Part shown: positions 1 through 64,000 of the stretch, one piece after another
How positions within the stretch are numbered: the stretch's first letter is position 1
Layout of the letters: every line of letters starts with the position of its first letter
NCBI GenBank assembly: GCA_039715075.1
Contig: JBDLIC010000003.1
Coordinates: 7-64,006, forward strand
Direction of reading: 5' to 3'
Length of the DNA stretch: 64,000 nucleotides
DNA from: Nitrospirota bacterium
GTDB taxonomy: Bacteria > Nitrospirota > Thermodesulfovibrionia > UBA6902
Notes under the pieces: generated by a model
The model's database searches: none
Told to the model about the DNA's origin: nothing
The model's input: the letters and a program-made list of their open reading frames with translations, nothing else
Position numbers and translations under genes: made by a program

Positions 1-88
1 CCTCTTTGCCAAAGAGGGGAATACAGACTGCATGATCATTAATAAAGCTATTCTTTTGATGCCCCGCCTTGTAGGCGGGGAGCTTCAC
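1..88. repeat. Two-hairpin ~90-nt repeat element, copy A (left end cut by window edge)
   Basis: Hairpin cctcttt-gcc-aaagagg, AT-rich spacer, hairpin ccccgcc-ttgta-ggcgggg followed by agcttcac; near-identical to 57984..58074. Confidence 0.8.
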
Positions 89-412
89 TATAGTAAGTTA
101 TCCGCGCTGGGTGTTATTTGTTAAAAAAATATACAGGAATATTTTTCCACAGCTGTCAAATTTTTCCGGGGAAACAGATGTTTAAAAGCAAAAAGGTTGT
201 CTGCCAGAATGTGCAGTCCTGAAATATGTTCATTTTGAGGATTTGCGGTTGAAAATTGAGCATTAACAGATCTGATATTTTGAGCAGATGGGAAATGAGT
301 AGTACCCCTATGAGTCAATGAAATGGATGAATTTGAAAATCGTTTATTAAAATCAGAAAGTGTGATGATTCTGGAAAGAAAATAAGGGCTTAAATCAGCT
401 CAATCTTTTTTC

Positions 413-724
413 TTATGGCATATTCATAGACTTTAATAAGATAAGATGTATAGCCTGTTCATATTCCTCTATTGCCTCTGTGTGTCTACCAACTTTGGCA
501 TAAGCTTTTCCAAGACCAGAATGAGCTTTTACTTCCTCTGGATTAAGCCTTATTACTTCTTTGTATAAAACTATAGCCTCCGAGTATTGTCCTGAATTAT
601 AAAAATCATCTCCAGAACGCAACAAATTCTCTGTTGTTTTTTTGGTGTCCTTTGTTGTTGCACAACCAGAAATAAAAATCAAAAGCAATACTATCAAAAA
701 AGATTTTTTCAATATCACAATCAT
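413..724 (-). CDS. TPR-repeat lipoprotein
   Basis: Lipobox LIFISGC after hydrophobic N-terminus; TPR-like YSEAIVLYKEVIRLNPEEVKAHSGLGKAYAKVGRHTEAIEEY; AAGGA RBS upstream. Confidence 0.7.
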   Translation of the reverse strand: MIVILKKSFLIVLLLIFISGCATTKDTKKTTENLLRSGDDFYNSGQYSEAIVLYKEVIRLNPEEVKAHSGLGKAYAKVGRHTEAIEEYEQAIHLILLKSMNMP

Positions 725-819
725 AGTCCTTTACTATTCTAATCTTATTACTTTACGGCTTTTTAGACAAAAAATATAACTGCTAATATAATGAATTAAT
801 TTTTATATAATTTATTCCT

Positions 820-1098
820 TTAGTACTGACAACACCTATTACTAAACAATTTAATGAAGACGAACTTTCGCAGATTACTAAATGAAAGGTTTACTTGGGA
901 AGACCTAAATCTATTGATCTTTGAAATTAAAAATAAAGAACCTACTATAACAGCAGAAAACAATAGGAGTGTAAATAAAAGTTTGGGTTTGCGGAACAAC
1001 ATCAAAAGAAGTATTCCTGCCAGAGCAATTGCAATATATTTGTTATTTTGGAAATATTCAATAATACCAGAATATAATGTTGTGAAATCCAAATTCAT
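820..1098 (-). CDS. Small membrane protein (hypothetical)
   Basis: Two clear hydrophobic helices; the overlapping plus-strand ORF 854..1111 looks less protein-like; weak RBS. Confidence 0.35.
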   Translation of the reverse strand: MNLDFTTLYSGIIEYFQNNKYIAIALAGILLLMLFRKPKLLFTLLLFSAVIVGSLFLISKINRFRSSQVNLSFSNLRKFVFIKLFSNRCCQY

Positions 1099-1655
1099 CT
1101 CTATAATATAGTCACTCTTATTTCATTGCTAATTAAAAATTATTTTATCATAACTCCAGAATAACAAAAAGCACGGACATGATCAAATTTATAACATTTT
1201 AACCTGTTATCATTAGTTTTTTAATATCGGCAACATTAAAGAGAACAACTATTTATTAATGAAATGGAGTAATTTGAAAATCGTTTATTACTTTTTGAAA
1301 GTGAGCAGTTCTGAGTCTGGCTGGATTTCGTTTGTAAGTTGAAGTTATAAATAGTTTTGCTTCAATCCATATTCTGCAGATAGTCCGTTCTTATCTTCAT
1401 TTTTACCAGTTTCCCAAACAGCAAGATTATTTCCTGAAATAGAGAAAAAAAGGCGATAATATTTTCAAATAACTGTAGTAAATTCCATACACAATTAACC
1501 AAAAAAAATTATACTTAGAGGTTCTATTTAAAATATATTGTTTAAATTAAGGGAGTTATCATGACAATTATAATTGGCATGCTAGTTGCATGTAATGAAA
1601 TTACCACCTTCTTAAAGGTGGCAGATTTTTTGATGTCTCTAATAAAAAAATTAAA

Positions 1656-1857
1656 ATGGATGATATTAAAAAAGTATTGTTAGTCATTATTTGGTATAAT
1701 GTTCATTCTGAGTTTTTCTTTAGTAGCTTTTCAGGCAGAAGACACGACTAAGGGAAAATAGGCTGTTACCGAATCTGAAGATCCAGGCGAAATAAAGCTC
1801 GCTGCAGAATCTGGCAGATACGGTGAAGAAAAACCAACTGAGAAAAGCGGTCATTAA
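1656..1857 (+). pseudogene. Degraded paralog of the secreted repeat protein at 2688..2942
   Basis: Same signal-peptide DNA (aaaaaagtattgtt...tttttctttagtagc..ttcaggc.gaaga) and same 3-prime end (gagaaaagcggtcattaag) plus similar downstream flank, but with a 1-nt frameshift and an in-frame TAG. Confidence 0.7.
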
Positions 1858-1955
1858 GAAACTAAAAGATTATAACCATACTACATTTCATTAAAGAAAG
1901 AAAAATTAGCTAAAATTAAAACTGGAAACTTAAGATCCACTGGAGGTGTATCACT

Positions 1956-2426
1956 ATGCGATCAGTACATATTGTATTGCTGGCAATAATCCTTATTTTC
2001 TTTGCTCTAAATAATAATTCGTTGTATGCAAAGGAGAAAGGAGCTTTGGGGGCAGGAATAATTTTAGGAAAGCCTATCGGTCCAAATGTTAAATACTGGT
2101 TTAATTCTAATGCAGCAGTAGATTTTGGGCTGGGTTTTGATAAAGATTTCGTTGTTTATTCCGATTTCTTATGGCATGACTGGACAATCTTTCCTCAGCC
2201 CAGTAAGGGTGCACTTGCAGGCTATCTGGGGCTGGGCATTCGATATGAAGAGGAAAGTGAAGATGACGAGTTTGGTTTCAGGGCTGTCGCAGGTGTTGAT
2301 TATTGGCTCGCATCTCATCCAATCGAGTTTTTTCTGGAAATCGCTCCAGTCTTTCAAGTTACTCCAGATACAGATACTGATTTTGATGCTGGTGTTGGGT
2401 TGCGCTACTATTTTATGGGTCTTTAA
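1956..2426 (+). CDS. Small outer-membrane beta-barrel-like protein
   Basis: Signal peptide, alternating hydrophobic strands, Gly/aromatic-rich, ...GVGLRYYF near the C-terminus. Confidence 0.6.
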   Translation: MRSVHIVLLAIILIFFALNNNSLYAKEKGALGAGIILGKPIGPNVKYWFNSNAAVDFGLGFDKDFVVYSDFLWHDWTIFPQPSKGALAGYLGLGIRYEEESEDDEFGFRAVAGVDYWLASHPIEFFLEIAPVFQVTPDTDTDFDAGVGLRYYFMGL

Positions 2427-2687
2427 TCGTTCATCTCTCTTATCCATTATGTATATGTTGAGAAAAATATTCGGCAGTCTAACAGGCCATTGAAGCTACA
2501 ATATCAGGTTCAATTAAAACTAGCGAAAATTCAAATGAAAGCCTCAATTTAAAGGTGAACAAAATCTGATTAAAAATATCAAATTTATTGCAGACATTGC
2601 GATGTATTAAAGTATTGCCGTTGTAATTAGTTTATTAATCATAACAGGGTATTCCACCCTTAATCTTTTAGAAAGGAGGATAATTAA

Positions 2688-2942
2688 ATGAAAAAAGTAT
2701 TGTTGGTGCTTATGGGTATTATGTTAGTTCTAAGTTTTTCTTTAGTAGCACTTCAGGCGGAAGAGACGGTTAAGGGTAAAGAGACCGCTGCTGAAGCAAG
2801 CGAAGAAGGTAAAACAAAGGCTGCTGAAGCAAGCGAAGAAGGTAAAGCAAAAGCTGCTGAAGCAAGCGAAGAAGGTAAAGCAAAAGCTGCTGAAGCAAGC
2901 GAAGAAGGTAAAGCAAAAGCTGCTGAGAAAAGCGGTCATTAA
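2688..2942 (+). CDS. Secreted protein with tandem AAEASEEGKAK repeats
   Basis: AGGAGG RBS, signal peptide MKKVLLVLMGIMLVLSFSLVALQA, four exact or near-exact 11-aa repeats. Confidence 0.75.
   Translation: MKKVLLVLMGIMLVLSFSLVALQAEETVKGKETAAEASEEGKTKAAEASEEGKAKAAEASEEGKAKAAEASEEGKAKAAEKSGH
2787..2918 (+). repeat. 33-bp tandem repeat x4 inside CDS
   Basis: gctgctgaagcaagcgaagaaggtaaagcaaaa repeated head-to-tail; first unit differs at two bases. Confidence 0.95.
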
Positions 2943-2993
2943 GAGACTGAAAGATTATCATTCTACTAAATTTCTTTAAATAAGGAGTCCTAT

Positions 2994-3296
2994 ATGACGA
3001 AAAGACTTGGGATTATAATCCTTTCCTTGACGCTGGCTTTTTCTCTTATTCTAACCATAGGCTGTCAGAAGGCGAAAGAAAATACAGAAGTGGTCAAAGA
3101 GAAAGCCACAGACACCACAGCAGAGATTAAAGAAGAGGTCTCAGAAGCCATGGAAGATGTCAAGGAGAAAGTCGTGGAAACTGCAGGCGAAGTCAAGGGA
3201 AAAGTGATAGAAACCACAGCAGACATTAAAGAAGAGTCTGGCGAAACGCTGCAAGAAGTAAAGGAAGCAGCCAAAGAAGCAACAGGCTCCAAATAA
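2994..3296 (+). CDS. Lipoprotein with Glu/Lys/Val-rich amphipathic repeats
   Basis: AGGAG RBS, lipobox LTIGC, degenerate repeats (EIKEEVSEAMEDVKEKVVETAGEVKGKVIETTADIKEE). Confidence 0.7.
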   Translation: MTKRLGIIILSLTLAFSLILTIGCQKAKENTEVVKEKATDTTAEIKEEVSEAMEDVKEKVVETAGEVKGKVIETTADIKEESGETLQEVKEAAKEATGSK

Positions 3297-3353
3297 CTAT
3301 TCTTTAAAGAATAGTTAGCTCAAACTATAAAACTGAAAACTTGATTTATTTGA

Positions 3354-3380
3354 GGGCTTGAATATTCAAGCCCTTTTTTT
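3354..3380 (+). terminator. Rho-independent terminator
   Basis: gggcttgaa-tat-ttcaagccc stem followed by T7 run. Confidence 0.8.
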
Positions 3381-3657
3381 CTTTCTTTCAAGGGGCTGGT
3401 TTATACAGGACATTGAGAGAGATTTCAGGGATGTTATTATTCCATCCATGGCTTCAAACGTTGTGGGAACACCGAGTAATGCAAGCTCTCCAGATGTTTC
3501 AGCTATTCCGGTTTCGTGCGCTGTTTGACCGGTTGAAATGCCTGAAACAATTTAAACTGTTGTGATTATTATTTGCACTTCTATTCTTTTCTGCTTTTAA
3601 CAGTACTTATGAAATTGTTAATATATGCCGTATAAACAATTTATGGAGAGGACATCC

Positions 3658-4692
3658 ATGACAGAGCTACATTTTAAAAGGACCAACAATTCAGTTGACG
3701 AGGCTATAGACAGCTTGATCGGTATGGTTGACGGCATTGAAGAACCGGGACTGATGCGTGAGATGATAATCGCCGCTCTCAAGGCCGGCCAGGAAAAACA
3801 GAACAGGGCGGACCTGAAGCTTATGAATGCCACTATGAAAGAAATGCGCTTTACAGGGAAAATATTCGGGCCCTATCGTAATGTGCGAAAAGTTACTGTC
3901 TTTGGCTCTGCCCGGACCCGGCCGGAAGAACCGATTTATGAAATGGCCCGTCTGTTTGGAGAGAAACTGGCAGGCGCTGGGTACATGGTTATAACAGGGG
4001 GCGGATCGGGTATAATGCAGGCTGCAAATGAGGGTGCCGGACCAGAGCATTCATTTGGCGTTAATATTATGCTGCCCTTTGAACAGCAGCCGAACCCGGT
4101 ACTTATAGGCAATCCCCGGCTTATCACATTTAAATATTTTTTCAACAGAAAGGTTGCCTTCCTTAAGGAAGCTGACGCAGTCGCGCTGTTTCCGGGAGGA
4201 TTCGGTACGCTTGATGAGGCAATGGAGACACTCACATTATTGCAGAACGGGAAAAACCTGCCCCTTCCGCTATTACTCATAGAAGAACCTGATGGCACCT
4301 ACTGGGATCGGTGCATCCGTTTTTTTAAAAAGGAACTTCTCGAGCCGAACTATATAAGTGATGGTGATTTTGATCTGTTTGAATGTGTTCATTCGGTTGA
4401 TGAGGCCATAGCGAGGATTAACCACTTTTACAGCCGTTATCACAGTATGCGGTATGTGAACGCGAAGCTGGTGATAAGGCTTTTATCTCCCCTGGACGGG
4501 TACTCTGTCGGGAAACTTACTGAAGATTTTACTGATATTCTCAATCCAGGCAGCAGGATTGAGCTCTCGGAGCCGCTGCCTCAAGAAGCTGATGAACCGG
4601 AGATCAATGACCTGTCGCGCATTATAGTAGATTTCAATCTTTCGGACTTTGGAAGGTTAAGGGCTCTTATCAATGAAATCAATGATTTCTAG
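3658..4692 (+). CDS. LOG/TIGR00730-family (PpnN-like) nucleotide nucleosidase with C-terminal extension
   Basis: GGGSGIMQAANEGA and PGGFGTLDE motifs; start moved to ATG 3658, behind a GGAGAGG RBS. Confidence 0.75.
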   Translation: MTELHFKRTNNSVDEAIDSLIGMVDGIEEPGLMREMIIAALKAGQEKQNRADLKLMNATMKEMRFTGKIFGPYRNVRKVTVFGSARTRPEEPIYEMARLFGEKLAGAGYMVITGGGSGIMQAANEGAGPEHSFGVNIMLPFEQQPNPVLIGNPRLITFKYFFNRKVAFLKEADAVALFPGGFGTLDEAMETLTLLQNGKNLPLPLLLIEEPDGTYWDRCIRFFKKELLEPNYISDGDFDLFECVHSVDEAIARINHFYSRYHSMRYVNAKLVIRLLSPLDGYSVGKLTEDFTDILNPGSRIELSEPLPQEADEPEINDLSRIIVDFNLSDFGRLRALINEINDF

Positions 4693-4693
4693 T

Positions 4694-4781
4694 GCGGAAG
4701 TTCGAAAGCGCGGAAGTTTAAAGACAACAAAGGCGACCCTTAGGGTCGCCCTTTTTTTTAACTTCCGCGCTTCCGCGCTTT
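4694..4781. repeat. Nested-palindrome repeat element with bidirectional terminator core, copy 1
   Basis: Outer arms gcggaagtt.../...aacttccgcgc enclose ggcgaccc-tta-gggtcgcc + T8; second copy at 11281..11366; lies between convergent genes. Confidence 0.85.
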
Positions 4782-4786
4782 CCCAC

Positions 4787-6316
4787 TTACCCGCTGTCTT
4801 TACTGTTTCTTCCGTAAATCCGGGTTGTTTCTGTTAATTCATTTATTAGAGAAGGAGAAAGCTGTTCAGAGGTGAGCCTCCATTGCCAGTTTCCTGTTGG
4901 GCTTGCAGGAAGGTTCATTCTGTCCTTTTCGCCCAGACCCAGGATGTCCTGCATGGGTATAATAACGATGTCAGCAACAGACATCATGGCGAGTCTGATG
5001 ATCTCCTTATGTATTGTTTTTTCAGTTACATCCCTGCCTAAATAGTTGGAGATCCTTTTTTTGCCTTCTGGATTCAGTTCCTTGCGAAACCAGCCTTTAA
5101 TAGTATTGTTGTCATGTGTTCCTGTGTAGACAATACAGTTCTTCTTATGGTTATGAGGGGCGTATGGATTGGTCGGGAGATCATCTCCAAAGGCGAAAAG
5201 CAGCACCTTCATTCCGGGGAAACTGAAATTTTTCATGACATCCCTGACATCAGGAGTAATGACCCCCAGGTCTTCGGCAATAATGAAGATATCCGGGAAA
5301 TGTTTCAGCAGAGTGTTGAAAAAATCCTTTGCAGGCGCCTGTACCCATTTGCCGTTTATGGCGGTCTTTTCGCTCGAATGCACCTCCCAGTAACCGACAA
5401 ACCCCCTGAAGTGGTCAAGCCTGAACATATGAAAAAGTTTGAGGTTATGTTCGACCCGTCGTATCCACCATGAATATCTGGTTTTCTTTAAAACATCCCA
5501 GTTGTAAACCGGATGGCCCCACAGCTGGCCTGTTGAGCTGAAGTAATCAGGTGGGACACCCGCTACATACACAGGCTTTTTGTCTTTATCGAGACTGAAG
5601 ATCTCCGGGTTTGCCCAGACATCCGCGCTGTCGTAATTGACATAAATAGGGATGTCCCCGAATATCTTTATCCCTTTACTTTCACAGTAAGTCATTAATT
5701 GAGACCATTGAGTGAAAAACACATACTGAAGAAATTTCTCTTTTAATATGTGGGTGCCAAGTTTTTCCGAATATTCAGCAAGAGCGCTTTTTTTTCTGTC
5801 CCGGAGTTCGCCTGGCCATTCGCTCCATACTATTCCGTCAAGATGGTTTTTTATTGAAATAAAAAGAGTGTAATCATCCAGCCAGTGCGCGTTCTCATTA
5901 CAGAACCTCTGGAACTCCTTATTGCTCTGCAGTTTTGCGCTGTTCTTTTCATATGTCTGATCAAACAGGTTGTTTTTGAACTTGATAACAGCATCATAAT
6001 CGACCCTGCCTGCAGGAAAGGAGGGGATGTTTTTAATGTCCTCTGAAGATAAAAGTCCATGATTTACCATCTGATCGGGACTTATTAATAGATGATTGCC
6101 GGCAAAAGCGGAAAAGCTGCTGTAGGGAGAATTGCCGTATGCAGGACAGGTTATATTCAAAGGGAGTATCTGCCAGTATTTCTGGTTTGACTCAGCAAGA
6201 AAATCAGCGAACTTGTATGCACTATTTCCCATGTCTCCAATGCCGTACGGTGAGGGCAGGGAGGTTAGATGCAGGAGTAATCCGCTGCCTCTTTTATTTG
6301 AACTGTTTTTGCCCAT
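4787..6316 (-). CDS. malQ: 4-alpha-glucanotransferase (amylomaltase, GH77)
   Basis: N-terminal GLLLHLTSLPSPYGIGDMG signature and full-length GH77-like sequence. Confidence 0.9.
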   Translation of the reverse strand: MGKNSSNKRGSGLLLHLTSLPSPYGIGDMGNSAYKFADFLAESNQKYWQILPLNITCPAYGNSPYSSFSAFAGNHLLISPDQMVNHGLLSSEDIKNIPSFPAGRVDYDAVIKFKNNLFDQTYEKNSAKLQSNKEFQRFCNENAHWLDDYTLFISIKNHLDGIVWSEWPGELRDRKKSALAEYSEKLGTHILKEKFLQYVFFTQWSQLMTYCESKGIKIFGDIPIYVNYDSADVWANPEIFSLDKDKKPVYVAGVPPDYFSSTGQLWGHPVYNWDVLKKTRYSWWIRRVEHNLKLFHMFRLDHFRGFVGYWEVHSSEKTAINGKWVQAPAKDFFNTLLKHFPDIFIIAEDLGVITPDVRDVMKNFSFPGMKVLLFAFGDDLPTNPYAPHNHKKNCIVYTGTHDNNTIKGWFRKELNPEGKKRISNYLGRDVTEKTIHKEIIRLAMMSVADIVIIPMQDILGLGEKDRMNLPASPTGNWQWRLTSEQLSPSLINELTETTRIYGRNSKDSG

Positions 6317-6323
6317 AGCTTAT

Positions 6324-8741
6324 CTAAATCTTTACATGAAGATGTTCGCCAAGGTTAAGAAACAACCTGACCCAGGTTTCAGCATCCTCATTTTTTTTGT
6401 CCGCCTTCTTTTTCATTGTGTTATAGAAATTCATCCCTATCGAAAAATAGATGTTCTGGGCCTTCCAGAGATCCAGCGAGAAATGCAGCGGTGTTAATGC
6501 TGCCAGCGCATCATCCAGTTTTTGTACCAGCTCCAGATTTTCCGGTTCTTCGTTCAGGCTTTCCATTGTTGAGTTGACCCATGTGGTGGCGTTATAACCT
6601 ATAGTGGTTGTATCAAGCTTTATGGACCATCTTTTTGTTTCATCAATCAGTCTTCTCAGTTTTTCAACCTCCAGGCCATTTTCGAAAAGTTTTTTTAAAT
6701 CCGTGTTTATTACATATTCTGCAGCAGATAAAAAGGGCCTGGGCAGGCGCTGCTGCAGGCTGTGGTAATAATTCATAATTGCGGAATTGTTTTCATAAAT
6801 CTGCCGGTAGGAAGCTTCGACTCCCTCATATGTGAGTTGAAGTATCTCATCGAGGACCTTCCGCTGTTCATCTTTGAACAGGTGCCAGAGTGAGTAGATT
6901 TCATCATTGAAATGTTTGCCCATGAGTCTTATTATCTCAGGTACATCTCCTTTTTCAAAGGACTCGATAATTTCGGACTGCATGGCAGAGAAGTCCTTTT
7001 CCCCGGGAAAAGACTTGACCCCGGCATTAATATTGTGGTCACCGAGATGCAGTACGGCAAAACTGATTGTTTTTCCTTCCCAGGTTATATTAGAGCGTAT
7101 ATCTGCTTTTCCAATTGCGAGCTTAAGCTTTCCTGCCTCCAGTTTGTTATACATTTCGCTTTTTGCTGTATAGCAGAATATCTTAATATTTTCCGGATAC
7201 TCCTGGAAGATGGAGGAAATGCTGTAATGTGCACCAACACGGAGCAGGTCGGTTTTTGCGGATTTAACATACATTTCATACGGTTCAGCCGCATTCTTGA
7301 ATATGTTGCTCGGAGTTTTAGCAAGGTAATTCGAAAATTCTTTTTCAAACATTGAGCCGTTCATTTCTTCTGCATACTGAATGGCTTTTGAAGCATACTG
7401 GATTATCTGTACTGTTTCGATGCCGGAGACTTCATCAAAGAACCATCCGCAGCTGGTGTACATCAGCATTGCATTCCTTTGTGTTTCGAGCAGTTTTAAT
7501 ACTTTGATCTGTTCCTCGTCTGAAAGCTTCCTGACAGCGTGTTTTTCCAGGAAAATATTGATGTTTTCATGTGACCTGTCAAATATGACTTCAATGTAGT
7601 CGTTTCTGGCGTCCCAGGGGTTTTTGAGATATTTTGCTGCTTCTTCGGTAAATATATTTATGAGATTGTCTCTCAGCCAGTCTAAAGCATTCCTTAATGG
7701 TTTTCTCCAATCCTGTGTCCAGCCCTGGTTCATTCCGGAGTGGCACCCGCAATTGTCCTTCCATCTTTCTATTCCGTGTACACAACTCCATGAAGAGTTT
7801 TCAAATATCTCAACCACATGAGTTGGCGGATGATTTTGGAGGAATTCGCTGTAGTTCGTTATTTGGGCCAGGTTATTGGATTCAATATGGTGAAGGGCAT
7901 AGGAAAGGGCCATGTCGCCGTGACGGTGATGATGCCCGAAAGTCTCTCCATCAGTTGCCAGGTGTACTAACTGCGGCCTGTTTCTCTGATCGTTAAAGGC
8001 GGACATAAGTCTGTTTGCCAGGGTCTCTCCGTTTTTCAGCAGGTTGCCAAAGGAGATATTCTGGGAAATCGGCCCGTCATAGAAAAAGAGATTTATTGAT
8101 CTGCCGGAGGGCAGAATGCACTGGTATGGCATTGTAGGATCAATTTTTTCCCCGCTTACATCGCGCCATCTTTTTGCGTCTCCCAGTTTTCTCGTTTTTT
8201 TTGCCTGCTGCGGCGCGAGGATTGTAAATTTTATCCCGAGGCTGACAAGCACCTCAAGGGTCTCTTTATCAACCGCTGCTTCCGGCAGCCACATTCCTTC
8301 GGGGAATCTTTTGAATCGTTTCTGGAAGTCCTTTATCCCCCATATTATCTGTGTATACTTGTCCCTCCTGTTTGCGAGGGGCATGATCATATGGTTATAT
8401 GCATGGGCAATTGCCGAGCCGTGTCCGGAGAACCTCTCCATACTAAGCCGGTCGGCCTCGATTATCTCATCATATACATCCGGTTTATGTCTTTCGAGCC
8501 AGGACAGAAGAGTGGGGCCAAAGTCAAAGCTGATCTTTGAATATAAATTTACAATGTCGATAATACGTTCTTTTGAATCGAGTATACGGGAGGCTGCATT
8601 CGGAGCATAACATTCGGATGTGATTCTCTCATTCCAGTCATGGTAGGGATAGGCGCTGTCCTGAAATTCGATTTCTTCCAGCCAGGGGTTTTCTCTGGGC
8701 GGCTGGTAAAAGTGACCGTGAATACAAATGTGTTTGTTCAT
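6324..8741 (-). CDS. GH57-family glycoside hydrolase with long C-terminal domain
   Basis: HGHFYQPPRENPW N-terminal GH57 signature; 805 aa. Confidence 0.85.
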   Translation of the reverse strand: MNKHICIHGHFYQPPRENPWLEEIEFQDSAYPYHDWNERITSECYAPNAASRILDSKERIIDIVNLYSKISFDFGPTLLSWLERHKPDVYDEIIEADRLSMERFSGHGSAIAHAYNHMIMPLANRRDKYTQIIWGIKDFQKRFKRFPEGMWLPEAAVDKETLEVLVSLGIKFTILAPQQAKKTRKLGDAKRWRDVSGEKIDPTMPYQCILPSGRSINLFFYDGPISQNISFGNLLKNGETLANRLMSAFNDQRNRPQLVHLATDGETFGHHHRHGDMALSYALHHIESNNLAQITNYSEFLQNHPPTHVVEIFENSSWSCVHGIERWKDNCGCHSGMNQGWTQDWRKPLRNALDWLRDNLINIFTEEAAKYLKNPWDARNDYIEVIFDRSHENINIFLEKHAVRKLSDEEQIKVLKLLETQRNAMLMYTSCGWFFDEVSGIETVQIIQYASKAIQYAEEMNGSMFEKEFSNYLAKTPSNIFKNAAEPYEMYVKSAKTDLLRVGAHYSISSIFQEYPENIKIFCYTAKSEMYNKLEAGKLKLAIGKADIRSNITWEGKTISFAVLHLGDHNINAGVKSFPGEKDFSAMQSEIIESFEKGDVPEIIRLMGKHFNDEIYSLWHLFKDEQRKVLDEILQLTYEGVEASYRQIYENNSAIMNYYHSLQQRLPRPFLSAAEYVINTDLKKLFENGLEVEKLRRLIDETKRWSIKLDTTTIGYNATTWVNSTMESLNEEPENLELVQKLDDALAALTPLHFSLDLWKAQNIYFSIGMNFYNTMKKKADKKNEDAETWVRLFLNLGEHLHVKI

Positions 8742-8839
8742 ATATTAATGTTGTATTTTGTAGAGGCGTAGTATTATGCGCCCAAAGGTAAGGGCATATT
8801 TCAATGCGCTCATAAATAAGGGCATATTGCAATATGCCA

Positions 8840-10792
8840 CTAGCACTTAAAAAACAACACACTCAGCGGGGGTAATGTCAGGTGAAGAGAAAAGTCCCTC
8901 CCCTGACCAGGCTCTGATGAAGCTTCAACCCCGCCGGAATTGCCCTTGCCGCTGCCTGCATATATTTCAGCATCACTGTTGAGAATCTCTCTCCAGAAAC
9001 CTCCCCTCGGAACGCCTACTACATAGTTGTCCCGTACAACCGGAGTGAAATTGCAGACCACAAGAATGATTTCATTAGAGTCCCTGTCTTTCCTGATATA
9101 GCTTATCGTGCTTCCTTCCCAATCATGAGAATCTATCCATTCAAAACCATCCTGAGAAAAATCAAGGTCGTATAACGCCTTCTCACTTCTGTAGAGGTGG
9201 TTCAGGTCCTGAAGCCATTTTTGTACCCCCTTATGAAAAGGATACTCAAGGACATGCCACTCCAGACTTTCTTCATGGTTCCACTCTTTCCATTGTGCAA
9301 GTTCGGCCCCCATAAAGAGGAGTTTTTTGCCGGGATGGCTGTACATATATCCTAACAGGATCCTGAGGTTTGCAGAGCTCTGCCATTCATCACCCGGCAT
9401 TTTTCCGATAAGGGCCCCCTTACCATGGACTACTTCATCATGAGAGAGGGGGAGTGCAAAGTTTTCTGAAAAGGAGTACCAGATGCTGAATGTCAGCTGG
9501 TCATGGTTGTACTTCTTAAACAGGGGGTCCTTTGACATATATTTAAGGGTATCATGCATCCATCCCATATTCCATTTCATCCCGAATCCGAGTCCGCCGA
9601 CATATGTCGGCTTTGAAACCATCGGCCAGGCAGTTGATTCCTCGGCTATGGTCTGGACATCCGGATGTGCCATATAGATAGCTTCGTTAAGTTTCTTAAG
9701 AAAGCTTATTGCGTCCAGATCTTCTTTCCCGCCGTACTTGTTCGGTGTCCAGTCTCCGTCTTCCCTGGCATAATCCAGATAAAGCATTGATGCAACTGCA
9801 TCGACCCTGAAACCGTCAAGATGGTATTTATCGAGCCAGAACAGTGCGCTGCTGATCAGAAAATTTCTTACTTCATTTCTGCCGTAATTAAAAATATAAC
9901 TGTTCCATTCAGGGTGGTACCCTTTTTGAGGATCTTCGTGTTCATACAGATAGGAGCCGTCAAAATAGGAAAGACCGTGCTGGTCTGAGGGGAAGTGTGA
10001 CGGTACCCAGTCCAGAATGACACCGATGCCGTTCTGATGAAGGTGGTCGATCATATACATAAAGTCCTCGGGTGTTCCGTATCTGCTCGTGGGTGCAAAA
10101 TATCCTGTTGTCTGGTATCCCCATGAGCCGTAAAACGGGTGCTCTGTGACCGGCATCAGTTCAATATGGGTAAATCCCATTTCCTTTACATAATCGGCGA
10201 GTTGATGTGCCAGTTCCCTGTAAGTGAGATACCTGTTGTCCTCTTCAGGAACACGCCGCCAGGAACCGAGGTGTACTTCATATATGGACCAGGGGGCATT
10301 CAGGGAATTATTATTATGCCTGTTTGCCATCCACTCCCCGTCATCCCACTTATAATCCAGGTCCCATACGACCGAGGCTGTTTTCGGGGCCCTCTCCCAG
10401 CGCAGTGCATATGGGTCTCCCTTGTCGACCGTGTAATCATTGTATCGTGAGGCAATGTGGTATTTATAAACAGTGCCTTTTTTTATCCCAGGTATGAAAC
10501 CTTCCCACAACCCTGACTGGTCCCACCGGGCTGCGAGCTCGTGGGTCTCCCTGTTCCAGCCGTTAAAATCTCCAATGACAAATACTTTTTCCGCATTCGG
10601 CGCCCAGAGGGCAAAATACGTTCCCTCCTGCCCATTGATGGTCATTGTACGGGACCCGAGCTTGTCGTACAGATTAAAGTGGTTCCCCTCTTTAAAGAGA
10701 TAGATGTCGTGGTCTGTAAAAAGGCTTACGTCATGTCTTACCATGATTTTCTCAGTCTCTTTCATATTTGTGGATGAATTATTGTTGTTCAA
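8840..10792 (-). CDS. glgB: 1,4-alpha-glucan branching enzyme (GH13)
   Basis: Full-length GlgB-like: DGFRVDAVASMLY, HPFYGSWGYQ, LSHDEVVHGK. Confidence 0.92.
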   Translation of the reverse strand: MNNNNSSTNMKETEKIMVRHDVSLFTDHDIYLFKEGNHFNLYDKLGSRTMTINGQEGTYFALWAPNAEKVFVIGDFNGWNRETHELAARWDQSGLWEGFIPGIKKGTVYKYHIASRYNDYTVDKGDPYALRWERAPKTASVVWDLDYKWDDGEWMANRHNNNSLNAPWSIYEVHLGSWRRVPEEDNRYLTYRELAHQLADYVKEMGFTHIELMPVTEHPFYGSWGYQTTGYFAPTSRYGTPEDFMYMIDHLHQNGIGVILDWVPSHFPSDQHGLSYFDGSYLYEHEDPQKGYHPEWNSYIFNYGRNEVRNFLISSALFWLDKYHLDGFRVDAVASMLYLDYAREDGDWTPNKYGGKEDLDAISFLKKLNEAIYMAHPDVQTIAEESTAWPMVSKPTYVGGLGFGMKWNMGWMHDTLKYMSKDPLFKKYNHDQLTFSIWYSFSENFALPLSHDEVVHGKGALIGKMPGDEWQSSANLRILLGYMYSHPGKKLLFMGAELAQWKEWNHEESLEWHVLEYPFHKGVQKWLQDLNHLYRSEKALYDLDFSQDGFEWIDSHDWEGSTISYIRKDRDSNEIILVVCNFTPVVRDNYVVGVPRGGFWREILNSDAEIYAGSGKGNSGGVEASSEPGQGRDFSLHLTLPPLSVLFFKC

Positions 10793-11063
10793 AACTTCTG
10801 TCTCCCTTACAGTACCTCATTAAGACGACTGTTTGTAACTATACATAATATAGAAAAACATTAAATTCGTAAAGCAGTAAATTTCTGAAAAAGAAACAGG
10901 TTACGTGAATTGGTCTGAAAAAGTCAAATCTTTCTGTCAGGCTTTGTCTGTTTTGGATGATTTTCAATGAATTTCTAAAGTTTTTTCCGGCCTTGGGTCG
11001 ATAGGTTTTAATATAAACTATTTCCTGAAAATAGTTTAAATTTAATATGTTGGGGAAAACTTT

Positions 11064-11234
11064 ATGGATGTACTTGAGAGTTTTGTCAAGGATGTAATCA
11101 CACTTCCGTCTTTACCGGCTATTGCGCTCAGGATAATCAGGGAAGTAAAAAAGAACAAGTTTTCGATAGGGAAACTTGCGGACATAATTTCTGTTGACCC
11201 GTCACTTACCGTAAAAGTGCTGACATATTTGTGA
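11064..11234 (+). pseudogene. 5-prime fragment of an HDOD-domain gene (56 codons)
   Basis: MDVLESFVKDVITLPSLPAIALRIIREV...ADIISVDPSLTVKVLTYL matches the start of the HDOD domain, then stops; the rest of the domain is absent. Confidence 0.6.
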
Positions 11235-11280
11235 CTTCCCTGTTAATGGATGCAGGTGTTTTAACCATGTAACTCAGCAA

Positions 11281-11366
11281 GCGCGGAAGTTCGGAAGCGC
11301 GGAAGTTTAAAGATAGCAAAGGTGACCCAAAGGGTCGCTTTTTTTTAACTTCCGCGCTTCCGAACT
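11281..11366. repeat. Nested-palindrome repeat element, copy 2
   Basis: gcgcggaagttcggaagcgcggaagttt...ggtgaccc-aaa-gggtcgc + T-run...aacttccgcgcttccgaac; homologous to 4694..4781. Confidence 0.85.
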
Positions 11367-11486
11367 TATAAATAACGCTTTCCTTATAACAGGGTAAAGT
11401 TGTAAAATGTGTTCTGAATCCCCGCGAAAGCGCATTGCGATAGTCTTTTCGGATAAAAGGGATATTGATCGGAATGGAGATGATTA

Positions 11487-12914
11487 ATGCAATATGAAGT
11501 GGTTATAGGCCTGGAAATTCATTCGCAGTTATTGACAGATACGAAGATATTTTGCGGCTGTTCTACAAAGTTTGGTTCTGAACCTAATACACAGACCTGC
11601 CCTGTATGTATCGGCATGCCGGGTGTTTTGCCGGTAATGAACAGGAAGGCTGTAGAGTATGTTGTGAGGACAGGACTCTCAACAAATTGCAGCATTTCAT
11701 CATACAGTCGTTTTGCAAGAAAGAACTATTTTTATCCTGATCTCCCGAAGGGCTACCAGATAAGCCAGTATGAACTGCCTCTCTGTGAGCAGGGGAGTGT
11801 TGATATAAACATTGACGGCAGCACAAGGAAGATAGGCCTGACCAGGATTCACCTGGAAGAAGATGCCGGGAAGAACATACATCAGGACAGCGGCAGTGAA
11901 AGCCTTGTTGACCTTAACAGGGCAGGGGTGCCTTTAATGGAAATTGTGACCGAGCCTGACATCAGGACCCCCCGGGAAGCTGTGGAGTTTATGAAAAAGC
12001 TGAGAATCATAGTGCGTGACATAGGTGTATGCGACGGAAATATGGAACAGGGGTCTTTAAGGTGTGACGCGAATATTTCTGTCAGGCCTGAAGGACAGCA
12101 GGAGTTAGGCACAAAAACAGAGATAAAAAATATGAACTCCTTCAGGTTTGTTGAGAAGGCGCTTGATTATGAGATAAAACGGCAGATCAAGGTCCTTGGC
12201 GAAGGCGGCAGGATTGTTCAGGAGACAAGACTCTGGAATTCAGAAAAGGGAATTACTGAATCAATGCGGTCAAAAGAGGAAGCGCATGACTACAGGTATT
12301 TCCCTGACCCTGACCTCATGCCAATCGAATTTGAGAAATCACTGATAGAAACAATCAGGGAAAGTATCGGGGAACTTCCTGACGCCAGGCGGGAAAGGTT
12401 TATAAAAGAGCATCAGCTTCCGGAACAGGATGCTGACCTTATTGCCATTAACAAATCCTCCTCTGATTTTTTTGATGAAGCTGTAGGACTTGGTGGAAAT
12501 CCAATCAGTTTAAGCAACTGGATGAAGGGAGAATTTGCAAAGTCACTTAATGAAGAAAATAAGTCGATCGAAGACAGCTTAATAAAACCCGGACATCTTG
12601 TTGACATGCTGAAACTGATTGACAAAGGGACCATTAGTGGAAAGCTTGCAAAAATAGTATTTGAAGAAATGTACAGGACGGGTAAGAATGCGGAGGAAAT
12701 TGTCAAAGAAAAAGGACTCGTCCAGATAAGTGATGAAGCAGGCATTGGAACAATAGTTGACGAAATAATAAATAAGAATCCTGAAGCAGTTGAGCGGTTT
12801 AAGGCAGGAGAGGCAAAACTGATGGGCTTTTTTGTAGGGCAGGTAATGAAAGAGACCAGAGGCAAGGCCAATCCGAAGATTGTGAATGAGCTGCTGAGGA
12901 CGAAACTTGGGTAA
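11487..12914 (+). CDS. gatB: Asp-tRNA(Asn)/Glu-tRNA(Gln) amidotransferase subunit B
   Basis: MQYEVVIGLEIHSQL..., full-length GatB-like. Confidence 0.93.
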   Translation: MQYEVVIGLEIHSQLLTDTKIFCGCSTKFGSEPNTQTCPVCIGMPGVLPVMNRKAVEYVVRTGLSTNCSISSYSRFARKNYFYPDLPKGYQISQYELPLCEQGSVDINIDGSTRKIGLTRIHLEEDAGKNIHQDSGSESLVDLNRAGVPLMEIVTEPDIRTPREAVEFMKKLRIIVRDIGVCDGNMEQGSLRCDANISVRPEGQQELGTKTEIKNMNSFRFVEKALDYEIKRQIKVLGEGGRIVQETRLWNSEKGITESMRSKEEAHDYRYFPDPDLMPIEFEKSLIETIRESIGELPDARRERFIKEHQLPEQDADLIAINKSSSDFFDEAVGLGGNPISLSNWMKGEFAKSLNEENKSIEDSLIKPGHLVDMLKLIDKGTISGKLAKIVFEEMYRTGKNAEEIVKEKGLVQISDEAGIGTIVDEIINKNPEAVERFKAGEAKLMGFFVGQVMKETRGKANPKIVNELLRTKLG

Positions 12915-12948
12915 ATTACGAATTACGAATTATAAATTATAAATTATG
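12914..12948. repeat. Heptamer tandem repeat (aattacg x2, aattata x2, aattatg)
   Basis: Five head-to-tail 7-nt units starting in the gatB stop codon. Confidence 0.9.
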
Positions 12949-12970
12949 TTTTTTCTGCCGAATATATACT

Positions 12971-14338
12971 ATGGAAAAAATTCTCATTGTAGAAGATAAA
13001 GACTCTCTGGCACAGATGCTGAAGGAGACCCTGGAGCTCGGGGGATATGAGGTTGTAACTGCAAGTGACGGGGCTGAAGGGATCGAGAGGGTAAAGGACA
13101 GTAAGGCTGACGTTGTAATTACTGACATGAAACTGCCCAAGAAGAACGGGCTTGAAGTACTGAAGGCATCGAAAAATGAGAACCCCCTTGTACCAGTAAT
13201 CGTAATGACAGCGTTTGGATCTGTTGAGACTGCCGTTAATGCCATGAAACTTGGTGCCTATGATTTTATTACAAAACCGCTTGACACAGACTACCTGCAG
13301 CTGCTCATTCAGAGATCAGTTAAAAACCAGAGGATTGTTACGGAAAACCTCCTTTTAAAGGATATGCTGTCCCAGCGGGTAGGTATGCCCGACATTATAG
13401 GAAAAAGCCCTAAAATGATCGAGGTTGCCGAGAACATCCGGAAGGTTTCCGCCACCCGAACGAGTGTACTGCTGCTGGGTGAATCAGGTACTGGTAAGGA
13501 ACTCTTTGCAAGGGCTGTGCATGATTTAAGTCCAAGAAAGGACTACCCCTTTGTCCCGATAAACTGTGCTGCGATACCCAGGGAATTGCTGGAGTCTGAA
13601 CTCTTTGGCCATGAAAAGGGTGCATTTACCGGTGCAGGGGAGAGAAAACTTGGTAAACTGGAACTTGCTGACAAGGGCACGATGTTCCTGGATGAGATTG
13701 GTGAAATGGACATGTCATTACAGGCGAAAATACTAAGGGCCATCCAGGAGGGAGAAATTGACAGGGTCGGAGGAACAAATTCGGTCAAGATAGACATTCG
13801 GATAATTGCTGCCAGCAACAGGGACCTTGAGGCTGCAGCGGCTGATAAAACTTTCAGGGAAGACCTGTACTACAGGCTGAGTGTTTTTCCGATTTCACTG
13901 CCTCCTCTCAGGGAGAGAAAAGAAGATATTCCTGCGCTGGTTGAGCACTTTATAAGCAAATATTCTTTAGAGATGAATATAGCGCACAAAACAATAAGCC
14001 CGGAGGCTGTAGACCTTTTGATGAGTTATACGTGGAAAGGGAATATACGGGAGATTGAAAACGTGATTGAAAGGGCGCTCATCCTGTGTGAAGGAGACAT
14101 TATAACAAAAAATGAATTAAGGTTGAATCCCATTGCTTCATCTGAAGGGCAGTCTATGGACAGTGACCTGACCGGAACTCTTGATGAAGTTGCAAAGGCT
14201 GCCCTGAAATCAGCAGAGTCCCGGAGAATAAGAAAGGCGCTTGAAGATACTCACGGTAATAAGACAAAAGCAGCGGAAATGCTTAAAGTCAGTTATAAGA
14301 CACTGCTGACGAAGATCAAGGATTACAGGATAGGATAA
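12971..14338 (+). CDS. Sigma54-dependent response regulator (NtrC/AtoC family)
   Basis: REC domain (DMKLP), AAA+ GESGTGKE, GAFTGA motif, C-terminal Fis-type HTH. Confidence 0.9.
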   Translation: MEKILIVEDKDSLAQMLKETLELGGYEVVTASDGAEGIERVKDSKADVVITDMKLPKKNGLEVLKASKNENPLVPVIVMTAFGSVETAVNAMKLGAYDFITKPLDTDYLQLLIQRSVKNQRIVTENLLLKDMLSQRVGMPDIIGKSPKMIEVAENIRKVSATRTSVLLLGESGTGKELFARAVHDLSPRKDYPFVPINCAAIPRELLESELFGHEKGAFTGAGERKLGKLELADKGTMFLDEIGEMDMSLQAKILRAIQEGEIDRVGGTNSVKIDIRIIAASNRDLEAAAADKTFREDLYYRLSVFPISLPPLRERKEDIPALVEHFISKYSLEMNIAHKTISPEAVDLLMSYTWKGNIREIENVIERALILCEGDIITKNELRLNPIASSEGQSMDSDLTGTLDEVAKAALKSAESRRIRKALEDTHGNKTKAAEMLKVSYKTLLTKIKDYRIG

Positions 14339-14450
14339 GAAGTAAGTGAGAAATGAGAAATAAGAAGTGAAAAATGGGAAGTAGATGTTTCAAGAGAGCT
14401 ATAGCCGGTTATTTTTTATTTCTAATTTCTGATTTCTTACTTCTCATTTC
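14339..14450. repeat. Long imperfect palindrome built from purine-rich 7-nt words
   Basis: Left arm agaagtaagtgagaaatgagaaataagaagtgaaaaa; right arm ttttttatttctaatttctgatttcttacttctcatttc. Confidence 0.8.
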
Positions 14451-14453
14451 ATA

Positions 14454-15317
14454 ATGTGGATCGTACTTTCCCTCTTAACCGCAATTTCCCTGGCAACGAG
14501 TGATGCTTTGACAAAAAAAGCCCTTGTCACAAGGGATGAATATTTTGTGGCATGGGTCAGGTTGATATTTGCCCTTCCCCTGCTGTTATTAAGTATGCTT
14601 TTTGTAGAAGTACCATCGCTTGATAAAACTTTCTGGCTTGCAACTATATGTGCCCTGCCGCTGGAGATGGCAGCCATAGTCCTGTATACAAAGGCCTTGA
14701 AGGTTTCGCCCATAAGTCTCGCCATGCCGTTTCTCGCGCTGACTCCTCTTTTCCTGATATTTACCTCAAGCATCATTCTTGGCGAGGGGGTCTCTGTTTA
14801 CGGCGGGGCAGGCATACTGCTTATGGCGATCGGCAGTTATTCTTTAAATATTCATATGATCAGCAAAAATGTCCTGGAACCTGTGAAGGCAATATTCAGG
14901 GAAAAGGGCTGTGTAATGATGATTGCCGTGGCTTTTATCTTCAGTATTACGGCTTCACTTGGGAAAGTTGCTATTGAACATTCATCGCCGGTTTTCTTTG
15001 GAGGGTTTTATTTTGTACTTGTAACGATCCTTTTTACCCCGATTGCCTTGAAAATGAACAGGGGCAGGATCAATATAAAAAAGAAGGATGTTATCCCCCT
15101 GGCGTTGATTGGAATTACTTTTTCCCTGATGATTATTTTTCATAATCTTGCGGTGAGCATGAGCAATGTTGCTTACATGATCTCAATAAAAAGGACGAGT
15201 CTTCTCTTCAGTATTGCCTACGGGCATTACCTGTTTAAAGAAGAGAGAATAACCGAAAAAACATTTGGCAGTATAATAATGCTTGCCGGATTTGTACTCA
15301 TTGTCCTGGGTAAATAA
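14454..15317 (+). CDS. EamA/DMT-family transporter
   Basis: About 10 TM segments in two halves, typical EamA length. Confidence 0.7.
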   Translation: MWIVLSLLTAISLATSDALTKKALVTRDEYFVAWVRLIFALPLLLLSMLFVEVPSLDKTFWLATICALPLEMAAIVLYTKALKVSPISLAMPFLALTPLFLIFTSSIILGEGVSVYGGAGILLMAIGSYSLNIHMISKNVLEPVKAIFREKGCVMMIAVAFIFSITASLGKVAIEHSSPVFFGGFYFVLVTILFTPIALKMNRGRINIKKKDVIPLALIGITFSLMIIFHNLAVSMSNVAYMISIKRTSLLFSIAYGHYLFKEERITEKTFGSIIMLAGFVLIVLGK

Positions 15318-15443
15318 TGAGCTGAAACTGCTATGGCTCCAGCCGTTTCAGCTGTTCCATCGGTTTAAATGTCCGGGATTATCTCTGCACCCTTGGCTTT
15401 CCAAATTGAAATATGTTAACCTTATTTGTAGGAGATAAATTAC

Positions 15444-17351
15444 TTGTATAGAAGCATAGCCATATGGGTCCTCTTCGGTTTAATGATGATTCTTGTCTTC
15501 AATCTTCTTGAGACATCAAAGCCGAATGAAGAGATGATTTTTTCAGATTTCAGTGCGAAACTGAGCCAGGGCGAAGTTGCGGAAGTAACGATAACAAAGC
15601 CTGAGAATGCCATCGAAGGGACAATGAAAAACGGTGTAAAGTTTAAGACCTACGCCCCCGAATATCCTGATCTTGTAAAAGAGTTGAGAGCAAAGGGAGT
15701 AAGGATAGCCGCAAGACCTGATCACACTCCATGGTACATGAGTGTGCTTTTTAATTTCGGCCCGATTGTACTTCTCGTGCTGTTATGGGTCTTCTTTATG
15801 AGGCAGATGCAGTCAGGAGGAAACAAGGCCCTTTCCTTTGGAAGAAGCAAGGCAAAGCTTGTTTCGGAAAAAGGGATCAAGATTACATTTAAAGATGTAG
15901 CAGGGATTGAAGAGGCAAAAGAAGAAGTCCAGGAAATAATTGATTTTTTAAAAGATCCTCAGAAGTTCCAGAAACTGGGAGGTAAGATTCCAAAAGGAGT
16001 CATGCTTGTCGGTCCTCCGGGTGCCGGAAAAACATTGCTGGCCAAAGCAATCGCCGGTGAGGCGGGTGTTCCTTTCTTTTCTATCAGCGGTTCCGATTTT
16101 GTAGAGATGTTCGTTGGTGTGGGCGCCTCCAGAGTGAGAGACCTTTTTGAACAGGCGAAAAAGAATTCACCATGTATTATTTTCATCGATGAAATAGATG
16201 CTGTGGGCCGTCACAGGGGAGCAGGGCTTGGAGGCGGACATGATGAGCGTGAACAGACGCTTAACCAGCTTCTGGTTGAGCTGGACGGTTTTACCCAGAA
16301 CGAGGGTACTATAGTAATCGCTGCAACCAACAGGCCTGATGTTCTGGATCCAGCGCTTCTGAGGCCCGGAAGGTTTGACAGGCAGGTCATCGTCCCTCAC
16401 CCGGACGTTAAAGGCAGGCTTGAGATAATTAAAGTCCATATAAAAAATATTCCCATTGATGATGATGTGAAATTTGAAGTCCTTGCCAGGGGTACTCCCG
16501 GCTTTTCCGGAGCGGACCTTGCCAATCTTATTAATGAAGCGGCGTTGCTTGCAGCGAAACAGTCGAAAAGCAAGGTTGAGATGTCTGACTTTGAAAGCTC
16601 CAAGGACAAGGTCATGATGGGCAAGGAAAGAAAGAGCATGATCATCTCTGAAGACGAGAAGCTTAATACAGCCCATCATGAAGCCGGTCATGCACTCGTT
16701 GCAATGCTTACTCCCGGGACCGACCCTCTTCACAAGGTAAGTATCATACCGAGAGGAATGGCGCTTGGTGTTACACAGCAGCTTCCTGTTGATGACAGAT
16801 ATACTCATTCAAGGGAGTTTATTCTTAACAGTCTGGCAGTCTTAATGGGAGGAAGGGCCGCAGAGGAAATCTCTCTGGGTCATTTAACTACCGGTGCAGG
16901 GAATGATCTGCAGAGGGCAACTGACCTTGCAAGGAAAATGGTCTGCGAGTGGGGGATGAGTGAAAAGCTTGGACCTCTGACATTTGGGAAACGGGAAGAG
17001 CAGGTTTTTCTCGGCAAGGATATTACAAAGTCTAAAGATTATTCTGAAAAAACTGCAGAAGCAATTGATGATGAGATTAGGGTAATTGTCGGTGAGAGAT
17101 ATGAATATGCAAAAAAACTTCTTCTTGATAACAGGAATTCCTTAAATAATATTGCGCAGGCACTTCTTGATCTGGAAACACTCGACGCTTCCGAGATAAA
17201 AGACATAATAGCAGGTAAAGATATCAGCCGTAAAATTGACAGCAATGACAAGCCCGAGCCGGCTGAGAAAGAAAAAGATAAAGACGACAAGGATCCAGAT
17301 AAAGTTGCTTTAGATAAAAACATCAATCCCTCTCCTGAAACATCATCTTGA
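15444..17351 (+). CDS. ftsH: ATP-dependent zinc metalloprotease FtsH
   Basis: Walker [12 protein letters not shown] region, HEAGH zinc motif; TTG start as in the ORF track. Confidence 0.93.
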
Positions 17352-17368
17352 TTTCATAAAAAACTCCC

Positions 17369-18226
17369 GTGAAACTCACCTGGAAAAATCACTGCTTTGA
17401 CTTTTCCCAGAGGACCTATATTATGGGTATTCTGAATGTTACTCCTGATTCTTTTTCTGACGGCGGCAGCTTTTTATCTGAAAAGAGTGCGGTAGAACAG
17501 GCCCTCAGGATGCGGGATGAAGGGGCAGACATGATTGACATCGGTGGAGAATCAACCCGTCCGGGTGCTGAAAAGGTTTCTGTCAAAGAAGAAATAAAAC
17601 GTGTTGTTCCTGTTATCGAGGCGCTTGCAGAGAAAATAGAACTTCCCATATCAATTGACACATATAAAGCTGCTGTTGCGAAGGCCGCAATTTCTGCAGG
17701 GGCTTCTGTAATAAATGATATCAGCGGACTCAGGGTTGATCCTGATATGCCGGGGGTTGCTGCCAGGAACGAAGTTCCTGTCATTATAATGCATATAAAA
17801 GGTTCGCCTGAAAATATGCAGAAGGACCCATCCTATAAAGCGCTGATACCCGAAATCATGGACTATCTGTACGGGGGTATTGAAATTGCCAGAAAGGCCG
17901 GGATACCGGATAACATGATAATCATTGATCCCGGTATCGGATTCGGCAAGTCGGTTGAGCATAACCTTGAGATCATAAAACGGCTGAATGAGTTTTCAGG
18001 ATTTGATAAACCGATACTTTTGGGCCACTCACGAAAATCCTTTATCGGGAAAATCCTTAATGACCTTCCTGTTACGGAAAGAGTCGAAGGCACAGCTGCT
18101 GCTGCTGCGATAGGTATATTTAATGGGGCCAATATTGTGAGGGTGCATGATGTCAGGGAAATGGCCAGGGTGGCGAGAATTGCTGACAGTATAAAACGAG
18201 GTTTTTGGAAACAGCATACACCGTGA
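17369..18226 (+). CDS. folP: Dihydropteroate synthase
   Basis: GILNVTPDSFSDGG, DIGGESTRPG; conserved ftsH-folP adjacency; GTG start. Confidence 0.9.
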   Translation: MKLTWKNHCFDFSQRTYIMGILNVTPDSFSDGGSFLSEKSAVEQALRMRDEGADMIDIGGESTRPGAEKVSVKEEIKRVVPVIEALAEKIELPISIDTYKAAVAKAAISAGASVINDISGLRVDPDMPGVAARNEVPVIIMHIKGSPENMQKDPSYKALIPEIMDYLYGGIEIARKAGIPDNMIIIDPGIGFGKSVEHNLEIIKRLNEFSGFDKPILLGHSRKSFIGKILNDLPVTERVEGTAAAAAIGIFNGANIVRVHDVREMARVARIADSIKRGFWKQHTP

Positions 18227-18458
18227 AGATGCAATTCATTAGATCACTCATTGTAACTTAATGATTTTTAAGGTTTTAGTCTATACCATCGCCTGCCCTC
18301 AATAATGTCTTATAGAACTCTGAGAATTAAAGTTTTTTCGTTTTCCTACCGATAAATACTAAACAAATGTCTTAACAGGACGAATATAACTAAGAGAGAA
18401 TATTTATTAATTCAGATGAAATTAAAGAAATTTAGAGGTAACCTGCAAGGAGGGGAAC

Positions 18459-19043
18459 ATGAGAAATAAGTCGGGGGAGAAAGGTTTTACACTGGTTGAG
18501 CTGGCGATCGTGATGGTAATTATCGGTCTGCTGGTGGGGACTGTTTTGAAAGGGCAGGCGATGATTGACGATGCACGGATAAAAAGAGTAATAAATGACA
18601 TCAACGGGATAAGCGCTGCGTATTTTACATACCTGGACAGATATAATGCGATTCCCGGTGATGATTCTAATGCAAATGCCCGCTGGACAAATGTTGCTGA
18701 CGGAGGCGGGAATGGTTTGATAGGTGGAACTGAGACAACTCCTACCGGTGAATCTCTTGAAGCCTGGCAGGCATTGCGGTATGCAGGCCTTATTTCAGGT
18801 AACCCTGCCGCAACAGGTGCAACAGTTCTTCCGCGTCATCCATATGGAAACGGCATTGGCCTCGGTGATTTAGCTTTTACAGGCATAGGTACAAAAAATC
18901 GTATACTTATAGTTAGCATACCTGCGGAAACTGCCGAAATTATAGACATCAAATTTGATGATGGAATATTTAACTCCGGCACTGTTCAGTCAACAGCAGC
19001 TTATGCAGCGGATACAACAGTTGATCTCAGTTATGCATTATAA
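18459..19043 (+). CDS. Prepilin-type N-terminal cleavage/methylation protein (pilin or pseudopilin)
   Basis: KGFTLVELAIVMVIIGLL N-terminal motif; GGAGG RBS. Confidence 0.8.
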   Translation: MRNKSGEKGFTLVELAIVMVIIGLLVGTVLKGQAMIDDARIKRVINDINGISAAYFTYLDRYNAIPGDDSNANARWTNVADGGGNGLIGGTETTPTGESLEAWQALRYAGLISGNPAATGATVLPRHPYGNGIGLGDLAFTGIGTKNRILIVSIPAETAEIIDIKFDDGIFNSGTVQSTAAYAADTTVDLSYAL

Positions 19044-19122
19044 GTGATGGAGACTGTGAAGTTTACTTTGATGCCACAGACAGGTAGAAATTATTAGTGA
19101 TTACTAAAAAACTCAATTCTTT

Positions 19123-21219
19123 CTAAATAAGCCCCAGCAGAATCTCCCTCTCCTCTATATCAACCCGTTCAATCCTTACTTTTAATTCCTTGCCTAAGGA
19201 GAAAACTCTTTTGGTACGCCGTCCAATAAGGCGGTAGTTCTTTTCGTCAAACCTGTAATAATCATCGGTCATGGAAGAAACATGAAGAAATCCCTCAACA
19301 AAGAAATCCCTGATCTGAATTTTCAGGCCGTGTGACGTCAGGCCGGTGATAATGCCTGCATATTCATAACCGACTTTGTCTTTCATGAACCATACCCTCA
19401 TTGCGCTGACTATTTCTCTTTCAGCTTCCTCTGCTGTCCGCTCGGTCTTTGAAGAATGGTCGGTAATTTCCGGGAGGAATTTATCAAGATACTGTATTTT
19501 CTTGTCAGAGAGAGTTTTCCTGCCAATGACTTCCTTAAGTATCCTGTGGACGATGAGATCTGGGTATCTTCTTATCGGTGATGTGAAATGGGTATAGCTT
19601 TCTGAAGCGAGACCGAAATGCCCGATGTTCCCGGTCGAATACTTTGCCTGTTTGAGAGAACGCAGAAGAAGGATATTCAGAATGGATTCTTCCGGCCTTC
19701 CCTTTATCTCTTTCAGAACTGACTGGAATATCCTGCCCCCCGTTTTTTTAATTTTAAGGCCGAATGCCAGAAAAATCGGCCTCAGCTCGTCCAGCTTTGC
19801 GGTGTCCGGCTTTTCGTGCACTCTGTAGACAGAAGGTACACCGGTCTCTTCAAGAAATGAAGAAACAGCCTCATTGGCAGCTATCATAAATTCCTCGATC
19901 ATCATATGCGCGAGGTTCCTCTCTGCCCGTATAATTGCCTCGGGTCTGCCCTGTATGTCCAGGAGCACCTCGGGCTCGGGCAGGTCAAAATCGAGGCTGC
20001 CCCGTTTTATGCGCTGCGTTCTCAATAAAGCACAAAGCTCTTCCATGGTTTCAAAGCTTTCGAGGAGATATGCGTACTTCTCCCTTTCATCAGGATCTTT
20101 ATCCGAGAGTATCTTCTTCACCGATGTGTAGGTCATCCTCTCATTGCTGTTTATGGTACTGGTATAGAAATCCTTCTTTGTGATGCTCCCGTTTTTATCA
20201 AAGTGCATTTCAGCAGTGAATGTAAGCCGGTCTTTCCTCCGTACAAGGCTGCAGAGATTATTTGAGATCTTTTCAGGCAGCATCGGGATCACACTGCCGG
20301 GGAAATAGACGCTCGTGCCCCTGCGCCGGGCTTCAAGATCAAGCGCAGTGTCCCATTTAATATAATGGCTGACATCGGCGATGTGTACATAAAGTACATA
20401 CCCGTTTTCTGTTTTATTGATCGAGACCGCGTCATCAAAGTCCTTTGCAGTCTCTCCGTCAATGGTAACCGTAAGCAGTTCCCGGCAGTCGACCCTGTTC
20501 CTGAGGTTTTTTTTCTCTGTGAGTTCTTTGAGTTCAGACAGGACCGGAGCAGGAAATTTGCGGGTGAATGAATACTCTTCAATGATCATGTCTATTTCCT
20601 GTGCCGGTTCACTTATATCAGGAAGGACCTTCAGTATCTTTCCTTCCGGGGGAGCGGCTGAAGTGGGGTAGGCGACTATTTCAACAGAGACAGTGTTCCC
20701 GTCCTTTGCCTTGCCCATGTTTTTGGGACTGACAGAAATGAAGAAGGGAAGCTTTTTATTCTTGGGCCGCACATAATATATCTTTCGGTCTCTGCACAGG
20801 GTCCCGATGATCTTCTTCTGTCCCCGTTCAAGAATTTTAATGATAGTGCCTTCACGCCTGACCTGGCTCTCTACACGGGCAACTACCCGGTCGCCTGACA
20901 TTGCGCCCATTGTCTTCCTCGGGGGAATGAAGATGTCCCGCTCTCCCGGCTCCTCGACAATTACAAAGCCATATCCGTCTTTGTGCGCCTCAAAGTTCCC
21001 GGAGACAAGGTTCATTTCAGTGACCGGGCCGTACAGCCCGGTCTTTGTCCTGAAAATATCACCGGACCTTGTCATGGAACGGAGGATACGCTTCAGAGAA
21101 CCGATTCTTTTTTTAATATGGAGAGCCGATGCAATCTCTTTCAGGCTGACAGGCCCGGAGGTCTTTGTCTTGAGGAATTTAAGGACAGCTTCTTTTTCTT
21201 TAATGTCTTTTGGAGTCAT
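19123..21219 (-). CDS. rnr: Ribonuclease R
   Basis: RNB catalytic domain plus C-terminal S1 domain; 698 aa. Confidence 0.9.
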   Translation of the reverse strand: MTPKDIKEKEAVLKFLKTKTSGPVSLKEIASALHIKKRIGSLKRILRSMTRSGDIFRTKTGLYGPVTEMNLVSGNFEAHKDGYGFVIVEEPGERDIFIPPRKTMGAMSGDRVVARVESQVRREGTIIKILERGQKKIIGTLCRDRKIYYVRPKNKKLPFFISVSPKNMGKAKDGNTVSVEIVAYPTSAAPPEGKILKVLPDISEPAQEIDMIIEEYSFTRKFPAPVLSELKELTEKKNLRNRVDCRELLTVTIDGETAKDFDDAVSINKTENGYVLYVHIADVSHYIKWDTALDLEARRRGTSVYFPGSVIPMLPEKISNNLCSLVRRKDRLTFTAEMHFDKNGSITKKDFYTSTINSNERMTYTSVKKILSDKDPDEREKYAYLLESFETMEELCALLRTQRIKRGSLDFDLPEPEVLLDIQGRPEAIIRAERNLAHMMIEEFMIAANEAVSSFLEETGVPSVYRVHEKPDTAKLDELRPIFLAFGLKIKKTGGRIFQSVLKEIKGRPEESILNILLLRSLKQAKYSTGNIGHFGLASESYTHFTSPIRRYPDLIVHRILKEVIGRKTLSDKKIQYLDKFLPEITDHSSKTERTAEEAEREIVSAMRVWFMKDKVGYEYAGIITGLTSHGLKIQIRDFFVEGFLHVSSMTDDYYRFDEKNYRLIGRRTKRVFSLGKELKVRIERVDIEEREILLGLI

Positions 21220-21268
21220 GAGGAATTATAGCATGAGATGCAATATCTAATTTATTAAATTTTCAATA

Positions 21269-21400
21269 CCCCACAGTTTCTGCTGTGGGGTTTCCTCTTA
21301 ATCCCCACTTTGGAAAAGGGGGGCGAGGGGGGATTTTTTAAAATAATAGTTTTTTTACCTAACGATCCCCCGCTGTCTCCGCGGCGGGGAGTCTTCATTT
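21269..21400. repeat. Hairpin cluster related to the two-hairpin element family
   Basis: ccccacag-tttctg-ctgtgggg; taatccccactttggaaaagggggg; ccccgc...gcggggagtcttca, which resembles ggcggggagcttcac of copies A and B. Confidence 0.6.
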
Positions 21401-21419
21401 GGAATTTGATAAATGGAAT

Positions 21420-22958
21420 TTATTTTTCTTTTGTTGCCCACTTGATTATCTCTTCGACCATGGCCTCAACGGTCGCTTTTTCAGGTATGATACTGACCTT
21501 CAGTCCTGCCTTTTCCACTGCCTTTGCGGTAACCGGGCCTATTACGGTTATTGCGACATCCTTAAGAAGTCCTTTCGCATCATCACCCATAATATCCATA
21601 TAGTTATTGAATGTGGCAGCACTTGTGAAGGTTGCAATAGAAATTTTCCCCTGCTTCAGAAAACGCTTAAGCCTCTTGCCATGAACCTCCGGCTTCACAA
21701 TCTTATATGCAGTAAATACATCTATCTCCCCGCCCAGTTCCCTGACTTTCTGCGGAAAAACTTCTCTGGCAATCTCAGCCCTCGGAAGAAGTATCTTTAT
21801 CCCTTTCAGGCTGTTTTCTGAAGTCTTTTCGCGATGCTCCTTCATGAAGGATTCAATCAATCCCTCTGCATTAAACTTTTCCGGAACAAGATCGACTCTT
21901 ATGCCGTACTTGTTGATTGCTGTTTCCGTCTTGGATCCGACAGCGCATATCCTGATTCCTTTCAGGTCTCTGATGTCCCTGTCTTTTTCCAGTAATCTCT
22001 GGAAGAAGAACTTAACACCGTTGACGCTTGTGAAAATCAGCCAGTCATAGGAATCTATTTTTTCCATGGACCGGTCAAGCTCTGACCAGTCGTCGGGTGG
22101 AAGTATATCTATTGTACGGAACTCTATTAATTCAGCCCCCAGATCCTCCAGCTGCTCAAATCCCTCTGTATGCTGTCTGGTGATAAGCACCCGCTGACCG
22201 AACAGAGGTTTATTTTCATACCACTTAAGGGTTTCCCTCAGTTTTACGACTTCTCCTACGACCATAACCGCAGGGGGTTTGATATCATTCTCTTTGACCA
22301 GGGCAGGGATATTTGACAAAGTGCCTGTCAGTGTTGTCTGGTCCGCCCTTGTTCCCCATCTAACTACAGCAACGGGAGTATCCGGTTTTCTGCCGTTCTC
22401 AATAAGTTTGCTGCATACCTGTGCGATATTTTTTACTGCCATCAGGAATACAATAGTACCGACCCCTGTGGCCAGCCTGGACCAGTCAATAGAGCTCTCC
22501 TTTTTTGTAACATCCTCATATCCAGGCACTACAGCAAGTGATGAGGAGTACGACCTGTGGGTCAGGGGAATACCGGCATATGCCGGAGCTGCAACTGATG
22601 AGCTGATGCCCGGAATGACTTCAAACTCGATGCCATTTTTTACAAGGACTTCTGCCTCTTCTCCGCCCCTTCCGAACACAAAGGGATCTCCCCCCTTGAG
22701 GCGGCAGACGGTTTTGCCTTCATTTGCTTTTTCAATGAGGGTTTTGTTTATATCATCCTGAGTCATATCATGCTGGCCGCCCCTTTTGCCGGCGTATATG
22801 AACTCTGCATCATGATGTACATAGTTCAGGACCTGGGCATTCAGGTGGAAGTCATAGACCACGACATCTGCCTTCTGGAGGCATTTGAATCCCTTGACCG
22901 TAAAAAGTCCGATATCTCCCGGCCCTGCGCCGACGATGTAAACTTTACCTTTTTTCAT
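21420..22958 (-). CDS. Uroporphyrinogen-III C-methyltransferase / uroporphyrinogen-III synthase fusion
   Basis: N-terminal VYIVGAGPGD SAM-methyltransferase half, C-terminal HemD-like half. Confidence 0.85.
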   Translation of the reverse strand: MKKGKVYIVGAGPGDIGLFTVKGFKCLQKADVVVYDFHLNAQVLNYVHHDAEFIYAGKRGGQHDMTQDDINKTLIEKANEGKTVCRLKGGDPFVFGRGGEEAEVLVKNGIEFEVIPGISSSVAAPAYAGIPLTHRSYSSSLAVVPGYEDVTKKESSIDWSRLATGVGTIVFLMAVKNIAQVCSKLIENGRKPDTPVAVVRWGTRADQTTLTGTLSNIPALVKENDIKPPAVMVVGEVVKLRETLKWYENKPLFGQRVLITRQHTEGFEQLEDLGAELIEFRTIDILPPDDWSELDRSMEKIDSYDWLIFTSVNGVKFFFQRLLEKDRDIRDLKGIRICAVGSKTETAINKYGIRVDLVPEKFNAEGLIESFMKEHREKTSENSLKGIKILLPRAEIAREVFPQKVRELGGEIDVFTAYKIVKPEVHGKRLKRFLKQGKISIATFTSAATFNNYMDIMGDDAKGLLKDVAITVIGPVTAKAVEKAGLKVSIIPEKATVEAMVEEIIKWATKEK

Positions 22959-23071
22959 ATTTTAAATAACCTGAATCGTGATTTTCTCAATGCGGAATGC
23001 GCTATACATGATAACATATCGTGCGAAGGTAATGCAGGGGGGGAATCGTGAATTACCCTGACCCCACTCAC

Positions 23072-23307
23072 AAAGGATAAAAAGAGATTGACGATTGACG
23101 AAGGGAAAGAGGAAAGGAAAATGACGATTGATGATCAAGGAATGACTAATGACGTTTTTTTACTTCGTAATTCGTAAATCGTCAATCGCTATTCGTCAAT
23201 TTCCGTTTATCTTTCCCGCTTCCGCACTTTTCTTTTTTTCTTGACACGTATCTATATTTTTCATACCATTGTTTTTGAAAAGGAGTGGGATTTCTTAGGC
23301 CCATTTT
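23072..23307. repeat. Island repeat unit copy 1: ~145-nt attgacg-word palindrome plus conserved ~90-nt module
   Basis: aaaggataaaaag..attgacgattgacgaa...ttcgtcaatttccgtttatcttt, then cccgcttccgcacttttctttttttcttgacac...gggatttcttaggcccatttt. Confidence 0.85.
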
Positions 23308-23349
23308 CATTGATTGATAATTGTTAATTGATTAAAAGAGGGAACGACT

Positions 23350-23793
23350 ATGGAGCAGAACCGAGCCACGCAAATCATGGAGCAAGGCTGTACTTGATCG
23401 GAGGCTGTACTCCAGGCCGTGTGCCAGGAATTTGAGATAGAGATAGAGAACGATGTCCTTTCCCGAGTTGCCTTCGGCTTCGCAGGGGGGCTCGGCAACA
23501 CGGGGGCCGTCTGCGGTGCCGTCATTGGTGCTGTCATGGCTATCGGCCTTAAGCGCGGGCGGGCTGATACAATGGAAGAAAGTCTCCGCGAATTGGCGCT
23601 GCCGCGGGAGTTTCGCCGCCGCTTCGAGGCAGAGATGGGGACCATCAGCTGCCGTGAATTGACGGGGCTGGATTTGACCACAGAGGAGGGGCTTCAGCAG
23701 CTCATGAGGTCTGACATACCCCAGACGGTCTGCTTTCCAGCGGTTAGCACAGCTTACCGGCTGGTGGTGGAACTGCTGAAGGAAACCCCTTAG
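23350..23793 (+). CDS. C_GCAxxG_C_C-family redox protein with in-frame TGA (candidate Sec) at 23395..23397
   Basis: ATG 23350 (GAGGG RBS) is in frame with track ORF 23419..23793; the TGA aligns with the first family Cys (G-x-x-C-[AS]-[EQ]-[AS]-V-L); GAVCGAV, SCREL and TVCF are present. Confidence 0.65.
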
Positions 23794-24016
23794 AAAAGGA
23801 TAAAAAGCGATTGACGAATAGCGATTGACGATTTACGAAGTAAAAAAAACGGCATTAGTCATTTTTCTTTCCTCTTTCCCTTCGTCATTCGTCATTCGCT
23901 ATTCGTCAATCGTCAATTTCCTTTTATCTTTCCCGCTTCCACACTTTTATTTTTTTCTTGACACATGCCTATATTTATAATATCCACTATTTTAGTGGGG
24001 GGGTCTTAGGCCCATT
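23794..24016. repeat. Island repeat unit copy 2 (palindrome core inverted relative to copy 1)
   Basis: 23836..23880 is the reverse complement of 23103..23167 apart from a 21-nt indel and point differences; same downstream module cccgcttccacactttt..cttgacac..gtcttaggcccatt. Confidence 0.85.
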
Positions 24017-24046
24017 AATACGTTATCTTTGAAGAAATATAATTAT

Positions 24047-24081
24047 TTGACTTCATATATAATGTGGGTTACTATAGCTAT
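24047..24081 (+). promoter_or_regulatory. Putative sigma70 promoter with overlapping palindromic operator of the RHH-mazF module
   Basis: TTGACT-N17-TACTAT; 10-bp perfect palindrome tatagctata (24072..24081) overlaps the -10. Confidence 0.45.
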
Positions 24082-24108
24082 ATATATCCACATAACTTGG
24101 AGGTGTTT

Positions 24109-24339
24109 ATGAGAACCATTCAGATGACGTTAGATGATGACCTTGTGGAAGCTGTAGACAGGCTGGCAAAGAAATTAAAAACAACCCGTTCTGCTTTTAC
24201 ACGTAAGGCCTTGCGAGAAGCCATTAAACAAGTAAATATCAGATCGCTCGAAAATAGACATAAAAGAGGTTATGAACGTTATCCCGCAGGTAAAACAGAA
24301 TTCAGAGTTTGGGAATCAGAACAAGAATGGGGCGATTAA
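24109..24339 (+). CDS. Ribbon-helix-helix (CopG/MazE-like) antitoxin
   Basis: GGAGG RBS; MRTIQMTLDDDLVEAVDRLAKKLKTTRSAFTRKALREAI is RHH-like; TAATG overlap with the toxin gene. Confidence 0.8.
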   Translation: MRTIQMTLDDDLVEAVDRLAKKLKTTRSAFTRKALREAIKQVNIRSLENRHKRGYERYPAGKTEFRVWESEQEWGD

Positions 24340-24650
24340 TGAAAAGGGGAGAAGTCAGGTGGTATAAATTCAGGAATCCTGACAAAAAACGTCCAATAGT
24401 AATACTGACAAGAGATGCAATATTAGAATATTTAGGCGAGGTCACTATAGCACCAATAACATCAACTATCAGAAACATTCCAAGCGAAGTATTGCTTTCC
24501 ACTCAGGATGGAATGAAGAATGATTGTGCCATTAACTGCGATCACATTCAAACAGTTTCAAAATCAAGAATTGGTTCATTAATTATTACCTTATCTAATG
24601 ATAAACTTATAGATCTCCGCAGCGCTATATGCTTTACATTAAGTATTTAA
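24339..24650 (+). CDS. mazF: MazF/PemK-family endoribonuclease toxin
   Basis: KRGEVRWYKF...KRPIVILT...VTIAPITST pattern; start overlaps the antitoxin stop. Confidence 0.8.
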   Translation: MKRGEVRWYKFRNPDKKRPIVILTRDAILEYLGEVTIAPITSTIRNIPSEVLLSTQDGMKNDCAINCDHIQTVSKSRIGSLIITLSNDKLIDLRSAICFTLSI

Positions 24651-24746
24651 ATAATAAAAGGAGATAACCATTAGATACTCATGAAAGCTCAGTGGTGGCA
24701 GCACCTGCTACCATTTGATATAATTATTTAGTAACTTTTTAAATAA

Positions 24747-25202
24747 ATGGGAATAAAACAACTTATAGGGCTCATAAGCATACTTCTTATTTTTCTGGGC
24801 TGTGCAACTAAATGGCATCATCTGGAAGGGCATGGTAAGGAAGTACAAAAACTTGATGTATCAAGTTGCAAAGCAGAGGCATATTCATACGCAACAGATA
24901 AATTGACCGACCCTTCACATCCAAGAGGGCCCAAAGTGTGGAAATTTGCCTTCAGACTAAATTATGACGTTCATTATCACGAATGCATGAATAACAAAGG
25001 CTGGGAGTTGGCATATTATGACGGTAATGTTAAGGATAAGCATAAGTCTGATAGCGATAATTGCACAGTTCAGGGATGGAGATACGCGAGAGATAAATTA
25101 TTCGAACCTTCGCATCCACAAGGACCCAGAGGCTGGAGATATGGCTATAAACATAATTTAAAATCTCATTATCAGGAATGTATGCAGAGCAAAGGCTGGT
25201 AA
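24747..25202 (+). CDS. Lipoprotein with internal two-fold duplication
   Basis: Lipobox IFLGC; two ~50-aa repeats each with C...DKLxxPSHPxGPxxW...HYxECMxxKGW. Confidence 0.6.
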   Translation: MGIKQLIGLISILLIFLGCATKWHHLEGHGKEVQKLDVSSCKAEAYSYATDKLTDPSHPRGPKVWKFAFRLNYDVHYHECMNNKGWELAYYDGNVKDKHKSDSDNCTVQGWRYARDKLFEPSHPQGPRGWRYGYKHNLKSHYQECMQSKGW

Positions 25203-25231
25203 AGCTGAGTAAGCTTTAAAGAATCAATTCA

Positions 25232-25285
25232 CATTAGTCATTCCTTGATCGTCAATCGTCAATTTCGTTTATCGTACCCGCTTCC
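25232..25285. repeat. Island repeat unit, partial copy
   Basis: cattagtcattccttgatcgtcaatcgtcaatttcgtttatcgtacccgcttcc; same orientation as copy 2. Confidence 0.7.
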
Positions 25286-25348
25286 TGTTTTTCGAATGTC
25301 CGAGCTTCCGGGTTGAATATAGCATGAGTACCGTGCTATCATGATAAT

Positions 25349-25642
25349 ATGATCCAGTCGTTCCGGAATAAAGGGACAGAAGATATATTTAATGGCATAA
25401 ATTCAAAGGATGTGCGAAAGATATGTCCTCAATCAATATGGAAGGTTGCTACAAGAAAGCTGGATCAACTGGATTCTGTAATAGAGCTTAATGAACTACG
25501 CATTCCCCCAAACAATAAGCTGGAGTCATTAGCAAGAGATAGAAAAGGACAATACAGCATAAGGATAAATGATCAGTATCGTATTTGTTTTATATGGAGT
25601 GATTCTGGTCCGGATAAAGTAGAAATTACTGATTATCATTGA
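25349..25642 (+). CDS. higB: HigB-family (RelE/ParE superfamily) toxin
   Basis: MIQSFRNKGTEDIF...YSIRINDQYRICF...ITDYH matches the plasmid-maintenance killer protein pattern; toxin-first gene order. Confidence 0.85.
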   Translation: MIQSFRNKGTEDIFNGINSKDVRKICPQSIWKVATRKLDQLDSVIELNELRIPPNNKLESLARDRKGQYSIRINDQYRICFIWSDSGPDKVEITDYH

Positions 25643-25664
25643 GATAATTATTAGGAGGTTAACA

Positions 25665-25982
25665 ATGGTGAGGATACCAACACATAGAGAACCGACGCAC
25701 CCGGGAGAAATGCTGCTTGAGGAGTTTCTTAATCCTATGGGCATTACTCAGAGAGAACTGGCTGAAAAGATTCATGTGCCATATCAGCGAGTAAATGAAA
25801 TCATTAATAAAAGGCGAGGCATTACACCGAGTACAGCCTTAAGGCTTGCAAAATTATTCAGAGTTTCTGAAGATTTCTGGATGAACCTTCAGTTGCGCTG
25901 GGATTTATATAAAGCAAGACTAAATGAATCAAAGGAATTGAAGGAGATTAGACCCTTAAAGCTCAAGCAGACAGCGGTTTAA
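25665..25982 (+). CDS. higA: HigA-family XRE-HTH antitoxin
   Basis: HPGEMLLEEFLNPMGITQRELAEKIHVPYQRVNEIINKRRGITPSTALRLAKLF. Confidence 0.85.
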   Translation: MVRIPTHREPTHPGEMLLEEFLNPMGITQRELAEKIHVPYQRVNEIINKRRGITPSTALRLAKLFRVSEDFWMNLQLRWDLYKARLNESKELKEIRPLKLKQTAV

Positions 25983-26033
25983 TAAAATGCCCAAGAAGGC
26001 AGTGCATTGGAACGAGTGATAAAGGGTAATTCG

Positions 26034-26150
26034 TGAATTACCCCTACACTTGAACTTACCCGCTTCCTCACTTTTCTTTTTTTCTTGACACATGCCTGTA
26101 TTTGAAATATCCTTATTTTAAGTAAAGGGGGGATTTCTTAGGCCCATTTT
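26034..26150. repeat. 20-bp palindrome plus island module copy 3
   Basis: gggtaattcgtgaattaccc, then cccgcttcctcacttttctttttttcttgacacatgcct...ggggggatttcttaggcccatttt. Confidence 0.85.
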
Positions 26151-26210
26151 CATTTATTCGTAATTCTGACCCCAAACGTTTAAAACGTTTTTTAAAAAGG
26201 AGGCGATATC

Positions 26211-26399
26211 ATGGAAGATATTCAAAAGCACACTGACTGTGATAATTTTCAAAAGCCTGAATGTCCGCATTATGACAATGGCATAATGAAGGATCTTTAT
26301 CTTATTAAGGAAGATGCCGCAAATTATTCAGGTAACTTACCTGATCGAGTTGACAATGAATTATGTAAAGAATGCTATGAATTCTCTCCTATAACTTGA
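26211..26399 (+). CDS. Small Cys4 (zinc-ribbon-like) hypothetical protein
   Basis: Strong AGGAGG RBS; Cys pairs C10/C18 and C52/C55. Confidence 0.5.
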   Translation: MEDIQKHTDCDNFQKPECPHYDNGIMKDLYLIKEDAANYSGNLPDRVDNELCKECYEFSPIT

Positions 26400-26588
26400 T
26401 GATCTTTTTAACCTGAATACAGAACGGTGAGCAATGTATGGAGTCAAATCTTTATTAGATATTTAGCAAATTCCGACATAACCTACTTGCATGCGGTGCT
26501 CCAATCCCCAAGCCGCCAGCTGATTTGGATTAAAAGGGCTGACCCCTTATCCGTTAATGGTAGAGATTAAATATAAGTGGAGGGTGAT

Positions 26589-26921
26589 ATGCAGCGTTTC
26601 AAAAAATTTATAGATCAAAGTCTTAATTCAGAAAATATAATAAACTCAGATCAATTATCTGCATTCGGGATAACATGTACAACTCTGCCGGACCCGCCGG
26701 AAGAATTTGACGAGTTTGAATTTAGAACCGGTTTTTCAGAGCAAATGGATGTTGTGATCGGGGTGGCAATAGAAATGGGGAAAGTTAAAAGGATCTTGTT
26801 GGGTTTGTCAGAAAAGAGTGACCCTGATAGTTTTATGGCTTTGTCTGAATTACAATTAGAAGAATTTTTAACGCAGAGGGGCGATCAGCTGATCGGGTTT
26901 TTTAAATTCATTACGCAATAA
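26589..26921 (+). CDS. Hypothetical protein
   Basis: GGAGGG RBS before ATG 26589; no motif recognised. Confidence 0.45.
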   Translation: MQRFKKFIDQSLNSENIINSDQLSAFGITCTTLPDPPEEFDEFEFRTGFSEQMDVVIGVAIEMGKVKRILLGLSEKSDPDSFMALSELQLEEFLTQRGDQLIGFFKFITQ

Positions 26922-26925
26922 AAAT

Positions 26926-27156
26926 ATGTCGAATGCGAAAAAGTTTATTTATAGCAATAAATTTATAGGGATTCTTCTCATCTTAACTTCTTTTATGCCT
27001 TTCATTAACGGCTTCAAAGGTGAGAGAATTGCTATCTCGGCTAGATATGGGGGCGCATTCGAAATGGAACCATGGCAAAGTATAATTATTGGATTTTGTT
27101 TTTTACTTGGCGGATTATATTTTGTAATTGATTTGAATAAAAGAAATGAAAAATGA
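26926..27156 (+). CDS. Small two-TM membrane protein
   Basis: Two hydrophobic helices; directly follows the previous ORF. Confidence 0.45.
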   Translation: MSNAKKFIYSNKFIGILLILTSFMPFINGFKGERIAISARYGGAFEMEPWQSIIIGFCFLLGGLYFVIDLNKRNEK

Positions 27157-27620
27157 GTGGCTGCGAAGGATCATATAAATCCGGTGTTAGTGAAGTTGTA
27201 CGACGTTCTGTAAGTGAAATAATAAATGAAAATATAAACATAGAGTGGACTCAAACAGGCTATAGCCGAACGGTGGACTACCCCTAGCTATAGTGCCACT
27301 CTAAGTTAGCGTTTTCCAGTAAATTCATTTTTTAAAAGGTGCACTTCTCGATAATTTATTAGGTTATGGGAGCTGGGCGCTGTTAATAGAAAATTCTTGT
27401 AGAATAGGCGGGTTTTCGTTAAAATGTAACATCTTGATTAATTGGGATTTTACAATTCTTCCCAAATTGGCAAATAGGGGAGTTTTAAACCTAATCTAAT
27501 CAGTGGATTTATTTTTGGGGTGGATGTTTGTTAATTGCATAGAGTTGAACCTACTAATTCTAAAAAAATCCGCAAAAAGCGTTATCATTAAAATAGTTTG
27601 ATAATAAATTAAGGAAATAC

Positions 27621-28640
27621 ATGGCTAATAAAGCAACAAACAAAAAACAGAAGAGCCTGGAAGAGACCCTTTGGGATTCTGCTAACAAGCTGCGTGGAAG
27701 CGTTGAACCATCAGAATACAAGCATGTGGTTCTGAGTCTTATCTTTCTGAAGTTTGCCAGTGAAAAATTTGAGCACCGGCGACAGGAACTGACTGATGAG
27801 GGGAAAGAGAAGTATCTCGATATGGTGGAATTTTACACTATGAAGAACGTTTTCTATCTTCCGGAGGAATCCCGCTGGGGCTATATCAAGAAGCACGCGA
27901 AGCAGGATGATATTGCCATCAAGATTGATACGGCTCTTCATACGGCTGAAAAGACGAACAAAGCTCTGGAAGGTGCATTACCGGACAACTATTTTTCCCG
28001 CTTGAACCTTGATGTCAGTAAACTGGCCGCATTGATAGATACAGATAAGAGTAAAGAAATCGATATTTTTAATGATGACTATCTTGCAAAGATAGAAAAG
28101 ATCAAACTGCCCAATACGAAAATTAAGCTCTTGCAGTATTTGCTGTCTAAAGCTATTGATGAATTTAAGAAGATCAATAAAATCAAAGGAATTGACTTTA
28201 CAAAAAAGTTTAATGCTTTAGTTGAGCAATACAATGACAGGAAAGAGCAGGATGTTTTGGTCAGTAATGTGCTTGAAGATTTCACAGGAGAAATTATTGA
28301 TCTATTTCATGCCATGAAGAAAGAGAAGGAATCTTTTGGTGATATGGGGATCGATCTTGAAGAGAAGGCTTTTTATGACATCCTCAAAGCACTGACTATT
28401 AAGTATGATTTTGAATACCCCGAGGACAAACTACTGAAATTGGCAAAGGGAGTAAAAAAGGTTGTTGACGATAAAGCGAAATATACAGACTGGAGCCATC
28501 GCGATGACATTAAAGCTGAACTAAAGGCGGATCTGATCATCCTTTTGGCAGAGAATGGCTACCCTCCCGTAGACCGGGATGAAGTGTATAAAGAAATCTT
28601 TGAGCAGGCTGAGAATTTTAAGAAGTATCAGGGAAAATAA
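27621..28640 (+). pseudogene. In-frame chimera of HsdM N-terminal domain and HsdR C-terminal domain (type I R-M remnant)
   Basis: N-terminal ~140 aa look like HsdM_N (LEETLWDSANKLRGSVEPSEYKHVVLSLIFLKF); the rest resembles the HsdR C-terminal helical domain (LVEQYNDRKEQ...EEKAFYDIL); no methylase, S or helicase/nuclease sequence. Confidence 0.6.
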
Positions 28641-28718
28641 TGGGTGGTATCATTACCTGTTCTCCTCAATATTTGATGTGTTTCCCATTTTTAGGTAAAA
28701 TTTTCTTAGAGATCCTAT

Positions 28719-28931
28719 ATGAAAAGACAATTACTATATTTAGCGCTTATTTGTGTTGTCCCGGCAATACTGTATTTCCTATCACTGGAGAAGGTCATTC
28801 CAATGCCTGCTGATGATGCTCATGCAAACCTTACGGAAATCGCCCAGTGTTTCGAGTGTCACGGCGAAGGCATGGAATATGCCCGCAAAAAAGAGCATCC
28901 ACCAAAAGACCAGTGCTTTAAGTGTCATTAA
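28719..28931 (+). CDS. Small membrane-anchored diheme c-type cytochrome
   Basis: N-terminal TM helix; two CxxCH motifs (CFECH, CFKCH). Confidence 0.65.
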   Translation: MKRQLLYLALICVVPAILYFLSLEKVIPMPADDAHANLTEIAQCFECHGEGMEYARKKEHPPKDQCFKCH

Positions 28932-28990
28932 AAATGCGGTAGTCAAAAATTGTGTTTACAATATTTGTAAAGAGAACTATTGACTAATTA

Positions 28991-29033
28991 ATTTTCATTA
29001 AATATGGGGCTCTGCCCCATATTTAATGAAAAT
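28991..29033. repeat. Perfect 20-bp-stem palindrome
   Basis: attttcattaaatatggggc-tct-gccccatatttaatgaaaat. Confidence 0.95.
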
Positions 29034-29119
29034 CTATCAATTACTTAAATATATAGACAGCACCTCTAAACAGGTGCTATAATAAAACCAATTAACAATA
29101 CCAGTAAGGAGGTTCGAAT

Positions 29120-29425
29120 ATGGGAACTAAATTTTCCGAAGATATAATCCCGCTAGGTGACCTAAAGGTGAATCCCGGTAAAGTTGTTTCTCATGTGAAT
29201 GAGACGCACAGGCCGGTACTGCTGACCAGCAGAGGACGGGGGGTGGCTGTAGTACAATCACTTAGCGACTATGAGGATGAGACTGAGAAGCGTGTTTTTA
29301 TGCAGGATATAGTAGAGGGATTAATGGACCTTGAAGAAGGCAGGGAACTTTCACTGAAGGATGTAAAGAAGCGTCTGCGTATTGTCCGCATCTGGAGAAG
29401 CGAAAGACATCTGAAAAAGCCATGA
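29120..29425 (+). CDS. Phd/YefM-family antitoxin (orphan)
   Basis: GGAGG RBS; LGDLKVNPGKVVSHVNETHRPVLLTSRGRGVAVVQSLSDYE; no intact toxin gene downstream. Confidence 0.7.
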   Translation: MGTKFSEDIIPLGDLKVNPGKVVSHVNETHRPVLLTSRGRGVAVVQSLSDYEDETEKRVFMQDIVEGLMDLEEGRELSLKDVKKRLRIVRIWRSERHLKKP

Positions 29426-29489
29426 CTCCTGCTTCTGTAAGCTTCCCCCTTAAGTCGATAGTTCTAAATTAGATTTCCCGGGAGATTGT

Positions 29490-29783
29490 CTATTGATCCT
29501 TTTTTGTACGATTTGGAATCACAAAAAGTATTATCAGTCCAATGAAACTTAATAAACCCAATAAAGCAAAAGAATCGTGATAGCCTTTTCCTGTTGCCAT
29601 GTGATAACAACCGAAAAAGAAAATAACAACCCCCACAATATATGTCGCCGTAGAAATGTATTCGTAATTTCCCCCCAGCTGAAAAAGAATATCAAAAAAG
29701 TACCCCATAAAAGCTACAAGAAAACCAATGCCTGCAAGCTGAGTCCCTTGTTTATATTTCTTATTCACAATCTCCACTTTCAA
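29490..29783 (-). CDS. Small membrane protein (3 TM)
   Basis: Hydrophobic helices; AT-rich; downstream of the transglutaminase-like gene. Confidence 0.5.
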   Translation of the reverse strand: MKVEIVNKKYKQGTQLAGIGFLVAFMGYFFDILFQLGGNYEYISTATYIVGVVIFFFGCYHMATGKGYHDSFALLGLLSFIGLIILFVIPNRTKKDQ

Positions 29784-29849
29784 ACGTCAGCTTTCATATT
29801 TAATCTTAATCTCTCCAAACTTGTTTTTATATTCGATGAAGGTGCTGCT

Positions 29850-30224
29850 CTATTCTCTACTTTTTCTTACAGGTATAATACCCTTTTTTAGCAACTTACA
29901 AAGTATGGGAACTTCCAAACCACTTATTAAAAAGGAATCCCCAAAGGTAGCCATATGCCAATAAAATAAATTCTCATTTGTCTTGGTCATTTTTAATAAC
30001 AAAGTATCTAGAACGATGTTTGGGTCATACTGAATAGCTGTAAATCCTTCGTGATAAGCAAGGTAACAATTTATTGCGACACTGGTTAAAACAAAAATCA
30101 TCCCGATAATTGTAATTATAAATGTCCAGAGTATGGATTTTTTGCAAATAGTTGTACGACAATCAAGGATACAAATAGTCCAGATGAAGAGATATCCCCA
30201 AAAAACAATTTGATATTTATTCAT
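29850..30224 (-). CDS. Small membrane protein (about 4 TM)
   Basis: Hydrophobic helices; starts 9 nt after the stop of the 1055-aa gene. Confidence 0.5.
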   Translation of the reverse strand: MNKYQIVFWGYLFIWTICILDCRTTICKKSILWTFIITIIGMIFVLTSVAINCYLAYHEGFTAIQYDPNIVLDTLLLKMTKTNENLFYWHMATFGDSFLISGLEVPILCKLLKKGIIPVRKSRE

Positions 30225-30232
30225 AGTTAGTG

Positions 30233-33200
30233 CTAATTATTACCGTACAATACAGAGTTAACACATTGTCCAAAGTTATGGATACTTAAGCCCATTAAAG
30301 CACCATTAATAATATTACCCAGTATTTTAACAATATTTGATTTCAGAAATTTGCTCATATAGTCAAATGATACTTTGGCAGCAACTTCAGTAACTTTTAT
30401 TCCATAGAAGCAGTTCACAAAATCAGACCCTACTTTTCCCCCATAGAGATACATTATTGATAAAATAACAGTAGCAAAAAAAGCTGCTAACAAAGCTGCT
30501 AAGATGGGTAGCAAAAGTGGAGCAGCAACTGTCGCTCCAGTCAATAATAGTGTTAAGAATAGAAAAAAACCTGCCAGAAGTAACAATAGTGTACCTATTA
30601 TCATCATAGCACCTGCTAATCTCCCACTAATCATATAAGCCCCAGCCCCTGTAAGCGGATCAATGATTATATAGCCCAATCCTGTCCAGCCGTTGTGTGT
30701 GATATCGGTTCTCGATACAGTCACTGTTTTGCCTGCATTCACCGCATTCTGTATATCAGCTATCGTTCCGCTATCTGTTTGTAACTGTGGAAGGATTGTA
30801 TCAATATTGGTTTGATTAATTGTATAAATAGGTATCCCCTGATCATTAGCAATCTTTAAGGCCTTAACTGCACTTATTCCCTCAGCCGGATTCTCAGGCG
30901 TCGAAAACAACTGTTCAGGCACCGAATGCTCCAGAGCCGATCCACTCATACCTGATGAAAGCATAAACTGCTTCGGCTTTTCTTTATCAGCATCCAATGC
31001 TTTAACAAGTGTCATAATCCTGTCCGCATCCATTGCCAGTCCGCCGGGGCTAACCGACAATGGCATATTCATAAACTTGTTTACACTCAGTTCATACGAA
31101 AAGATTGTCTCAGAGGGCAATCTCATCGCTTTGACTCCCATAGTCTGTGCACTTATATAGTCCATCACATCATGCTCTGCAAAATATGATATAGCAGTTG
31201 TGTACAGCAGGTCCCCAAGGATATCATCTTTTGTCATATCTGAGAAATCCTCTGCTTCCAGCTTTGCTTTAGTTGCCTCCAAATTTGCTTTAACCGCCAG
31301 CATCTGCTCTTCCGATATCCTGTATGGATCAATTCCAATACCCAGGTATTCCCCTGCTTGTATATCATTGAATATTATATCGGCACCTGCAGCAGGATCC
31401 ATAAACGTCATCTTGAATTCCTCTGTTGCTCCCAGACCAATTTCTGTCCCTGTTGCTACTACTTCCCCATCGATCATTAACTCAGGTTTAAGATTTATCA
31501 GATAAGCAGCCAATGATGTCGGCAGTTCAGTTGGATCAATGGGTGTCCCGTCTTCATGTGGCTCTGGAAGATAGGAATTGATGACAGCTTCATCATCAGG
31601 CGTTGCAGGTGAATAGCTTAATGTCACCTTCTTCCCAGCCAGCTCCGGCAGACTCTTTGTTATGTTTATCGGAGTACCCATTAAATCATCATGTATATCT
31701 TTTTTAACTTCAAACGTTATCTTATGTCTCAGACTATCCGGAACTTCAGCATGCTCTGCCCCATTTACTATTGTCCTGTACGGAAGGGTCCCAAGTAAAT
31801 AGGGAAATTCCTGAGGGATTATTTCTTTCTTCCCCAGCACGTCCCCGACCGTTGCATCCGGATAGTTCGTGTTTATATAATCTTCGACCTGAGTCTGATA
31901 ATCCGTCATTGTATTATCTATAAATAAAGAATCAACATCAGTTACATAGCCTTCTTCTTCGTTAATGGTAGCAGAGGCCTGTATCTGGTTTATGAATGTC
32001 TGTGCATCAAAGGGCACTGCTGACTGTATATCTACCCCCTGCATGTAATTGTACTGCTTGAAACTTGCATCAAGATGTATCCACGTATCTCCCTGTCCTG
32101 TCTGGTGGGTTGATCCTCTGTACGGGAAATAATCTATCCATGCCTCAACCCAGACATGCTCAATCCTCGCATATTTAACCTCTCCGCCAGCCAGTATGCC
32201 TGATACCGGTATTCCTGCTGACGCAAGCAGGTTTAGTGCCTCCATTTTGTCCGTAAACCCACCAAGCCAGTTCATTACTTTCTCTATCGGTATTTCAACT
32301 GTTCCTTCTACATATCTTGCATGAATACCTGATATACGGAGAAGTGCTATCAAAAGACTGGCTGTATCAATGGCGTTGCACTGTTTTGTCTGAAGACAAT
32401 AGTCAGCTCCCTGTATTGATCCATATGTCGGAACAAAATCAATATTATTACGGACCCATTCGTAGATTTTTAGCGGATCATTTTCGAGCTCTGCTGCTTT
32501 TGCTGTTATTGCATCCGTAAATTGTACTTCTATCGTCTCTTCCAGATCCTCAGATACAGGCGGGGCAGATTTTGCTATGAGAAAAACCGGAAGTTCAAAA
32601 GCAGGGAAGCCAGGATGATCAGAATCCCACCACTCTGTTCCATCAAAACCCTCAAGCTCCCCTGCTTTCTCCCTTCCTTCTGCCCCCATGTCCCCTGCTG
32701 GGTACTCTGACCCTGAAGGCAATATTCCTGCCAATGACCCATGTGACGCAATAAGAATCATCTTTTGTCTTTTGCTTATGACCTCTGCCCTTCGCTCTAT
32801 GCCAAATTCTTCTTTCTTTATACGAGGCTCCTTAAAAACCGGCTCTGCTGTCCTGTGTGGAAGTTTATTCGGGTCTACCGGCTTATATTTTTTCGGAGGG
32901 TTAAGTTTCTCAATATGCTTCTTCGCATTTTCAAGTGCAAAAATTTCACTTTCTACGGTCCGTGCCTGCCCTATGGCATTAAGTTTACTTTTTAGCTCTT
33001 CAAGATTTTCTTCATATTGATTTACAAAGTCATAATGCCTCTTTAATATCTTCTGAGGCAATCCTGCGTTCTTTAATCTCTGTTCCGTCTCTTTAAATTT
33101 CCCTCTTATTTCTTTATCAAATACTGCTATCTCTGCCATTTTCTCCTGCAATTTATCATTTTTGGCACACGCATTTGAAACGGGATCATCCAGAATCTGC

Positions 33201-33400
33201 TCCATTTCTTTTAATTGCTTCTGAAGTTTTTCTTCAGGCTGCCGTTCTTTCCTCTTTCGCTTATTGCTGACCGCTGACAACTGATCGCTGTCTTTAATTG
33301 CATACGCAACATCCATTAGCCCGCCAAACGTCCATGAAAAAAATAACAGTACTACACACGAAACAATCCTTACAGCATATAAATGCCTCATTTCAGCCAT
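30233..33400 (-). CDS. Large transglutaminase-like (Cys-protease fold) protein with N-terminal coiled coil and C-terminal TM bundle
   Basis: Core QCNAIDTASLLIALLRISGIHARYVEG ... HVWVEAWID; N-terminal signal/anchor; Lys/Glu-rich coiled coil; C-terminal hydrophobic block. Confidence 0.7.
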   Translation of the reverse strand: MAEMRHLYAVRIVSCVVLLFFSWTFGGLMDVAYAIKDSDQLSAVSNKRKRKERQPEEKLQKQLKEMEQILDDPVSNACAKNDKLQEKMAEIAVFDKEIRGKFKETEQRLKNAGLPQKILKRHYDFVNQYEENLEELKSKLNAIGQARTVESEIFALENAKKHIEKLNPPKKYKPVDPNKLPHRTAEPVFKEPRIKKEEFGIERRAEVISKRQKMILIASHGSLAGILPSGSEYPAGDMGAEGREKAGELEGFDGTEWWDSDHPGFPAFELPVFLIAKSAPPVSEDLEETIEVQFTDAITAKAAELENDPLKIYEWVRNNIDFVPTYGSIQGADYCLQTKQCNAIDTASLLIALLRISGIHARYVEGTVEIPIEKVMNWLGGFTDKMEALNLLASAGIPVSGILAGGEVKYARIEHVWVEAWIDYFPYRGSTHQTGQGDTWIHLDASFKQYNYMQGVDIQSAVPFDAQTFINQIQASATINEEEGYVTDVDSLFIDNTMTDYQTQVEDYINTNYPDATVGDVLGKKEIIPQEFPYLLGTLPYRTIVNGAEHAEVPDSLRHKITFEVKKDIHDDLMGTPINITKSLPELAGKKVTLSYSPATPDDEAVINSYLPEPHEDGTPIDPTELPTSLAAYLINLKPELMIDGEVVATGTEIGLGATEEFKMTFMDPAAGADIIFNDIQAGEYLGIGIDPYRISEEQMLAVKANLEATKAKLEAEDFSDMTKDDILGDLLYTTAISYFAEHDVMDYISAQTMGVKAMRLPSETIFSYELSVNKFMNMPLSVSPGGLAMDADRIMTLVKALDADKEKPKQFMLSSGMSGSALEHSVPEQLFSTPENPAEGISAVKALKIANDQGIPIYTINQTNIDTILPQLQTDSGTIADIQNAVNAGKTVTVSRTDITHNGWTGLGYIIIDPLTGAGAYMISGRLAGAMMIIGTLLLLLAGFFLFLTLLLTGATVAAPLLLPILAALLAAFFATVILSIMYLYGGKVGSDFVNCFYGIKVTEVAAKVSFDYMSKFLKSNIVKILGNIINGALMGLSIHNFGQCVNSVLYGNN

Positions 33401-33605
33401 GTCCCCTTAACATGTTTTTTAGTTGTATTAGGCTGTACAAAACAGCTTGTTACGAATCATTAATTCTAGCACTTGATTCGTTTAAAAGAACCTGTCATTT
33501 CTTACAGGGGGGTAGGGTGGAAAATTAAAAGAACGGTTCGAACGATCCAATGTTCAAGCGTTCAACAGTATGCAGCGGATGGTACATACCGTGCCTTGCC
33601 TGTAA

Positions 33606-33625
33606 GGGTAATTCATGAATTACCC
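33606..33625. repeat. Perfect 20-bp palindrome gggtaattcatgaattaccc
   Basis: Same motif at 26034..26053 (one centre base differs); degenerate copy at 23041..23058. Confidence 0.9.
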
Positions 33626-33695
33626 CTACGTTTTCCCTGCCTACCGGCAGGCAGGTACTTCTCATGACGATTACCTAAGTTCGACAGTCTCTCAA

Positions 33696-33727
33696 AATAA
33701 CAACAAACAAAAAAGACCCGGATATAA
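33696..33727 (-). terminator. Rho-independent terminator of the rpsA-sppA-ihfB transcript
   Basis: cccgga-tataaa-tccggg stem followed by a T-run on the minus strand. Confidence 0.8.
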
Positions 33728-33793
33728 ATCCGGGCCTTTATTTTGGATATTAATTTTTATATGATATTTTTCCTTAAATCAAAGGAAACAGTT

Positions 33794-34078
33794 TCAGATG
33801 TTCTTGTTAACCATCTCGCGAAGCTCTTTCCCTACCTTGAAGTAAGGGACCTTCTTTGGAGGAACTTCTACGCTTTCACCTGTCTTGGGGTTTCTGGCCT
33901 TCCTGGCGTTCCTGCTGCGGAGACGAAAATTACCGAAGCCTCTTATTTCGACTTTGCCGCCCTTTGAAAGGGCTTCCTTAACACTCTCGAAGATCGTCTC
34001 GACTATTACTTCTGTCTGCTTCTTTGAGAGACCGTCAAGTTTCTCGGCAATTTTTTCAATAAGAACAGATTTTGTCAT
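33794..34078 (-). CDS. ihfB: Integration host factor beta / HU-family DNA-binding protein
   Basis: GFGNFRLRSRNARKARNPKTGESVEVPPKKVPYFK; located downstream of rpsA, as in E. coli. Confidence 0.85.
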   Translation of the reverse strand: MTKSVLIEKIAEKLDGLSKKQTEVIVETIFESVKEALSKGGKVEIRGFGNFRLRSRNARKARNPKTGESVEVPPKKVPYFKVGKELREMVNKNI

Positions 34079-34159
34079 GAATCCCTCCCTCGATGAATTA
34101 ATTTATAGTTTACTATTTCTTATCAATCGTTAGCTATTTTAAATAATACTATATTTTTC

Positions 34160-35008
34160 TCACGGCGTAAACAAATATTTTAACTGGATGCCGGAAAAGA
34201 CATTACCCAGCAGATTCTCAGGAATTTCCTGTTTGAGTATATCGAAGATGCTGAACTCGTCGTTTTTTTCAATTACTTGAGGTTCGCCTTCAATGCCTGT
34301 TAGTTTGCCTGCCAGCATAATGGCGTCCTGGAGGTTGCCTATTTCATCAACAAGCCCGACTTCTTTTGCCATTCTCCCTGTAAAAATACGTCCATCTGCG
34401 AGCTTTTTTATCTCTTCGAAGTCCATGCCCCTGGCTTCGGATACGTCTTCAATGAACTGATTGTGTACATCATCAAGGACTGTCTGGAGGATCTTTTTAT
34501 CTGCAGGCGCCAGGGTCTTGAAGACGGATGCCATGTCTTTGTGCTTGCCGCTTTTCACGACCTCTGTTTTAACGCCTATTTTTTCCATCAGGCCGGCAAC
34601 ATTCGGAATTTCCATTATGACGCCGATAGAGCCGGTCAGGGTCCCTGCATTTGCAACGATCTTGTCAGCAGGAGAGGCTATATAGTAACCTCCGGAGGCA
34701 GCCACAGAACCCATGGAGACGACAATTTTTTTCTTTCCCTTTAATTTTACTATTTCTTCGTAGATTTCCTGGGAAGGGGCCACTCCTCCGCCCGGGCTGT
34801 TGACCCTTAGAACAATGGCCTTAACGGACGAATTCCGGGAATGCTCTTTGATCTGCTCGATAACATCGGTGGAATCAATGATGACACCAGTGACGCGTAC
34901 TACAGCAACCTTTTCTCCCAGGGGGACTTTATCAGAAAAAGTCAGAACGAAACTGAGTGCGAGAATGACCAGAAAGACTATCGCAAAGAAAATCAGTACT
35001 TTTTTCAT
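34160..35008 (-). CDS. sppA: Signal peptide peptidase SppA (36K type)
   Basis: SPGGGV, ASGGYYIASPADKI, GSIGV motifs. Confidence 0.88.
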   Translation of the reverse strand: MKKVLIFFAIVFLVILALSFVLTFSDKVPLGEKVAVVRVTGVIIDSTDVIEQIKEHSRNSSVKAIVLRVNSPGGGVAPSQEIYEEIVKLKGKKKIVVSMGSVAASGGYYIASPADKIVANAGTLTGSIGVIMEIPNVAGLMEKIGVKTEVVKSGKHKDMASVFKTLAPADKKILQTVLDDVHNQFIEDVSEARGMDFEEIKKLADGRIFTGRMAKEVGLVDEIGNLQDAIMLAGKLTGIEGEPQVIEKNDEFSIFDILKQEIPENLLGNVFSGIQLKYLFTP

Positions 35009-35011
35009 TTC

Positions 35012-36589
35012 CTATCCGAACATTGTTTTCATGCTGAGGTCAAGCTTTCTTTCCGATGTATTGATGTTTATAACTCTGGAAGTCAGTTCAGCACCAATTT
35101 TGAAGAGGTCCTCTACGGTCTCATCGGGGTTTTTCTCAATCTCGGATTTATGTATCAATCCTTCTGCGCCGTCTTCAAATTCTACGAAAATGCCGAAATC
35201 AGCGACACTCACTATTTTTCCTGTAACAGTATCGCCGAGTTTGTATTTTTCCGGAATTTCGCTGATCCACGGGTCAGGGGTCAACTGTTTTATCCCGACC
35301 GAAATCCGTTCTTTTTCCGGTTCTACATTCAGGACGATAATTTCAGTTTCCTGTCCTTTATTAAGGACATCTGACGGGTGGTTCACACGTTTTCCCCAGG
35401 ACATATCAGAAATGTGCAGCAGGGCGTCAACGCCTTCATCAAGGGCAATAAAGGCCCCGAAATCAGCGAAGCTCTTTACTTTTCCTGTGATTTTTTGCCC
35501 GACTTCATATTTATCACCTACAGTTTCCCATGGGTTGGGTTTAAGCTGTTTAATGCTCAAAGATATCCTTTTGTCGTCTTTGTTGACTTTTAGAATAACT
35601 GCCTCAACACTGTCTCCTATTGAGAAGAATTTTGAGGGTTTTATGGATTTTTCAATCCAGTCGATCTCGGTAACATGAATGAGTCCCTCAACGCCTTCTT
35701 CGAGTTCAATGAAAAGTCCATAATCCGTAATTGTAATAATTTTGCCTACTACGGTTTTATTGGAGGGGTACTTTTCTTCAACTGTAGTCCACGGGTCCGG
35801 TTTTTTCTGCTTGTAGCCCAGAGTGACTTTATTGCTTTCCGTGTTAAATGTGAGGACAATTACTTCAACGGTATCCCCTATGCTGAAAAGTTCGCCGGGA
35901 TGACTTATTCTTCCCCAAGACATGTCCGATATGTGAAGCAGGCCGTCAATCCCCCCGAGATCAACAAATACACCGTAATCTGTGAGGTTCTTGATTTTTC
36001 CTTCAATAATTGCACCTTCGGTAAGTTTTGTGATTGTCTTTTCCCTGAGTTTGCTGCGTTCTTCTTCAAGCAGTGCGCGTCTGGATACAACTACGTTGGG
36101 GCTCTTATGGTTTACGTTCAGAACTTTGAATGAATATATCTGTCCAATAAGAGTGTCTGTATTTTTCGGCGCCTTAAGGTCAATCTGCGATCCTGGTAAA
36201 AAGGCCATTACACCATCTATATTTACCGTCATTCCGCCTTTGACTTTTCCTGTGATCTTGCCGTCAATAGTTAAGCCCTGCTTGAACACGTCTTCAATCG
36301 TGTCCCAGGCCTTAATGCCTTCAGCTTTTTGTCTTGAGAGTCCGACAAAGCCGTCAGAGTCAGTCAGTCTTTCAATGAAGACATCAACTTCATCCCCGGG
36401 CTTTAATTTGGTATGCTCATTATCCATGAGTTTGCGTACGGGTATAAACCCCTCGCTTTTTGATCCAACATCAACTATAATCCCGTCCTGCTTAACCTGT
36501 ATTACTGTGCCTTTGGTTACAGCGCCGGTTTTTAGTCCCCTGAAGGAATCAGCGTAAAATTTTTCCAGATCATTCATTTGAAGTTCCAT
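35012..36589 (-). CDS. rpsA: 30S ribosomal protein S1
   Basis: Six S1 repeats (e.g. GKV..ITDYGLFIEL..GVEGLIHVSE). Confidence 0.93.
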   Translation of the reverse strand: MELQMNDLEKFYADSFRGLKTGAVTKGTVIQVKQDGIIVDVGSKSEGFIPVRKLMDNEHTKLKPGDEVDVFIERLTDSDGFVGLSRQKAEGIKAWDTIEDVFKQGLTIDGKITGKVKGGMTVNIDGVMAFLPGSQIDLKAPKNTDTLIGQIYSFKVLNVNHKSPNVVVSRRALLEEERSKLREKTITKLTEGAIIEGKIKNLTDYGVFVDLGGIDGLLHISDMSWGRISHPGELFSIGDTVEVIVLTFNTESNKVTLGYKQKKPDPWTTVEEKYPSNKTVVGKIITITDYGLFIELEEGVEGLIHVTEIDWIEKSIKPSKFFSIGDSVEAVILKVNKDDKRISLSIKQLKPNPWETVGDKYEVGQKITGKVKSFADFGAFIALDEGVDALLHISDMSWGKRVNHPSDVLNKGQETEIIVLNVEPEKERISVGIKQLTPDPWISEIPEKYKLGDTVTGKIVSVADFGIFVEFEDGAEGLIHKSEIEKNPDETVEDLFKIGAELTSRVININTSERKLDLSMKTMFG

Positions 36590-36603
36590 GGTTATAAATT
36601 ATA

Positions 36604-37443
36604 TTACCTCCTGACAGAAATTTCCCGTATTTTCTCTTCAACATCATCAATTATCCATTGGGGCGTTGAAGCTCCACCTGTTATACCGATGCTTTCGGCC
36701 TTATCAAACCACTCATCCTTTATTTCATCGGCAACTTCTATGTGATGTACTATAGCACAAACTTTTTTTGAAAGCTTGACAAGCTGATTTGTATTTGCGC
36801 TGTTCTTGCCCCCGACTATGATCATCAGGTCGACTTTTTCTGCAACTTTTTTTGTTTCCCTGACCCTTTGGGTCGTTGAGTCGCAGATCGTATTATAAAT
36901 CTTAACTTCCCTTGCCGAACTGATTACCTGTAACACAACCTCCCTGAATGTATCAAATGATTGTGTTGTCTGAACAATTATACCAACTTTCTTTTTTAAA
37001 TGTGTTAAATTTTCAGCATTACCGGCTACTATGGCATCTTCTCCGGAAAAACCGATCAGTCCCTGGACCTCGGGATGAAGCCTGTCCCCTATAATAAGTA
37101 CCTGATACCCCTCATCTTTCAGAGCTTTTGCATATTTCTGGGCTTTTTTTACAAAGGGACAGGTGGCGTCAATAACACTATATCCCATTTTTGATGTTTC
37201 AGCATATGTCTCCGGTCCTACGCCGTGGGTCCGGATTATTAAAGTTTTGATATCAGGGGAATAGAGATCAGTGCTTGCATTAACGCCTTTCTGTTCAAGT
37301 TCAGAGACAACCTGGGGATTGTGGATCAGCGGCCCATATGTGTAGATCCCTTCATTCCTGTCTCTGGCAAGATCAAAGGTAATATCGATTGCGCGTTTGA
37401 CGCCGAAACAAAACCCTGCTGTTTTAGCTATCGTTATTTTCAT
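36604..37443 (-). CDS. ispH: 4-hydroxy-3-methylbut-2-enyl diphosphate reductase
   Basis: GFCFGVKRAI, HNPQVV, TCPFV motifs. Confidence 0.9.
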   Translation of the reverse strand: MKITIAKTAGFCFGVKRAIDITFDLARDRNEGIYTYGPLIHNPQVVSELEQKGVNASTDLYSPDIKTLIIRTHGVGPETYAETSKMGYSVIDATCPFVKKAQKYAKALKDEGYQVLIIGDRLHPEVQGLIGFSGEDAIVAGNAENLTHLKKKVGIIVQTTQSFDTFREVVLQVISSAREVKIYNTICDSTTQRVRETKKVAEKVDLMIIVGGKNSANTNQLVKLSKKVCAIVHHIEVADEIKDEWFDKAESIGITGGASTPQWIIDDVEEKIREISVRR

Positions 37444-38056
37444 GAGTCTTTTTCAGTTCTCCTATGGCTGCCATAATTCTCTCACTAAGCTTTTCCTGGG
37501 CATTATGTTTGTTTTCTCCCTTATCAGAAGAGTCATAATACAGGGGGTTGCCGAATGTTACCGATATGTTAGCCCGTTTCAGCCACCTGGCTTTGGGGGG
37601 CAGCACTATGTTGGACCCTGTTATCAATGCAGGAACGACCGGGACCTTACTCATAGAGGCTATCATCACTATGCCCCGTTTTGCCTCCTGGAGTTCACCT
37701 GTTTCACTCCTTGATCCTTCAGGAAATATGACCAGAAGTTCACCATTTCTTAATCTTTTGATCGCCTCTTTTATTGTTGATGGACGGGGTTTTTCCCTGT
37801 CGACCGGAAAGGCGGCGGGTTTGATTATCGATCTGAGCACCGGGATTTCAAAAAGCCCTTTTCTGGCCATAAAGGTCACCCTGCGGGGAGCTACCGCTCC
37901 TATGAGAGGTGGGTCGAGATAACTGATATGGTTTGAAGCGATTATTACTCCTCCCTCAGGAATGTTCTCCTGGCCTTTGACAGTCAAACCGCCGTTGATC
38001 CGGAACACGCTTCTTATAAGCAGGGCGGATAAATTATAAAATGTACCGAAAAACAA
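37424..38056 (-). CDS. plsC: 1-acyl-sn-glycerol-3-phosphate acyltransferase
   Basis: NHISYLD (HX4D) and FPEGSRS motifs. Confidence 0.85.
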   Translation of the reverse strand: MFFGTFYNLSALLIRSVFRINGGLTVKGQENIPEGGVIIASNHISYLDPPLIGAVAPRRVTFMARKGLFEIPVLRSIIKPAAFPVDREKPRPSTIKEAIKRLRNGELLVIFPEGSRSETGELQEAKRGIVMIASMSKVPVVPALITGSNIVLPPKARWLKRANISVTFGNPLYYDSSDKGENKHNAQEKLSERIMAAIGELKKTHENNDS

Positions 38057-38060
38057 TTCT

Positions 38061-38714
38061 CTATTTCTCCTTCTTTAATTTTCCCATGATCCTCTCAACC
38101 ACCTCTTCTATAGTCAGGCTTGTTGAATCTATATCTATCATATCATCTGTTTTTTCCAGGGGAGAACTTTCCCGGGAAGAATCCCTTGAGTCCCTTTTTT
38201 TTATGTCTTCAATAGTCTGTTCTATTGTTATATCAGGGTCTTTAAGCTTCAGTTCCTCAAACCTTCTTCTTGCCCTTTCTTCTATGCCTGCATCAAGGAA
38301 AAACTTATTTTCCGTTTCCGGGAAGATAGTTGTGCCCGTGTCCCTTCCCTCAATTACAACCCTGCCTTTCATGCAGATGTCTCTCTGCAGGGGAAAGAGA
38401 CCTTTTCTTACAACAGGCCTGGCTGAAACCTTTGAACTTAATTCCCCGATTTCAGCAGTCCTGATCTCCTTCGAAACATCGATGGCGTCCACAAAGATCT
38501 TATCATCAGTGAATGTTATGCTGATTTGATCTAAAACCTTTTTGAGATCATTGTCACTTTCAGGGTCAATGTTTTCCTGTTTTGCCTTCCATGCAACAGC
38601 CCTGTAAAGGGCGCCGGTATCAAGGTAGCTGTAACCGAGTCTCTTTGCGACAATTCTTGCAACCGTTCCTTTACCTGACCCGGAAGGGCCGTCTATTGTA
38701 ATTACGTTTTTCAT
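38061..38714 (-). CDS. cmk: Cytidylate kinase
   Basis: ITIDGPSGSGKGT P-loop; start moved to MKNVITIDG because the upstream track codons lie in the repeat element. Confidence 0.88.
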   Translation of the reverse strand: MKNVITIDGPSGSGKGTVARIVAKRLGYSYLDTGALYRAVAWKAKQENIDPESDNDLKKVLDQISITFTDDKIFVDAIDVSKEIRTAEIGELSSKVSARPVVRKGLFPLQRDICMKGRVVIEGRDTGTTIFPETENKFFLDAGIEERARRRFEELKLKDPDITIEQTIEDIKKRDSRDSSRESSPLEKTDDMIDIDSTSLTIEEVVERIMGKLKKEK

Positions 38715-38726
38715 ATAAATACAATA

Positions 38727-38807
38727 GGGGTCGAGGATTCGAGGGGTCAAGGGTTCAAGTGAAAGACCTCTAACAAAGCTCCCTTGAACCCTCGAACCCT
38801 TGACCCC
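38727..38807. repeat. Palindrome built from 8-nt words (gaggattc/gaggggtc/aagggttc), family member 1
   Basis: ggggtcgaggattcgaggggtcaagggttcaagtgaaag ... cccttgaaccctcgaacccttgacccc. Confidence 0.85.
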
Positions 38808-38813
38808 TTTTTC

Positions 38814-40136
38814 TTACGTTTGTAATCCTTCCAGCATATCGATAAATCCCGGAAAGGAGGTATTCACACAATCCGTGTCAGTAACGACCGTCTCGCCGTT
38901 GGCAGTAAGCCCGGCTATTATCATGGACATGGCTATTCTGTGGTCCCCGTAACTCTGTACAGTTGCGGGGGACAGATCTTCTTGTCCCTCGATAACAAGG
39001 CCGTCATCAAGCTCTTTTATGTTAACTCCCATTTTTCTTAGTTCAGCGGTCATTGCCGCTATCCTGTCAGATTCTTTTACCCTTAGTTCCTGTGCCCCGG
39101 TTATCGTTGTTTTTCCTTCAGCCTTTGCAGCTGCAACGCAGAGTATCGGGAACTCGTCAATAGCACTTACAAATACGTCACTTCCAAAATCCTTGCCTGA
39201 GGTTACCCCTTTAAGGCTGCTATGTTTTACGCGGACATCAGCAACATGTTCCCCTGATTGCACCTGTTCGTTTTCGAGTTTGATATCAGCCCCCATTTTT
39301 TCAAGGATATTCAGGAGGCCGCTCCTCGTTGGATTTATTCCTGCGTTCCTCACGATTATCTCAGAGCCCGGGACAAGTAAACCGGCAACAATGAAAAAAG
39401 CAGCTGAAGAGAAATCTCCCGGTACGGTTATGTCCATGGGGTTGAGTCTGGCAATCCCTTTTACGCTTACCTTTTGCCCTGAAGTCGTGACCTCAACACC
39501 GGCAGCCTTGAGCATCCTTTCGGTATGGTCTCTTGACCTGACAGGTTCGAGTACAGATGTTTCTCCATTGCAGTAAAGCCCTGCGAGAAGCACCGCTGAT
39601 TTAACCTGCGCACTGGCAATCGGTGATTCATATGCCATTGGACTTAGATTCCCGCCTTTTATATTAAGGGGAGGGCGACCCCCTTCTTCTGAACTTATTT
39701 GTGCTCCCATCTTCGTGAGCGGGTCAATGATCCTCTGCATAGGCCTCTTCAGAAGAAACCTGTCACCCGTCAGCGTAGAAGAAAACGGCTGGCCTGCAAG
39801 CACCCCGCTCATAAGCCTCATCGTGGTCCCTGAATTCCCGCAGTCAACAGCCTCATCCGGCTGGCTGAGCCCCGTCAACCCGTTACCATTAATTATTATC
39901 TCATTATTCCGGATTCTGACTTCTGACTTCTGACTTCTGACTTCTATTTTAACTCCCATCTGCCTGAATGCCTCAAGCGTTCTCAGCGGGTCTTCTGCCT
40001 GCAGAAAATTTCTGACAACACTTTTACCTTCAGCCAGTGAAGAAAGCATGATCGCGCGGTGGGAAATTGATTTGTCCGGGGATGCGGTGATCTCTCCGCG
40101 TAAAGGGCCTTTATGTTTTATACTAATCTGACTCAA
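38814..40136 (-). CDS. aroA: 3-phosphoshikimate 1-carboxyvinyltransferase (EPSP synthase)
   Basis: Full-length AroA-like (LAEGKS, GNSGTTMRL, ELRVKESDRI). Confidence 0.92.
   Translation of the reverse strand: MSQISIKHKGPLRGEITASPDKSISHRAIMLSSLAEGKSVVRNFLQAEDPLRTLEAFRQMGVKIEVRSQKSEVRIRNNEIIINGNGLTGLSQPDEAVDCGNSGTTMRLMSGVLAGQPFSSTLTGDRFLLKRPMQRIIDPLTKMGAQISSEEGGRPPLNIKGGNLSPMAYESPIASAQVKSAVLLAGLYCNGETSVLEPVRSRDHTERMLKAAGVEVTTSGQKVSVKGIARLNPMDITVPGDFSSAAFFIVAGLLVPGSEIIVRNAGINPTRSGLLNILEKMGADIKLENEQVQSGEHVADVRVKHSSLKGVTSGKDFGSDVFVSAIDEFPILCVAAAKAEGKTTITGAQELRVKESDRIAAMTAELRKMGVNIKELDDGLVIEGQEDLSPATVQSYGDHRIAMSMIIAGLTANGETVVTDTDCVNTSFPGFIDMLEGLQT
39914..39946. repeat. Heptamer tandem repeat (ttctgac x4.7) inside the aroA coding sequence
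   Basis: ttctgacttctgacttctgacttctgacttcta; encodes IEVRSQKSEVRIR on the minus strand. Confidence 0.95.
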
Positions 40137-40977
40137 CTAACTTTTTTGCCTCTTTTGCCCTTTTGAATTCTTTCTCGAGACCTGTCCAGTCCGATGCTTC
40201 TATAAAATCTGTCATCTTTGCTATTGAAGAGGAGAACTTTTTGAGGGTTTTCAGCAACTCTTCTCTGTTGCAGGCGCATATGTCCCTCCAGAGCTCTGTG
40301 GGACTCAGTGCAATTCTTGTCATATCCTTAAGCCCTTTGCCCCCGTGTTGAAGTATGTTATCTTCTACATCCGAAATGGTATTTACCAGCGCATAAGCAA
40401 CAACATGCGGAAGGTGGCTTACTGCAGCGAACACGAGATCGTGATGTTCGGGACTCATGACTACGGTATCTGTCCCGATGAAATTCCAGAGGTCGATGAC
40501 CTTAATAAGGGCATCCCTGTCCGTATTATCATTCGGGGTGATGATACATCTGGCATTATCGAACAGGTCTGCGGTTGCTGCATCAACACCTGAGCACTCT
40601 TTGCCTGCAATGGGATGTCCTCCTACAAAGTGCACTCCATCAGGGACCAGGTTCTCTATCTGCTTCATGATCCCGGCTTTTACGCTTCCTACATCAGTTA
40701 CTATCGTACCGGGGGCCAAATCATCCTTTATGCTCTTCATGATTTGCTCAAAGTAGCCTGCTGAGGAGGCAAGAAGGACGAGGTCCGCGTCTTTTATCCC
40801 TTCAGCATGGAGCGTAGTATGAGCATCGATAACACCCATGCCTTTTGCCTTCAGGAGGTTGTTTTCATTTCTGCCTATCCCGGTTATCCTGCCGTTAAAG
40901 CCGCGTCTTTTTAATGCGAGGGCAAAAGAACTGCCGATAAGCCCGACACCTATAATTGTAATGTTTTTAAAATCCAT
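40123..40977 (-). CDS. tyrA: Prephenate dehydrogenase
   Basis: IIGVGLIGSSFALAL Rossmann motif, GGHPIAG; 14-nt overlap with aroA. Confidence 0.88.
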   Translation of the reverse strand: MDFKNITIIGVGLIGSSFALALKRRGFNGRITGIGRNENNLLKAKGMGVIDAHTTLHAEGIKDADLVLLASSAGYFEQIMKSIKDDLAPGTIVTDVGSVKAGIMKQIENLVPDGVHFVGGHPIAGKECSGVDAATADLFDNARCIITPNDNTDRDALIKVIDLWNFIGTDTVVMSPEHHDLVFAAVSHLPHVVAYALVNTISDVEDNILQHGGKGLKDMTRIALSPTELWRDICACNREELLKTLKKFSSSIAKMTDFIEASDWTGLEKEFKRAKEAKKLVESD

Positions 40978-40989
40978 AATATTAAAAAA

Positions 40990-41086
40990 GGGTTCCAGGA
41001 TTCAAGGATCCAAGGGTTCAAGTGAATTTTTTTGTACGTTTTCTTTTTTCACTTGACCCCTTGGATCCTCGACCCCTTGAATCCTC
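40990..41086. repeat. 8-nt-word palindrome, family member 2
   Basis: gggttccaggattcaaggatccaagggttcaagtgaa ... ttcacttgaccccttggatcctcgaccccttgaatcctc. Confidence 0.9.
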
Positions 41087-41154
41087 AATACATAAGGTTC
41101 AAAATGAAGAACAATAATTATAAATAAACTGAATGAGAAAATTCCTGTATTTAT

Positions 41155-42231
41155 TTATGGTATAAATTTCCTTAATGCTGCTATAAGTTTTTTATTTTCA
41201 TCAGGAAGACCGATAGTTACCCTGATCTCTGAAGGGCCCATTGGCCTGACAATTATGCCTTCTTTCAAAAGGGAATTATAGAGCCCGGCAGAATCAATCT
41301 TTTCTAAAGAAATATATATGAAGTTTGCTTCGGTAGGCACATAACCGAGTTTCAGCTCTGCAAATTCTTTGTAGAGGTACTTTTTCCCCTCCTCATTGAT
41401 TCCCACTGTTTTTTCGAGATGTTCTTTGTCAGAAAGTGCTGCAATTGCGGCTTTCTGAGCCAGTGAATTAATATTGAAGGGCTGGCGGATTTTATTCATT
41501 TCAGTGTTTATAGCAGGCTGCGAAATGCCGTACCCGATTCTCAGTCCGGCAAGGCCGTATATTTTAGAGAAGGTCCTCAAAATTAAAATATCTCTCCCCT
41601 GTTCAAGGTATTTCATGCTGTCAGCATAGGCGGGCGACATCACATACTCGTAATAGGCTTCATCGACTATAACCAGTATGCTGTCAGGGACCTTTTCCAT
41701 AAATGAATCAAACTCTGCCTTTGAATTGATTGTACCCGTGGGATTATTCGGGTTTGCTATAAAAATGATCCTGGTGCTGTCTGTTATTTTTGATGCCATC
41801 TCATCGAGGTCATGGCAGTAATCCTTTAACGGAACAATAATGTTTCTGCCCCCGGCAGCCTGGACAATAGTCGAGTAAACTACAAAGGATGGGTGTGCCA
41901 TTATTGCTTCATCTCCGGGACTAATAAAAGTCCTGACAGCGAGTTCAATGATTTCATTGGAACCGTTCCCGAATATGAGGTTGTCAGGATTGACCCGGAG
42001 CTTCTCTGATAATGCATTCTGCAGATAATAACAGCTCCCGTCAGGGTACCTGTTCAGGTCATCCAGATTATTGCGCAGGACCTCGACAGCAAGAGGCGAG
42101 GGCCCTGCCGGATTTTCATTGGAAGCAAGTTTAATTGAATCCGAGATCCCTAGCTCCCTTTCGAGTTCTTCCACCGGCTTGCCCGGGACATAGGGCTTGA
42201 TAGTGTTTATATGTTCAGGAGAATGGATCAT
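41155..42231 (-). CDS. hisC: Histidinol-phosphate/aromatic aminotransferase
   Basis: Class II aminotransferase pattern (SNENP, TFSKIYGLAGLRIGY); start moved to MIHSPEH because the upstream track codons lie inside the repeat. Confidence 0.85.
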   Translation of the reverse strand: MIHSPEHINTIKPYVPGKPVEELERELGISDSIKLASNENPAGPSPLAVEVLRNNLDDLNRYPDGSCYYLQNALSEKLRVNPDNLIFGNGSNEIIELAVRTFISPGDEAIMAHPSFVVYSTIVQAAGGRNIIVPLKDYCHDLDEMASKITDSTRIIFIANPNNPTGTINSKAEFDSFMEKVPDSILVIVDEAYYEYVMSPAYADSMKYLEQGRDILILRTFSKIYGLAGLRIGYGISQPAINTEMNKIRQPFNINSLAQKAAIAALSDKEHLEKTVGINEEGKKYLYKEFAELKLGYVPTEANFIYISLEKIDSAGLYNSLLKEGIIVRPMGPSEIRVTIGLPDENKKLIAALRKFIP

Positions 42232-42242
42232 AAAAAAATATT

Positions 42243-42351
42243 GAAGGGTTCGAGGATTCGAGGATCCGAGGGTTCGAGTGAACTGCAATATGTTATTCAA
42301 AGAATAACAGTTTTTTCACTTGACCCCTCGGACCCTTGACCCCTTGACCCC
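42243..42351. repeat. 8-nt-word palindrome, family member 3
   Basis: gaagggttcgaggattcgaggatccgagggttcgagtgaa ... ttcacttgacccctcggacccttgaccccttgacccc; inner hairpin tgttattc-aaa-gaataaca. Confidence 0.9.
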
Positions 42352-42356
42352 TTTTT

Positions 42357-43424
42357 TTATTCAGCTGAAGGATAAGACCCCAGCACCTTGAGATACAGGC
42401 ACTCTTTTGTGACCTCGTTAATGGCTTTCTTTACTCCCTTGTCTTCCATGTGACCCTCCATGTCCACAAAGAATATGTACTCCCATGCCTTTCTTCTTGA
42501 CGGCCTTGATTCTATCTTCGTCAGATTAATTTTATGCCTCGAAAATGAGCGTAATATGGAGTAGAGGGCGCCGGGCCTGTCTTTTATTGAAAACATGATC
42601 GCTGTCCTGTCCTTGCCGGTCTTTTTTGTTGACTCCTTTGCAATTACCAGGAAACGTGTGAAGTTTGTTTTATAGTCTTCGATCCCTTTTTCAATGAACT
42701 TGAGGTCATAGACTGAAGCGGCCAGTTCGCTCGCAACTGCAGCGGAAGATGCATCCTTTGAAACACGTTTGGCTGCAGCCGCTGTGCTGATCTCTTCAAT
42801 AACCGGTGTGTCCGGGAAGTTGTTCTCGAGCCAGTCCCTGCTCTGCGCCCTTGCCTGGGGATGGGAATAGATTTTTTTAACGTCCTTTTTCTTCCCGGTT
42901 TTTGATAAAAGGTTATGTGATATCTCGAGCGTTATTTCAAATGCAATTTTCAGGTCTGAATCTATCAGCATATCCAGCGTGTAATTGACGACACCTTCGG
43001 TCGAATTTTCAACAGGCACCACTCCATACTGCGACCTTCCCCTGTAGACTGCCTCAAATACCGCCTTGATCGTACTCTCGGGCAGATATTCCGTTGAAGA
43101 GCCGAACTGCCTTCTGGCAGCCAGGTGCGTGAATGTCGCGGATGGTCCCAGGTATGCGACTTTTAACGGCTGCTGCAGGGAAAGAGATGCGGAGAGTATT
43201 TCTTCATAAATATGTTTGAGGGCATCAGTCGGAAAAGGTCCCGGGTTGGTCTCTTTGAGCCTGTTAAGGATTTCCTTTTCCCTTTCAGGTGAATGTATAT
43301 TCAGGTTTTTTGTCTGCTTGGCCTTACCCACGTCAAGGGCAATATTCGCCCTTTTATTTAACAGGTCGAGTATCTTGTGGTCGATGTCATCGATCTTTAC
43401 CCTCAGTTTCTTTAAGTCGCTCAT
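42357..43424 (-). CDS. pheA: Bifunctional chorismate mutase / prephenate dehydratase
   Basis: N-terminal CM helix (LRVKIDDIDHKILDLLNKR), PDT domain, C-terminal ACT (ESRP). Confidence 0.9.
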   Translation of the reverse strand: MSDLKKLRVKIDDIDHKILDLLNKRANIALDVGKAKQTKNLNIHSPEREKEILNRLKETNPGPFPTDALKHIYEEILSASLSLQQPLKVAYLGPSATFTHLAARRQFGSSTEYLPESTIKAVFEAVYRGRSQYGVVPVENSTEGVVNYTLDMLIDSDLKIAFEITLEISHNLLSKTGKKKDVKKIYSHPQARAQSRDWLENNFPDTPVIEEISTAAAAKRVSKDASSAAVASELAASVYDLKFIEKGIEDYKTNFTRFLVIAKESTKKTGKDRTAIMFSIKDRPGALYSILRSFSRHKINLTKIESRPSRRKAWEYIFFVDMEGHMEDKGVKKAINEVTKECLYLKVLGSYPSAE

Positions 43425-43548
43425 AATTGCTTCGTGTGTGCTTGATACAGTGATTTTAAAGTGTTTTAATGAAAACTGGTATTGAAGGTTAATTTAGCAA
43501 TAAACATGAGTTTTTTCAAGGTATTAATTATTTTGTTTTCCTGGAGGG

Positions 43549-46500
43549 CTATTTAACGATTTTTACCAGAATGTCTCCGAAACCCGGCATTCCGGTCATG
43601 GGGGTAAGATTGTCAGGATCAAAGAACTCGTTAATATTGGTGGTGTATTCACTTACATTATTAATAAAACCGAGCCCCGATGCATTTTGTCCTCCCGGGC
43701 CAAAGGCGGTTTTTATGACACCCGGCATTATTTCTTCAGTAAGGTAAACCTTTCCCTTCATGCTTTTCCCGGAGGGGTTTTCAAGAGTAATGACATCTCC
43801 TTTTTTTATGCCCAGTTTCCTGCCGTCACTTTTGCTGATTGCCAGCACAGGGATGGATACACTTCCAGCCTTGAAACGGGGTTTCATATTCCCGGGAATC
43901 CCGTATTTTTCCCGGAACCCGCTATTTTCCGGTAATGCATATTCGAACCCGTTATTCATCGGCTTCATGCATTCCGTTTCTGTTTCAGCAAGATAAGGAC
44001 AGACTGCTGTCATTGTCATGGCATGGTGTACCCTGCCTGATATCAGCTGGAAAGGGTATTCATCTGTTATGTTTTTGAATTTCGGGTTTTTCGGGTTCCA
44101 CAAGCAGTCGCTCCAGTAGAAAGTCACAGGCAGGCCGGTCCCGAACTTTTTGTTAATATTTTCAATATAGCTGAATCTGAATTCAAACTTTTTTGAACCG
44201 GTTGCGGGATATAGCCCGGATGGATCGTTGTTTGATTTTTTATACCGGTAATAACCTGCGGGCCATACTGCTACTCCATTATTTTTCCTGAGCCAGTCGA
44301 CTGTAAGCAGTGTGCCCTTTTTAATGACCTTCTTTCCCCACACGGCCGCGGGATTATCCGGTGTACCTACTATTAAGCATCCTTCAGGAAGGTCGGGATA
44401 GGGTAGAGGCCGGCCCAAATTGAAAAATCCCGGCGCCTCGCTTAATATCTCATTTATGAAATCTTCTTCGTCTTTATACCTTCCGGCAAAATCTTCAATC
44501 CTGATATCATGATCTCCATTTTTTATAAGGGCGTCCGAGAGCGTTATCATAAATTCATAAGGGGTCTTTGATTCATGGAGAGGCTTGATGACCTGGTCCC
44601 TTACAGCTATTTCCGGACTCATTGTGTAGACATCGCTCACGCCCATTCTCTCAAGGAAACCGGCATCGGGCAGGATAATGTCAGCATATTTGCCGGAGAC
44701 TGTGATGTGGGTGTCTGTGAACACCATCAATTCAAGAAGGTATTCACCATTTTCATCCCTGGCCGTCAGTGCGTCAACCCAGTCCGGGGTGCTGCCGGCT
44801 GTTATAACAGGGTTGCCTGCCCTGGTTATAAAAGCTTTGGCAGGATAGCTTAGGCCTTTAAAGGGGCCGTGTTTCAGTTTGGTCCCTTCCCTGATCTTTT
44901 TGGGAAGGTCTGCCAGCACCCCTTTCCATGCTGCGGGATATTCACCATACATGTCCTTGTTAAGCTCTGACAGTTTTCCGGAAACTTCATTGCCGTCAAC
45001 ATTTCTGCTGACAGTGTTTTCGAGGAAATGTTTTCCAGTGGTCCTGTTCCCCTTCTTTGCTTTTTGAGAATCTATGAAGACCAGGCCGCCCGGAACATCA
45101 ACGTTTCCTGTGATCAGGCAGAGTGCTGTCATGAGTATTGACGTGACATCACCATTCGTATGGTGCGCAGTGCCATGCATCCCTATTTCAATGGCAGCCG
45201 GTTTTGTAATGCCGAAGAGGTGGGACACCATTTTTATCTTTTCCGCTTGTATGCCTGTTTTTTCTTCCGCCCATTCCGGAGTGAAAAAGTGCATTTCGTT
45301 GGCAGGGTCAATATTTTTTGAATGGTCGAGAAATGCTGTCTTAAATTCTTCCCAGCCGACAGTATACTTTTTAATGAAATTATGGTTTAAATATTTCCGT
45401 TCAGGATCTGAAGAAGAGTCCTCACTGATAATACAGTAAAGCATTGCCGCAAGCAGTGAGGCATCTGCTCCGGGTATGATCGGGAGCCACAGGTCCGCAT
45501 GGGCCGCTGAATTGGTATAAGCAGGGTCGACCACTATATACTTGCAGCCGTTCTCTTCCCTGGCAGCAGGGATTCCGCGGGACATATAATTGAAACGGGT
45601 AGCAACGAGGGGGTTTGTCCCTATGTTGAGAAGCAGTTTTATGTCATGACTTTCTTTGAGATGCAGTTCACCTTCTTCATTTCTTATAAGAAACGGTCTC
45701 TGTATGTCAGGAAGCGGCCTCTCGTCACCTGTCATTATTCCCTGTCCCCACTTACGGTTGGGGTCGCATATGCTTCCGTGGTTATAGGTGTTTGGAGTGC
45801 CGAACGCATGGAACAGCCTGTAGTATGCTTCCCTGTCAGTAACATCGCCGCAGTCCATGAATACAGACTCAGCTCCGTATTTCTTTTTTATTTCTATCAG
45901 CTTTTTTGCAATGTAATCCGCTGCTTCATCCCAGGTGATTTCTTCCCACTTATCTTCCCCCCTGCTGCCGGACCTTTTTAAAGGAGTCTTTATCCTGTGG
46001 GGAGAGTATGTGAGCTGCAGGCCTGATGCGCCCTTTGCGCAGAAGGCCCCGTTATTAATTAATGAATGTGGGTTGCCGTAGATTTTTTTTGCCATGCCGT
46101 TTTCAACTACAACCGATATGCCGCATTCGGACGGACACATGGCATCTGACGTATAGACTGTTTTTGATTCTTCCGGCCTGACTGAAGATGGAGCAGACTT
46201 AATGCGTCTGGTGGAAGGGCCTTTGGTTACTTCATGGTTTTTTAATGATGTGTGATCAATATCTTTTTTTGATATATAAAAAACAGACGGACTTGTTTCC
46301 AGTTCAGGATTGAGGACTTTCAGCTGTTGTTTATTCATTTCAGTACTGATGCTGCTTTTTGGATCATTAATATCACCAAACAGGAGCGCCTTTCCCATGC
46401 AGCTCTGCACGCAGACAGGGCTTTCCCCGTTTTGCACCCTGCTGCAGCAAAAGTCGCACTTTTCAGCTTGTCCAGTAGCATGATTAATTTCAATCGCATC

Positions 46501-46818
46501 ATAAGGACATTTATCCTGGCACATCCCGCAGCCGGAGCAATTTTCATTGTTAATAATAACAATGCCGTCCTGGTTTTTATAAAGGGCGTTTTCTTCACAT
46601 GCATTAATGCAGGGGGCATTGTCGCAGTGATTGCAGAGACGGGGAAGAAATGTTTTTTTTGTTTCGGGAAACGGGCCTGAAATATGTGTGTGAACTTTGC
46701 ATCTAAAGAGCCCGAAAGGAATTTCATATTCAGTTTTACATGTGACCTGGCAGGCATAACACCCGATGCACCTGTCAAGGTTGATCAGCATGCCGTACCT
46801 TTTGTTACGTTTTGCCAT
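43549..46818 (-). CDS. Fused four-cluster ferredoxin (beta-like) and molybdopterin oxidoreductase (alpha-like), Psr/Phs/DMSO-reductase superfamily
   Basis: N-terminal ~190 aa with CIGCYACQVTC, CNHCDNAPC, CSGCGMCQDKCP, CDFC; then MopB-like domain (CPSECGISV...FCAKG); no twin-arginine signal. Confidence 0.8.
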   Translation of the reverse strand: MAKRNKRYGMLINLDRCIGCYACQVTCKTEYEIPFGLFRCKVHTHISGPFPETKKTFLPRLCNHCDNAPCINACEENALYKNQDGIVIINNENCSGCGMCQDKCPYDAIEINHATGQAEKCDFCCSRVQNGESPVCVQSCMGKALLFGDINDPKSSISTEMNKQQLKVLNPELETSPSVFYISKKDIDHTSLKNHEVTKGPSTRRIKSAPSSVRPEESKTVYTSDAMCPSECGISVVVENGMAKKIYGNPHSLINNGAFCAKGASGLQLTYSPHRIKTPLKRSGSRGEDKWEEITWDEAADYIAKKLIEIKKKYGAESVFMDCGDVTDREAYYRLFHAFGTPNTYNHGSICDPNRKWGQGIMTGDERPLPDIQRPFLIRNEEGELHLKESHDIKLLLNIGTNPLVATRFNYMSRGIPAAREENGCKYIVVDPAYTNSAAHADLWLPIIPGADASLLAAMLYCIISEDSSSDPERKYLNHNFIKKYTVGWEEFKTAFLDHSKNIDPANEMHFFTPEWAEEKTGIQAEKIKMVSHLFGITKPAAIEIGMHGTAHHTNGDVTSILMTALCLITGNVDVPGGLVFIDSQKAKKGNRTTGKHFLENTVSRNVDGNEVSGKLSELNKDMYGEYPAAWKGVLADLPKKIREGTKLKHGPFKGLSYPAKAFITRAGNPVITAGSTPDWVDALTARDENGEYLLELMVFTDTHITVSGKYADIILPDAGFLERMGVSDVYTMSPEIAVRDQVIKPLHESKTPYEFMITLSDALIKNGDHDIRIEDFAGRYKDEEDFINEILSEAPGFFNLGRPLPYPDLPEGCLIVGTPDNPAAVWGKKVIKKGTLLTVDWLRKNNGVAVWPAGYYRYKKSNNDPSGLYPATGSKKFEFRFSYIENINKKFGTGLPVTFYWSDCLWNPKNPKFKNITDEYPFQLISGRVHHAMTMTAVCPYLAETETECMKPMNNGFEYALPENSGFREKYGIPGNMKPRFKAGSVSIPVLAISKSDGRKLGIKKGDVITLENPSGKSMKGKVYLTEEIMPGVIKTAFGPGGQNASGLGFINNVSEYTTNINEFFDPDNLTPMTGMPGFGDILVKIVK

Positions 46819-46915
46819 GTCTTAATTTAACTGAATTGTCTCATAAAGTGAAGTTTTCCGCCTGCAAAGCGGGCATCAAAAAGGAATAATTTAATTTATG
46901 ATAGTTCAGTCTGTT

Positions 46916-47036
46916 ATTCCCCTCCCGAGTCGGGTCTCACGAGGGTCGATTCGACTTTGGCAAAGAGGGGCCAGGGGAGATTTTCAAAAGAAATTATTCG
47001 TAAAATCCCCCTTAATCCCCCTTTGTAAAAGGGGGA
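46916..47036. repeat. Multi-hairpin region related to the two-hairpin element family
   Basis: ctttggcaaagagggg and cccttaatccccctttgtaaaaggggg resemble motifs at 1..20 and 21297..21325. Confidence 0.55.
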
Positions 47037-47157
47037 AACTTAAAAAGGATGGAGAGAAGGTTAATTGACAGGTCCTTTTATCAAATGTTATTTTTGGATT
47101 TAGTGATTTATTCTTAAAAAATAATCGGTTAAAAAAATTATTATGGAGGCGGGGCAT

Positions 47158-47508
47158 ATGTCATATCAGCTGGATTGGAATATAAAACTGGACTGTGTCA
47201 GCAAAGAGGGTCTTTTGAAGAGGTTTGAAGAGAAAAAGGATTTTATTCTGATCGACACCATAGGGACGTACGGCGGCAATAAGCACAGGATAAAGGGAGC
47301 TACGACCATCCCTTATATTGAAGTAGTGGACAGGCGCAGGGAATTCATGCATTACGGTGAGATCATTGTTTACTGCAAGGAGAAGACCTGTGTGGCGTCC
47401 AAGAAAGTTGCGTCTGCCCTGAAAATGCTGAATGTCCCTAATGTGAAAGTATATGAGGGCGGTATTGTAGAGTGGGAAGAAAATAATCTTCCTGTTGAGG
47501 AATGCTGA
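47158..47508 (+). CDS. Single-domain rhodanese-like protein
   Basis: GGAGG RBS; ILIDT...IVYCKEKTCVASKKVASAL...GGIVEW. Confidence 0.7.
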   Translation: MSYQLDWNIKLDCVSKEGLLKRFEEKKDFILIDTIGTYGGNKHRIKGATTIPYIEVVDRRREFMHYGEIIVYCKEKTCVASKKVASALKMLNVPNVKVYEGGIVEWEENNLPVEEC

Positions 47509-47571
47509 TATATCATTTCTGTCTGATTTGTTAGATCTTTTTCTATTGTGAAACCTGACAGGAGCAGCATA

Positions 47572-48867
47572 ATGAAGAAAAATCCCAAGATGATTATTTA
47601 CAATATCTTCCCTCTGCTCGCAGGGAAGTTTACTGACTGGGACAGGCATTTCAAAAAGGCATCGGAAATGGGGTTTAACTGGATTTTTCTGAACCCCATC
47701 CAGTATCCGGGGAGTTCGGGCAGCCTGTATTCAATCTCGGATTATTTCAGGTTCAATCCCCTTTTTGTTGATGAACGGTCTAAGAAAAGCCCTGAAAAAC
47801 AGGTAAAGGAAATGGTCAGCTGTGCAAAAAGGCATGGGCTCAAGGTGATGATTGATCTGGTAATCAACCATTGTTCCTTTGATTCGGACCTTACCAGAGA
47901 ACATCCCGAGTGGTTCCAGTGGAAGAGGGGCCGTGTTGTCCATCCCTTCTGTATGTCAAACGGGAAAAAGGTCATATGGCGTGATCTTGCCAAATTTAAT
48001 GTGAGCAGGACGAAGGATCCTGAGGGACTTTTAAAATTCTTTACTGAAGTGATAAGCTTCCTGACTGATCTCGGTTTTGAGGGCTTCAGGTGCGACGCGG
48101 CATACCAGCTGCCGGGAAAATTGTGGGAAAGGCTTATCAAAAGGACGAAGAGAAAAAAAACCGGTGTTATTTTTTTAGCTGAAACCCTGGGATGTACAGC
48201 AGACCAGACCATATCGACCGCCAGGGCAGGATTTGATTATATTTTCAATAGTTCCAGGTGGTGGAATTTCAAAGGCCATTGGTTAATGGGACAGTATGAC
48301 CTGACAAGAGAGATAGCCCCGTCAATCAGTTTTCCTGAAAGTCACGATACTACAAGGCTTATGAAGGATGTCAGAGGCAATATCAATGGGCTCAAACAGC
48401 GCTATCTTTTTTCTGCTTTATTTTCTTCCGGTGTGATGATGCCTATGGGATTCGAATTTGGGTTCCGCAAAAACCCGCATGTTGTCAAGACACGGCCGGA
48501 TGACTGGGAGGAGACGGACATAGACCTTTCGTGGTTTATTGAAAAAGTCAATGATATAAAGGGGAGGTACTCTGTTTTCCAGGAGGAGGCCCCGACAGAA
48601 ATCATTCAGTGCAGCAATCCGAATATTTTAATATTATGGAAAGGCTCAACAACCTCAAAAGATGAAGCCCTGATCGTCCTTAATAAAGACATCTCGAATA
48701 TGCAGTATTTTTTTGCTGAGAATATGAGAGAATTTGTGCTGGCCGGCGCCCCTTTAAAAGATGTGTCCCCTGAATACCCGGTTGAATTCATAGCGGAACC
48801 TTTTAACTATACTCTTAATCCCGGGCAGGGGCTTGTCTATGTAACGAAAAGAGATATAGGCAGGTAA
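47572..48867 (+). CDS. GH13 alpha-amylase-family protein (GlgE-like catalytic core only)
   Basis: MIDLVINH, GFRCDAAYQLP, FLAETLG, FPESHDT conserved regions; AGGAG RBS. Confidence 0.7.
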   Translation: MKKNPKMIIYNIFPLLAGKFTDWDRHFKKASEMGFNWIFLNPIQYPGSSGSLYSISDYFRFNPLFVDERSKKSPEKQVKEMVSCAKRHGLKVMIDLVINHCSFDSDLTREHPEWFQWKRGRVVHPFCMSNGKKVIWRDLAKFNVSRTKDPEGLLKFFTEVISFLTDLGFEGFRCDAAYQLPGKLWERLIKRTKRKKTGVIFLAETLGCTADQTISTARAGFDYIFNSSRWWNFKGHWLMGQYDLTREIAPSISFPESHDTTRLMKDVRGNINGLKQRYLFSALFSSGVMMPMGFEFGFRKNPHVVKTRPDDWEETDIDLSWFIEKVNDIKGRYSVFQEEAPTEIIQCSNPNILILWKGSTTSKDEALIVLNKDISNMQYFFAENMREFVLAGAPLKDVSPEYPVEFIAEPFNYTLNPGQGLVYVTKRDIGR

Positions 48868-48903
48868 CAAGTATTTAAAAAGAGGTTTTTAAACGAAAAT
48901 AAT

Positions 48904-49674
48904 ATGATTGGTTCTATTGCCGGTGATATCATTGGTTCGGTCTACGAGAGACATCCCATAAAAACAAAGGACTTTCCGCTGTTCAATCCTCATAGCAGAT
49001 TCACGGATGACTCAGTGCTGACAGCAGCAATTGCGCATGCTATTTTGAACGGGGATGATTATGAGAACTCGGTAAGGGAAGTTGGCAGGGAGTATCCTGA
49101 TTGCGGGTATGGGGGTTCTTTTTTCCAATGGCTTTTTTCAGAGTCAGCCCTGCCGTATAACAGCTGGGGTAACGGCTCTGCGATGCGTGTGAGCCCGGTC
49201 GGCTTTGCATTTGATTCAAAAGAGAAGGTGTTAACCGAAGCAAAAAAAACAGCTGAGTTTACGCACAATCACCCCGAGGGGATAAAGGGGGCTCAGGCGG
49301 TTGCCCTGGCAGTATTTGTGGCAAGAATTACAGGTGATAAGGAGCAGGTAAAGTCAGAGATACAAAAAGAGTTCGCTTATGATCTTGATCGCACTTTAGA
49401 CGACATCAGACCGGGATACCGGTTTGATATATCATGTCAGGGAACGGTACCGGAAGCGATTATTGCTTTTCTTGAGTCAACCTCTTATGAGGACGCTGTC
49501 AGGAATGCGGTATCTCTTGGCGGTGACAGCGATACACTTGCCTGCATTACCGGCGGGATCGCACACGCTTATTACGGGGATGTTCCGGATTCTATCGCAA
49601 ATAAAGTAAGCGAGCTCTTGCCTGGAGATTTGTGGGTAATAGTAGAAAGATTCTGCAAAAAATTTCGAATCTAA
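48904..49674 (+). CDS. ADP-ribosylglycohydrolase-family protein
   Basis: GDIIGSVYE, FTDDSVLT, GGDSDTLACITGGIAHAYYG. Confidence 0.8.
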   Translation: MIGSIAGDIIGSVYERHPIKTKDFPLFNPHSRFTDDSVLTAAIAHAILNGDDYENSVREVGREYPDCGYGGSFFQWLFSESALPYNSWGNGSAMRVSPVGFAFDSKEKVLTEAKKTAEFTHNHPEGIKGAQAVALAVFVARITGDKEQVKSEIQKEFAYDLDRTLDDIRPGYRFDISCQGTVPEAIIAFLESTSYEDAVRNAVSLGGDSDTLACITGGIAHAYYGDVPDSIANKVSELLPGDLWVIVERFCKKFRI

Positions 49675-50396
49675 TCCCTTGGCCTCAATACAACGAACCC
49701 GGGTTTATTTGCCAGGTAGTTTTTGAAATCTTCGTCCAGTACTTTTCGCTGTTTTGCTGCAGAAGAAGCATGTCGTATAGTGACCGAATCACCCTTCATT
49801 ATGATAATGCCTACATGTGAAACGTCGAGCCCTTTAATGTTTGAATAAAGACCAACATAGTCACCTGTTTTTAATCCTGCAATGACAGTATCATCGGAGA
49901 GTGCTGTGGGGATATATTCAACTTTCCTCTGTAGACATGGAATGCCGGGGAGGAACAGTGTTCCATCTTCTTTCTCATTCAGCCTCCTGCTTACACTTTC
50001 AGTCTCTCCATCCCCAATTTGCGGTGTTAAGTCAACTATGAATCCGGTATTAAACTCCTTCCAGTCAGTGAAGAAATGGTTCCTGTTTTTGTAGTCAATT
50101 TCCCCGGACCTGTATCTTACATTGACCAGATTTTTTCTGAAATCAAGATACGATCCGGACCGTCTCATTGCTTCTATATAGTCAATAAATGTAAAACAGT
50201 CTACTTCTTCAAGGTTTATCACCAGAATTTCGGGAGTCCTTATATTCCCGATCAATGTTGATTCCTTATAGCGTGTATTCAGAAAATGCTTCGAGAGAAA
50301 ATCTATGCGATTTCCAGTATCCTTGATTTTTGAGGCTTCGATCAGTGTGCGATCTAACAGACCTTTTGTCCATTTGCCTAAGAGAACCTGCTCCAT
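49671..50396 (-). CDS. DUF1460-like (amidase-like) protein
   Basis: FLNTRYKESTL...LVINLEEVDCFTFIDYIEAMR pattern. Confidence 0.55.
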   Translation of the reverse strand: MEQVLLGKWTKGLLDRTLIEASKIKDTGNRIDFLSKHFLNTRYKESTLIGNIRTPEILVINLEEVDCFTFIDYIEAMRRSGSYLDFRKNLVNVRYRSGEIDYKNRNHFFTDWKEFNTGFIVDLTPQIGDGETESVSRRLNEKEDGTLFLPGIPCLQRKVEYIPTALSDDTVIAGLKTGDYVGLYSNIKGLDVSHVGIIIMKGDSVTIRHASSAAKQRKVLDEDFKNYLANKPGFVVLRPRD

Positions 50397-50474
50397 AGTT
50401 ATTCCATCATTTTAGCATTACAGAATCTATAAAGTTAATGTGCAAATTAGTTCCTGTTGCGGAAAGCCCGAGTT

Positions 50475-50600
50475 GTCACCCTGAACTCGTTTCAGGGTCT
50501 CATAACCCGTTGGCATCCTGAGATTCTGGAACTCGAATCGAGTCTTCGCTGAGAGTCGCTCCGATAAGTTCAGAATGACATTGATAATAATATTTGTTTT
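50475..50600. repeat. REP-like hairpins of the gtcattctgaac / accctgaa..ttcagggt type
   Basis: caccctgaa-ctcgt-ttcagggt hairpin; ...aagttcagaatgac end motif. Confidence 0.5.
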
Positions 50601-50668
50601 CGCTCACATAACTTCACTTATGATATACTTAACAAATTACAGATTATGTATTAAAGAAGGATAGCGTA

Positions 50669-50986
50669 ATGATAACAAAAAAGGAAGAAGAGTGGTTTAA
50701 GAAGTTCTACGACGGGACCGTTTTTGTTAAGGGCTGGAAATATCATATGAATGATATGCTGCAAAAGGTCCCTGCTGATGAAAAGGAAAAGATACGAGGA
50801 CTTCTTGATGACTTCGGAAAGAAAATCGGCTATGAATGGGCTAAAGACAACAATGTTCGCAAAATTGATACTGCAACGCTTCAAAAATGGGGTGATGATC
50901 TCCGGATGGCTGGTGAAAAAGGGCCTGAAGCCCTGATTGAAAAGATTCGCCTGCTTGACAGTGCGGCGGATAGTATTCTTTCCTGA
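50669..50986 (+). CDS. Hypothetical protein
   Basis: Protein-like ORF; no motif recognised. Confidence 0.45.
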   Translation: MITKKEEEWFKKFYDGTVFVKGWKYHMNDMLQKVPADEKEKIRGLLDDFGKKIGYEWAKDNNVRKIDTATLQKWGDDLRMAGEKGPEALIEKIRLLDSAADSILS

Positions 50987-50994
50987 ATTGTACC

Positions 50995-51327
50995 TTACTT
51001 CACTGAATCTCCAAACATGAATTTGCAGCAGCCAAGGTCTAGAACCTGATTGTCTTTTGAAAAACGGGACCGGAAGTTCTCTGTTATATGATAAATTCTG
51101 TGGATTCCGTCTTTTCTTTTCTGGACCAGACCGTTTGACTCCAGAATCTTTAAGTGCTTGGAAATATTATACATCTGAACATTGAGGATGGTGGACAGAT
51201 CCTGGACCGTTGCTTCCTGCTTTAAGAGCTCGTGGATAATAAGCAGACGGTTTTCATCTGCCAGTGCTTTCAAAATGGCTGTCCAATTGAAAGGAGAGTC
51301 GTTTATTGAATTATTATTCTGGCCCAT
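50995..51327 (-). CDS. ArsR/SmtB-family transcriptional regulator
   Basis: LKALADENRLLIIHELL...VQDLSTILNVQMYNISKHLKILESNGLV winged HTH. Confidence 0.8.
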   Translation of the reverse strand: MGQNNNSINDSPFNWTAILKALADENRLLIIHELLKQEATVQDLSTILNVQMYNISKHLKILESNGLVQKRKDGIHRIYHITENFRSRFSKDNQVLDLGCCKFMFGDSVK

Positions 51328-51473
51328 AACCTGTTCTATATATTTTATTATTTTTAATTTATAAACGCAAATGGCATGCCAGAGTTGCCTGAGTAATAAT
51401 TGTTTCTCGGTATTATATATTCAGTATAAACATGCTTGATAACCGGATTGTTATTGAACTATTAAAATTTCTA

Positions 51474-51504
51474 ATTGTTTCATGAAGTAGCAGTATGTTA
51501 TAAT
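51474..51504 (+). promoter_or_regulatory. Putative extended -10 promoter for the glycan cluster
   Basis: TTGTTT-N18, then TGtTATAAT (-10 at 51499..51504), about 70 nt upstream of ATG 51573. Confidence 0.35.
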
Positions 51505-51572
51505 TTTTCGACAAAACCCGCGATCGATATATTCAAGTTTAAAATTTAAAACTTTTAAAAAGGTTAGTAACA

Positions 51573-53093
51573 ATGCTGCTTTATCTTTTTCTGGCCGTAT
51601 ACTTTTTTATTTTGATAACAGTTTTTATTTACGCATCCCATCGTTATTACATGGTTTATCTTTACTATAAGCATCAAAAAGATAAGCCTGTTCTTAAAAG
51701 CAGTTTTAAGGAATTGCCGCGTGTTACCGTACAGCTTCCGATATATAATGAGCTATATGTCACAAGGCGCCTGATTACTGCATCATGTGAAATTGATTAT
51801 CCCGGGGAACTCCTCGATATACAGGTGCTTGACGACTCGACAGATGAAACAGCTTCTGTGGCCCTGGAATGTGTGAATGAACTCAGGGAAAAGGGATTTG
51901 ACATTCATTATATTCACCGTGCAGATAGAGAGGGCTTTAAAGGTGGTGCATTGGCAAACGGGTTGAAAACTGCCAAAGGAGATTTTATTGCGGTATTCGA
52001 TGCGGACTTTGTACCTCAAAGAGATATTCTGAAAAACACAGTCCATTATTTTGCTGATGAATCAATTGGTATGGTCCAGACGAGATGGTCCTATCTGAAC
52101 AGAAAGTACTCATTCCTGACGAAGATACAGGCAATTATGCTTGATGGTCACTTTGTCATAGAGCATACGGCAAGAAACTGGTCCGGCCGGTTCTTTAATT
52201 TTAACGGTACAGGCGGGGTCTGGAGAAAAGAGGCGATTGAAACAGCCGGCGGATGGCAGAATGATACTCTGACAGAAGATCTGGATCTGAGCTATAGATC
52301 ACAGCTGAAGGGATGGAAGTTTATTTTCCTCAAGGATAATCTGTCCCCTTCGGAGATACCTGTAGAAATTAATGGATTCAAGAGCCAGCAGCATAGATGG
52401 GCAAAGGGTTCAATACAGACGGCCAAGAAGCTGCTCCCGCAAATCCTGAAGAGCAAGCTTCCTTTGAAAGTGAAAGTAGAGGCATTTTTTCATCTTACAA
52501 ATAATTTCTCCTATCTGTTAATGCTGATGCTTTCTATCCTTATATATCCTTCCATGGTTGCGAGGATTAATATTGGATGGTTTCAAATGATCATAACCGA
52601 TGTGCCCTTTTTGCTGGTAGCAACAATAGGTATTTCATTCTTTTACCTTTGCTCACAGAAAGAGGCATACAAAGACTGGAAATCCAGGCTTTTTTATATG
52701 CCCATGCTGATGTCTCTTGGTATAGGGTTGTCTGTCAGTAATTCAAAGGCTGTCCTGGAGGCTGTGTTTAACAAGGATACGGAGTTCAAAAGGACCCCTA
52801 AGTATAATATTGAAAAGAAGAAAGACAGGTGGCTTGGAAAGAAATACAAGGTTGAGATGAACTCTCTGGTATTTATGGAACTGCTGCTCGGAATTTACTT
52901 TACGTTTAATATATATTTTGCTTTTGTTAACAGGATTTATGTTTCGATCCCCTTTCTTATGATTTTCCAGATGGGGTACTTTTATGTTGCTTTTTTATCG
53001 CTTTATCAAGTAGTATTGGGAAAGCTTGCTTCAAGCCGGCTTACACGCCATTTGAACTCAAAGAATAATACTGAAGACGTAATTACTGCTTAG
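51573..53093 (+). CDS. Processive family-2 glycosyltransferase (cellulose-synthase-like, membrane-integrated)
   Basis: DDS, DAD, TED and QQHRW motifs; flanking TM helices. Confidence 0.8.
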   Translation: MLLYLFLAVYFFILITVFIYASHRYYMVYLYYKHQKDKPVLKSSFKELPRVTVQLPIYNELYVTRRLITASCEIDYPGELLDIQVLDDSTDETASVALECVNELREKGFDIHYIHRADREGFKGGALANGLKTAKGDFIAVFDADFVPQRDILKNTVHYFADESIGMVQTRWSYLNRKYSFLTKIQAIMLDGHFVIEHTARNWSGRFFNFNGTGGVWRKEAIETAGGWQNDTLTEDLDLSYRSQLKGWKFIFLKDNLSPSEIPVEINGFKSQQHRWAKGSIQTAKKLLPQILKSKLPLKVKVEAFFHLTNNFSYLLMLMLSILIYPSMVARINIGWFQMIITDVPFLLVATIGISFFYLCSQKEAYKDWKSRLFYMPMLMSLGIGLSVSNSKAVLEAVFNKDTEFKRTPKYNIEKKKDRWLGKKYKVEMNSLVFMELLLGIYFTFNIYFAFVNRIYVSIPFLMIFQMGYFYVAFLSLYQVVLGKLASSRLTRHLNSKNNTEDVITA

Positions 53094-53165
53094 CGATAAC
53101 GTTGATTTTTTTAAAACTTATTAAGTTTTTTCAGTAATAAATCACTATGTTAAAGGAGTTATGTT

Positions 53166-54146
53166 ATGAGAAGAAAATTTTTATTGCCTCTGGTACTGCT
53201 TATAGGATTAGTTTTTATATCTACTGAGTCATTTGCCGGATGGACTCAGGCAAAAGGACACTCATATAATCAGCTTACCTACTCGTATTACAGAACAACA
53301 CAAAAATTTACTACTATTAATTTTGATGGGGATGAGAATATCATCGATACAGACCACGACATAGAAAGAAAAGCTACGGAGGAATTTTCATCCAAGAAAG
53401 TATCATACTACGGGGAATATGGAGTAACGGACACTTTTACTGTTTTTCTTTCCGGCGGCTGGGACTGGCAAAGAACTAATGATACCATTAAATATTCAGG
53501 TGAAGACGGACCGAGCGGTATTGGTGACATTAACATTGGTTTAAGGCAGAACCTTATAAAAAATATTCCAGGCACAGGGGTTATAATGTCTTTCCAGACT
53601 GAAGTGAAAATACCTGAGGCATATGACTATGGAAATCCTACAACACACCAGAGTCTTGGAGACGGCCAGTATGACTGGACAGGAGGTTTGGTCTTCGGCA
53701 GGGGGCTTGGCAAGGGTTATGCAGTGTTCAGTGTAATGTATAAATACAGATTTGAGAATGATGAGCATGACCCTCTTACTTTTAAACCGTCTGACCAGAT
53801 GAAATATTCTCTTAGCGGCGGATATTCACTCACTTCCTGGATGTCCTTAAGGGCGAACATTGAATGGGCAGAATCACTCGACAACGCTGAAGTTTCAGAT
53901 GAACTGGTCGCAGCAAACTGGGCAACCGGCGGTGAGAAGAGACACAATGATGTGGTAATAATAAAAGATTCGCTGGGACTTGCACAGGATACTTTAAGTG
54001 CAGGCGTAAGCCTTGCAATAAATTTGGCTCCCAAGTGGCAGACAGTCGTCTCATATAATGAGGTTTTAACCGGCTATGGTCATTTCGTGACAAAGGATTC
54101 CTCCCTTGGAAAAACATCTTCTATAGCACTTGTCTATATGCATTAA
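53166..54146 (+). CDS. Outer-membrane beta-barrel protein
   Basis: Signal peptide ...ESFA; alternating beta-strand pattern throughout. Confidence 0.6.
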   Translation: MRRKFLLPLVLLIGLVFISTESFAGWTQAKGHSYNQLTYSYYRTTQKFTTINFDGDENIIDTDHDIERKATEEFSSKKVSYYGEYGVTDTFTVFLSGGWDWQRTNDTIKYSGEDGPSGIGDINIGLRQNLIKNIPGTGVIMSFQTEVKIPEAYDYGNPTTHQSLGDGQYDWTGGLVFGRGLGKGYAVFSVMYKYRFENDEHDPLTFKPSDQMKYSLSGGYSLTSWMSLRANIEWAESLDNAEVSDELVAANWATGGEKRHNDVVIIKDSLGLAQDTLSAGVSLAINLAPKWQTVVSYNEVLTGYGHFVTKDSSLGKTSSIALVYMH

Positions 54147-54324
54147 TTTCTAAGTGAAAAGTTGAAGGGTGTTTTCTTTTGAGACTTAATGGGTTTCATA
54201 AAGAAAACACCTTTTTATACTGTTTAACAGGGATGCAGATAAAAAAAAAATTATATTTCAGCTGACCGTTTTTTTTGTCCTGTTAATTCTGTCTCTCTAT
54301 ACCTTCCAGAACAGGTTTACTCTA

Positions 54325-54846
54325 ATGGCTGTTTTTTATCAGACCCTTCAAATGCATGACAAAGCAATGGACCAGTTTGTCAGTGCTGTAGATATAAATC
54401 CGGATGACTCTTACTCTTATTATCAGCTGGGATTAATGTATAAAGAGAGAGCTGACTTTGATAATGCGGAAAGGATATATACAAAGTTAATTGAAATTGC
54501 ACCCGAACACCCTTATGCCTATTTTGATTTGGGACATATTTATATAGAAAAAAAACAGTTTGACAGGGCAATAGAGCTGTGTGAAAAAGCCATAGAAATA
54601 GATCCTGACAATGTTTATGCCCATCATTCTCTCGGTAAAATTTATAAAGATAGCGGGAAATATGAGGAGGCCCTGTATGAATTCAGAAAGGTGCTTGAAA
54701 CAGAGCCGTCACACCGTTATGCACTTTGGGACATTGCTGAAGTCTATGGTAAAATGGGATTAAAGGAAGAGGAAGAAAAACAGCTTGAATATTATCATGA
54801 AATGACTGACTGCAGTTTCAGGAGATTCTGGAACTGTTTTGATTAA
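54325..54846 (+). CDS. TPR-repeat protein (5-prime end probably disrupted at an A10 tract, see findings)
   Basis: Four to five TPR units; the frame is open back to 54202 without an ATG. Confidence 0.7.
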   Translation: MAVFYQTLQMHDKAMDQFVSAVDINPDDSYSYYQLGLMYKERADFDNAERIYTKLIEIAPEHPYAYFDLGHIYIEKKQFDRAIELCEKAIEIDPDNVYAHHSLGKIYKDSGKYEEALYEFRKVLETEPSHRYALWDIAEVYGKMGLKEEEEKQLEYYHEMTDCSFRRFWNCFD

Positions 54847-56865
54847 TTGAGAATTTCCGAATATATCATAATAAATCTTTTTCTGTTTTTTTCCTGGCAT
54901 GTATTTCTTTTAAAGAAAAGAGATATTTTTTCGTTTCCTGATAGAATGATGGCTGTTTGTGTCCTTGCCCTGTCACAAATCATTGTGACAGAAATGCTTC
55001 TCGGTGTTGTTTTTGAAAATCTTTATGCCGGGCCACTGTTTATTCTTAATCTGACCGTATCTGCAGGATTATTGTCTTTTTCTATTATATTATCAGGCAA
55101 GCCTGGATTCACTGCTGTTATTAGACTGCTTGAAGGAGTTTTAAATGAGATAAAAGATGGGGTAACCTCCTTTATCCGGTTAATCATCGGGAACAGGATG
55201 CTGCTTTCTGTTTTTTTATTTTTTATTGCTTCTATCTGCTCAATCGTTTTTTCAGGATACCTTTTCCCTTCTTATACGTGGGACGCTCTATGGTACCACC
55301 TCCCTATTGTGGGTAATATTATGCAAAGCGGAGCAATTCAGGAAGTTGCTGTCAATTCATTTATTGATCAATTTATCAATATTTTTCCGAAAAATATAGA
55401 GCTTTTTTTCCTCTGGAATATAATTTTTTTGCAGGACAGCGTTATAACGGACCTGAGTCAGCTCCCTTTTGCTATGGCAGGTGTTGTGGCGATATACAGC
55501 ATAGCAGTTAAAATGAACATAGGAAAGAAGAATGCTGCTTACTCATCTCTGCTTTTTTTCTTTACTCCAGTAATTATTCTTCAGTCAGCAACGAACTATG
55601 TAGATGTTGCGATAACGGGCCTATTTCTTACTGCTCTTAACTTTCTTCTTGATTCGGAGGAGAGCCAACATGCAGGCAATAAAACGGGGGAAGGGGAATC
55701 CCGACAAAAGAATTTGCCGCTCATTATCGCAGGACTGACAGCTGGAATTTTACTTGGTTCAAAAGGTTCCGGGCCGCTTTTTATTATTACCCTTTCTCTT
55801 TTTTTTGTAATAAAGGAGCTGCGAAGGCATTGTATGCGGCAAGGCTATTTGTTTTCAGAGATACCGTCCCTGCTGAAAAGGACTTCAAAACTGTATTTAT
55901 TATATTTTTTAATCCCTGTTTTTTTGCTGGGTGGCTACTGGTATATAAAAAATTGGGTCATATACGGCAATCCGGTTTATCCGATGGAGATTTCAATTTT
56001 TAATATGACCATTTTTAAAGGTCTTTTTAAGGGATTAATAGAACCACCACCCGAAATTATAAAGAGCCTTTCCTGGTTCACCCGACCGCTGTATGTGTGG
56101 AGCGAGAATATCAGCCACTATTTATATGATTCGAGGCTCGGGGGGTTGGGCCCCATATGGTTTATCCTTTTCCTGCCAAGTATAGTGTTTTCTGTTGTCT
56201 ACGCAATTATTCGGAAACGTTTTTCTTTGCTTGGAGTCAGCATGATCATAATTATAACGTTCCTGCTTTACCCGAGAAACTGGACTCCGCGGTATGTTAT
56301 TTTTGTAACCGGTCTTGGAGCGATTTCATTCGGAGTAGCCCTGGAGTATTTTGGCAGGAGGGCGTATGTTTTGAAAATTACAGCTTTGTTTCTCGCCGGA
56401 TATACACTCGTTACTGCAAATTCACCGATTGTGAATGCTGAGCAGATTAAGAAATTTATACATTTGCCTGCAAAAGAACGTACAATAGGATGGCATGCTC
56501 CTTTTAATATAGACATTCATGCGAGACAGGAATACGGTTACTGGATATGGATAAGCAGGAACATTTCCGGAAATGATAACCTTGCCTATACTTTTGAACC
56601 ATTGTTTCACGCTCCTTTGTGGAACAATGGATTTTCAAACAGGATCAGCTTTATAAAATCAGACACATATAAGGAGTGGTTAAAGGAGCTGAAAAAGAGT
56701 AATGTTACGCATATTCTTGTACGGCAGAATTCGATGGAAGATAAATGGATAGAAAAGGAGAGAAAAGTGTTTTCTGCTATCGGGTGGTTGGGGGGGCTGG
56801 AAGAAAAATATAGGGTCGTGTATTCTGATGAGAACTATAAAATAGTGAAGTTTAATGAAACATGA
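54847..56865 (+). CDS. Polytopic membrane protein, possible GT-C (ArnT/PMT-like) glycosyltransferase
   Basis: More than 10 TM segments plus C-terminal soluble domain; function inferred from context only; TTG start as in the track. Confidence 0.5.
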   Translation: MRISEYIIINLFLFFSWHVFLLKKRDIFSFPDRMMAVCVLALSQIIVTEMLLGVVFENLYAGPLFILNLTVSAGLLSFSIILSGKPGFTAVIRLLEGVLNEIKDGVTSFIRLIIGNRMLLSVFLFFIASICSIVFSGYLFPSYTWDALWYHLPIVGNIMQSGAIQEVAVNSFIDQFINIFPKNIELFFLWNIIFLQDSVITDLSQLPFAMAGVVAIYSIAVKMNIGKKNAAYSSLLFFFTPVIILQSATNYVDVAITGLFLTALNFLLDSEESQHAGNKTGEGESRQKNLPLIIAGLTAGILLGSKGSGPLFIITLSLFFVIKELRRHCMRQGYLFSEIPSLLKRTSKLYLLYFLIPVFLLGGYWYIKNWVIYGNPVYPMEISIFNMTIFKGLFKGLIEPPPEIIKSLSWFTRPLYVWSENISHYLYDSRLGGLGPIWFILFLPSIVFSVVYAIIRKRFSLLGVSMIIIITFLLYPRNWTPRYVIFVTGLGAISFGVALEYFGRRAYVLKITALFLAGYTLVTANSPIVNAEQIKKFIHLPAKERTIGWHAPFNIDIHARQEYGYWIWISRNISGNDNLAYTFEPLFHAPLWNNGFSNRISFIKSDTYKEWLKELKKSNVTHILVRQNSMEDKWIEKERKVFSAIGWLGGLEEKYRVVYSDENYKIVKFNET

Positions 56866-56883
56866 ATGAGTTATGGCTAACTG

Positions 56884-57049
56884 GCTGTACAAAGGAGCTT
56901 TAGATTAAAAATACCTGAACTGCGATAAGATATTGAAGGAGTTATTGCTATATATTATTTTTCACCTAGAGTGAAATTGCGTATGGCATACTTAGATCTG
57001 AACTGAAGGTATCGCCATCTATTTTAAATCTAAAGCTCCTTTGTACAGC
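56884..57049. mobile_element. MITE-like element with perfect 23-bp terminal inverted repeats
   Basis: gctgtacaaaggagctttagatt (56884..56906) and its exact reverse complement (57027..57049) flank a 120-nt non-coding core. Confidence 0.6.
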
Positions 57050-57082
57050 TCCAGGGTGAAATTTTAAAGCAAGGGTGGATGA

Positions 57083-57235
57083 ATGAAGGACGAAGGAAAG
57101 AAAAATATACTGTTTATTATTTATATTACGGCTGTGCTTGTTTTAGCTGTAATATATTTTACTGTCCCTGAAAGGAAGGCCTTTCTTGATTTTCAGTTGA
57201 AGTGGTGGAGTGAATTCTGGAGTCTCCTGAAATAA
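57083..57235 (+). CDS. Small single-TM protein (50 aa)
   Basis: MKDEGKKNILFIIYITAVLVLAVIYFTVPERK...; below the track cutoff; precedes the GT2 gene. Confidence 0.35.
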   Translation: MKDEGKKNILFIIYITAVLVLAVIYFTVPERKAFLDFQLKWWSEFWSLLK

Positions 57236-57262
57236 ATTTTTAGTTAACACATAGAGGGAATA

Positions 57263-57958
57263 ATGTTATCCGGTAAAAAAATAGCTGTTATAATACCTGT
57301 GCTGAATGAGGAGAAGACACTGCCGCTTGTTATGAAAGATATATCAAGGGACCTGGTTGATGAAGTGGTAGTTATAGACAACGGGAGTAAAGACAGGACC
57401 CCCTCATTAGCGAGGGAAGAAGGGGCGACACTTCTGTTTGAGGCCAGGAGAGGCTATGGCTATCCCTGCCTGAAGGGAATTGATTATCTTAAAACAAAAA
57501 AGCCGGATATAGTCGCTTTTGTTGACGGGAACTATAGTGATCATCCTGATGAGATAAAAAAAATAGTGGGACCTATAGTTAAGGAGGATTATGACCTTGT
57601 CTGCGGATCCAGGGTAATGGGAAGGGCTGAAGAAGGTGCGCTCCGTTTTCCTGTCCTTTTCGGCAATCTCCTGGCAACTGTTCTGATAAGACTGTGCTAT
57701 GGCTTTAAATACACCGATGTCGGGCCTTTCAGGGCCATCAAGTTTGAGAGGCTGCTTGAACTGGATATGAATGACAATCTTGGATGGACCATCGAAATGC
57801 AGGTCAAGGCAGTTAAAAAGAAATTTAAAATAACAGAAGTTCCGGTAAGCTACCGCGAGGGCACGGGTAAATCGAAATTCACAGGAAACATAACAGGAAT
57901 CCTTAAGATAGGCTACAGGATAATAAGAGCAATATTAAAAAATCTCTTTTATTCCTGA
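57263..57958 (+). CDS. Family-2 glycosyltransferase (polyprenyl-phosphate sugar synthase-like)
   Basis: IAVIIPVLNEE, VIDNGSKD, DGNYSD motifs. Confidence 0.8.
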   Translation: MLSGKKIAVIIPVLNEEKTLPLVMKDISRDLVDEVVVIDNGSKDRTPSLAREEGATLLFEARRGYGYPCLKGIDYLKTKKPDIVAFVDGNYSDHPDEIKKIVGPIVKEDYDLVCGSRVMGRAEEGALRFPVLFGNLLATVLIRLCYGFKYTDVGPFRAIKFERLLELDMNDNLGWTIEMQVKAVKKKFKITEVPVSYREGTGKSKFTGNITGILKIGYRIIRAILKNLFYS

Positions 57959-57983
57959 GATAGTTTTAGGTTCTATTTATATC

Positions 57984-58074
57984 ACCCCCTTTAGCAAAGG
58001 GGGGAATATAGACTGCATTATTATTAATAATGTTATTCTTTTTGATGCCCCGCCTTGTAGACGGGGAGCTTCAC
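57984..58074. repeat. Two-hairpin ~90-nt repeat element, copy B
   Basis: ccccttt-agc-aaagggg hairpin, spacer, ccccgccttgtagacgggg + agcttcac; near-identical to 1..88. Confidence 0.85.
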
Positions 58075-58093
58075 TTAAACTGAGAGGTCCATT

Positions 58094-58933
58094 ATGGCCA
58101 TATCTAATTACTTCAAACCTGTTAAATCAATGTCTGCGGACAAAGTCAGAGAATATTTGCGGGATGAAAATCCTGATGAGTACAACCTTATTGATGTGCG
58201 CCAGCCTTTTGAGTATGAACAGGATCACATACCGGGCGCGCATCTGATGCCCCTGAAAGACCTTTCTGCACAAGTTAAAAATCTTGACAGGGAAAAACCG
58301 ACCATTGCCTATTGAGGCATCGGGGTACGCAGCCGTGCTGCTGCATCCATACTCTCTGATGCGGGATTCAGTAATGTTATAAATATGTCCGGAGGCATTA
58401 ATGCCTGGAAAGGGGCGAGGGCTGAAGGGGTCCCGGAGTCCGGCATGGCGTATTTTTCAGGCAGTGAAAGTCCGGAAGAGCTTGCTGCCCTTGCATGGCT
58501 GCTTGAAGATGGGTCAAGAAAATTCTATTCAGAAGTCTCAACGCTGACAAATGATGGAGATGCAGTTTCATTATTTAAAGACCTTGTTACTGCTGAGGAA
58601 CATCACAAGGAATCCATTTTAAAAGTATACCAGGAATTGACCGGCAGTAAGGCTGTGCCGGAAGACATGGGTGAGCTTATATCTTCAGAGACACCGGGAG
58701 ACATGATGGAGGGCGGCATAAGTGTAACGGAGGCACTGGAATGGGCACAGGAAAAGAGTTTAAAGGAAATTCTCGAGTTTACGATCTCTCTTGAAGCCAA
58801 TGCTTATGACCTCTATATAAAGATGGGGAGAAAATTTGTGGACAGTAATGCCGGGAAGATATTTGATCTGCTTTCAGAAGAAGAGCGGATGCATCTTGAG
58901 CGTATGGCCGGTTTACTGGAAAAAGAAATCTGA
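58094..58933 (+). CDS. Rhodanese / ferritin-like (rubrerythrin-like helical) fusion with in-frame TGA (candidate Sec) at 58313..58315
   Basis: Track ORFs 58094..58315 and 58385..58933 share one frame; the read-through gives KPTIAY-U-GIGVRSRAAASIL, so the TGA occupies the rhodanese CX4R active-site Cys position; C-terminal half has AEEHH and EEERMHLE motifs. Confidence 0.65.
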
Positions 58934-58957
58934 CTTCATTATGTGAAGCACATGACC

Positions 58958-58990
58958 GTCATTCCCGCAGTCCTTTGAGCGGGAATCCCT
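58958..58990. repeat. REP-like hairpin gtcattcccgc...gcgggaatccc
   Basis: attcccgc-agtcctttga-gcgggaat between convergent genes. Confidence 0.7.
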
Positions 58991-59031
58991 AGCAATGCCT
59001 GTCTTATGTATTTAGGTTTGAACTGCTGTAT

Positions 59032-59535
59032 TCAATAGGCAATCTTTATCCTGCCTATTTCATCTTTAGTAATATCAGACCATGCTTTCATTGTCCAGTA
59101 ACCTACCCACTTTTTGAATATACCTAGATTCTTCTGCCGTTCTTCTTCTGTTTTCCCGAGGCGTTCGTACATCTTGCCGGGTTTTCCGTCCTCTGTATTC
59201 CTGCCATCGTCAAGGGCCTTTGCCAGCGATCCGGCATCCGGCCATATGACAAAAGAAACCAGATGCGAGAAGCTGTCCATTTTAGGGCCGATTTTCTTTG
59301 CTGTATATTTCTCTACATCTTTTACGAATCCCATATGCTCAGGTGATTTTTTGCCGTGGCACTTTGCGCATTTTTTATCGAATATTGGCTTGATGCTGTT
59401 TGTATAAGTGACGCTGCTCTTTGCGGAGGCATGTTTTTCCTTGCCATGTGCAAATGAGTCTTTCAGAACAAACGGGGAAAGTAAAAGAGTTAGTGTGAAC
59501 ACCGGTACAGTAATTAAGTGGAAAAATGTTTTCAT
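59032..59535 (-). CDS. Secreted monoheme c-type cytochrome-like protein
   Basis: Signal peptide; IKPIFDKKCAKCHG (CxxCH); GGAGG RBS before ATG 59535. Confidence 0.65.
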   Translation of the reverse strand: MKTFFHLITVPVFTLTLLLSPFVLKDSFAHGKEKHASAKSSVTYTNSIKPIFDKKCAKCHGKKSPEHMGFVKDVEKYTAKKIGPKMDSFSHLVSFVIWPDAGSLAKALDDGRNTEDGKPGKMYERLGKTEEERQKNLGIFKKWVGYWTMKAWSDITKDEIGRIKIAY

Positions 59536-59549
59536 TTTATTCTCCCTCC

Positions 59550-60149
59550 TCATGAACTCATTAAGGCTTGAATAATTGATTTCATGTCATCAGTATTCCA
59601 TTCTCCATAACCGAGAGAAACTCCAATGATGTCTCCGTTTTTATCTATCAGGAACTTCATGGGGTGAGACCTTACACCGTAGCTGGCGCTCACCTGTTCA
59701 TCCTGATCCAGTAAAAAAGTGAAAGAAAGGTTTCTTTCCTCAATAAATTTTAGGACTGTTTCCTTTTCCTCTCCTACATTTATCGCCAGTATTGAAAACG
59801 GTTTACCTTTAAAATGCCGGCCCAGTTTTTCAAGAGAAGGCAACTCCTTCTTGCACCAGCCTCACCATGTTGCCCAGAAACTCAGCATAATCACATTGCC
59901 GCGCTGCTGCCTGAGATTGATTTGTTCTTCAGCGATAGACATCAAAGTGAAATCCGGGGGCAGTAGCGGTTTCTCGGGTTTCTGGATATTCATTGCCGTC
60001 ATTAGCGAGGAGAGATCAGTATCTGACAAGTTCTGATCAGCCCCGGCGGCTTCAGGAAGAGTCCCTGAAAATTCTCTGAACCCTCCGTATATACTGCCCA
60101 GAAGAATGAGGATTATTGTTATGGTGAATACCTTATTTGATATATGCAT
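59550..60149 (-). CDS. TlpA/ResA-like thioredoxin-fold protein with in-frame TGA (candidate Sec, UGWC motif) at 59862..59864
   Basis: Track ORFs 59862..60149 and 59550..59843 share one frame; the read-through gives VIMLSFWATW-U-GWCKKELPSLEKL, so the TGA occupies the first Cys of WCxxC; N-terminal membrane anchor. Confidence 0.7.
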
Positions 60150-60168
60150 TTAAACTATTATTTCTCCA

Positions 60169-62961
60169 CTAATGCACATGTCTCCCGCTCATGGGCAGAC
60201 CGAGCATATAAATACTGGAAAGTACAACAACCAGTGCGTACAGAGACATAACCAGGGTCATCTTATACATATGATAAAGAGGCTTTTGATAGCGCCTGAG
60301 CAGGCGGTATAACACATATAATGTGAAACCGAATCCCGTTGCAAGGATACTCATCTGGATAAAGTAAATGGTCTCAAGTCCCAGCAGAGGGGAAGGGTTC
60401 CAGTTTGCAGAGAGTGACGCTCCGATACCAATGTTCTGCAGGAACCGGATAGTAGCAGGCAGCGCTATAGGGCTTTCAATTAAAAGGTGCTGAATGTTGT
60501 GTGCAAAGTGCAGTCCTACTCCCATGGGTATAAAGAGAAAAGCGAAGTCCTTTACAAGGTCCTGCGTTTTGTAGTCCCTCTTTCCAAGCCATAATTTAAG
60601 CAGATAACATATTAAATAAAAGATTGCGACAGGTATCAGAAGCACGGCCGTAAATACGATTGTATAAACCAGTGAAGGTGCTGTTATACCGGTAACTGAA
60701 CTGAAACCTCCTTTCAGCGGTTCCCATGATGAGGTCATGGCAAGAGTCTCTACAATGACCACTCCCAATAATAACAATGCTGCGATTGCCTCTGCCTTTG
60801 ATTTGCGCAGGCTGGCATATATGTCTTTGCCAAAGGACCTGAGGCGCAGACTCAGATTTTGCGAAGGGCAGGCCGGTTGGCATTTCATACAGAAATTACA
60901 GTACACGTTGTTGTCCATATCTTCCGGCGATTCGAGCATAGGACAGGCCTCTGTACATGTTTTCTTTTTGTGTGCGTCACAGCGGCCTTTATTGCATGAA
61001 CGCAGCTCAAAGGGTGATACCATGGAATAGATCCCGATAACTGCCCCGATAGGGCAGATATGACGGCAGAAGGAGCGCCGTTCATAAATAATACTAAATG
61101 CGACAGCTGCAGCCAGAATAATTAATATCACTACTGATGTCACAAACGGCTTGCTGCCGAATGCAAGGATCGTAAATGCCCAGGTCAGTACAAGGAAACC
61201 TATGGTCTGCAGTCCCATGTTTTGGAGCCAGCCGGGAAGTTTTTTGTTCAAAGAAACAAATTTCTGGGCAAAGTCGGCAATGGCCGCAAAAGGGCACATC
61301 ATGCACCAGAAACGGCCTGCAAGTATAAAAGTGAATATGACCAGACTCCACCAGATAGTCCAGGTAAAGACTGTCGCAATATTACGCTGACCATCCTGGA
61401 CATCAAAGAAGCCGAGATAAGTGACAGCCAGAAATATAAGCAGCGTGGGGATGACAAAAATATATCTGAAATATTTTGAGGTAACAGTGCGTTTAATCCA
61501 GCCTATTTTTAGAAGATCGAAGCCTTCTTTTTCACGATACTCAGGTTTGTTTTGTGACGAAGATCTGAAACGGCTGAGTATAAATCCCATCCCGATCATA
61601 CCTGAAAAAACTAACAGCCAGCTGACATAACCGGTCATCGAAGCCCGGCCGGCAAAGTCTTTCAGAGATATGCCTGCATAGTGGAAATGGGTCTCCTTTT
61701 TGGAAGGGTCAAATCCTGAATCAAAGCCGGTAAAAGCGGACATTATGGGATTCCCGAAAATGTCCCTGTCTGCACCCTCTCCTATACGGAATGTAGTCTC
61801 ATTGCTCGCCCATACATCCGCATGCTCCTGATTGCTTTTGGAATGATCGTGATTGGCATGTGCCTTATCAAGCGTGAAGATCCCGTAATGTTTCATGGTA
61901 TTTCCGACGACAAGGAGCATATTATAGGCTTTCCCGATTTCAAAGGATACGTCCTGCTTGTCAAAGGTCTTCAAGGGAAAAGCGAATTCATATGTATAGA
62001 AATCATTCTGATGATTGCCTTTTGCGGTGACGTGGTCGGTATCGTCCTTTTTAAGAAAAAAGGTCTTGTTCGGGCGCTGCGTGAAATATCTGTCGCTCAC
62101 TTCACCGTCTGATTTCATGACTTTAGCATCCTTGTATGCACCGAGCATCCCGAGATTAGCGTCATTTTTGAACATCAGGCCTACCCAGTAAGGAGTGTCC
62201 GTCTTTACTGCGAAATATATGTTTTCATTATCGATCTGCGTCCAGACCTCAACATAGTAATATGGTTCTTTGTGTCCTTCAGAAGGTTTATGAGGTTCAT
62301 AGCTCCCCAGATAAAAATACCTGTGCCCTGTGTCCTTCCATTCCCCTGCAGAAATCTTTCCGTCTATATTTATTGTATTTCCTGTATTCCGGGCAATGAA
62401 ATTCGTATTGTTTGAGGCATATACTACCGGACTGTCCGGCGGAGTCCCGTCAAAATCCGAAGGATTATATTTATAAACCATCTTCCCCGGTGCAGCGCCG
62501 CATCCGTTGGCAATATGAATATTGCCTGTCATGGCGTCAACATCAAGCACAAGCCGTTCTACCTTGAAGTTAACCGGACCAAGGTGGTAGCCGCCATCAT
62601 ATCCTTTTAAAGGTTCCGACTCAAACTGATATACGACCTTCCTGTGCACTTTCTCAAGCTTCCTGAATGCCAGGGGGAATGGGGGGGGCTGCAGATTTTC
62701 GGTGAGGAACCGCTCTGCTATCTCCCTGGCATGATCAGGAGTAATATTTATTAATGATTCATCATAGAGGAGGTTTCCCTCTTCATCATAATTATTCCCA
62801 CGATTGTTTTGCTCTTCTGTCTCAGTATTTTCAGAAAGGATTACATCTTTGCCGTTGCAGGCATATAACAAGTCTGCCTGAAACATGAATAATGCCATGA
62901 TTGTCAGAAGAACTGCAGCAATATAGATTTTGTGCTTTTTAGGCATGTCTTTTTTTAACAT
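60169..62961 (-). CDS. Membrane polyferredoxin of the NapH/NosR type with periplasmic PepSY-like and DOMON/CBM9-like domains
   Basis: GRFWCMMCPF and RSFCRHICPIG membrane Cys motifs; CNFCMKCQPACP ferredoxin motif; IDGKISAGEWKDTG module. Confidence 0.65.
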   Translation of the reverse strand: MLKKDMPKKHKIYIAAVLLTIMALFMFQADLLYACNGKDVILSENTETEEQNNRGNNYDEEGNLLYDESLINITPDHAREIAERFLTENLQPPPFPLAFRKLEKVHRKVVYQFESEPLKGYDGGYHLGPVNFKVERLVLDVDAMTGNIHIANGCGAAPGKMVYKYNPSDFDGTPPDSPVVYASNNTNFIARNTGNTINIDGKISAGEWKDTGHRYFYLGSYEPHKPSEGHKEPYYYVEVWTQIDNENIYFAVKTDTPYWVGLMFKNDANLGMLGAYKDAKVMKSDGEVSDRYFTQRPNKTFFLKKDDTDHVTAKGNHQNDFYTYEFAFPLKTFDKQDVSFEIGKAYNMLLVVGNTMKHYGIFTLDKAHANHDHSKSNQEHADVWASNETTFRIGEGADRDIFGNPIMSAFTGFDSGFDPSKKETHFHYAGISLKDFAGRASMTGYVSWLLVFSGMIGMGFILSRFRSSSQNKPEYREKEGFDLLKIGWIKRTVTSKYFRYIFVIPTLLIFLAVTYLGFFDVQDGQRNIATVFTWTIWWSLVIFTFILAGRFWCMMCPFAAIADFAQKFVSLNKKLPGWLQNMGLQTIGFLVLTWAFTILAFGSKPFVTSVVILIILAAAVAFSIIYERRSFCRHICPIGAVIGIYSMVSPFELRSCNKGRCDAHKKKTCTEACPMLESPEDMDNNVYCNFCMKCQPACPSQNLSLRLRSFGKDIYASLRKSKAEAIAALLLLGVVIVETLAMTSSWEPLKGGFSSVTGITAPSLVYTIVFTAVLLIPVAIFYLICYLLKLWLGKRDYKTQDLVKDFAFLFIPMGVGLHFAHNIQHLLIESPIALPATIRFLQNIGIGASLSANWNPSPLLGLETIYFIQMSILATGFGFTLYVLYRLLRRYQKPLYHMYKMTLVMSLYALVVVLSSIYMLGLPMSGRHVH

Positions 62962-63094
62962 CTAAATATGAACAAAGTGTGAAGAATAGAATTAATAATT
63001 GATCTTCACATTTTATTCATTTTCTCTTCATATTCCTTTCGTATTTTCAGTATATTCTCTAATTAAATCTAATATGGAAAAGGAGGTGGTAAAC

Positions 63095-63334
63095 ATGATG
63101 CATTGGGGCAATTTCAGTGGAATGGGATTTGGATTCGGATGGATATTTATGGTGCTTTTCTGGGCATTTGTAATACTGGGAGTCGCTTATCTGCTCAAGC
63201 AGTTGCTGAGCAGCGGCAGTTCCGGGGAAAGCAGAGAGACTGCACTCGATATTCTAAAGAAAAAGTATGCAGCGGGTGAGATTACAAAGGATGAGTACGG
63301 TGAGAAGAAAACAGCAATTTCAGAAAAAACTTAA
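63095..63334 (+). CDS. SHOCT-domain small membrane protein
   Basis: AAGGAGG RBS; one TM helix; LDILKKKYAAGEITKDEYGEKK. Confidence 0.7.
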   Translation: MMHWGNFSGMGFGFGWIFMVLFWAFVILGVAYLLKQLLSSGSSGESRETALDILKKKYAAGEITKDEYGEKKTAISEKT

Positions 63335-63450
63335 GCAGGACCACAAGGCTCAATACTTGACAAGCACATGGTTATGTATTAAAAGGAAGGTATATCACAA
63401 CCAGCAGAGTTAAGGAAGTCTTTAAGAAACTTAAAAAGGAGGTAATAAAA

Positions 63451-64000
63451 ATGAAGCGCTTACTATTAATAACAGTCTTGATTTTAGGTTTAACAGCGTC
63501 TTACAGCTTTGCCCAGATGGGAGAGGGGCATATGGGAGACCAGGGTCATATGTCGGGACAGGGGATGATGGGACAGGGCTATGCGGGCAGCCAGAGTCAG
63601 CAGCCGCCGCAGGGAATGCCCTATGGCCAGATGCCTTATGGCGGCGGTTATCCATGCCAGCAGATGATGGGACCGGGCATGATGGGATATGGCGGATACG
63701 GTATGATGGGCCAGGGCCACATGGGCGGATATGGAATGATGGGACCGGGTCACATGCGCGGCATGATGGGACCGGGCATGATGGGACATGGCGGATACGG
63801 GATGATGGGTCAAGGTCATATGGGTGGATATGGAATGATGGGGCCGGGTCATATGGGCGGATACGGAATGATGGGCCAGGGCCATATGGGCGGCATGATG
63901 GGTTACGGCAAAGGATACGGGAAACAGGGATACGATGATGAATCCTATAAAAAATATCAGGAAGACTATCAGAAGTTTATGGAAGAAACGTCGGATCTGA
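63451..64000 (+). CDS. Secreted Gly/Met/His-rich repeat protein, Spy/CpxP/ZraP-like tail (partial, runs off window)
   Basis: AAGGAGG RBS, signal peptide MKRLLLITVLILGLTASYSFA, repeats GYGMMGQGHMGGYGMMGPGHM, then YKKYQEDYQKFMEETSDL; absent from the track because no stop lies in the window. Confidence 0.7.
   Translation, partial: MKRLLLITVLILGLTASYSFAQMGEGHMGDQGHMSGQGMMGQGYAGSQSQQPPQGMPYGQMPYGGGYPCQQMMGPGMMGYGGYGMMGQGHMGGYGMMGPGHMRGMMGPGMMGHGGYGMMGQGHMGGYGMMGPGHMGGYGMMGQGHMGGMMGYGKGYGKQGYDDESYKKYQEDYQKFMEETSDL

Follow-up and report, generated by a model that had tools for sequence, protein, structure and literature searches.

The window, a 64,000-nucleotide stretch of an uncultured Nitrospirota genome, contains three copies of an intergenic spacer, which we call units, standing before foreign genes. 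Unit 1 precedes a gene of the C_GCAxxG_C_C family (23350-23793, + strand) whose in-frame TGA at 23395-23397 is a selenocysteine candidate. This Sec gene is foreign, judged on its GC content of 0.59 against 0.42 for the window. Unit 2 follows it and is joined to a toxin-antitoxin (TA) block, and unit 3, which is split by a second TA block, precedes a 62-aa Cys-rich ORF (Cys4 ORF, 26211-26399, +). All copies lie within 3 kb; the rest of the window yielded none, nor did 35 related loci or public collections. The HU gene adjoins cobA in relatives, so the entire region between them is variable. Each unit appears to be made of two separable repeat elements, a hairpin and a module.

The hairpins of units 1 and 2 (23072-23214 and 23794-23931, neither assigned a strand) are built from ATTGACG/CGTCAAT-type heptamers, and their asymmetric centres are mutually reverse-complementary. 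In unit 1 the centre, at about 23103-23170, holds a purine tract and a T7 run (23155-23161), and in unit 2, at about 23840-23880 and with a 38-bp stem, an A8 run (23842-23849) and a pyrimidine tract. Local alignment of the unit 2 centre scored 42 against the reverse complement of unit 1 and 11 against its direct strand, with a maximum of 24 among 500 shuffles. An earlier note had described this inversion along with the T7 and A8 runs and the perfect 14-bp inverted repeats at 23810 and 23897, all of which are in the sequence, but the extent that it gave, 23103-23167, is too small. The inverted segment spans 23087-23200 in unit 1 and 23810-23917 in unit 2, with the outermost ATTGACG at one end and the outermost CGTCAAT at the other. 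The heptamer arms are part of it, and of the flanks said to keep their orientation, only the A/T-rich outer ones, AAAGGATAAAAAG and TTTCCKTTTATCTTT, do so. Although both hairpins had been called palindromes, only unit 2 is a strong one (RNA fold -54.6 kcal/mol, z = -12.1); unit 1 is weak (-37.5 kcal/mol, z = -2.8). The indels separating them, of 7 and 21 nt, are whole heptamers. Inverted arms, heptamer-sized indels and point changes all fit the suggestion of a footprint of recombination between palindrome arms. The centre of one hairpin has flipped between the inverted arms that enclose it; recombination from arm to arm, a template switch in replication or antiparallel gene conversion may have been the cause.

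The same anatomy had invited a second proposal, an orientation-dependent terminator or insulator switch, in which the centre flips between its arms and places T7 or A8 on the read-through strand. As in invertons of the fimS/hin type, a segment bounded by inverted repeats, here of 14-38 bp, is found in both orientations among the three copies. However, the opposite orientations occupy paralogous loci rather than one locus, point changes and the 7- and 21-nt indels have accumulated between the copies since, and the segment contains no promoter, no G+C-rich terminator stem and no orientation-dependent signal. Invertase, integrase and transposase domains have no match among the approximately 60 ORFs of the 64 kb, and recombinase genes are absent from the window. 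Two Logan contigs from sample SRR27843388 (L001 and L046), 100% identical to the window, each span one hairpin centre unbroken and in the window orientation. At about 110 bp, the invertible-looking segment is also shorter than fimS, which measures 314 bp. We give such a switch very little probability; a genetic switch is not demonstrable here, and the units are an ordinary repeat mosaic shaped by recombination.

Intergenic palindromes assembled from k-mers are common in this genome, and the hairpins are of this class. Palindromes with arms of 7-8-nt periodicity also occur at 4691-4795, 11280-11367, 14335-14445, 38712-38808, 40975-41085 and 42231-42352, and two of these six wrap classical terminators. 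A terminator scan found none in either heptamer hairpin, where no G+C-rich stem stands ahead of the T7 run. The unit 2 hairpin begins 1 nt after the Sec gene stop codon and has a T-rich tract on its 3' side, whereas a terminator would have no obvious use at unit 1, whose hairpin sits in a divergent intergenic region. With their length, their tandem-heptamer arms, an A-tract on one side and a T-rich tract on the other, the hairpins would most likely end or insulate upstream transcripts, as a REP-like or terminator-like structure in RNA or DNA.

Tandem heptamer repeats are familiar from the intergenic DNA of cyanobacteria, where they are known as STRR. The arrays of our units resemble them in being confined to intergenic DNA, often mixed with other heptamers; a regulatory or genome-rearrangement role has been suggested for such repeats, and assemblies tend to break there. 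Unlike them, the units carry their arrays as inverted arms of 140-nt hairpins, with different k-mers per family. The TAACTGA repeats known from Beggiatoaceae, Cyanobacteria and Bacteroidetes (PMC4679880) share these traits with the units but are direct repeats just 5' of start codons.

The module follows each hairpin on the + strand, at 23215-23322 (u1), 23932-24016 (u2) and 26059-26165 (u3), where none would be expected by chance. The pattern CCCGCTTCCNCACTTTTNTTTTTTTCTTGACAC matches at 23215, 23932 and 26059 (3 against 0.00 expected from shuffles) and TCTTAGGCCCATT at 23293, 24004 and 26136 (3 against 0.14), so the conserved repeated module stands as first described, as do the repeat families and inverted-repeat pairs. 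Module u1 opens with a decayed 8-mer array, CCCGCTTCC GCACTTTTC and a T-run (23215-23240), followed by TTGACA (23241-23246), a 17-nt spacer, TACCAT (23264-23269), the conserved block GGGATTTCTTAGGCCCATT (23287-23305) and a heptamer-like tail. Module u2 carries TTGACA at 23958-23963 and TATCCA, without the final T, at 23981-23986, and is truncated after GGCCCATT. The 3' part of unit 3 (26057-26165), which is u3, has TTGACA at 26085-26090, TATCCT at 26108-26113, the conserved block up to 26148 and the tail TTCATTTATTCGTAATT. The second hexamer lies 80 nt from the Sec gene ATG in u1 and 97 nt from the Cys4 ORF ATG in u3.

This architecture, a TTGACA consensus, a 17-bp spacer and a TAnnnT hexamer, scores 10 of 12 in both u1 and u3. 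Its second hexamer, TATCCT or TACCAT, is a weak one. TTGACA is unchanged in all six known module copies. TAnnnT is retained in five, each the sole promoter candidate of its gene, and is lost in u2, which lies upstream of a TA operon with its own promoter. Every copy is directed at its downstream gene, 80-122 nt from the ATG, and neither the Sec gene nor the Cys-rich ORF has an alternative promoter candidate. Judged from these features, the module is most likely a sigma-70-type promoter reused in front of several genes. It would comprise, in about 65-105 nt, a T-rich upstream tract, the two hexamers with their 17-bp spacing and the first ~40 nt of the leader, and would drive promoterless, horizontally acquired genes, namely the Sec-containing C_GCAxxG gene and the Cys-rich ORF.

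The ~40 nt conserved after the putative start site, with the 3' block TCTTAGGCCCATTTTCATTGATTCGTAATT, are common to leaders of unrelated genes and might instead mark a small RNA or structured cis-regulatory leader. RNAalifold finds just a 3-bp stem in the transcribed part (-2.2 kcal/mol) and no compensatory change; the module has no Rfam match even with E up to 10, and a scan found no terminator 3' of the block. We consider an RNA element very unlikely. A parallel is offered by the putative mobile promoters of prokaryotes as outlined in a commentary on promoter reuse (PMC3575422), in which highly similar promoter-bearing upstream regions stand before non-homologous genes. Like these, the module is separable from its genes and tied to horizontally acquired DNA; unlike them, its copies sit together within 3 kb and are physically linked to hairpin repeats. 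Its activity here is putative.

The module is separable from its cargo, since homologues elsewhere are without it. Sec gene homologues in other lineages, at ~85-89% amino-acid identity, lack it (distant loci L047-L049), as do distant homologues of the Cys-rich ORF (L038-L042 and L044), in which just ~45 nt 5' of the ATG co-travels with the gene. In another lineage, attC-like sequences (GTCTAAC ... GTTAGGC) stand on both sides of the Sec gene.

Two TA blocks have entered the spacers. The first (24017-25231, +) encodes an RHH antitoxin (24109-24339), a MazF/PemK toxin (24339-24650) and ORF151 (24747-25202), and has its own promoter, TTGACT-N17-TACTAT, within a palindromic operator at 24047-24093. 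It is bounded by the end of module u2 and the middle of a hairpin, with CATTA at both junctions (24013-24017 and 25232-25236). The second (25287-26056, +) encodes HigB (25349-25642) and HigA (25665-25982), also with its own promoter (TTGAAT-N18-TATCAT, 25313-25342) and a palindromic operator, and ends in a REP palindrome, P20b. Given these promoters, the units are not upstream elements of RHH-mazF and higBA, as had been thought. The higBA insert, of ~780 bp, has a 12-bp direct repeat, TACCCGCTTCCT, on each side (25275-25286 and 26057-26068). To its left, a "partial unit" (25232-25286, no strand assigned) consists of the right half of a heptamer hairpin plus TACCCGCTTCCT. It has the unit 2 orientation, as claimed, scoring 63 against the reverse complement of unit 1 and 39 directly. 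Put end to end, this piece and the third module (from 26057) are colinear and make up one complete unit 3; partial and third unit, previously counted separately, are a single unit split by the higBA insertion. The TA genes entered spacers that already existed.

Small same-strand cassettes that include TA pairs and are separated by repeated imperfect palindromes recall integron attC/CALIN arrays. A relative without the 2.1-kb block between two units and the attC-like surroundings of the Sec gene elsewhere might likewise suggest that the hairpin or module is an attC-like site, used by a site-specific recombinase for the insertion and excision of cassettes. However, RYYYAAC is absent throughout 22959-26210, GTTRRRY occurs only within ORFs, no integrase is encoded in the 64 kb, and the TA blocks bring their own promoters. 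The junctions also differ by event (after GGCCCATT, mid-hairpin, and after CCCGCTTCCT), unlike site-specific recombination. Lacking R''/R' core sites, integrase and precise junctions, the units fall outside the attC/CALIN family, and we regard an integron-like site as very unlikely.

Relatives add to the picture of exchange. Our survey of the module took in the 64 kb of the window, two short contigs of relatives, the 35 related loci and public collections; outside the window, two related metagenome contigs were the only places where it occurred. The units are kept in at least three diverged genomes. In relative L002 the order is Sec gene, degenerate hairpin, single module and Cys ORF; one module stands where the window has two and the 2.1-kb TA block, the RHH-mazF-ORF151 block being missing. 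The left flank of that module is u2-like, and from alignment column 28 on it is u3-like. Relative L043 has a module fragment, heptamers and a full module with no gene between. Module u3 is 0.89 identical to uA, in another genome and before a different downstream gene, whereas the orthologous pairs u1-uA and u3-uB reach 0.73 and 0.83, which indicates exchange between module copies. Three further rearrangement junctions lie within units, at higBA, at RHH-mazF-ORF151 and in the single module of L002, and add to the recombination footprint.

Similarity between loci above that between orthologues would also suit a non-autonomous mobile element of MITE or REPIN type, in which a heptamer hairpin with terminal inverted repeats ATTGACG...CGTCAAT inserts either way round, possibly carrying or abutting an outward promoter, with its transposase encoded elsewhere in the genome. 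The segment does occur in both orientations within the same A/T-rich flanks, and beside the units lies a GTAG-type REP, of a class that RAYT transposases are believed to mobilise (PMC3733652). Yet no target-site duplication was found in the sequence around the hairpins, the three copies are all local, the module ends are undefined, and no transposase is encoded in the window. We consider a mobile element improbable. In Neisseria, Correia elements and dRS3 mosaics or minimal mobile elements are short inverted-repeat elements, some with promoter hexamers. The units are likewise intergenic, form the borders of variable cassettes flanked by conserved genes and serve as substrates for recombination, but they have no sequence relationship to these, show no target duplication and are not seen at high dispersed copy number.

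Another possibility is neutral debris, the decaying products of local tandem duplication and illegitimate recombination in a junk-tolerant variable region, with functionless hairpin and module and accidental promoter-like hexamers. Each ATTGACG heptamer already includes TTGAC, the 5' part of the module resembles a decayed 8-mer arm and its tail a decayed heptamer array, all copies lie close together, and promoter-consensus matches across the region (13 against 10.6 expected) are not enriched over shuffles. Orthologous modules, at 0.73-0.83 identity, are no better conserved than third codon positions of neighbouring genes (0.76-0.80), so purifying selection on the module is not demonstrated. 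On the other hand, left ends vary (some with CCCGCTTCC, some from the T-run, one from CTTGACAC), as do right ends (GGCCCATT or CGTAATT), and despite these differing breakpoints all six copies retain a single common part, the core between -35 and about +30. Both cargo genes are without another promoter candidate, and the unit is maintained in several diverged genomes. We hold neutral debris to be unlikely, if still a credible minority reading.

The reading that we favour, at about even odds, is that the units are a lineage-specific "stop-and-go" intergenic spacer, a terminator- or REP-like hairpin followed by a reused promoter, whose repeats are recombination junctions. The data show the anatomy of the repeats, the inversion, the insertions, the separability of module and cargo, the confinement to one lineage and the lack of recombinase genes in the window; that the module is active as a promoter, what the hairpin does and how the inversion came about we infer. 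The earlier interpretation as a whole is partly supported. The variable region that separates the HU gene from cobA may be where tandem unit copies arose, and their sequence identity and palindromic arms would have made them recombination substrates. Blocks would then have been gained and lost between module copies, and two TA blocks with their own promoters inserted into units.

The 20-bp palindrome that had been placed in the hairpin's position in the third unit is an unrelated REP at the insertion end (P20b, GGGTAATTCGTGAATTACCC plus CTAC, 26024-26047). A pattern search found a degenerate copy, GGGGGAATCGTGAATTACCC, just 5' of unit 1 (23039-23058), and a third, GTAA-GGGTAATTCATGAATTACCC-CTAC, lies 3' of the HU gene (33606-33625), at the far end of the variable region; neither was assigned a strand. 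The same palindrome stands 5' of the pre-Sec module in L002. It is not homologous to the heptamer hairpin but a distinct, widespread GTAG-tagged REP-type element, a short extragenic stem-loop with a GTAG/CTAC tag as in known REP/BIME mosaics, whereas the hairpins and module are much longer, built of tandem 7-8-mers and restricted to one lineage. The window holds no RAYT gene. More than 113 sites carry GTAG-GGGYAATTCNTGAATTRCCC-CTAC, spread over Cyanobacteria, Planctomycetota, Chloroflexota, Omnitrophota, Nitrospirota and further phyla, and the Y and R positions of its stem covary. Di Nocera et al. 2013 (PMC3733652), who also name dRS3 mosaics, describe REPs nested in long palindromes and intergenic mosaics that interleave several repeat families; 17 of our sites are nested within longer palindromes.

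The units stand at the cobA end of a 10.8-kb gap (22959-33793) between cobA and the HU gene, and this segment is wholly lineage-specific because HU adjoins cobA in relatives. Encoded at 21420-22958 on the minus strand, the CobA/HemD fusion protein shares 66-82% identity with proteins from 35 Thermodesulfovibrionia MAGs, in which the HU-cobA distance is 230-2250 bp. On the plus strand, the gap carries a C_GCAxxG_C_C gene with an in-frame TGA (23350-23793, here the Sec gene), RHH-MazF (24109-24650) followed by a 151-aa ORF (ORF151), HigB-HigA (25349-25982), a 62-aa Cys-rich ORF (26211-26399) and, beyond it, more small ORFs, a truncated hsdM-like gene and a Phd antitoxin. The head of this variable region is occupied by a genuine mosaic, specific to the lineage, in which three types of repeat combine: a GTAG-type REP, hairpins built of k-mers, and a promoter-like module that has been reused. 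When about 60 ORFs spanning the 64 kb were scanned with Pfam, none showed an integrase, invertase, recombinase or transposase domain, and no tRNA or tmRNA genes were found. The region also encodes a 1055-aa transglutaminase-domain protein, the truncated gene (27621-28640) is hsdM/T1RH-like, and REP copies bracket the region with its three toxin-antitoxin (TA)-type modules (RHH-MazF, HigBA and the Phd antitoxin).

The repeats of the earlier note are genuine: two module patterns have three exact matches each where 0.00 and 0.14 are expected, and a repeat finder recovered both the direct and the inverted families. The heptamer hairpins of unit 1 (23072-23214) and unit 2 (23794-23931) do have centres in opposite orientation, the centre of hairpin 2 scoring 42 against the reverse complement of hairpin 1, 11 against the direct strand and at best 24 in 500 shuffles. 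Alignment also gives the partial unit (25232-25286) the orientation of unit 2, and the T7 and A8 runs were confirmed along with the 14-bp inverted repeats, which match perfectly. The inverted segment is larger than had been described: its limits are the first ATTGACG and the last CGTCAAT heptamer (23087-23200 in unit 1, 23810-23917 in unit 2), and orientation is conserved only in the A-rich and T-rich outer flanks. Inverted-repeat arms of 23-38 bp, which include the 14-bp pair, flank this segment, and the 7-nt and 21-nt indels between the two hairpins are whole heptamers. The stretch between the arms of a quasi-palindrome can become inverted when the arms recombine with each other, when replication switches template, or when copies paired antiparallel undergo gene conversion. 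Template switching would also account for the matching heptamer expansions in both arms. In a related metagenome contig, L002 (PJEL010166627.1), the hairpin centre is too diverged for an orientation call, its alignment scores lying at shuffle level.

Hairpin 2 forms a very stable A/T-rich 38-bp stem (-54.6 kcal/mol, z = -12.1) followed by TTTCCTTTTATCTTT, and hairpin 1 is weakly structured (z = -2.8). No G+C-rich stem precedes the T7 run, and no terminator was called in the centre. Across both hairpins the terminator scan called none, although related palindromes at 4691 and 11280 enclose classical ones, and the promoter scan gave only a weak 9/12 match.

An active invertible switch, one of the earlier note's two readings of the opposed cores, is highly improbable. 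Inverted repeats do flank the segment as they would in an inverton, but the window has no invertase or other recombinase gene, the scans called no terminator and only the weak promoter match inside the hairpins, and the opposite orientations occur at paralogous loci that have since diverged. Two Logan contigs from the same sample (L001 and L046; short-read de Bruijn contigs of SRR27843388) match the window at 100% identity over 21337-23200 and 23820-32291. Each crosses one hairpin centre with no break where arm and centre meet, and they show one orientation per locus. Logan contigs are assemblies from which an assembler would remove minor variants, and they are therefore weak evidence against switching. 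Their ends coincide with a 30-mer shared in inverted orientation (23171-23200 and 23810-23839), so that the assembly break is explained without heterogeneity. Enclosed by this perfect 30-bp repeat pair (47 nt at 87%) is a 609-bp segment (23201-23809) with the first module copy and the Sec gene; the segment could in principle invert as a whole.

The unit hairpins belong to a genome-wide class of k-mer-built palindromes. At least six further intergenic palindromes of the window (4691-4795, 11280-11367, 14335-14445, 38712-38808, 40975-41085 and 42231-42352) have arms of tandem 7-8-mers of family-specific sequence, the families being GCGCGGAA/GTTCGGAA, GGGTTCAAG/GGATTCGAG and GAGAAAT. These six include the window's most stable 120-nt segments; two wrap classical G+C hairpin-plus-T8 terminators, and three sit between genes of the cmk-aroA-tyrA-hisC-pheA operon. 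Inside the coding region of aroA (EPSP synthase), a tandem heptamer array, TTCTGAC x4.5 at 39914-39945, encodes ...EVRSQKSEVR... on the minus strand.

Six copies of the module are known, and they precede three unrelated genes in three genomes. Three are in the window, all within 3.1 kb (u1, 23215-23322; u2, 23932-24016; u3, 26057-26165), two are in L002 (uA and uB, orthologous to u1 and u3), and one, with an additional 3' fragment, is in a second related contig, L043 (JGI 3300037460). The shared core runs from CTTGACAC to TCTT(A/T)GGC(C/T)CA, and the left and right ends vary between copies. Within the core lies TTGACA, 17 bp, TAnnnT, which a promoter scan matched at 10/12 in u1 and u3, and every copy is aimed at the next gene, whose ATG is 80-122 nt away. 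Five copies, each the sole promoter candidate of its gene, keep the hexamer invariants; u2, upstream of a self-promoted TA operon, has lost them. Promoter activity of the module is inferred from these sequence features. Its 5' part (CTTTCCCG CTTCCGCA CTTTTCTT) resembles a decayed arm of the 8-mer family at 4751-4795; its tail, TTCATTG ATTCGTA ATT, is heptamer-like and in L043 continues into CGTAATT GGTAATT TGTAATT AGTAATT.

The module is separable from its cargo genes. Searching through homologues of the Cys-rich ORF brought up L043 as one more module-bearing contig, whereas six other contigs with such homologues (L038-L042 and L044) are without the module, and distant homologues share only about 45 nt upstream of the ATG. 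The contexts of three Sec-gene homologues are all module-free, and homologues of the Sec gene elsewhere, at 85-89% amino-acid identity, have unrelated flanks. A near-identical upstream region thus stands, separably, before non-homologous genes, as is expected of a reused or mobile promoter. Downstream of the Cys-rich ORF, at 26459-26475, is the motif TTTAGCAAATTCCG, which lies upstream of the homologues in L041 and L042 and may be another small repeat or a cassette-boundary sequence.

Searches for further copies returned little. Exact patterns gave 0, 0 and 1 match in 185,579 species genomes, the single match lying inside a Clostridia coding region and being set aside as chance. A pattern scan of viral contigs gave 0 and blastn against plasmids and phages no match, and the metagenome scan gave one related contig, L002. 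An nhmmer profile of the six copies and blastn with the hairpins, applied to the window, 35 Thermodesulfovibrionia cobA loci and 120 loci that carry the REP, added no copy. The earlier note also asked whether the module encodes a small RNA, and it might instead form a leader; either is most improbable, as there is neither a conserved fold nor an Rfam match. The alignment fold of the putatively transcribed part has only 3 bp (-2.2 kcal/mol). Rfam gave no match in the window at gathering score, and relaxing the threshold to E = 10 added nothing for the hairpin beyond spurious hits to microRNA precursors. A G-C to A-U compensatory change read by eye was rejected when the alignment did not uphold it.

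The C_GCAxxG_C_C gene looks like a horizontally spreading selenoprotein gene. Its in-frame TGA (23395-23397) is at the position of the family's first Cys and is conserved in all four homologues whose DNA was read (L002 and L047-L049). Many metagenome contigs, among them some with a Deltaproteobacteria or Zixibacteria label, encode proteins at 78-89% identity to the ORF that follows the TGA; the 124-aa ORF itself was not on record when looked up. Its GC content is 59%, against 42% for the genome. In L047-L049 the gene is flanked by 13-bp inverted repeats (AGACTGCCAGGCC / GGCCTGGCAGTCT), and in L047 it is followed by the attC-like GTCTAAC ... GTTAGGC. That the hairpins or modules of the window are themselves attC-like integron sites is very unlikely. 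Neither IntI nor any recombinase domain occurs among the ~60 ORFs of the 64 kb; RYYYAAC (R'') is absent from 22959-26210, GTTRRRY (R') occurs only at 24129 and 25312, neither at a hairpin end, and cassette boundaries are imprecise, varying between junctions. With core sites, integrase and precise boundaries all wanting, an integron attC site or cassette array was rejected.

The earlier note placed a unit in front of each TA cassette, and here the relation is reversed. The partial and third units are not separate: joined, 25232-25285 and 26068-26150 are colinear with hairpin 2 plus module 2 and form one unit. Between the halves lie ~780 bp that hold higBA with its own promoter and then the 20-bp palindrome; a copy of the 12-bp direct repeat TACCCGCTTCCT stands on each side of this insert (25275-25286 and 26057-26068). 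The RHH-mazF-ORF151 block (24017-25231) begins directly past GGCCCATT of module 2, ends in the middle of a hairpin centre, and has its own predicted promoter, TTGACT-N17-TACTAT, inside a palindromic operator; the 5-bp CATTA at both its ends is too short to tell target duplication from chance. As the TA blocks interrupt rejoined units and are self-promoted, they landed inside pre-existing units and not vice versa. The junctions differ in position (after GGCCCATT, mid-hairpin, and after CCCGCTTCCT). A MITE-like element has a low probability: the hairpin has inverted termini, but no target-site duplication flanks it and the module ends are variable, unlike a MITE or REPIN.

Comparison with the related contigs points to recombination between copies. 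In L002 the order is cobA, REP, module, Sec gene, degenerate hairpin, one module and Cys ORF, so that the 2.1 kb separating u2 from u3 are missing from this contig. The one module before the Cys ORF has a u2-type left flank and is u3-type from alignment column 28 onward. In L043 a module fragment, heptamers and a full module follow one another with no gene between. Copies u3 and uA, which precede different genes, are more alike (0.89) than the orthologous pairs u1 and uA (0.73) or u3 and uB (0.83), which indicates exchange between copies. At third codon positions cobA reaches an identity of 0.76 and the Sec gene 0.80, and the module shows no excess conservation. That the units are neutral debris is unlikely.

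The 20-bp palindrome GGGYAATTCNTGAATTRCCC, which the earlier note placed in the hairpin position of the third unit, is a separate element of a known kind, a GTAG-type REP of unusually wide phyletic spread. It fits the superfamily of GTAG-tagged REPs described by Di Nocera et al. (PMC3733652): alone among these repeats, it is an extragenic palindrome in the 20-40-bp range that ends in a GTAG (CTAC) tag. A pattern search located three copies in the 64 kb, at 23039-23058 (degenerate), 26024-26047 and 33602-33629 (core from 33606), and it is also in L002. The 28-bp form is GTAG-GGGCAATTCATGAATTGCCC-CTAC; the tag appears as CTAC behind the palindrome at 26044 and 33626, and as GTAG ahead of it in L002. 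Species-representative genomes have it at no fewer than 120 loci, against about 9 sites expected by chance on our own estimate. Among the matches listed, the near-identical sequence occurs in Cyanobacteria, Planctomycetota, Chloroflexota, Omnitrophota, Nitrospirota, Zixibacteria and other phyla; the tag is on both sides at 61 of the 113 sites with full flanks and on one side at 30. Among these listed matches, too, the Y/R positions covary (82 C..G, 12 T..A and 6 mixed), and 17/113 palindromes are central in longer, locus-specific ones. No Y1-transposase domain (RAYT) was found within the window, and a full-text literature search found no paper giving the 28-bp sequence. A 97%-identical pair at 54-89 and 58040-58075, TTTTGATGCCCCGCCTTGTAGGCGGGGAGCTTCACT, is a G+C hairpin containing GTAG and is possibly a second REP family.

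Our best reading, held at about even odds, is a terminator-like hairpin plus a reused promoter serving foreign genes. The hairpin would end upstream transcripts and the module start the next, as a stop-and-go spacer, with the Sec gene and the Cys-rich ORF driven by the putative promoter; the unit repeats would then mediate gain, loss and insertion of cassettes and one fossil inversion. It is tempting to speculate that the unit is a working part of an unrecognised cassette-exchange system in Thermodesulfovibrionia, with a portable promoter, palindromic arms and an enzyme encoded elsewhere, and we think this very doubtful. In such a system a recombinase or single-strand transposase would recognise the arms and would capture, express, and flip or reshuffle promoterless foreign genes, the Sec gene being an example of a captured former integron cassette.

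The units fall among known kinds of bacterial intergenic repeats. They would not surprise specialists in such repeats and open no long-standing question. If the module is an active promoter, it is a clear natural example of promoter reuse: a lineage-specific terminator-plus-promoter spacer would have wired a selenoprotein gene of 59% GC and a small Cys-rich ORF into the host, and its repeats would afterwards have driven the gain and loss of cassettes nearby. More broadly, this Nitrospirota lineage is rich in k-mer-built intergenic palindromes, which break short-read assemblies, and one 28-bp GTAG REP is common to many phyla.

The window holds other repeats as well. A 30-nt inverted repeat (56884-56913 / 57020-57049; 97% complementary, 106 nt between arms) is placed between a 672-aa ORF and a glycosyltransferase gene. 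Two coding tandem repeats have a 33-nt period, one at 63664-63893 in a Gly/Met/Tyr-rich ORF on the minus strand and the other at 2775-2939 in a small Lys/Ala/Glu-rich ORF.

Follow-up and report, generated by a model that had tools for sequence, protein, structure and literature searches.

The window (the whole stretch of 64,000 nucleotides that was analysed) contains on its plus strand a frame of 147 codons that runs from an ATG at position 23350 to a stop codon at 23791-23793. This coding sequence (23350-23793), which belongs to the C_GCAxxG_C_C (seleno)protein family, is interrupted only once, by a TGA at codon 16 (23395-23397) that is aligned with the invariant first cysteine of the family and represents the inferred selenocysteine (Sec) codon. 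The listed ORF (23419-23793, 124 aa) is the portion of the same frame that lies 3' of the TGA. A Shine-Dalgarno-like GAGGG can be read directly at 23338-23342 and is separated from the ATG by a spacer of 7 nt. The original prediction had placed ATG 23350 behind this motif and in frame with both the TGA and the listed ORF, and the sequence confirms this arrangement. About 80 nt 5' of the ATG a consensus scan detected, with 10 of 12 matches, a sigma-70-like promoter candidate (TTGACA-17-TACCAT; 23241-23269, plus strand), which is a pattern match only. The read-through product begins MEQNRATQIMEQGCT-U-SEAVLQAVCQEF...

No RBS-like motif comparable to GAGGG was found in front of the GTG (23419-23421) that serves as 'start' of the annotated ORF. 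In the read-through product this GTG is the codon for Val24, and it is located within the loop, CGUGU, of a hairpin described below. As far as can be judged from the sequence, ATG 23350 is supported as the true start of the gene.

Directly 3' of the stop codon lies a 38-nt inverted repeat (23808-23845 / 23875-23912) with 87% complementarity and a 29-nt spacer. It consists of GCGATTGACGA-type direct repeats and could be a terminator in the form of a long hairpin, or else a small repeat element. Further downstream, small RHH/toxin-antitoxin-like ORFs (24064-25202) are found near a 339-aa ORF (27621-28640) with an HsdM N-terminal domain and a type I restriction HindI-like C-terminal domain. This region looks like a fragmentary defence island.

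Family membership and the TGA column

With the TGA read as Cys, residues 14-141 matched the Pfam model PF09719 (C_GCAxxG_C_C) over positions 1-117 of 118 (88.6 bits against a cutoff of 27; E=4e-25). The NCBIfam model TIGR01909 was matched over positions 1-118 of 120 with 84.9 bits, the curated cutoff being 47.4. An alignment of 82 diverse family members, with identities of 29-83% to its first sequence, contained exactly four invariant Cys columns. In the numbering of the window protein these are C16 (the TGA column), C55, C101 and C128, and the protein of 147 residues accordingly possesses U16, C55-G-A-V-I-G60 (corresponding to C-G-A-x-x-G), C101 and C128, that is, all four positions by which membership of the family is judged. 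It had been claimed from the single sequence that the TGA falls on the first family cysteine and that the other three are present. Both claims held: the TGA column was Cys in 82 of 82 members, and C55, C101 and C128 were each invariant. The proposed alignment of the read-through product to the family led to the same result, with Cys in the TGA column of 17 close full-length homologs as well as of the 82 diverse members.

Of 28 close homologs, those of full length had C (17), W (4) or G (1) in the column of Sec16. The four W residues presumably reflect calls of TGA with translation table 4 on short contigs. The single Gly was found in P0008, a close full-length homolog from an ENA contig (GYVGSEAVL); presumably TGA has changed to GGA or the sequence is in error, and with Gly the invariant residue would be lost. 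Of the 120 proteins in the database that are most closely related, approximately 98 were calls of 118-135 residues that begin after the TGA, and the truncated calls of close homologs mostly had 122-133 aa. Truncation at the UGA is therefore the usual annotation error for close homologs, and the short ORF listed in the window is a further instance of it.

A second cysteine near the TGA had led to the suggestion of a C-x-U selenenylsulfide between Cys14 and Sec16. This idea does not hold, since Cys14 lacks conservation: of 55 Sec-form orthologs, 39 have Tyr at this residue. In other words, Cys14 is not the partner of Sec16.

Conservation of the TGA and of the hairpin that follows it

When prokaryotic genomes were scanned, one for each species, 80 related loci were obtained. 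TGA was present at exactly codon 16 in 56 of them, while four had a Cys codon (L020, L030, L035 and L036) and one had TAA (L011). The carriers of TGA were distributed over more than 10 phyla and included Desulfobacterales, Nitrospiraceae, Anaerolineae/Dehalococcoidia, Gemmatimonadota and Acidobacteria as well as Zixiibacteriota, Rokubacteria, Cloacimonadota, Deferribacteres and others. In all 54 TGA loci that were analysed upstream, the 15 codons 5' of the TGA were free of stop codons. Exactly 15 codons before the TGA, 49 loci had ATG and 4 had GTG. Identity within these 15 codons was 82% at codon positions 1 and 2 and 63% at position 3. Because positions 1 and 2 are more conserved than position 3, the upstream codons bear the signature of translated sequence under coding-type selection. 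Judged from these sequences, the arrangement of TGA at codon 16 is not due to chance.

These data bear on the simplest alternative, namely that the UGA is a genuine stop, that the product is the 124-residue protein starting at GTG 23419 and that the upstream 15 codons are untranslated or encode a trivial peptide. Such a reading agrees with the ORF listing and with most public gene calls, and the absence of Sec machinery from the 64-kb window is in line with it. However, a 124-aa product would be devoid of one of the four invariant cysteines, and its GTG is merely the invariant Val24 codon in a hairpin loop, without the RBS that precedes ATG 23350. Moreover, the upstream 15 codons are open, show coding-type selection in 54 loci and are headed by a start codon exactly at position -15. 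A genuine stop at this position is thus highly unlikely.

The hairpin is located at 23411-23429 on the plus strand. Its 5' arm is UCCAGGC (23411-23417), its loop CGUGU (23418-23422) and its 3' arm GCCAGGA (23423-23429), and the loop begins 20 nt after the UGA. In an alignment of 57 Sec-form sequences the hairpin occupied columns 17-23 and 29-35, corresponding to 7 pairs, and the Sec forms shared a near-invariant CUGGCCGUGUGCCAG. For the 56 distinct Sec-form sequences 93.4% of the cells were paired, compared with 16-54% when the 3' partner was slid. Compensatory changes were found at one pair from GC to CG (L033) and from GC to UG (L015) and at another pair from CG to GC in three sequences, and G-U wobbles occurred at further pairs. 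The entropy of synonymous codons was 0.24 bit over codons 22-27 compared with 1.19 bit for the other 105 degenerate codons, Ala23 being encoded by GCC in 98%, Val24 by GTG in 100% and Leu22 by CTG in 94% of the sequences. Synonymous variation is suppressed exactly over the hairpin. The apical hairpin was also the minimum-energy structure in 96% of the Sec forms. In the small sample of four Cys-form loci the hairpin sequence was not kept, and L030 was able to fold a different hairpin.

According to the bSECIS model (bSECISearch of Zhang & Gladyshev, summarised in PMC13188914, Fig. 2 legend), bacterial SECIS elements have a loop of 3-9 nt with a G in the first two loop positions, a spacing of 16-37 nt between UGA and loop, an upper stem of at least 4 bp and a minimum free energy of -7.5 kcal/mol or lower. 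The element described here resembles this model in being a hairpin within the ORF directly 3' of the UGA, with a spacing of 20 nt, a 5-nt loop and G followed by U at loop positions 2-3. The consensus of the orthologs, with a 7-bp stem and -12.2 kcal/mol, conforms to the model in every respect and is accompanied by covariation. The window copy differs in that its upper stem of 3 bp and its energy of -7.1 kcal/mol are marginally outside the limits. Its stem consists of 3+3 pairs on account of an A23414·A23426 mismatch, which results from a Leu to Gln change (CUG to CAG). Since four other TGA-bearing genomes share the same variant (L002, L003, L048 and L064), the mismatch appears to be tolerated.

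The signal of this hairpin emerged only in the comparative alignment and not from folding of the single sequence. When 23395-23450 and 23380-23480 were folded alone they were no better than shuffled sequences (z = +0.49 and -0.42, respectively), so that the folding of 23395-23450 proposed at the outset was uninformative. At gathering thresholds no Rfam match was obtained in the whole window. The hairpin that had originally been put forward, GGCUG-UACUC-C(A)GGCC, does exist in the window. Across the orthologs, however, it was only 71% paired (columns 9-13/19-24) and no clearer than controls, with a covariation score below that of some slid versions; it was rejected as a SECIS, and the conserved SECIS-like element is instead the hairpin at 23411-23429 just 3' of it. 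A further candidate, the minimum-energy hairpin GGAG/CUCC of the single sequence, was rejected as well, being 75% paired and showing no covariation beyond shuffles.

Two of the loci deserve separate mention. The Nitrospiraceae bin899 chromosome (CP070644.1) possesses two copies of the gene, L007 with TGA and L011 (811107-831544) with TAA. Although its Sec codon reads TAA, L011 still has the hairpin; probably this paralog was inactivated only recently, or the assembly is in error here. L032, on a 2.8-kb contig labelled as a Thermoplasmatota archaeon (JAJISI010000120.1), combines TGA with a hairpin of the bacterial type within the ORF. Archaeal SECIS elements are normally located in the 3' UTR, and the position of the hairpin in L032 therefore suggests a binning error or a recent transfer.

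It might be thought that the gene of the window is likewise inactivated, the TGA being a nonsense mutation of TGC or TGT or an error of the assembly. The paralogous copy L011, with its TAA at codon 16, demonstrates that inactivated copies exist, and the A·A mismatch weakens the hairpin of the window. Against this, the TGA recurs in 56 genomes that were assembled independently of one another, the frames on either side of it being intact, and the A·A variant, common to four other TGA-bearing genomes, is apparently tolerated. Inactivation, by mutation or by error, consequently ranks as extremely unlikely.

The genes around the loci provided little guidance. In a search for a conserved neighbourhood at 62 loci only antisense shadow ORFs and promiscuous families (response regulators, kinases and ABC ATPases) were recurrent, and these at variable offsets. 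Gene context is thus no functional clue for the C_GCAxxG_C_C loci. The Sec-form genes themselves share 47-86% protein identity over more than 10 phyla together with a near-identical 15-nt SECIS core (CUGGCCGUGUGCCAG), and the N-terminus of the clade reads MEQNRAT..QGY(V/A)-U-SE(A/S)VLLAVCQEF. The similarity of both core and protein over such a range of phyla, together with the lack of conserved neighbours, suggests that the Sec-form gene may have spread horizontally by itself, as a unit of one gene.

A second UGA-containing gene and the probable decoding of Sec

Pfam annotation of approximately 45 ORFs did not reveal selA, selB or selD in the 64-kb window, in which only housekeeping genes were recognised by this search. 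These included gatB, ftsH, folP, RNase R, cobA/hemD, an S1 protein, ispH, cmk, aroA, tyrA and pheA as well as genes for glycogen enzymes, a molybdopterin oxidoreductase and a PccH cytochrome. The window had no tRNA at all according to ARAGORN, which did not detect a tRNA-Sec in 60 related loci either. The molybdopterin oxidoreductase (43549-46818, minus strand; 1089 aa) has a fused 4Fe-4S dicluster domain at its N-terminus, and its gene is without an internal TGA. If the product is formate-dehydrogenase-like, it would be a Cys rather than a Sec form.

A scan of the window for interrupted frames yielded one further convincing case at 59550-60149 on the minus strand. This gene of 199 codons would encode a TlpA/ResA-like thiol:disulfide oxidoreductase, a second candidate selenoprotein, and its UGA (59864-59862) is codon 96. 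The motif reads FWATW-U-GW-C, in which U96 takes the position of the first, invariant Cys of WCxxC. The UGA is followed after 16 nt by a hairpin, AGAAGG-AGUUG-CCUUCU (59851-59835, minus strand), with 6 bp and the loop AGUUG. Both the TGA and the hairpin are kept in the only close ortholog, L082 (84% identity), while more distant relatives have Cys. The protein resembles the UxxC selenoproteins of the TlpA/ResA type in having U at the first Cys of WCxxC and an N-terminal membrane anchor or signal. It did not reach the cutoff of any NCBIfam model (107 bits for ResA, where 170 are required), and its W-U-G-W-C motif is unlike those of the NCBIfam families WAxxUGC and TUGYCR. The stop codon of the gene and the start of the gene for a PccH-type cytochrome c (59032-59553) overlap, an arrangement consistent with the TlpA-like protein being a cytochrome-maturation reductase.

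Because the window thus contains two independent UGA codons, each aligned with Cys and each then followed by a suitably spaced hairpin, the organism very probably decodes Sec. Another explanation would be that the UGA is read through without Sec, either by genome-wide recoding of UGA to Trp or Gly or by near-cognate suppression. Four public gene calls do have W at the UGA codon, presumably through the choice of translation table 4. On the other hand, TGA is an ordinary stop in the window, where it terminates 6 of the 34 genes with Pfam support, and an internal TGA is confined to two genes, in each case on a catalytic or invariant Cys with a hairpin 3' of it. In addition, the carriers belong to many phyla that use the standard code. 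Read-through of this kind is the most improbable of the explanations considered here.

Predicted mechanism and relation to known selenoproteins

Taken together, we estimate the probability at about 0.9 that 23350-23793 is a selenoprotein gene whose annotation is too short owing to the UGA, and UGA 23395-23397 is very probably decoded as selenocysteine. The gene would begin at ATG 23350, end with the stop codon 23791-23793 and encode an all-helical C_GCAxxG_C_C protein of 147 residues, in which the Sec specified by the UGA would take the place of the first of the four invariant cysteines. The hairpin at 23411-23429 would act as a bacterial SECIS during translation. By analogy with the established bacterial mechanism, SelB·GTP·Sec-tRNA(Sec) would bind to the hairpin loop, and the UGA would then be read as Sec and not as a stop.

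An AlphaFold model of the Cys-form homolog P0023, which like the window protein has C-x-C at residues 14-16, was all-helical (pLDDT 96.4, pTM 0.91). Residue 16 lies at the N-terminus of helix 2, C55 and C101 are at helix N-termini as well, and C128 is inside the last helix. From this model we infer that Sec16 may be the reactive centre of a putative site of four Cys/Sec residues. Such a site might work as a selenenylsulfide/thiol couple of Sec16 with one of the invariant cysteines, or its residues might serve as the ligands of a metal or Fe-S centre. No significant match emerged from a sequence search of the PDB, in which the split-Soret cytochrome c 1H21 appeared only at E=0.84 over 30 residues, and a Foldseek comparison of the pLDDT-96 model with the PDB returned no structural relative, the best E being 1.0.

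The suggestion that the gene might represent a new Sec/Cys pair is no longer tenable, since the family is already known to contain selenoproteins. The NCBIfam name of TIGR01909 is 'C-GCAxxG-C-C family (seleno)protein', and a review from 2022 (PMC9312934) includes the family (pfam09719, WP_012158890.1) among the prokaryotic selenoprotein families. A review from 2026 (PMC13188914) distinguishes two Sec forms of the family, one of which is cited as 'putative redox-active protein' and attributed to a study of 2007. In that year Zhang & Gladyshev described, for the Olavius algarvensis delta-1 symbiont, a family called 'Putative redox protein' with three Sec genes and a predicted SECIS (PMC1976440). 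Going by the names, form 1 of the review appears to be this 2007 family. Since TGA in the column of the first Cys dominates among the closest genomes, Sec at this position is very likely one of the two published forms.

The window protein agrees with the selenoproteins of the TIGR01909/PF09719 family in the domain, which extends over the whole length, in its size of about 147 aa, in the four invariant Cys positions including C-G-A-x-x-G and in the single Sec per protein, specified by a UGA with a hairpin within the ORF. Apart from the A·A mismatch in the hairpin of the window copy, nothing substantive is different. Two other NCBIfam families share the C_GCAxxG_C_C domain, and membership of both was rejected. 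NF045501, the HUGP/GUXX-star fusion selenoprotein (E=6.5e-18), was matched only at model positions 11-145 of 236 with 65.1 bits against a cutoff of 325, and the window protein does not have the C-terminal fusion domain of this family. NF045669, the DVU_1555 family C-GCAxxG-C-C protein (E=2.6e-15), was matched with 56.4 bits, the curated cutoff being 103.

The gene at 23350-23793 leaves the known selenoproteome unchanged. The main value of the finding is one of annotation, since close homologs are systematically stored without their catalytic N-terminus. What novelty remains lies in the near-obligate use of Sec and the uniformity of the clade across phyla, and in a fold without a solved relative. 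We would suggest, tentatively and as a combination that is itself rather doubtful, that the clade may be an almost obligately Sec-containing lineage in which gene and SECIS have spread horizontally as a unit, and that the fold could stand for a kind of selenium redox or metal site that has not been characterised so far. The well-conserved Sec/SECIS module would be a convenient handle on the biochemical function of the family.

Follow-up and report, generated by a model that had tools for sequence, protein, structure and literature searches.

Inverted runs of an 8-base word in the gaps of an aromatic amino acid gene cluster of a Nitrospirota bacterium are copies of a widespread, barely described type of palindromic repeat

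The window analysed here, a 64,000-nucleotide stretch of DNA from a Nitrospirota bacterium, contains an aromatic amino acid gene cluster that occupies positions 38061..43424 on the minus strand. The genes were assigned from Pfam matches and from synteny in relatives, and gaps between them hold three imperfect palindromes of 83–110 nt, referred to as elements 1 to 3. In the order of the genes, the features are:

42357–43424, minus strand: pheA (Pfam CM_2+PDT+ACT)
42244..42353, no strand assigned: element 3, in the pheA/hisC gap
41155–42231, minus strand: hisC-like aminotransferase gene
41087..41154, minus strand: AT-rich block, between the hisC stop and element 2
40989..41085, no strand assigned: element 2, in the hisC/tyrA gap
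40123–40977, minus strand: tyrA
38814–40136, minus strand: aroA
39914..39945, minus strand: tandem 7-nt array inside aroA (GAAGTCA x4.6 on the coding strand)
38726..38808, no strand assigned: element 1, in the aroA/cmk gap
38061–38714, minus strand: cmk

The original prediction had placed palindromes in these same gaps, and its boundaries are correct to 1–3 nt. Element 1 extends from 5 nt past the aroA stop to 11 nt short of the cmk ATG (38714); its arms (38723–38753 and 38781–38811) are 31 nt long, 87% complementary and separated by a 27-nt loop, the G-rich arm reading GGGGTC GAGGATTC GAGGGGTC AAGGGTTC AAGTGAA before the loop and the C-rich arm. Element 2 has arms of 38 nt (40989–41026 and 41048–41085; 84% complementary) around a T-rich loop of 21 nt; it ends 11 nt short of the tyrA ATG (40977) and is the only one of the three with U6 next to it on the mRNA strand. 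Element 3 runs from 3 nt past the pheA stop to 12 nt short of the hisC ATG (42231), and its arms (42244–42282 and 42315–42353; 39 nt, 79% complementary) enclose a 32-nt loop with a small nested AT-rich hairpin; on the plus strand there is an A-run on its 5' side and a T-run on its 3' side. As had also been noticed, the hairpins create spurious N-terminal extensions: the ORFs 41155..42300 and 38061..38750 begin at TTG codons within them, and the starts were corrected to the hisC and cmk ATG codons given above on the basis of Pfam matches and homologue lengths (358 aa and 215 aa).

The arms are indeed tandem 8-nt words, since Tandem Repeats Finder detected period 8 on all six of them (on one as period 16). 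The word is RAGGRKYC, present in 3–5 tandem copies per arm. With a single mismatch permitted, the window contains 17 pairs of adjacent words, versus 0.34 expected from shuffles, and all 17 belong to elements 1–3. The apex AAGTGAA/TTCACTT, described earlier as shared by two of the three palindromes, was confirmed in elements 2 and 3; the apex motif TTCACTTGAMCCC occurs five times against 0.21 expected, on both arms of these two elements and on a single arm of element 1. Elements 2 and 3 also have a word order in common that includes the rare GGATCC word. The loops of the three elements are not related to each other; that of element 3 is similar to the loop of the cmk/plsC copy in the relatives L120 and L121. 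Folded as RNA, the elements gave −49 to −61 kcal/mol over both strands (z = −6.2 to −9.8), and folded as DNA z = −5.8 to −7.3; on either strand and as either nucleic acid they fold much better than shuffled sequence.

The AT-rich block (GGAATTTTCT..TTTATAATTATTG..TTCATTTTGAACC) lies outside the repeat; it is conserved in L123, L126 and L132 and, in L120/L121, ahead of aroF. It might act as a promoter or operator inside the cluster, which would place element 2 in a 5' leader. The array inside aroA encodes the surface-loop peptide EVRSQKSEVRIR, so that in this lineage word arrays occupy coding DNA too; the orthologous array is made of different 7-nt words in each relative, which implies that the words turn over in situ.

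Hairpins of at least four word families, with words of 7 or 8 bases, are present in the window. Besides elements 1–3, they include the following, none with an assigned strand:

4691..4787: CGGAAGYK (8-nt word) hairpin, copy 1, between a LOG-family gene and malQ
11287..11367: CGGAAGYK hairpin, copy 2, upstream of gatB
14344..14442: GAGAAAT (7-nt word) hairpin, between a sigma-54 response regulator gene and eamA
23080..23201: GATTGAC/TTCGTCA (7-nt words) hairpin, copy 1
23808..23915: GATTGAC/TTCGTCA hairpin, copy 2

Copy 1 of the CGGAAGYK hairpin has the architecture of elements 1–3 built from a different word family, and its loop contains a GC stem followed by T8 that resembles an intrinsic terminator. 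Across the aligned stretch, which includes the loop, identity between the two copies of this family is 87%, and because the similarity ends at the arm ends, copy 2 is a discrete dispersed unit. In the GATTGAC/TTCGTCA family, the loop of copy 2 is the reverse complement of that of copy 1 within co-linear flanks; the loops, inverted relative to each other, are nearly identical over the first ~26 nt. This flipped loop testifies directly to recombination between the arms.

A cross-genome scan with the apex plus the first word, using one genome per species, yielded at least 119 stretches, at least 70 of them with three or more in-phase words, in a sample that is biased by having been seeded with the apex motif and in which many source genomes are metagenome bins. 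Among the matches listed, most come from Deltaproteobacteria/Thermodesulfobacteriota and from Nitrospirae/Thermodesulfovibrionia bins. The 29 full hairpins have a tight word logo that is equal on both arms, a median arm of 32 nt and loops of 16–63 nt; variants with longer loops (150–350 nt) also exist. In the bin L010/L050/L061, RAGGRKYC elements occur about once per kb, and copies at separate loci have identical loops of 30 nt. On these sequence matches, the RAGGRKYC family is not peculiar to this operon but occurs widely among Nitrospirota and Thermodesulfobacteriota, and the hairpins are genuine copies of a widespread but barely described repeat type in which an 8-base word forms two runs of opposite orientation.

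Comparison of the same gaps in relatives, suggested as a check in the original prediction, was carried out and revealed that the elements are swapped, resized or lacking there: the equivalent gaps contain other word families, other word counts or lengths, or are empty. The aroA/cmk gap of L121 holds an orthologue of element 1 in which 36 nt of the 3' arm are unchanged and the 5' arm is shifted by a single word. L120 lacks this element, despite the fact that the TyrA proteins of L120 and L121 are identical, and the aroF/tyrA hairpins of these two differ in length by exactly 28 nt, i.e., four heptamers. In L132 there is no hairpin ahead of tyrA and the pheA/hisC gap is empty, its 15 nt being equal to the residual spacer of element 3 (3 + 12 nt). 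On the other hand, six of the seven lineages examined have an array, of one word family or another, immediately 5' of tyrA, and most of them have a word array after pheA. Pairing between the arms amounts to 83.6% in register; a slide of 8 nt leaves 75%, one of 16 nt leaves 72% and one of 4 nt leaves 11%; the pairing of arms slid by 8 or 16 nt, together with the whole-word differences between strains, demonstrates whole-word slippage.

The elements were initially compared with REP/BIME sequences. The likeness holds in that they are extragenic imperfect palindromes between co-directional genes and belong to a dispersed family; like the REP, BIME and REPIN sequences of E. coli and Pseudomonas, which are dispersed in many copies, they are tolerated in operons (PMC3116915, PMC2817692, PMC3733652). 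Membership, however, gained no support. A REP unit is an imperfect palindrome of 20–40 nt, one end of which bears a conserved GTAG or CGTC tag (PMC3733652), whereas the arms described here are rows of direct 8-nt words that contain no palindrome save an occasional GGATCC, and the element ends, which read ..AATAGGGGTCGAGG.. and similar, carry no such tag. REPINs are hairpins of ~100 nt formed by two inverted halves, like elements 1–3, yet the halves are here tandem word arrays and not REP palindromes; moreover, unlike REPs, the copies differ through whole-word slippage. REPs flank the gene of a cognate RAYT, a Y1 HUH transposase; no RAYT/Y1_Tnp or other transposase was found among 50 ORFs of the window scanned with Pfam. 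REPs are targeted by IS110-family elements such as ISPpu9 (PMC8450116).

Terminal inverted repeats such as those of MITEs are present, with arms of 31–39 nt that are 79–87% complementary. A-rich sequence borders the elements on the 5' side and T-rich sequence on the 3' side, and these flanks partly extend the palindrome; the array ends are fuzzy, no consistent direct repeat was detected, and neither a parent insertion sequence nor a related autonomous element was found within the window. Bacterial MITEs that reside in operons, e.g., Chunjie of Geobacter uraniireducens, are small, non-autonomous and non-disruptive, and have inverted ends. In contrast with these, the motif conserved here is at the inner and not the outer end of the arm, and the arms are internally repetitive.

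The word-repeat construction, which had been regarded as unusual, is so, but it is not without precedent. The closest published one is the group of paired tandem octa- and heptanucleotide sites Gmet_I1xx–I3xx of Geobacter metallireducens, reported as 'putative global regulator binding sites' of classes 1–3, with the words GTTGCTYN, TCTCCGTS[Y] and MTYCTGA (Aklujkar et al. 2009, PMC2700814). As in our case, these sites consist of 3–5 tandem words of 7–8 nt with an opposite-strand array at variable distance, were drawn as hairpins, are intergenic, operon gaps included (proB/proA, moaA/mosC, nifD/nifK; Table S4), and form several word classes per genome; they are likewise targeted by an insertion sequence, ISGme8, and many adjoin IS110-family insertions (PMC2700814). 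MTYCTGA, the word of class 3, agrees with CTTCTGA/GGAGTCAGAAT words of the present study, and it is matched only by the array inside aroA and by an element of L124. In contrast, neither RAGGRKYC as a word nor AAGTGAA as an apex belongs to any published Geobacter class, and whereas those sites were reported to be unique to that genome (PMC2700814), the RAGGRKYC family spans phyla. Similarities were also found with cyanobacterial STRR sequences, the long simple repeats of prokaryotes and the TAACTGA repeats of Beggiatoaceae (PMC4679880; bioRxiv 10.1101/2022.06.06.494920), which have a tandem unit of 7 nt (7–8 nt here) and, as here, are mostly intergenic, often just 5' of start codons and occasionally genic. 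Their spread across phyla is patchy, no transfer mechanism is known for them and slippage has been proposed (same sources); they are mainly direct arrays from other phyla, in contrast with the inverted arrays described here, which pair into a long hairpin and share a conserved inner word.

In the best reading of these sequences, the elements would be REPIN- or MITE-like palindromic repeat DNA of selfish or neutral behaviour. The explanation that we favour, with moderate confidence, is that of a dispersed non-coding palindromic repeat that has grown by slippage and settled in short gene gaps, the copies in the aro cluster being passengers. The unit comprises two inverted arrays of a degenerate 8-bp word (R-A-G-G-R-K-T-C), usually closed by an inner AAGTGAA, around a variable AT-rich loop, and the RAGGRKYC family is one of several families of the same architecture in the genome, each with its own words of 7–8 bp. 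Slipped-strand mispairing adds or removes whole words in the arms, and recombination or template switching inside the palindrome would presumably keep the arms alike. Units would then move to new intergenic gaps, often nearby, by a trans-acting or recombinational route. Dispersal as units is suggested by the discrete copies with sharp ends, by the shared loops, by the word order common to elements 2 and 3 and by the agreement between the spacer of element 3 and the empty gap of L132; mobility we infer from the similarity of the copies alone, given that no mobilising gene was found in the window and that no target-site duplication can be defined. Copies would survive only where they are harmless, that is, in short gaps, a few nt past a stop and roughly 10–30 nt before a start, and the hairpins of the aro cluster would therefore be passengers and not purpose-built regulators. 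If transcribed, each would fold into a stem-loop of −50 to −60 kcal/mol, which, by analogy with REP/BIME, should slow 3'-to-5' exonucleases and might allow RNase III cutting or some termination.

An unlikely alternative is that the hairpins are RNA punctuation under selection, which would set segmental mRNA stability, RNase III processing or partial termination and thereby tune the PheA : HisC : TyrA-AroA : Cmk ratios. It is consistent with their position between co-directional genes, with all three beginning 3–5 nt past a stop and finishing 11–12 nt before a start, with their stability as RNA, and with the U6 that follows element 2. The recurrence of arrays upstream of tyrA and after pheA suggests that structure is retained while sequence turns over, and REP/BIME sequences, which stabilise upstream mRNA, offer a precedent. 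However, mismatches on the mRNA strand show no excess of G·U (14, versus 28 A·C), and in the co-directional cases examined there is no sense-strand U-tract bias after the hairpin (5.1 of 10 nt on the sense strand versus 5.4 on the antisense), the T-runs of elements 1 and 3 being antisense. A consensus scan called none of the three hairpins (stems of 31–39 bp, loops of 21–32 nt) an intrinsic terminator, a class that has a compact GC-rich stem, a small loop and a U-tract directly after it. The family also occupies divergent and convergent gaps, in proportions (15 tandem, 4 divergent, 2 convergent, as assigned with a crude ORF caller) that resemble the genome background. In addition, Rfam 15 gave no match on the window at the gathering score, only sub-threshold look-alikes of microRNA precursor hairpins (E up to 1), and ARAGORN found no tRNA or tmRNA in it. 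The empty gap of L132, where tyrA also lacks a hairpin, and the absence from L120 of the aroA/cmk element of L121 weigh against it too. Thus, neither mismatches nor U-tracts nor gene contexts point to selection acting on the transcribed strand, nothing so far indicates a dedicated RNA switch, and the role in segmental mRNA stability raised by the original prediction receives no support from these sequence tests or from the gap comparison. Since an mRNA hairpin of −50 kcal/mol would physically hinder 3'-exonucleases, it would nevertheless be likely to affect the mRNA incidentally in the manner of a REP, by analogy.

It is still less probable that the words are double-stranded DNA operators, bound cooperatively in a 7–8-bp register, with the inverted arrays bracketing or marking operons. 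MetJ, which binds 8-bp metboxes, and omega, which binds 7-bp heptads, are known to bind cooperatively. The tight logo common to both arms, the absence of strand bias expected of a double-stranded DNA feature and the recurrence of words across phyla, including the word shared by Geobacter, this window and L124, agree with this proposal. So does local clustering: besides the three RAGGRKYC copies in the aro cluster, the CGGAAGYK copies flank malQ-GH57-glgB and the TTCGTCA copies flank one small gene, a perfect grouping along the window for which p, calculated by hand, is ~0.002 to 0.06 according to the choice of copies treated as independent. For the Geobacter sites, binding by a global regulator (IHF/HU) was put forward as a hypothesis (PMC2700814). 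Nevertheless, with at least ten word families per genome, equally many cognate proteins would be needed; word number and family shift between close strains whose genes are unchanged; arrays also occur within the aroA coding sequence; no candidate regulator gene linked to the elements was found in the window; and short-range copying or gene conversion explains the clustering equally well. More improbable again is a sequence code read by proteins, in which each word family would be the operator of its own cooperative DNA- or RNA-binding protein and would punctuate particular operons. If it were true, the inverted arrays would bracket the aro cluster, the glycogen genes and one small redox gene to give bridged loops, insulators or devices for translation coupling, horizontal transfer between anaerobic phyla would have carried the words or the proteins that bind them, and what looks like junk DNA would be an unrecognised, widespread level of operon organisation.

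The least probable explanation is that the hairpins grew entirely in situ, with zero dispersal, each starting as a small inverted repeat or a terminator that was enlarged through duplication of words and correction of the quasi-palindrome. This explanation agrees with the whole-word length differences and register slips, the word turnover in aroA, the ordinary terminator hairpin enclosed by the CGGAAGYK arms and the slippage origin of heptamer simple repeats (Mrazek 2007, as summarised in PMC4679880), but not with the recurrence of one 8-mer word and the AAGTGAA inner word in many phylogenetically distant genomes, the discrete units with shared loops at unrelated loci, or the specific word order common to elements 2 and 3.

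Some observations run counter to the favoured reading of the hairpins as passengers. The loops of elements 1–3 are unrelated, and the recurrence of words and apex in different phyla might stem from a conserved binding partner and not from horizontal spread. Furthermore, the three RAGGRKYC copies of the window, all extragenic, are confined to a single 3.6-kb stretch of the operon, and this confinement, together with the recurrent arrays upstream of tyrA, could reflect a local function or selection for structure.

The aromatic amino-acid operon is encoded on the minus strand, where the gene order given by Pfam is pheA, a hisC-like aminotransferase, tyrA, aroA, cmk, plsC, ispH, rpsA and sppA. The three long imperfect palindromes that the original prediction had placed in the gaps of this operon were recovered from the sequence 38600–42500 and with a repeat finder, as follows:

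Hairpins of the aromatic amino-acid operon (host genes on the minus strand; repeat finder)
38723–38753 / 38781–38811: arms of element 1, aroA-cmk gap; 31 nt, 87% complementary, loop 27 nt
40989–41026 / 41048–41085: arms of element 2, hisC-tyrA gap; 38 nt, 84% complementary, loop 21 nt
42244–42282 / 42315–42353: arms of element 3, pheA-hisC gap; 39 nt, 79% complementary, loop 32 nt

The construction of the arms from 8-nt words was borne out by Tandem Repeats Finder, which detected a period of 8 on all six arms, one of them as a period of 16. The 64-kb window has 17 occurrences of two consecutive copies of the degenerate word RAGGRKYC (up to one mismatch), all of them within elements 1–3, versus 0.34 expected; likewise, the apex motif TTCACTTGAMCCC occurs five times in the window versus 0.21 expected. 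The RNA folds of these elements reach -49 to -61 kcal/mol (z = -6.2 to -9.8, on both strands) and the DNA folds z = -5.8 to -7.3, with a slipped register favoured in the DNA fold of element 2. Elements 2 and 3 have a common word order that includes the GGATCC word, rare in the RAGGRKYC family, and the element 3 loop is similar to the loop of a copy located between cmk and plsC in L120, a locus from a related genome. On the mRNA strand the hairpins start 3–5 nt after the stop codon (69 nt for element 2) and end 11–12 nt before the next ATG. The suspected spurious N-terminal extensions were also found, since the TTG starts of ORFs 38061..38750 and 41155..42300 lie inside hairpins; homologue lengths and Pfam coordinates place the cmk start at ATG 38714 and that of hisC at ATG 42231.

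Pairing between the arms is 83.6% in register, and it is 75%, 72% and 11% when one arm is slid by 8, 16 and 4 nt, respectively. The arms are interchangeable word arrays that still pair after slipping. The reading that we favour, at roughly even odds, is that these elements are palindromic repeats that grow and shrink by slippage of whole words; recombination or template switching inside the palindrome would keep the arms symmetric, and units would be copied, often locally, into short intergenic gaps that tolerate them. The sequences show the slippage, the recombination between arms, the turnover and the existence of unit-like copies; we infer the route of dispersal, as well as any trans-acting enzyme that may take part in it; no target-site duplication could be defined at the flanks of the elements.

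An alternative is that the hairpins are kept by selection as RNA punctuation. If transcribed, they should impede 3'-exonucleases and could be substrates of RNase III, by analogy with the established biology of REP/BIME; nevertheless, the sequence tests that were run gave no sign of selection for such a role, and we consider this alternative unlikely. In co-directional contexts, G·U mismatches on the mRNA strand number 14 versus 28 for A·C, a result that does not support RNA-level selection through wobble pairs. The 10 nt past the hairpin contain 5.1 U in sense and 5.4 in antisense, and a consensus terminator scan called none of elements 1–3, so that a role as sense-strand terminators is unsupported. 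The gene pairs around the hairpins (15 tandem, 4 divergent and 2 convergent) are near ordinary frequencies. Other roles were also rejected. The genes cmk, tyrA and hisC lack a Shine-Dalgarno sequence that the hairpins might replace, or for which they might provide translational coupling, but so do many genes in the window. The -35-like TTGACC/TTGAAT in the C-arm words score promoter-like, but the total of promoter-like matches equals the shuffle expectation. Regarding G-quadruplexes, which the G-rich arms might form, the G-tracts are absent from other word families, and hence this is not a general principle.

The syntenic operon was compared in relatives whose TyrA identity is 94% (L120, L121 and L122), 93% (L126), 91% (L123), 70% (L124 and L132), 66% (L133) and 65% (L134). 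Element 1 has an ortholog in L121, with a 3' arm identical over 36 nt and a 5' arm that differs by one word; L120, whose TyrA protein is identical to that of L121, has no element between aroA and cmk. The contents of the gap downstream of pheA are listed next.

Occupancy of the gap between pheA and the next gene
Window: RAGGRKYC
L134: RAGGRKYC, 150-nt loop
L123: TCGTCAW hairpin
L120, L121 and L124: CCGTGWYC/TCGTTAT hairpins
L133: AATTCAAA hairpin
L132: empty, 15 nt

The spacer around element 3 (3 + 12 nt) equals the 15 nt of the empty gap in L132. A word array stands directly before tyrA in six of seven lineages, drawn from five or more families, and the hairpin at this position differs between L120 and L121 by exactly 28 nt, i.e., four heptamers, all in one arm. 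From this gap-by-gap comparison, it is concluded that the gaps stay occupied, but by elements that change rapidly in sequence, family and length. That the word arrays are operator arrays for a protein seems to us improbable.

Word arrays also reach into coding sequence. A perfect 7-nt array (GAAGTCA x4.6 on the coding strand; 39914–39945, minus strand) lies inside aroA and encodes the AroA loop EVRSQKSEVRIR. At this codon position, a 7-nt array is present in every relative from L120 to L134, with different peptide loops (e.g., EVRSKKLEGRSG, DRIQESGVRSQESE and ESPQPSALSSR); across the window and the relatives the words are GAAGTCA, GAAGTAA, GGAGTCA, CCCTCAG and GGGCAAG/GGTCAGG. Judging from these sequences, the words of this array turn over by concerted evolution, and the site itself must be orthologous. 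At the tyrA-aroA junction of L120–L125 (e.g., L120 4855–4929), the public aroA starts 73 nt late in several relatives; the supposed gap codes for the conserved AroA N-terminus (..SPDKSISHRAIM..), and aroA in fact begins before tyrA ends, as it does in the window (TTG 40136). Located 3' of hisC (41087–41154, minus strand) is an AT-rich block, GGAATTTTC.. N ..TTTATAATTA..TTCATTTTGAACC, which is conserved in L123 (~2225–2290), L126 and L132 and in L120 (~2790–2860), where, as in L121, it lies upstream of aroF. A perfect TATAAT and an inverted repeat, GGAA-N2-TTCC, are found within this block, which may act in the aro cluster as an internal promoter or operator.

Hairpins with arms of tandem 7- or 8-nt words were also found elsewhere in the window, showing that the architecture is not operon-specific, and the elements do not look like a regulator dedicated to the aromatic amino-acid operon. 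These other arrays are:

Other word arrays in the window
4691–4787 and 11287–11367: CGGAAGYK hairpins, two copies; loop with a canonical GC stem, then T8
12914–12947: direct AATTACG array
14344–14442: GAGAAAT hairpin
23080–23201 and 23808–23915: GATTGAC/TTCGTCA hairpins, with a half copy at 25248

The two CGGAAGYK hairpins are unit-like copies, 87% identical over the alignment with the loop included, and their likeness ends at the arm ends. The loop of 23808–23915 is the reverse complement of that of 23080–23201, near-identical over its initial ~26 nt, yet the flanks on either side run co-linear, a pattern that records recombination between arms. That the hairpins are purely products of in-situ slippage, a process which the arms do record, is very unlikely given such copies. 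The families follow one another along the window, with the two CGGAAGYK copies first, the TTCGTCA copies next and the three RAGGRKYC copies last; a hand calculation for this perfect grouping gave p ~0.002 to 0.06, according to the copies taken as independent, so local clustering of word families is suggestive only. By a rough count, word-array elements occupy about a quarter of the window gaps of at least 60 nt. No transposase or RAYT was found by Pfam among the 50 window ORFs scanned; a comparison of the window with Rfam produced no genuine match, whether at gathering score or with E up to 1, and ARAGORN found no tRNA or tmRNA there.

The word pattern and apex were also sought beyond the operon. 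A cross-genome scan for TTCACTTGAMCCCTYG, with one genome per species, returned at least 119 stretches, of which at least 70 have a minimum of three words in phase and about 20 are probably chance matches. Among the matches listed, the genuine stretches belong overwhelmingly to Deltaproteobacteria/Thermodesulfobacteriota and Nitrospirae/Thermodesulfovibrionia bins, with scattered others. A hairpin census of 126 loci (909 kb) yielded ~50 hairpins with a period of 7 or 8 nt, which represent many word families and 29 of which are distinct RAGGRKYC hairpins (median arm 32 nt, median loop 30 nt). The word logo, identical between the two arms, is:

Logo of the RAGGRKYC word
Position 1: A 57%, G 33%
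Position 2: A 95%
Positions 3–4: GG (anchor)
Position 5: G 68%, A 31%
Position 6: T 57%, G 43%
Position 7: T 91%
Position 8: C

In the G-rich arm, the innermost word is almost invariably CAAGTGAA, also in copies found without the seed. RAGGRKYC elements reach a density of about one per kb in one bin, where separate loci have 30-nt loops of identical sequence. The TyrA protein of the window had no exact record by exact look-up; its closest named relatives are Nitrospirae/Nitrospiraceae genome bins, which places the organism in Nitrospirota, probably in Thermodesulfovibrionia, and a metagenome scan for relatives gave two close loci only. Element 3 had no BLASTN match in plasmid or phage collections, and a pattern scan of IMG/VR gave seven matches with three convincing elements, too few to support a viral vector. 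In deltaproteobacterial bins (L102, L098, L014, L107 and L017), intergenic regions of several hundred nt consist nearly entirely of successive or nested word arrays of mixed families, in places with other word hairpins within the loop of a RAGGRKYC hairpin, an arrangement that recalls BIME-like mosaics. An alignment of the conserved flanks around some deltaproteobacterial copies (L040/L041) gave no further insight; in L040, L041 and L079 the RAGGRKYC hairpin lies between two conserved small TTTA-loop hairpins (CCTCGCC TTTA GGCGAAG; CCATCGGC TTTA GCCGATGG), which suggests a larger composite repeat.

The closest description to these elements is that of the paired arrays of G. metallireducens, in which 24, 21 and 8 opposite-strand pairs of tandem octa- or heptanucleotide arrays (GTTGCTYN, TCTCCGTS[Y] and MTYCTGA) were reported (PMC2700814). 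These are intergenic, including proB-proA, moaA-mosC and nifD-nifK, and many are beside insertions of the IS110-family ISGme8; binding of IHF/HU was hypothesised by the authors (PMC2700814). The class 3 word MTYCTGA corresponds to CTTCTGA words seen in this analysis, whereas RAGGRKYC falls outside the published classes; class 4 sites, a different, CCCTCTCCC-type repeat, were rejected as a counterpart. Tandem heptamer arrays, among them the STRR of cyanobacteria, the long simple sequence repeats of prokaryotes and the TAACTGA repeats of Beggiatoaceae, share with our elements the unit length, the position near start codons and an unexplained patchy distribution. These arrays are, however, mostly direct. 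REP, BIME and REPIN are functional and positional analogues, and to that extent the proposed likeness stands; their testable defining features fail here, i.e., there is no short REP palindrome, GTAG/CGTC tag or, in the scanned ORFs, RAYT. The word-repeat build had been called unusual, but its kind was catalogued on one occasion, in 2009, when a genome paper showed it in supplementary figures; a full-text search for the word sequences themselves returned unrelated primer matches only. The RAGGRKYC family is a new, cross-phylum member of a once-catalogued, never-explained kind, rather than categorically new.

Such elements take up a sizeable share of the intergenic gaps in Nitrospirota and Thermodesulfobacteriota, and they corrupt automated gene calls, with starts extended into hairpins and aroA starts mis-called in relatives. 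Word arrays write strain-level length differences as well as peptide loops of enzymes. A fixed 8-mer word and inner motif common across phyla offer a handle on the spread of transposase-less palindromic repeats; the same handle bears on landing pads of IS110-type recombinases and on mRNA or nucleoid organisation, and the elements may be recombinase landing pads or operator arrays.

Several further features of the window were recorded. The CGGAAGYK copies bracket a malQ-GH57-glgB glycogen gene block, the second one coming after a truncated HDOD-like ORF (11064–11234). A direct duplication of ~200 nt (23070–23270 and 23795–23990) lies on both sides of a small C_GCAxxG_C_C gene; each copy comprises a TTCGTCA-word hairpin and the conserved block TTTCCCGCTTCC..CTTGACAC..CTATATTT..CTTAGGCCCATT, which looks promoter-like, and a third, partial copy is found at 25248–25300 (region 25225–25330). 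Low GC (~0.37) marks the region 24000–30000, in which toxin-antitoxin modules are dense (RHH+MazF, HigB+HTH, Phd) and a type I restriction-modification fragment, fused or truncated, is also present (HsdM_N + T1RH-like_C); the region has the appearance of a small mobile or defence island. At 28991–29033, directly after a 76-aa ORF, 20 bp form a perfect palindrome around a loop of 3 nt (ATTTTCATTAAATATGGGGC TCT GCCCCATATTTAATGAAAAT). Finally, coding repeats occur near both ends: a 33-nt unit x4.2 with 98% identity (AAEASEEGKAK-like) in a small ORF at 2787–2926, and 33/99-nt Gly/Met/His-rich units (GGYGMMGQGHM) at 63664–63893, in an ORF that leaves the window end.

Follow-up and report, generated by a model that had tools for sequence, protein, structure and literature searches.

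Positions 58094..58933 on the forward strand of the window (the whole 64-kb stretch of DNA analysed, the lineage of which is Thermodesulfovibrionia) form a single reading frame, the sole interruption of which is a TGA at 58313-58315, codon 74. The open reading frames on either side of it (58094..58315 and 58385..58933) lie in the same frame, as an earlier note on this DNA had stated and as reading of the sequence confirmed; the read-through peptide quoted there, ...EKPTIAY-U-GIGVRSRAAASILSDAGFSNVINMSGGINAW..., is exact. The N-terminus (MAISNYFKPV) lines up with the starts of full-length homologues and is preceded by a Shine-Dalgarno-like motif, nothing comparable to which was found on inspection before the internal ATG at 58385. 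A scan around the gene for sigma-70 promoters and intrinsic terminators gave nothing credible. The features discussed below are as follows.

58082..58087, + strand: Shine-Dalgarno-like GAGAGG, read from the sequence; a spacer of 6 nt separates it from the start ATG (58094)
58094..58933, + strand: complete gene (279 codons, then a TGA stop) for a predicted selenoprotein, a rhodanese / erythrin-like di-iron fusion
58136..58414, + strand: rhodanese domain, residues 15-107 (Pfam PF00581, E=1.9e-21, 76.8 bits against a cut-off of 22.2)
58313..58315, + strand: predicted Sec-UGA, codon 74; among non-redundant homologues, 44 have TGA and 38 have Cys here
58322..58348, + strand: putative bacterial SECIS in an extended bulged form (alternative register, CGU loop, longer lower stem)
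58329-58333 paired with 58340-58344, + strand: putative SECIS core stem GCAGC/GCUGC (5 bp), with the loop CGUGCU at 58334-58339
58493..58915, + strand: rubrerythrin/erythrin-like domain, residues 134-274 (Pfam PF02915, E=1.9e-7, 32 bits against 22.8)

The N-terminal half contains an active-site loop U74-G-I-G77-V-R79-S80 (Y-U-GIGVRS), a six-residue loop of the C-X4-R/T kind in which G77, R79 and S80, like the preceding Y73, are invariant across homologues. The earlier note had placed the stop on the catalytic Cys of a rhodanese loop, and this is borne out both by the Pfam match and by an alignment of full-length homologues, in which Cys stands precisely at the TGA position (in a 96-sequence alignment, A4, conservation of C74 is 90 % or higher). 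A conserved rhodanese core, GxGxRSRAAAxxL...GF, is encoded by the 23 codons that separate the TGA from the first internal Met. Residue 74 is the only Cys or Sec in the protein. Foldseek matched the rhodanese domains of persulfide-handling enzymes, with rmsd values of 1.2-2.2 A.

In the C-terminal half, the paired E..H motifs to which the earlier note drew attention are present as E168-x-x-H171 (AEEHH) and E264-x-x-H267 (EERMH). Together with E138 and E234 they complete an E...ExxH...E...ExxH set of putative di-iron ligands, of which E138, E168, E234, E264 and H267 are invariant in the homologue alignment, with H171 conserved to 90 % or more; E206 (in an MEGG loop), D239 and Y145 are also invariant, and there is a conserved PExGxxxF linker. 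Four long helices are seen in the AlphaFold model (pLDDT 89, pTM 0.88) of P0002, a Cys homologue with 56 % identity. A profile search matched symerythrin, 2fzf and, with E=4.6e-12, the ferritin-like di-iron carboxylate protein TM1526 (1vjx); 2fzf and 1vjx were also matched by Foldseek. The modelled bundle, the conservation of all six ligand positions and the ferritin-like PDB relatives agree with the fold suggested in the earlier note, and point to a ferritin-like four-helix bundle with a predicted di-iron site, which would presumably bind iron. The bundle and its ligand pattern are shared with rubrerythrin, symerythrin, 1VJX, 2FZF and the N-terminal domain of MbfA. In canonical rubrerythrin the di-iron domain is fused to a rubredoxin-type Fe(Cys)4 domain; the window protein, in contrast, has no rubredoxin domain and no Cys beyond position 74, and carries a rhodanese domain at its N-terminus.

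The same two-domain family comprises 673 representative clusters (50 % identity clusters) at E<=1e-30. The fusion partner is therefore not unusual within the family, where this architecture is the rule, and the view of the earlier note that it made the protein unusual was not borne out at that level. What is unusual is that the architecture is undescribed among catalogued rhodanese selenoproteins.

The hairpin downstream of codon 74 and the Sec and Cys forms of the family

The GC hairpin GCAGC..GCUGC that had been noticed 13 nt downstream of the UGA does lie at that distance, at 58329-58344, with 18 nt between UGA and loop, and with G followed by U in the loop. According to the published bSECIS model, the loop has 3-9 nt with a G in its first two positions, the stem has 4-16 bp, the element lies 16-37 nt from the UGA and the minimum free energy (MFE) is -7.5 kcal/mol or lower (PMC13188914, Fig. 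2). The window hairpin falls within all these bounds, for the energy by virtue of the extended fold (-12.0 kcal/mol; the simple 5-bp hairpin alone gives -6.4). Single-sequence RNA folds after the UGA were no better than shuffles (z-scores -0.33 to +1.2). Since single-sequence folding is uninformative for a short hairpin in G+C-rich coding sequence, the comparison adopted was that between Sec and Cys forms of the gene. Rfam searches at gathering and permissive thresholds gave no match to a SECIS family, an expected outcome, since each bacterial SECIS element is particular to its gene.

Among 82 non-redundant relatives, codon 74 is TGA in 44 and TGC or TGT in 38. The TGA forms come from Nitrospirota, Thermodesulfobacteriota, Acidobacteriota and others, and are diverged (40-63 % identity), and the reading frame continues intact beyond the TGA. 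Recurrence of TGA at this one codon in 44 homologous genes of other genomes goes well beyond chance. All 44 are compliant with the bSECIS model (median -10.2 kcal/mol), as against 29/38 Cys forms (median -4.3; Mann-Whitney p=2e-11). The 5-bp stem provides a sharper distinction, forming in 43/44 Sec forms and in one of the 38 Cys forms; the core is paired in 98-100 % of the Sec forms, whereas in the Cys forms 55.6 % of cells are paired for the 7-pair structure. This difference is carried by synonymous codons. Arg+5 is CGC in every Sec form but in 16/38 Cys forms, Ser+6 is AGC in 43/44 and 25/38, respectively, Ala+9 is GCU in 43/44 and 2/38, and Ala+10 is GCG in 28/44 and 8/38, while the third positions of Gly+3 and Leu+13 are scrambled in both sets alike. 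The window gene has the hairpin-linked CGC, AGC and GCU. Compensatory covariation in the stem was essentially absent (one double change), the stem being nearly invariant, so the RNA support rests on the contrast between Sec and Cys forms and not on covariation. In sum, the hairpin both fits the published constraints on bacterial SECIS elements and goes with the UGA throughout the family.

On the tree of relatives, about nine switches between Sec and Cys are needed, nested Cys forms being without the hairpin and isolated Sec forms having it; for these reasons the association between Sec form and hairpin is not an artefact of clade. There are also apparent intermediates: a Cys form that has kept the hairpin (L021), a Sec form with a weakened stem (L081) and a gene with TGG at codon 74 and an otherwise intact hairpin (P0015/L167). 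With repeated switches in one coding context, and such intermediates, the family offers a natural experiment for the evolution of SECIS elements.

Reading of the TGA, and other explanations for it

How is TGA used elsewhere in the window? It is the stop codon of 7/35 well-supported genes, and is found in frame only in the rhodanese/di-iron gene and in a neighbouring gene (59550-60149) for a TlpA-like protein with a thioredoxin fold. In the latter, it stands where FWATW-C-GWC has its first Cys; Cys homologues found in a genome scan carry FWATWCGWC, the back-translated pattern used being biased to Cys forms. No selA, selB, selC (tRNA-Sec) or selD was found within the 64-kb window, an absence from 64 kb that is uninformative, so the Sec machinery of this genome is inferred from its lineage and from the second TGA gene. 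Nitrospirae are stated in a review to carry selB and selC.

The most conventional reading, of a decayed or split gene in which the TGA is a true stop behind a 73-aa stub and the rubrerythrin-like part is made from an internal start at 58385 or 58445, is the one adopted in the gene calls of NCBI, JGI, ENA and Logan, all of which split the fusion gene, so that the source record and other callers have fragments only (73 aa plus 162-204 aa). A GGAG some 9 nt ahead of the 58445 start would fit with this. However, the callers disagree about the internal start (+2, +4, M98, M118), the codons just beyond the TGA still encode conserved rhodanese core, the hairpin is fixed only where TGA is present, and decay, which the earlier note had raised as a possible objection, is contradicted by the recurrence of a stop at the same catalytic codon in 44 diverged homologous genes with the frame kept. 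We therefore regard it as very unlikely. An error of sequencing or assembly, in place of TGC or TGT (or TGG), is less credible still, even though the TGG of L167 indicates that single-base codon differences do occur in metagenome data. This other objection foreseen in the earlier note is countered by the independent Logan assembly of run SRR27843388, which is 100 % identical over 968 bp, TGA included; moreover, relatives at 88-91 % identity are truncated in the same way in databases, and the window has the synonymous codons that accompany TGA family-wide.

It might also be supposed that the UGA is read through as something other than Sec, whether by reassignment (to Trp or Gly) or by near-cognate insertion of Trp or Cys. 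The JGI pipeline did render the TGA of one family member as Trp (the database residue is TGA in the DNA), and the lack of sel genes in the window would be in keeping with such a reading. Nevertheless, we regard it as very unlikely: TGA ends genes normally here and occurs in frame only at two catalytic-Cys positions, a SECIS-type hairpin at the canonical distance would have no role in simple reassignment, and the lineage is reported to have selB and selC. With the paired occurrence of Sec and Cys forms, the hairpin, normal TGA stops elsewhere, a second Cys-aligned TGA and an independent assembly, the Sec reading put forward in the earlier note is strongly supported, and the comparative sequence evidence makes this very probably a genuine selenoprotein gene in which UGA at codon 74 specifies Sec.

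All the public calls retrieved for TGA forms are wrong, comprising either a 73-aa 'rhodanese' and a 160-204-aa 'rubrerythrin' or a protein with Trp at the active site, and each truncated database entry lies behind a 73-aa rhodanese ORF ending in TGA. Because the family is large and its TGA forms are miscalled, the number of selenoproteins in Nitrospirota and Thermodesulfobacteriota is underestimated. A model specific to the family would put many genomes right at once.

Known relatives and a possible redox role

Five forms of rhodanese-like selenoprotein have been catalogued (Zhang et al. 2026, PMC13188914): UxxS of the ExtH type (form 1, WP_010941598.1), UxxG in a rhodanese of the COG0607 type (form 2, MBM9537886.1), CxU (form 3, NF041203), UxxG of the COG2897 type (form 4) and TsoB (form 5, NF045694). 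Like them, the window protein has Sec for the catalytic Cys in a PF00581 loop and is recognizable from a Sec/Cys pair with a bSECIS. Its motif, U-x-x-G (U-G-I-G), is that of forms 2 and 4, as distinct from the CxU or UxxxxU of the NCBIfam rhodanese selenoprotein models, to which it scored well below cut-off (32.2 bits against 115 for NF041203, rhodanese_LYCAU; 28.6 against 805 for NF045694, TsoB). The descriptions of the catalogue entries, unlike the window protein, mention no rubrerythrin/ferritin-like domain (form 2 being compared by description only), and a selenoprotein fusion of rhodanese and rubrerythrin-like domains was found neither in the catalogue text searched nor among the NCBIfam models. 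Sec-rhodaneses were already known, but a Sec rhodanese joined to a di-iron centre is without characterised precedent.

Cys-form orthologues with the same two domains include WP_011342031.1 of Syntrophotalea carbinolica ('rhodanese homology domain and ferritin-like domain protein') and WP_230995683.1 of Geomonas sp. RF6. They are of about 280 aa, are 41-46 % identical over their full length and have the same invariant residues, differing in having TGC or TGT for Sec and in lacking the SECIS hairpin codons; no experimentally characterised example was found in the literature searched. The PDB neighbours of the N-terminal half are the PDO-rhodanese BpPRF (5VE3), the NADH-dependent persulfide reductase Npsr (3NTA) and CoADR-RHD (3ICR), in all of which, as here, one polypeptide combines a catalytic rhodanese domain with a redox or iron-dependent module. 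The partners differ, however: the persulfide dioxygenase of BpPRF has a mononuclear metallo-beta-lactamase fold rather than a di-iron four-helix bundle, and in Npsr and CoADR a flavoprotein with a redox-active Cys is fused to the rhodanese domain. The catalytic residue of the window protein is, in addition, Sec, unlike that of these persulfide-processing fusions.

A flavoprotein does accompany many members of the family, as a separate gene. In about a third of loci (31/82), the gene directly upstream is for a SelD-N-terminal-type flavoprotein that would use NAD(P)H, and in 21/82 it is closely adjacent (11-30 nt upstream or slightly overlapping); in having a Pyr_redox_2 flavoprotein as partner, these relatives again resemble the persulfide-processing fusions. 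The protein, which is FAD-only and without a redox-active Cys, matches TIGR03169 (E=1.4e-76), the 'N-terminal-to-SelD' module that in other organisms forms part of a SelD fusion. A further resemblance is to reductases of the NorW/HcaD type, which supply metal centres. This partner is absent from the 64-kb window, where a GT2 glycosyltransferase gene occupies the corresponding position upstream.

What might such a protein do? Its gene product would be a single 279-residue cytoplasmic selenoprotein, the hairpin after the UGA recruiting SelB with Sec-tRNA(Sec) so that codon 74 is read as selenocysteine. Sec74, in the place of the catalytic Cys in a sulfurtransferase domain of the rhodanese type, would accept a single atom of sulfane sulfur (or selenium) to form a covalent Se-S(e)- adduct; because it is the only Cys or Sec in the protein, rhodanese-like action is indicated and not thiol-disulfide exchange. 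The di-iron centre would be the redox partner of the chalcogen on Sec74, electrons passing from NAD(P)H to the FAD protein, thence to Fe-Fe and to the Sec-bound persulfide or perselenide, with release of HS- or HSe-, or else onward to H2O2 or O2. Taken as a whole, a UGA-recoded, 279-residue Sec rhodanese/di-iron protein is, in our judgement, highly likely to be the best explanation of the locus. The persulfide/perselenide-redox mechanism, with its substrate and electron path, is put forward more tentatively, as less likely than not.

A more specific proposal would make the fusion and the TIGR03169 flavoprotein together an NAD(P)H-to-FAD-to-di-iron reductase of Sec-bound perselenide or persulfide, of an uncatalogued family, that might be dedicated to the safe keeping and release of reduced selenium (or sulfur), upstream of selenophosphate synthetase. 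We consider this a long shot. The delivery of reduced selenium to SelD is an open question (PMC8538045), and a system whose frequent operon partner belongs to a family otherwise fused to SelD would be a concrete candidate for that role. Alternatively, the family may represent a novel type of enzyme that serves persulfide redox chemistry or peroxide defence in anaerobes.

The peroxide-defence possibility is the functional rival to chalcogen transfer. In it, the protein would be a rubrerythrin-like peroxidase or oxygen-defence enzyme, the di-iron centre reducing H2O2 and Sec74 being a peroxidatic or relay residue (in place of the missing rubredoxin domain) and not a chalcogen carrier. The rubrerythrin match with its full set of ligands, the mostly anaerobic hosts of the family and the likeness of the partner flavoprotein to reductases that feed metal centres are all in its favour, and the abstract of one review says that most selenoproteins serve redox or antioxidant roles. 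On the other hand, the loop is of the sulfurtransferase rhodanese type with no second Cys, the closest structural neighbours are persulfide-processing fusions and the best match of the partner is to the SelD-associated TIGR03169. We think it rather improbable, and somewhat less likely than the persulfide/perselenide mechanism preferred above.

As to the wider surroundings of the family genes, neighbourhood clusters at offsets +29 and -848 proved to be antisense-ORF artefacts and were discarded. Neighbours encoding a histidine kinase, an ABC ATPase, MutS2 and a fatty-acid hydroxylase are clade-specific.

A fusion gene with one in-frame TGA

The fusion gene occupies a single frame of 279 codons at 58094-58933 on the forward strand, its sole internal stop being the TGA of codon 74 (58313-58315). 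This falls where the rhodanese loop (Y73-U74-G-I-G77-V-R79-S80) has its catalytic residue, and residue 74 is the only Cys or Sec in the whole protein. The earlier note had read the gene as a rhodanese/ferritin-like fusion with UGA in place of the active-site Cys, and every detail of that description was accurate when frame, TGA and domains were re-derived; likewise, the GCAGC..GCUGC hairpin starts 13 nt past the UGA, as it had claimed. No Shine–Dalgarno sequence comparable to the GAGAGG preceding ATG 58094 was found upstream of the internal ATG at 58385. The gene call in the window's source record (P0121) spans residues 118-279 only.

Features of the fusion gene and its surroundings
57263-57958, +: GT2 glycosyltransferase, directly 5' of the fusion
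6 nt 5' of ATG 58094, +: Shine–Dalgarno-like GAGAGG, read from the sequence
Residues 15-107 of the fusion: rhodanese domain (Pfam, E = 1.9e-21)
Residues 134-274 of the fusion: rubrerythrin domain (Pfam, 32 bits; cut-off 22.8 bits)
59032-59553, -: PccH-type cytochrome c (PF22297, E = 4.6e-45)
59550-60149, -: TlpA/ResA-like gene (AhpC-TSA/Redoxin), TGA at 59862-59864
Within 59032-62961, -: Fer4_5/NapH-like membrane protein, 930 aa, first gene of an apparent operon

Most of the 381 relatives retrieved by database search are about 279 aa long, combine the two domains and carry Cys at column 74 (...TI(T/V/A)Y-C-xxGxRSRAAA...). Another group (162-204 aa) starts 2-4, about 24 or about 44 residues past column 74; in all three short-protein clusters checked at the DNA level, a 73-aa rhodanese ORF ended by TGA lies directly 5' in the same frame. 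When 1.84 billion representative proteins were searched by profile, 673 clusters scored E<=1e-30; two-domain proteins of 266-300 aa predominate among them, and truncated calls from profile positions 78-98 also occur. A profile scan (one genome per species) found a relative in 593 genomes. Among the 80 best loci of that scan and those found earlier, codon 74 is TGA in 47 (44 non-redundant; Sec forms) and TGC or TGT in 39 (38 non-redundant; Cys forms). One database protein has 'Trp' at this site where the DNA has TGA. A true TGG, with an intact SECIS-type hairpin, was seen at locus L167 (ENA ERZ27228609 k141_8843431, codon 520-522; CGCAGCCGUGCAGCUGC), reflecting either a very recent UGA-to-UGG mutation inactivating the rhodanese or a base-call error. 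Locus L055 (CAVRBA010000005.1) carries a Sec paralogue (TGA and hairpin) and a Cys paralogue about 2.1 kb apart (4089 and 6220).

Might the TGA have some other origin? A sequencing error is contradicted by an independent Logan assembly of SRR27843388, identical over 968 bp (100 %) with the TGA included, and reassignment of UGA in the host's code by the use of TGA as the stop of seven of the 35 well-supported genes in the window, where in-frame TGA occurs only in the fusion and in the adjacent TlpA/ResA-like gene (there at the first Cys of FWATW-C-GWC). Nor is a split or decayed gene compatible with a stop kept at the catalytic codon of 44 diverged genes whose frame is preserved, or with conservation of the peptide between the TGA and the gene callers' varied internal starts. 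No tRNA, Rfam match or SelA, SelB or SelD domain was found within the 64-kb window; in Nitrospirae, selC is embedded in selB (PMC13188914). By its GatB the window belongs to Nitrospirota, class Thermodesulfovibrionia (69 % identity to the nearest genomes), and one of those genomes is the MAG that supplied Sec form L019.

The hairpin in Sec and Cys forms

Because the peptide RSRAAA following codon 74 is kept in both forms, nucleotide conservation alone is uninformative, and synonymous sites were therefore compared. Arg+5 (counting codons from the TGA) is CGC in 44/44 Sec and 16/38 Cys forms, Ser+6 is AGC in 43/44 and 25/38, Ala+9 is GCU in 43/44 and 2/38, and Ala+10 is GCG in 28/44 and 8/38; at Gly+3 and Leu+13 the third base varies without pattern in Sec and Cys forms alike. 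The bases fixed in Sec forms are exactly those of the pairs G26-C41, C27-G40, A28-U39, G29-C38 and C30-G37, each of which 98-100 % of Sec sequences can form; C25-G42 and C31-G36 are often added, and the loop is G-(G/U)-(G/U)-C or CG(U/G)GCN. In Cys forms the seven-pair structure pairs in 55.6 % of cells, and A28-U39 in 2/38. No compensatory covariation was found among the sequences compared, since the stem is nearly invariant.

By published criteria for bacterial SECIS elements (loop 3-9 nt, stem 4-16 bp, spacing 16-37 nt, G in the first two loop positions, MFE <= -7.5 kcal/mol; PMC13188914), a compliant hairpin is present in 44/44 Sec forms (median -10.2 kcal/mol) and, weakly (median -4.3), in 29/38 Cys forms (Mann–Whitney p=2e-11). 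That of the window has 18-nt spacing, a loop containing G then U, and energies of -6.4 (bare 5-bp stem) and -12.0 kcal/mol (extended fold). Clade membership does not account for this contrast, as a neighbour-joining tree requires about nine Sec–Cys changes: Cys forms L010, L014 and L018, nested among Sec forms, have lost the stem, and L078, L055 and L081, isolated Sec forms within a Cys-rich clade, have it. L021 (CP070737.1, codon at 6220) combines a TGT Cys codon with the full hairpin, the retained stem suggesting a recent Sec-to-Cys conversion, and L081 (codon at 6220) has TGA with one A-C stem mismatch (GCC for GCU); the two are possible evolutionary intermediates.

Protein class, neighbours and possible function

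The C-terminal domain retains E138, E168-x-x-H171, E234 and E264-x-x-H267, with E206, D239 and Y145. A confident AlphaFold model (pLDDT 89, pTM 0.88) of P0002, the closest full-length Cys homologue (56 % identical), places a four-helix bundle (H127-150, H155-183, H223-247, H251-278) after an alpha/beta fold of rhodanese type. No structure-search match was a solved structure spanning both halves. The N-terminal half resembles, at 1.2-2.2 A, the rhodanese domains of persulfide-processing fusions (3TP9, Npsr 3NTA/3NT6, CoADR-RHD 3ICR and PDO-rhodanese 5VE3/5VE4), and the C-terminal half 2FZF, a Dps-like protein and 1VJX (the TM1526 ferritin-like di-iron carboxylate protein; E=4.6e-12 by profile search). 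Unlike canonical rubrerythrin, the fusion lacks a rubredoxin domain and is therefore erythrin-like.

Rhodaneses with Sec are an established selenoprotein type, catalogued in five forms (PMC13188914). We infer that the 49-kDa ExtH of Geobacter may represent form 1. Form 3 and TsoB (form 5) have NCBIfam models, below both of which the fusion scores far; form 4 is of the COG2897 type, and form 2, as the catalogue describes it, shares the UxxG motif. The literature search returned no paper joining selenoprotein or selenocysteine, rhodanese and rubrerythrin/ferritin-like, no member bore a selenoprotein name among the sources searched, and NCBIfam holds no model for the fusion. We thus regard it as a variant among Sec-rhodaneses that introduces no new principle, although its family is real and widespread, is systematically mis-annotated and has an intriguing mechanism.

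In 82 loci a single neighbour recurs broadly, a Pyr_redox_2 gene (about 377 aa), 5' on the same strand in 31 (18 Sec, 13 Cys) and, in 21 of these, ending 11-30 nt before the fusion or slightly overlapping it; it is absent from the 64-kb window. Its best family match, end to end, is TIGR03169 'Nterm_to_SelD' (E=1.4e-76; 258 bits, under the 310-bit cut-off), with weaker matches to HcaD, NorW and NirB-type reductases. Since its sole conserved Cys lies in the FAD-binding GGGDC motif, its sequence looks like that of an FAD-only reductase feeding a metal centre.

How might such a protein act? As the only chalcogen nucleophile, in a sulfurtransferase-type loop, Sec74 would be expected to carry a single atom of sulfane sulfur or selenium, bound as a Se-S(e)- adduct. 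By analogy with persulfide-processing rhodanese fusions, the putative di-iron centre would act on the bound atom, or use it as reductant, and the flavoprotein, where its gene is present, would relay electrons to the fusion from NAD(P)H. We tentatively favour a persulfide/perselenide redox function, itself somewhat doubtful, over a rubrerythrin-type peroxidase role, which seems rather unlikely. More speculative, and improbable, is selenium delivery, a reading prompted by the SelD-associated flavoprotein family and by rhodanese's known binding of selenium and its discussion, without physiological proof, as a selenium-delivery protein (PMC8538045, citing Ogasawara 2001).

The GT2 gene is syntenic in the closest relative (L004, 3994-4695; GCA_964347155.1), and the best NCBIfam match of the rhodanese half is NF045521 'rhoda_near_glyco' (60.6 bits, far below the 145-bit cut-off), which hints at a recurring rhodanese–glycosyltransferase association. 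On its other side the fusion converges with a minus-strand cluster, an apparent operon (59032-62961) ordered 930-aa membrane protein, TlpA-like protein, PccH-type cytochrome c, the last two genes overlapping by 4 nt; it resembles a cluster for electron transfer in the periplasm or for cytochrome maturation. The TlpA/ResA-like gene probably encodes a second selenoprotein: its thioredoxin-fold product reads FWATW-U-GWC (FWATWCGWC in Cys homologues), a hairpin (AAGAAGG-AGUUG-CCUUCU) lies about 12 nt past the UGA, and it matches the known UxxC thiol:disulfide oxidoreductase selenoprotein class.

Elsewhere in the window

The molybdopterin oxidoreductase gene at 43549-46818 (-; 1089 aa, 4Fe-4S domains at the N-terminus) has no in-frame TGA, and so is a Cys or other form rather than the Sec formate-dehydrogenase type. 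Long ORFs are few in 22958-30233, where the sole annotated piece (27621-28640; 339 aa) combines HsdM_N with a type I restriction HindI-like C-terminal domain, suggesting that a restriction-modification locus here has degraded or been rearranged. A tandem repeat of period 33/99 nt (63664-63893, +; about six copies), which lies downstream of the gene for a small membrane protein with a SHOCT domain (62999-63334), runs towards the window's end and codes for a Met/His/Gly-rich peptide (...GGYGMMGQGHM...) reminiscent of methionine-rich metal-binding (copper) motifs.
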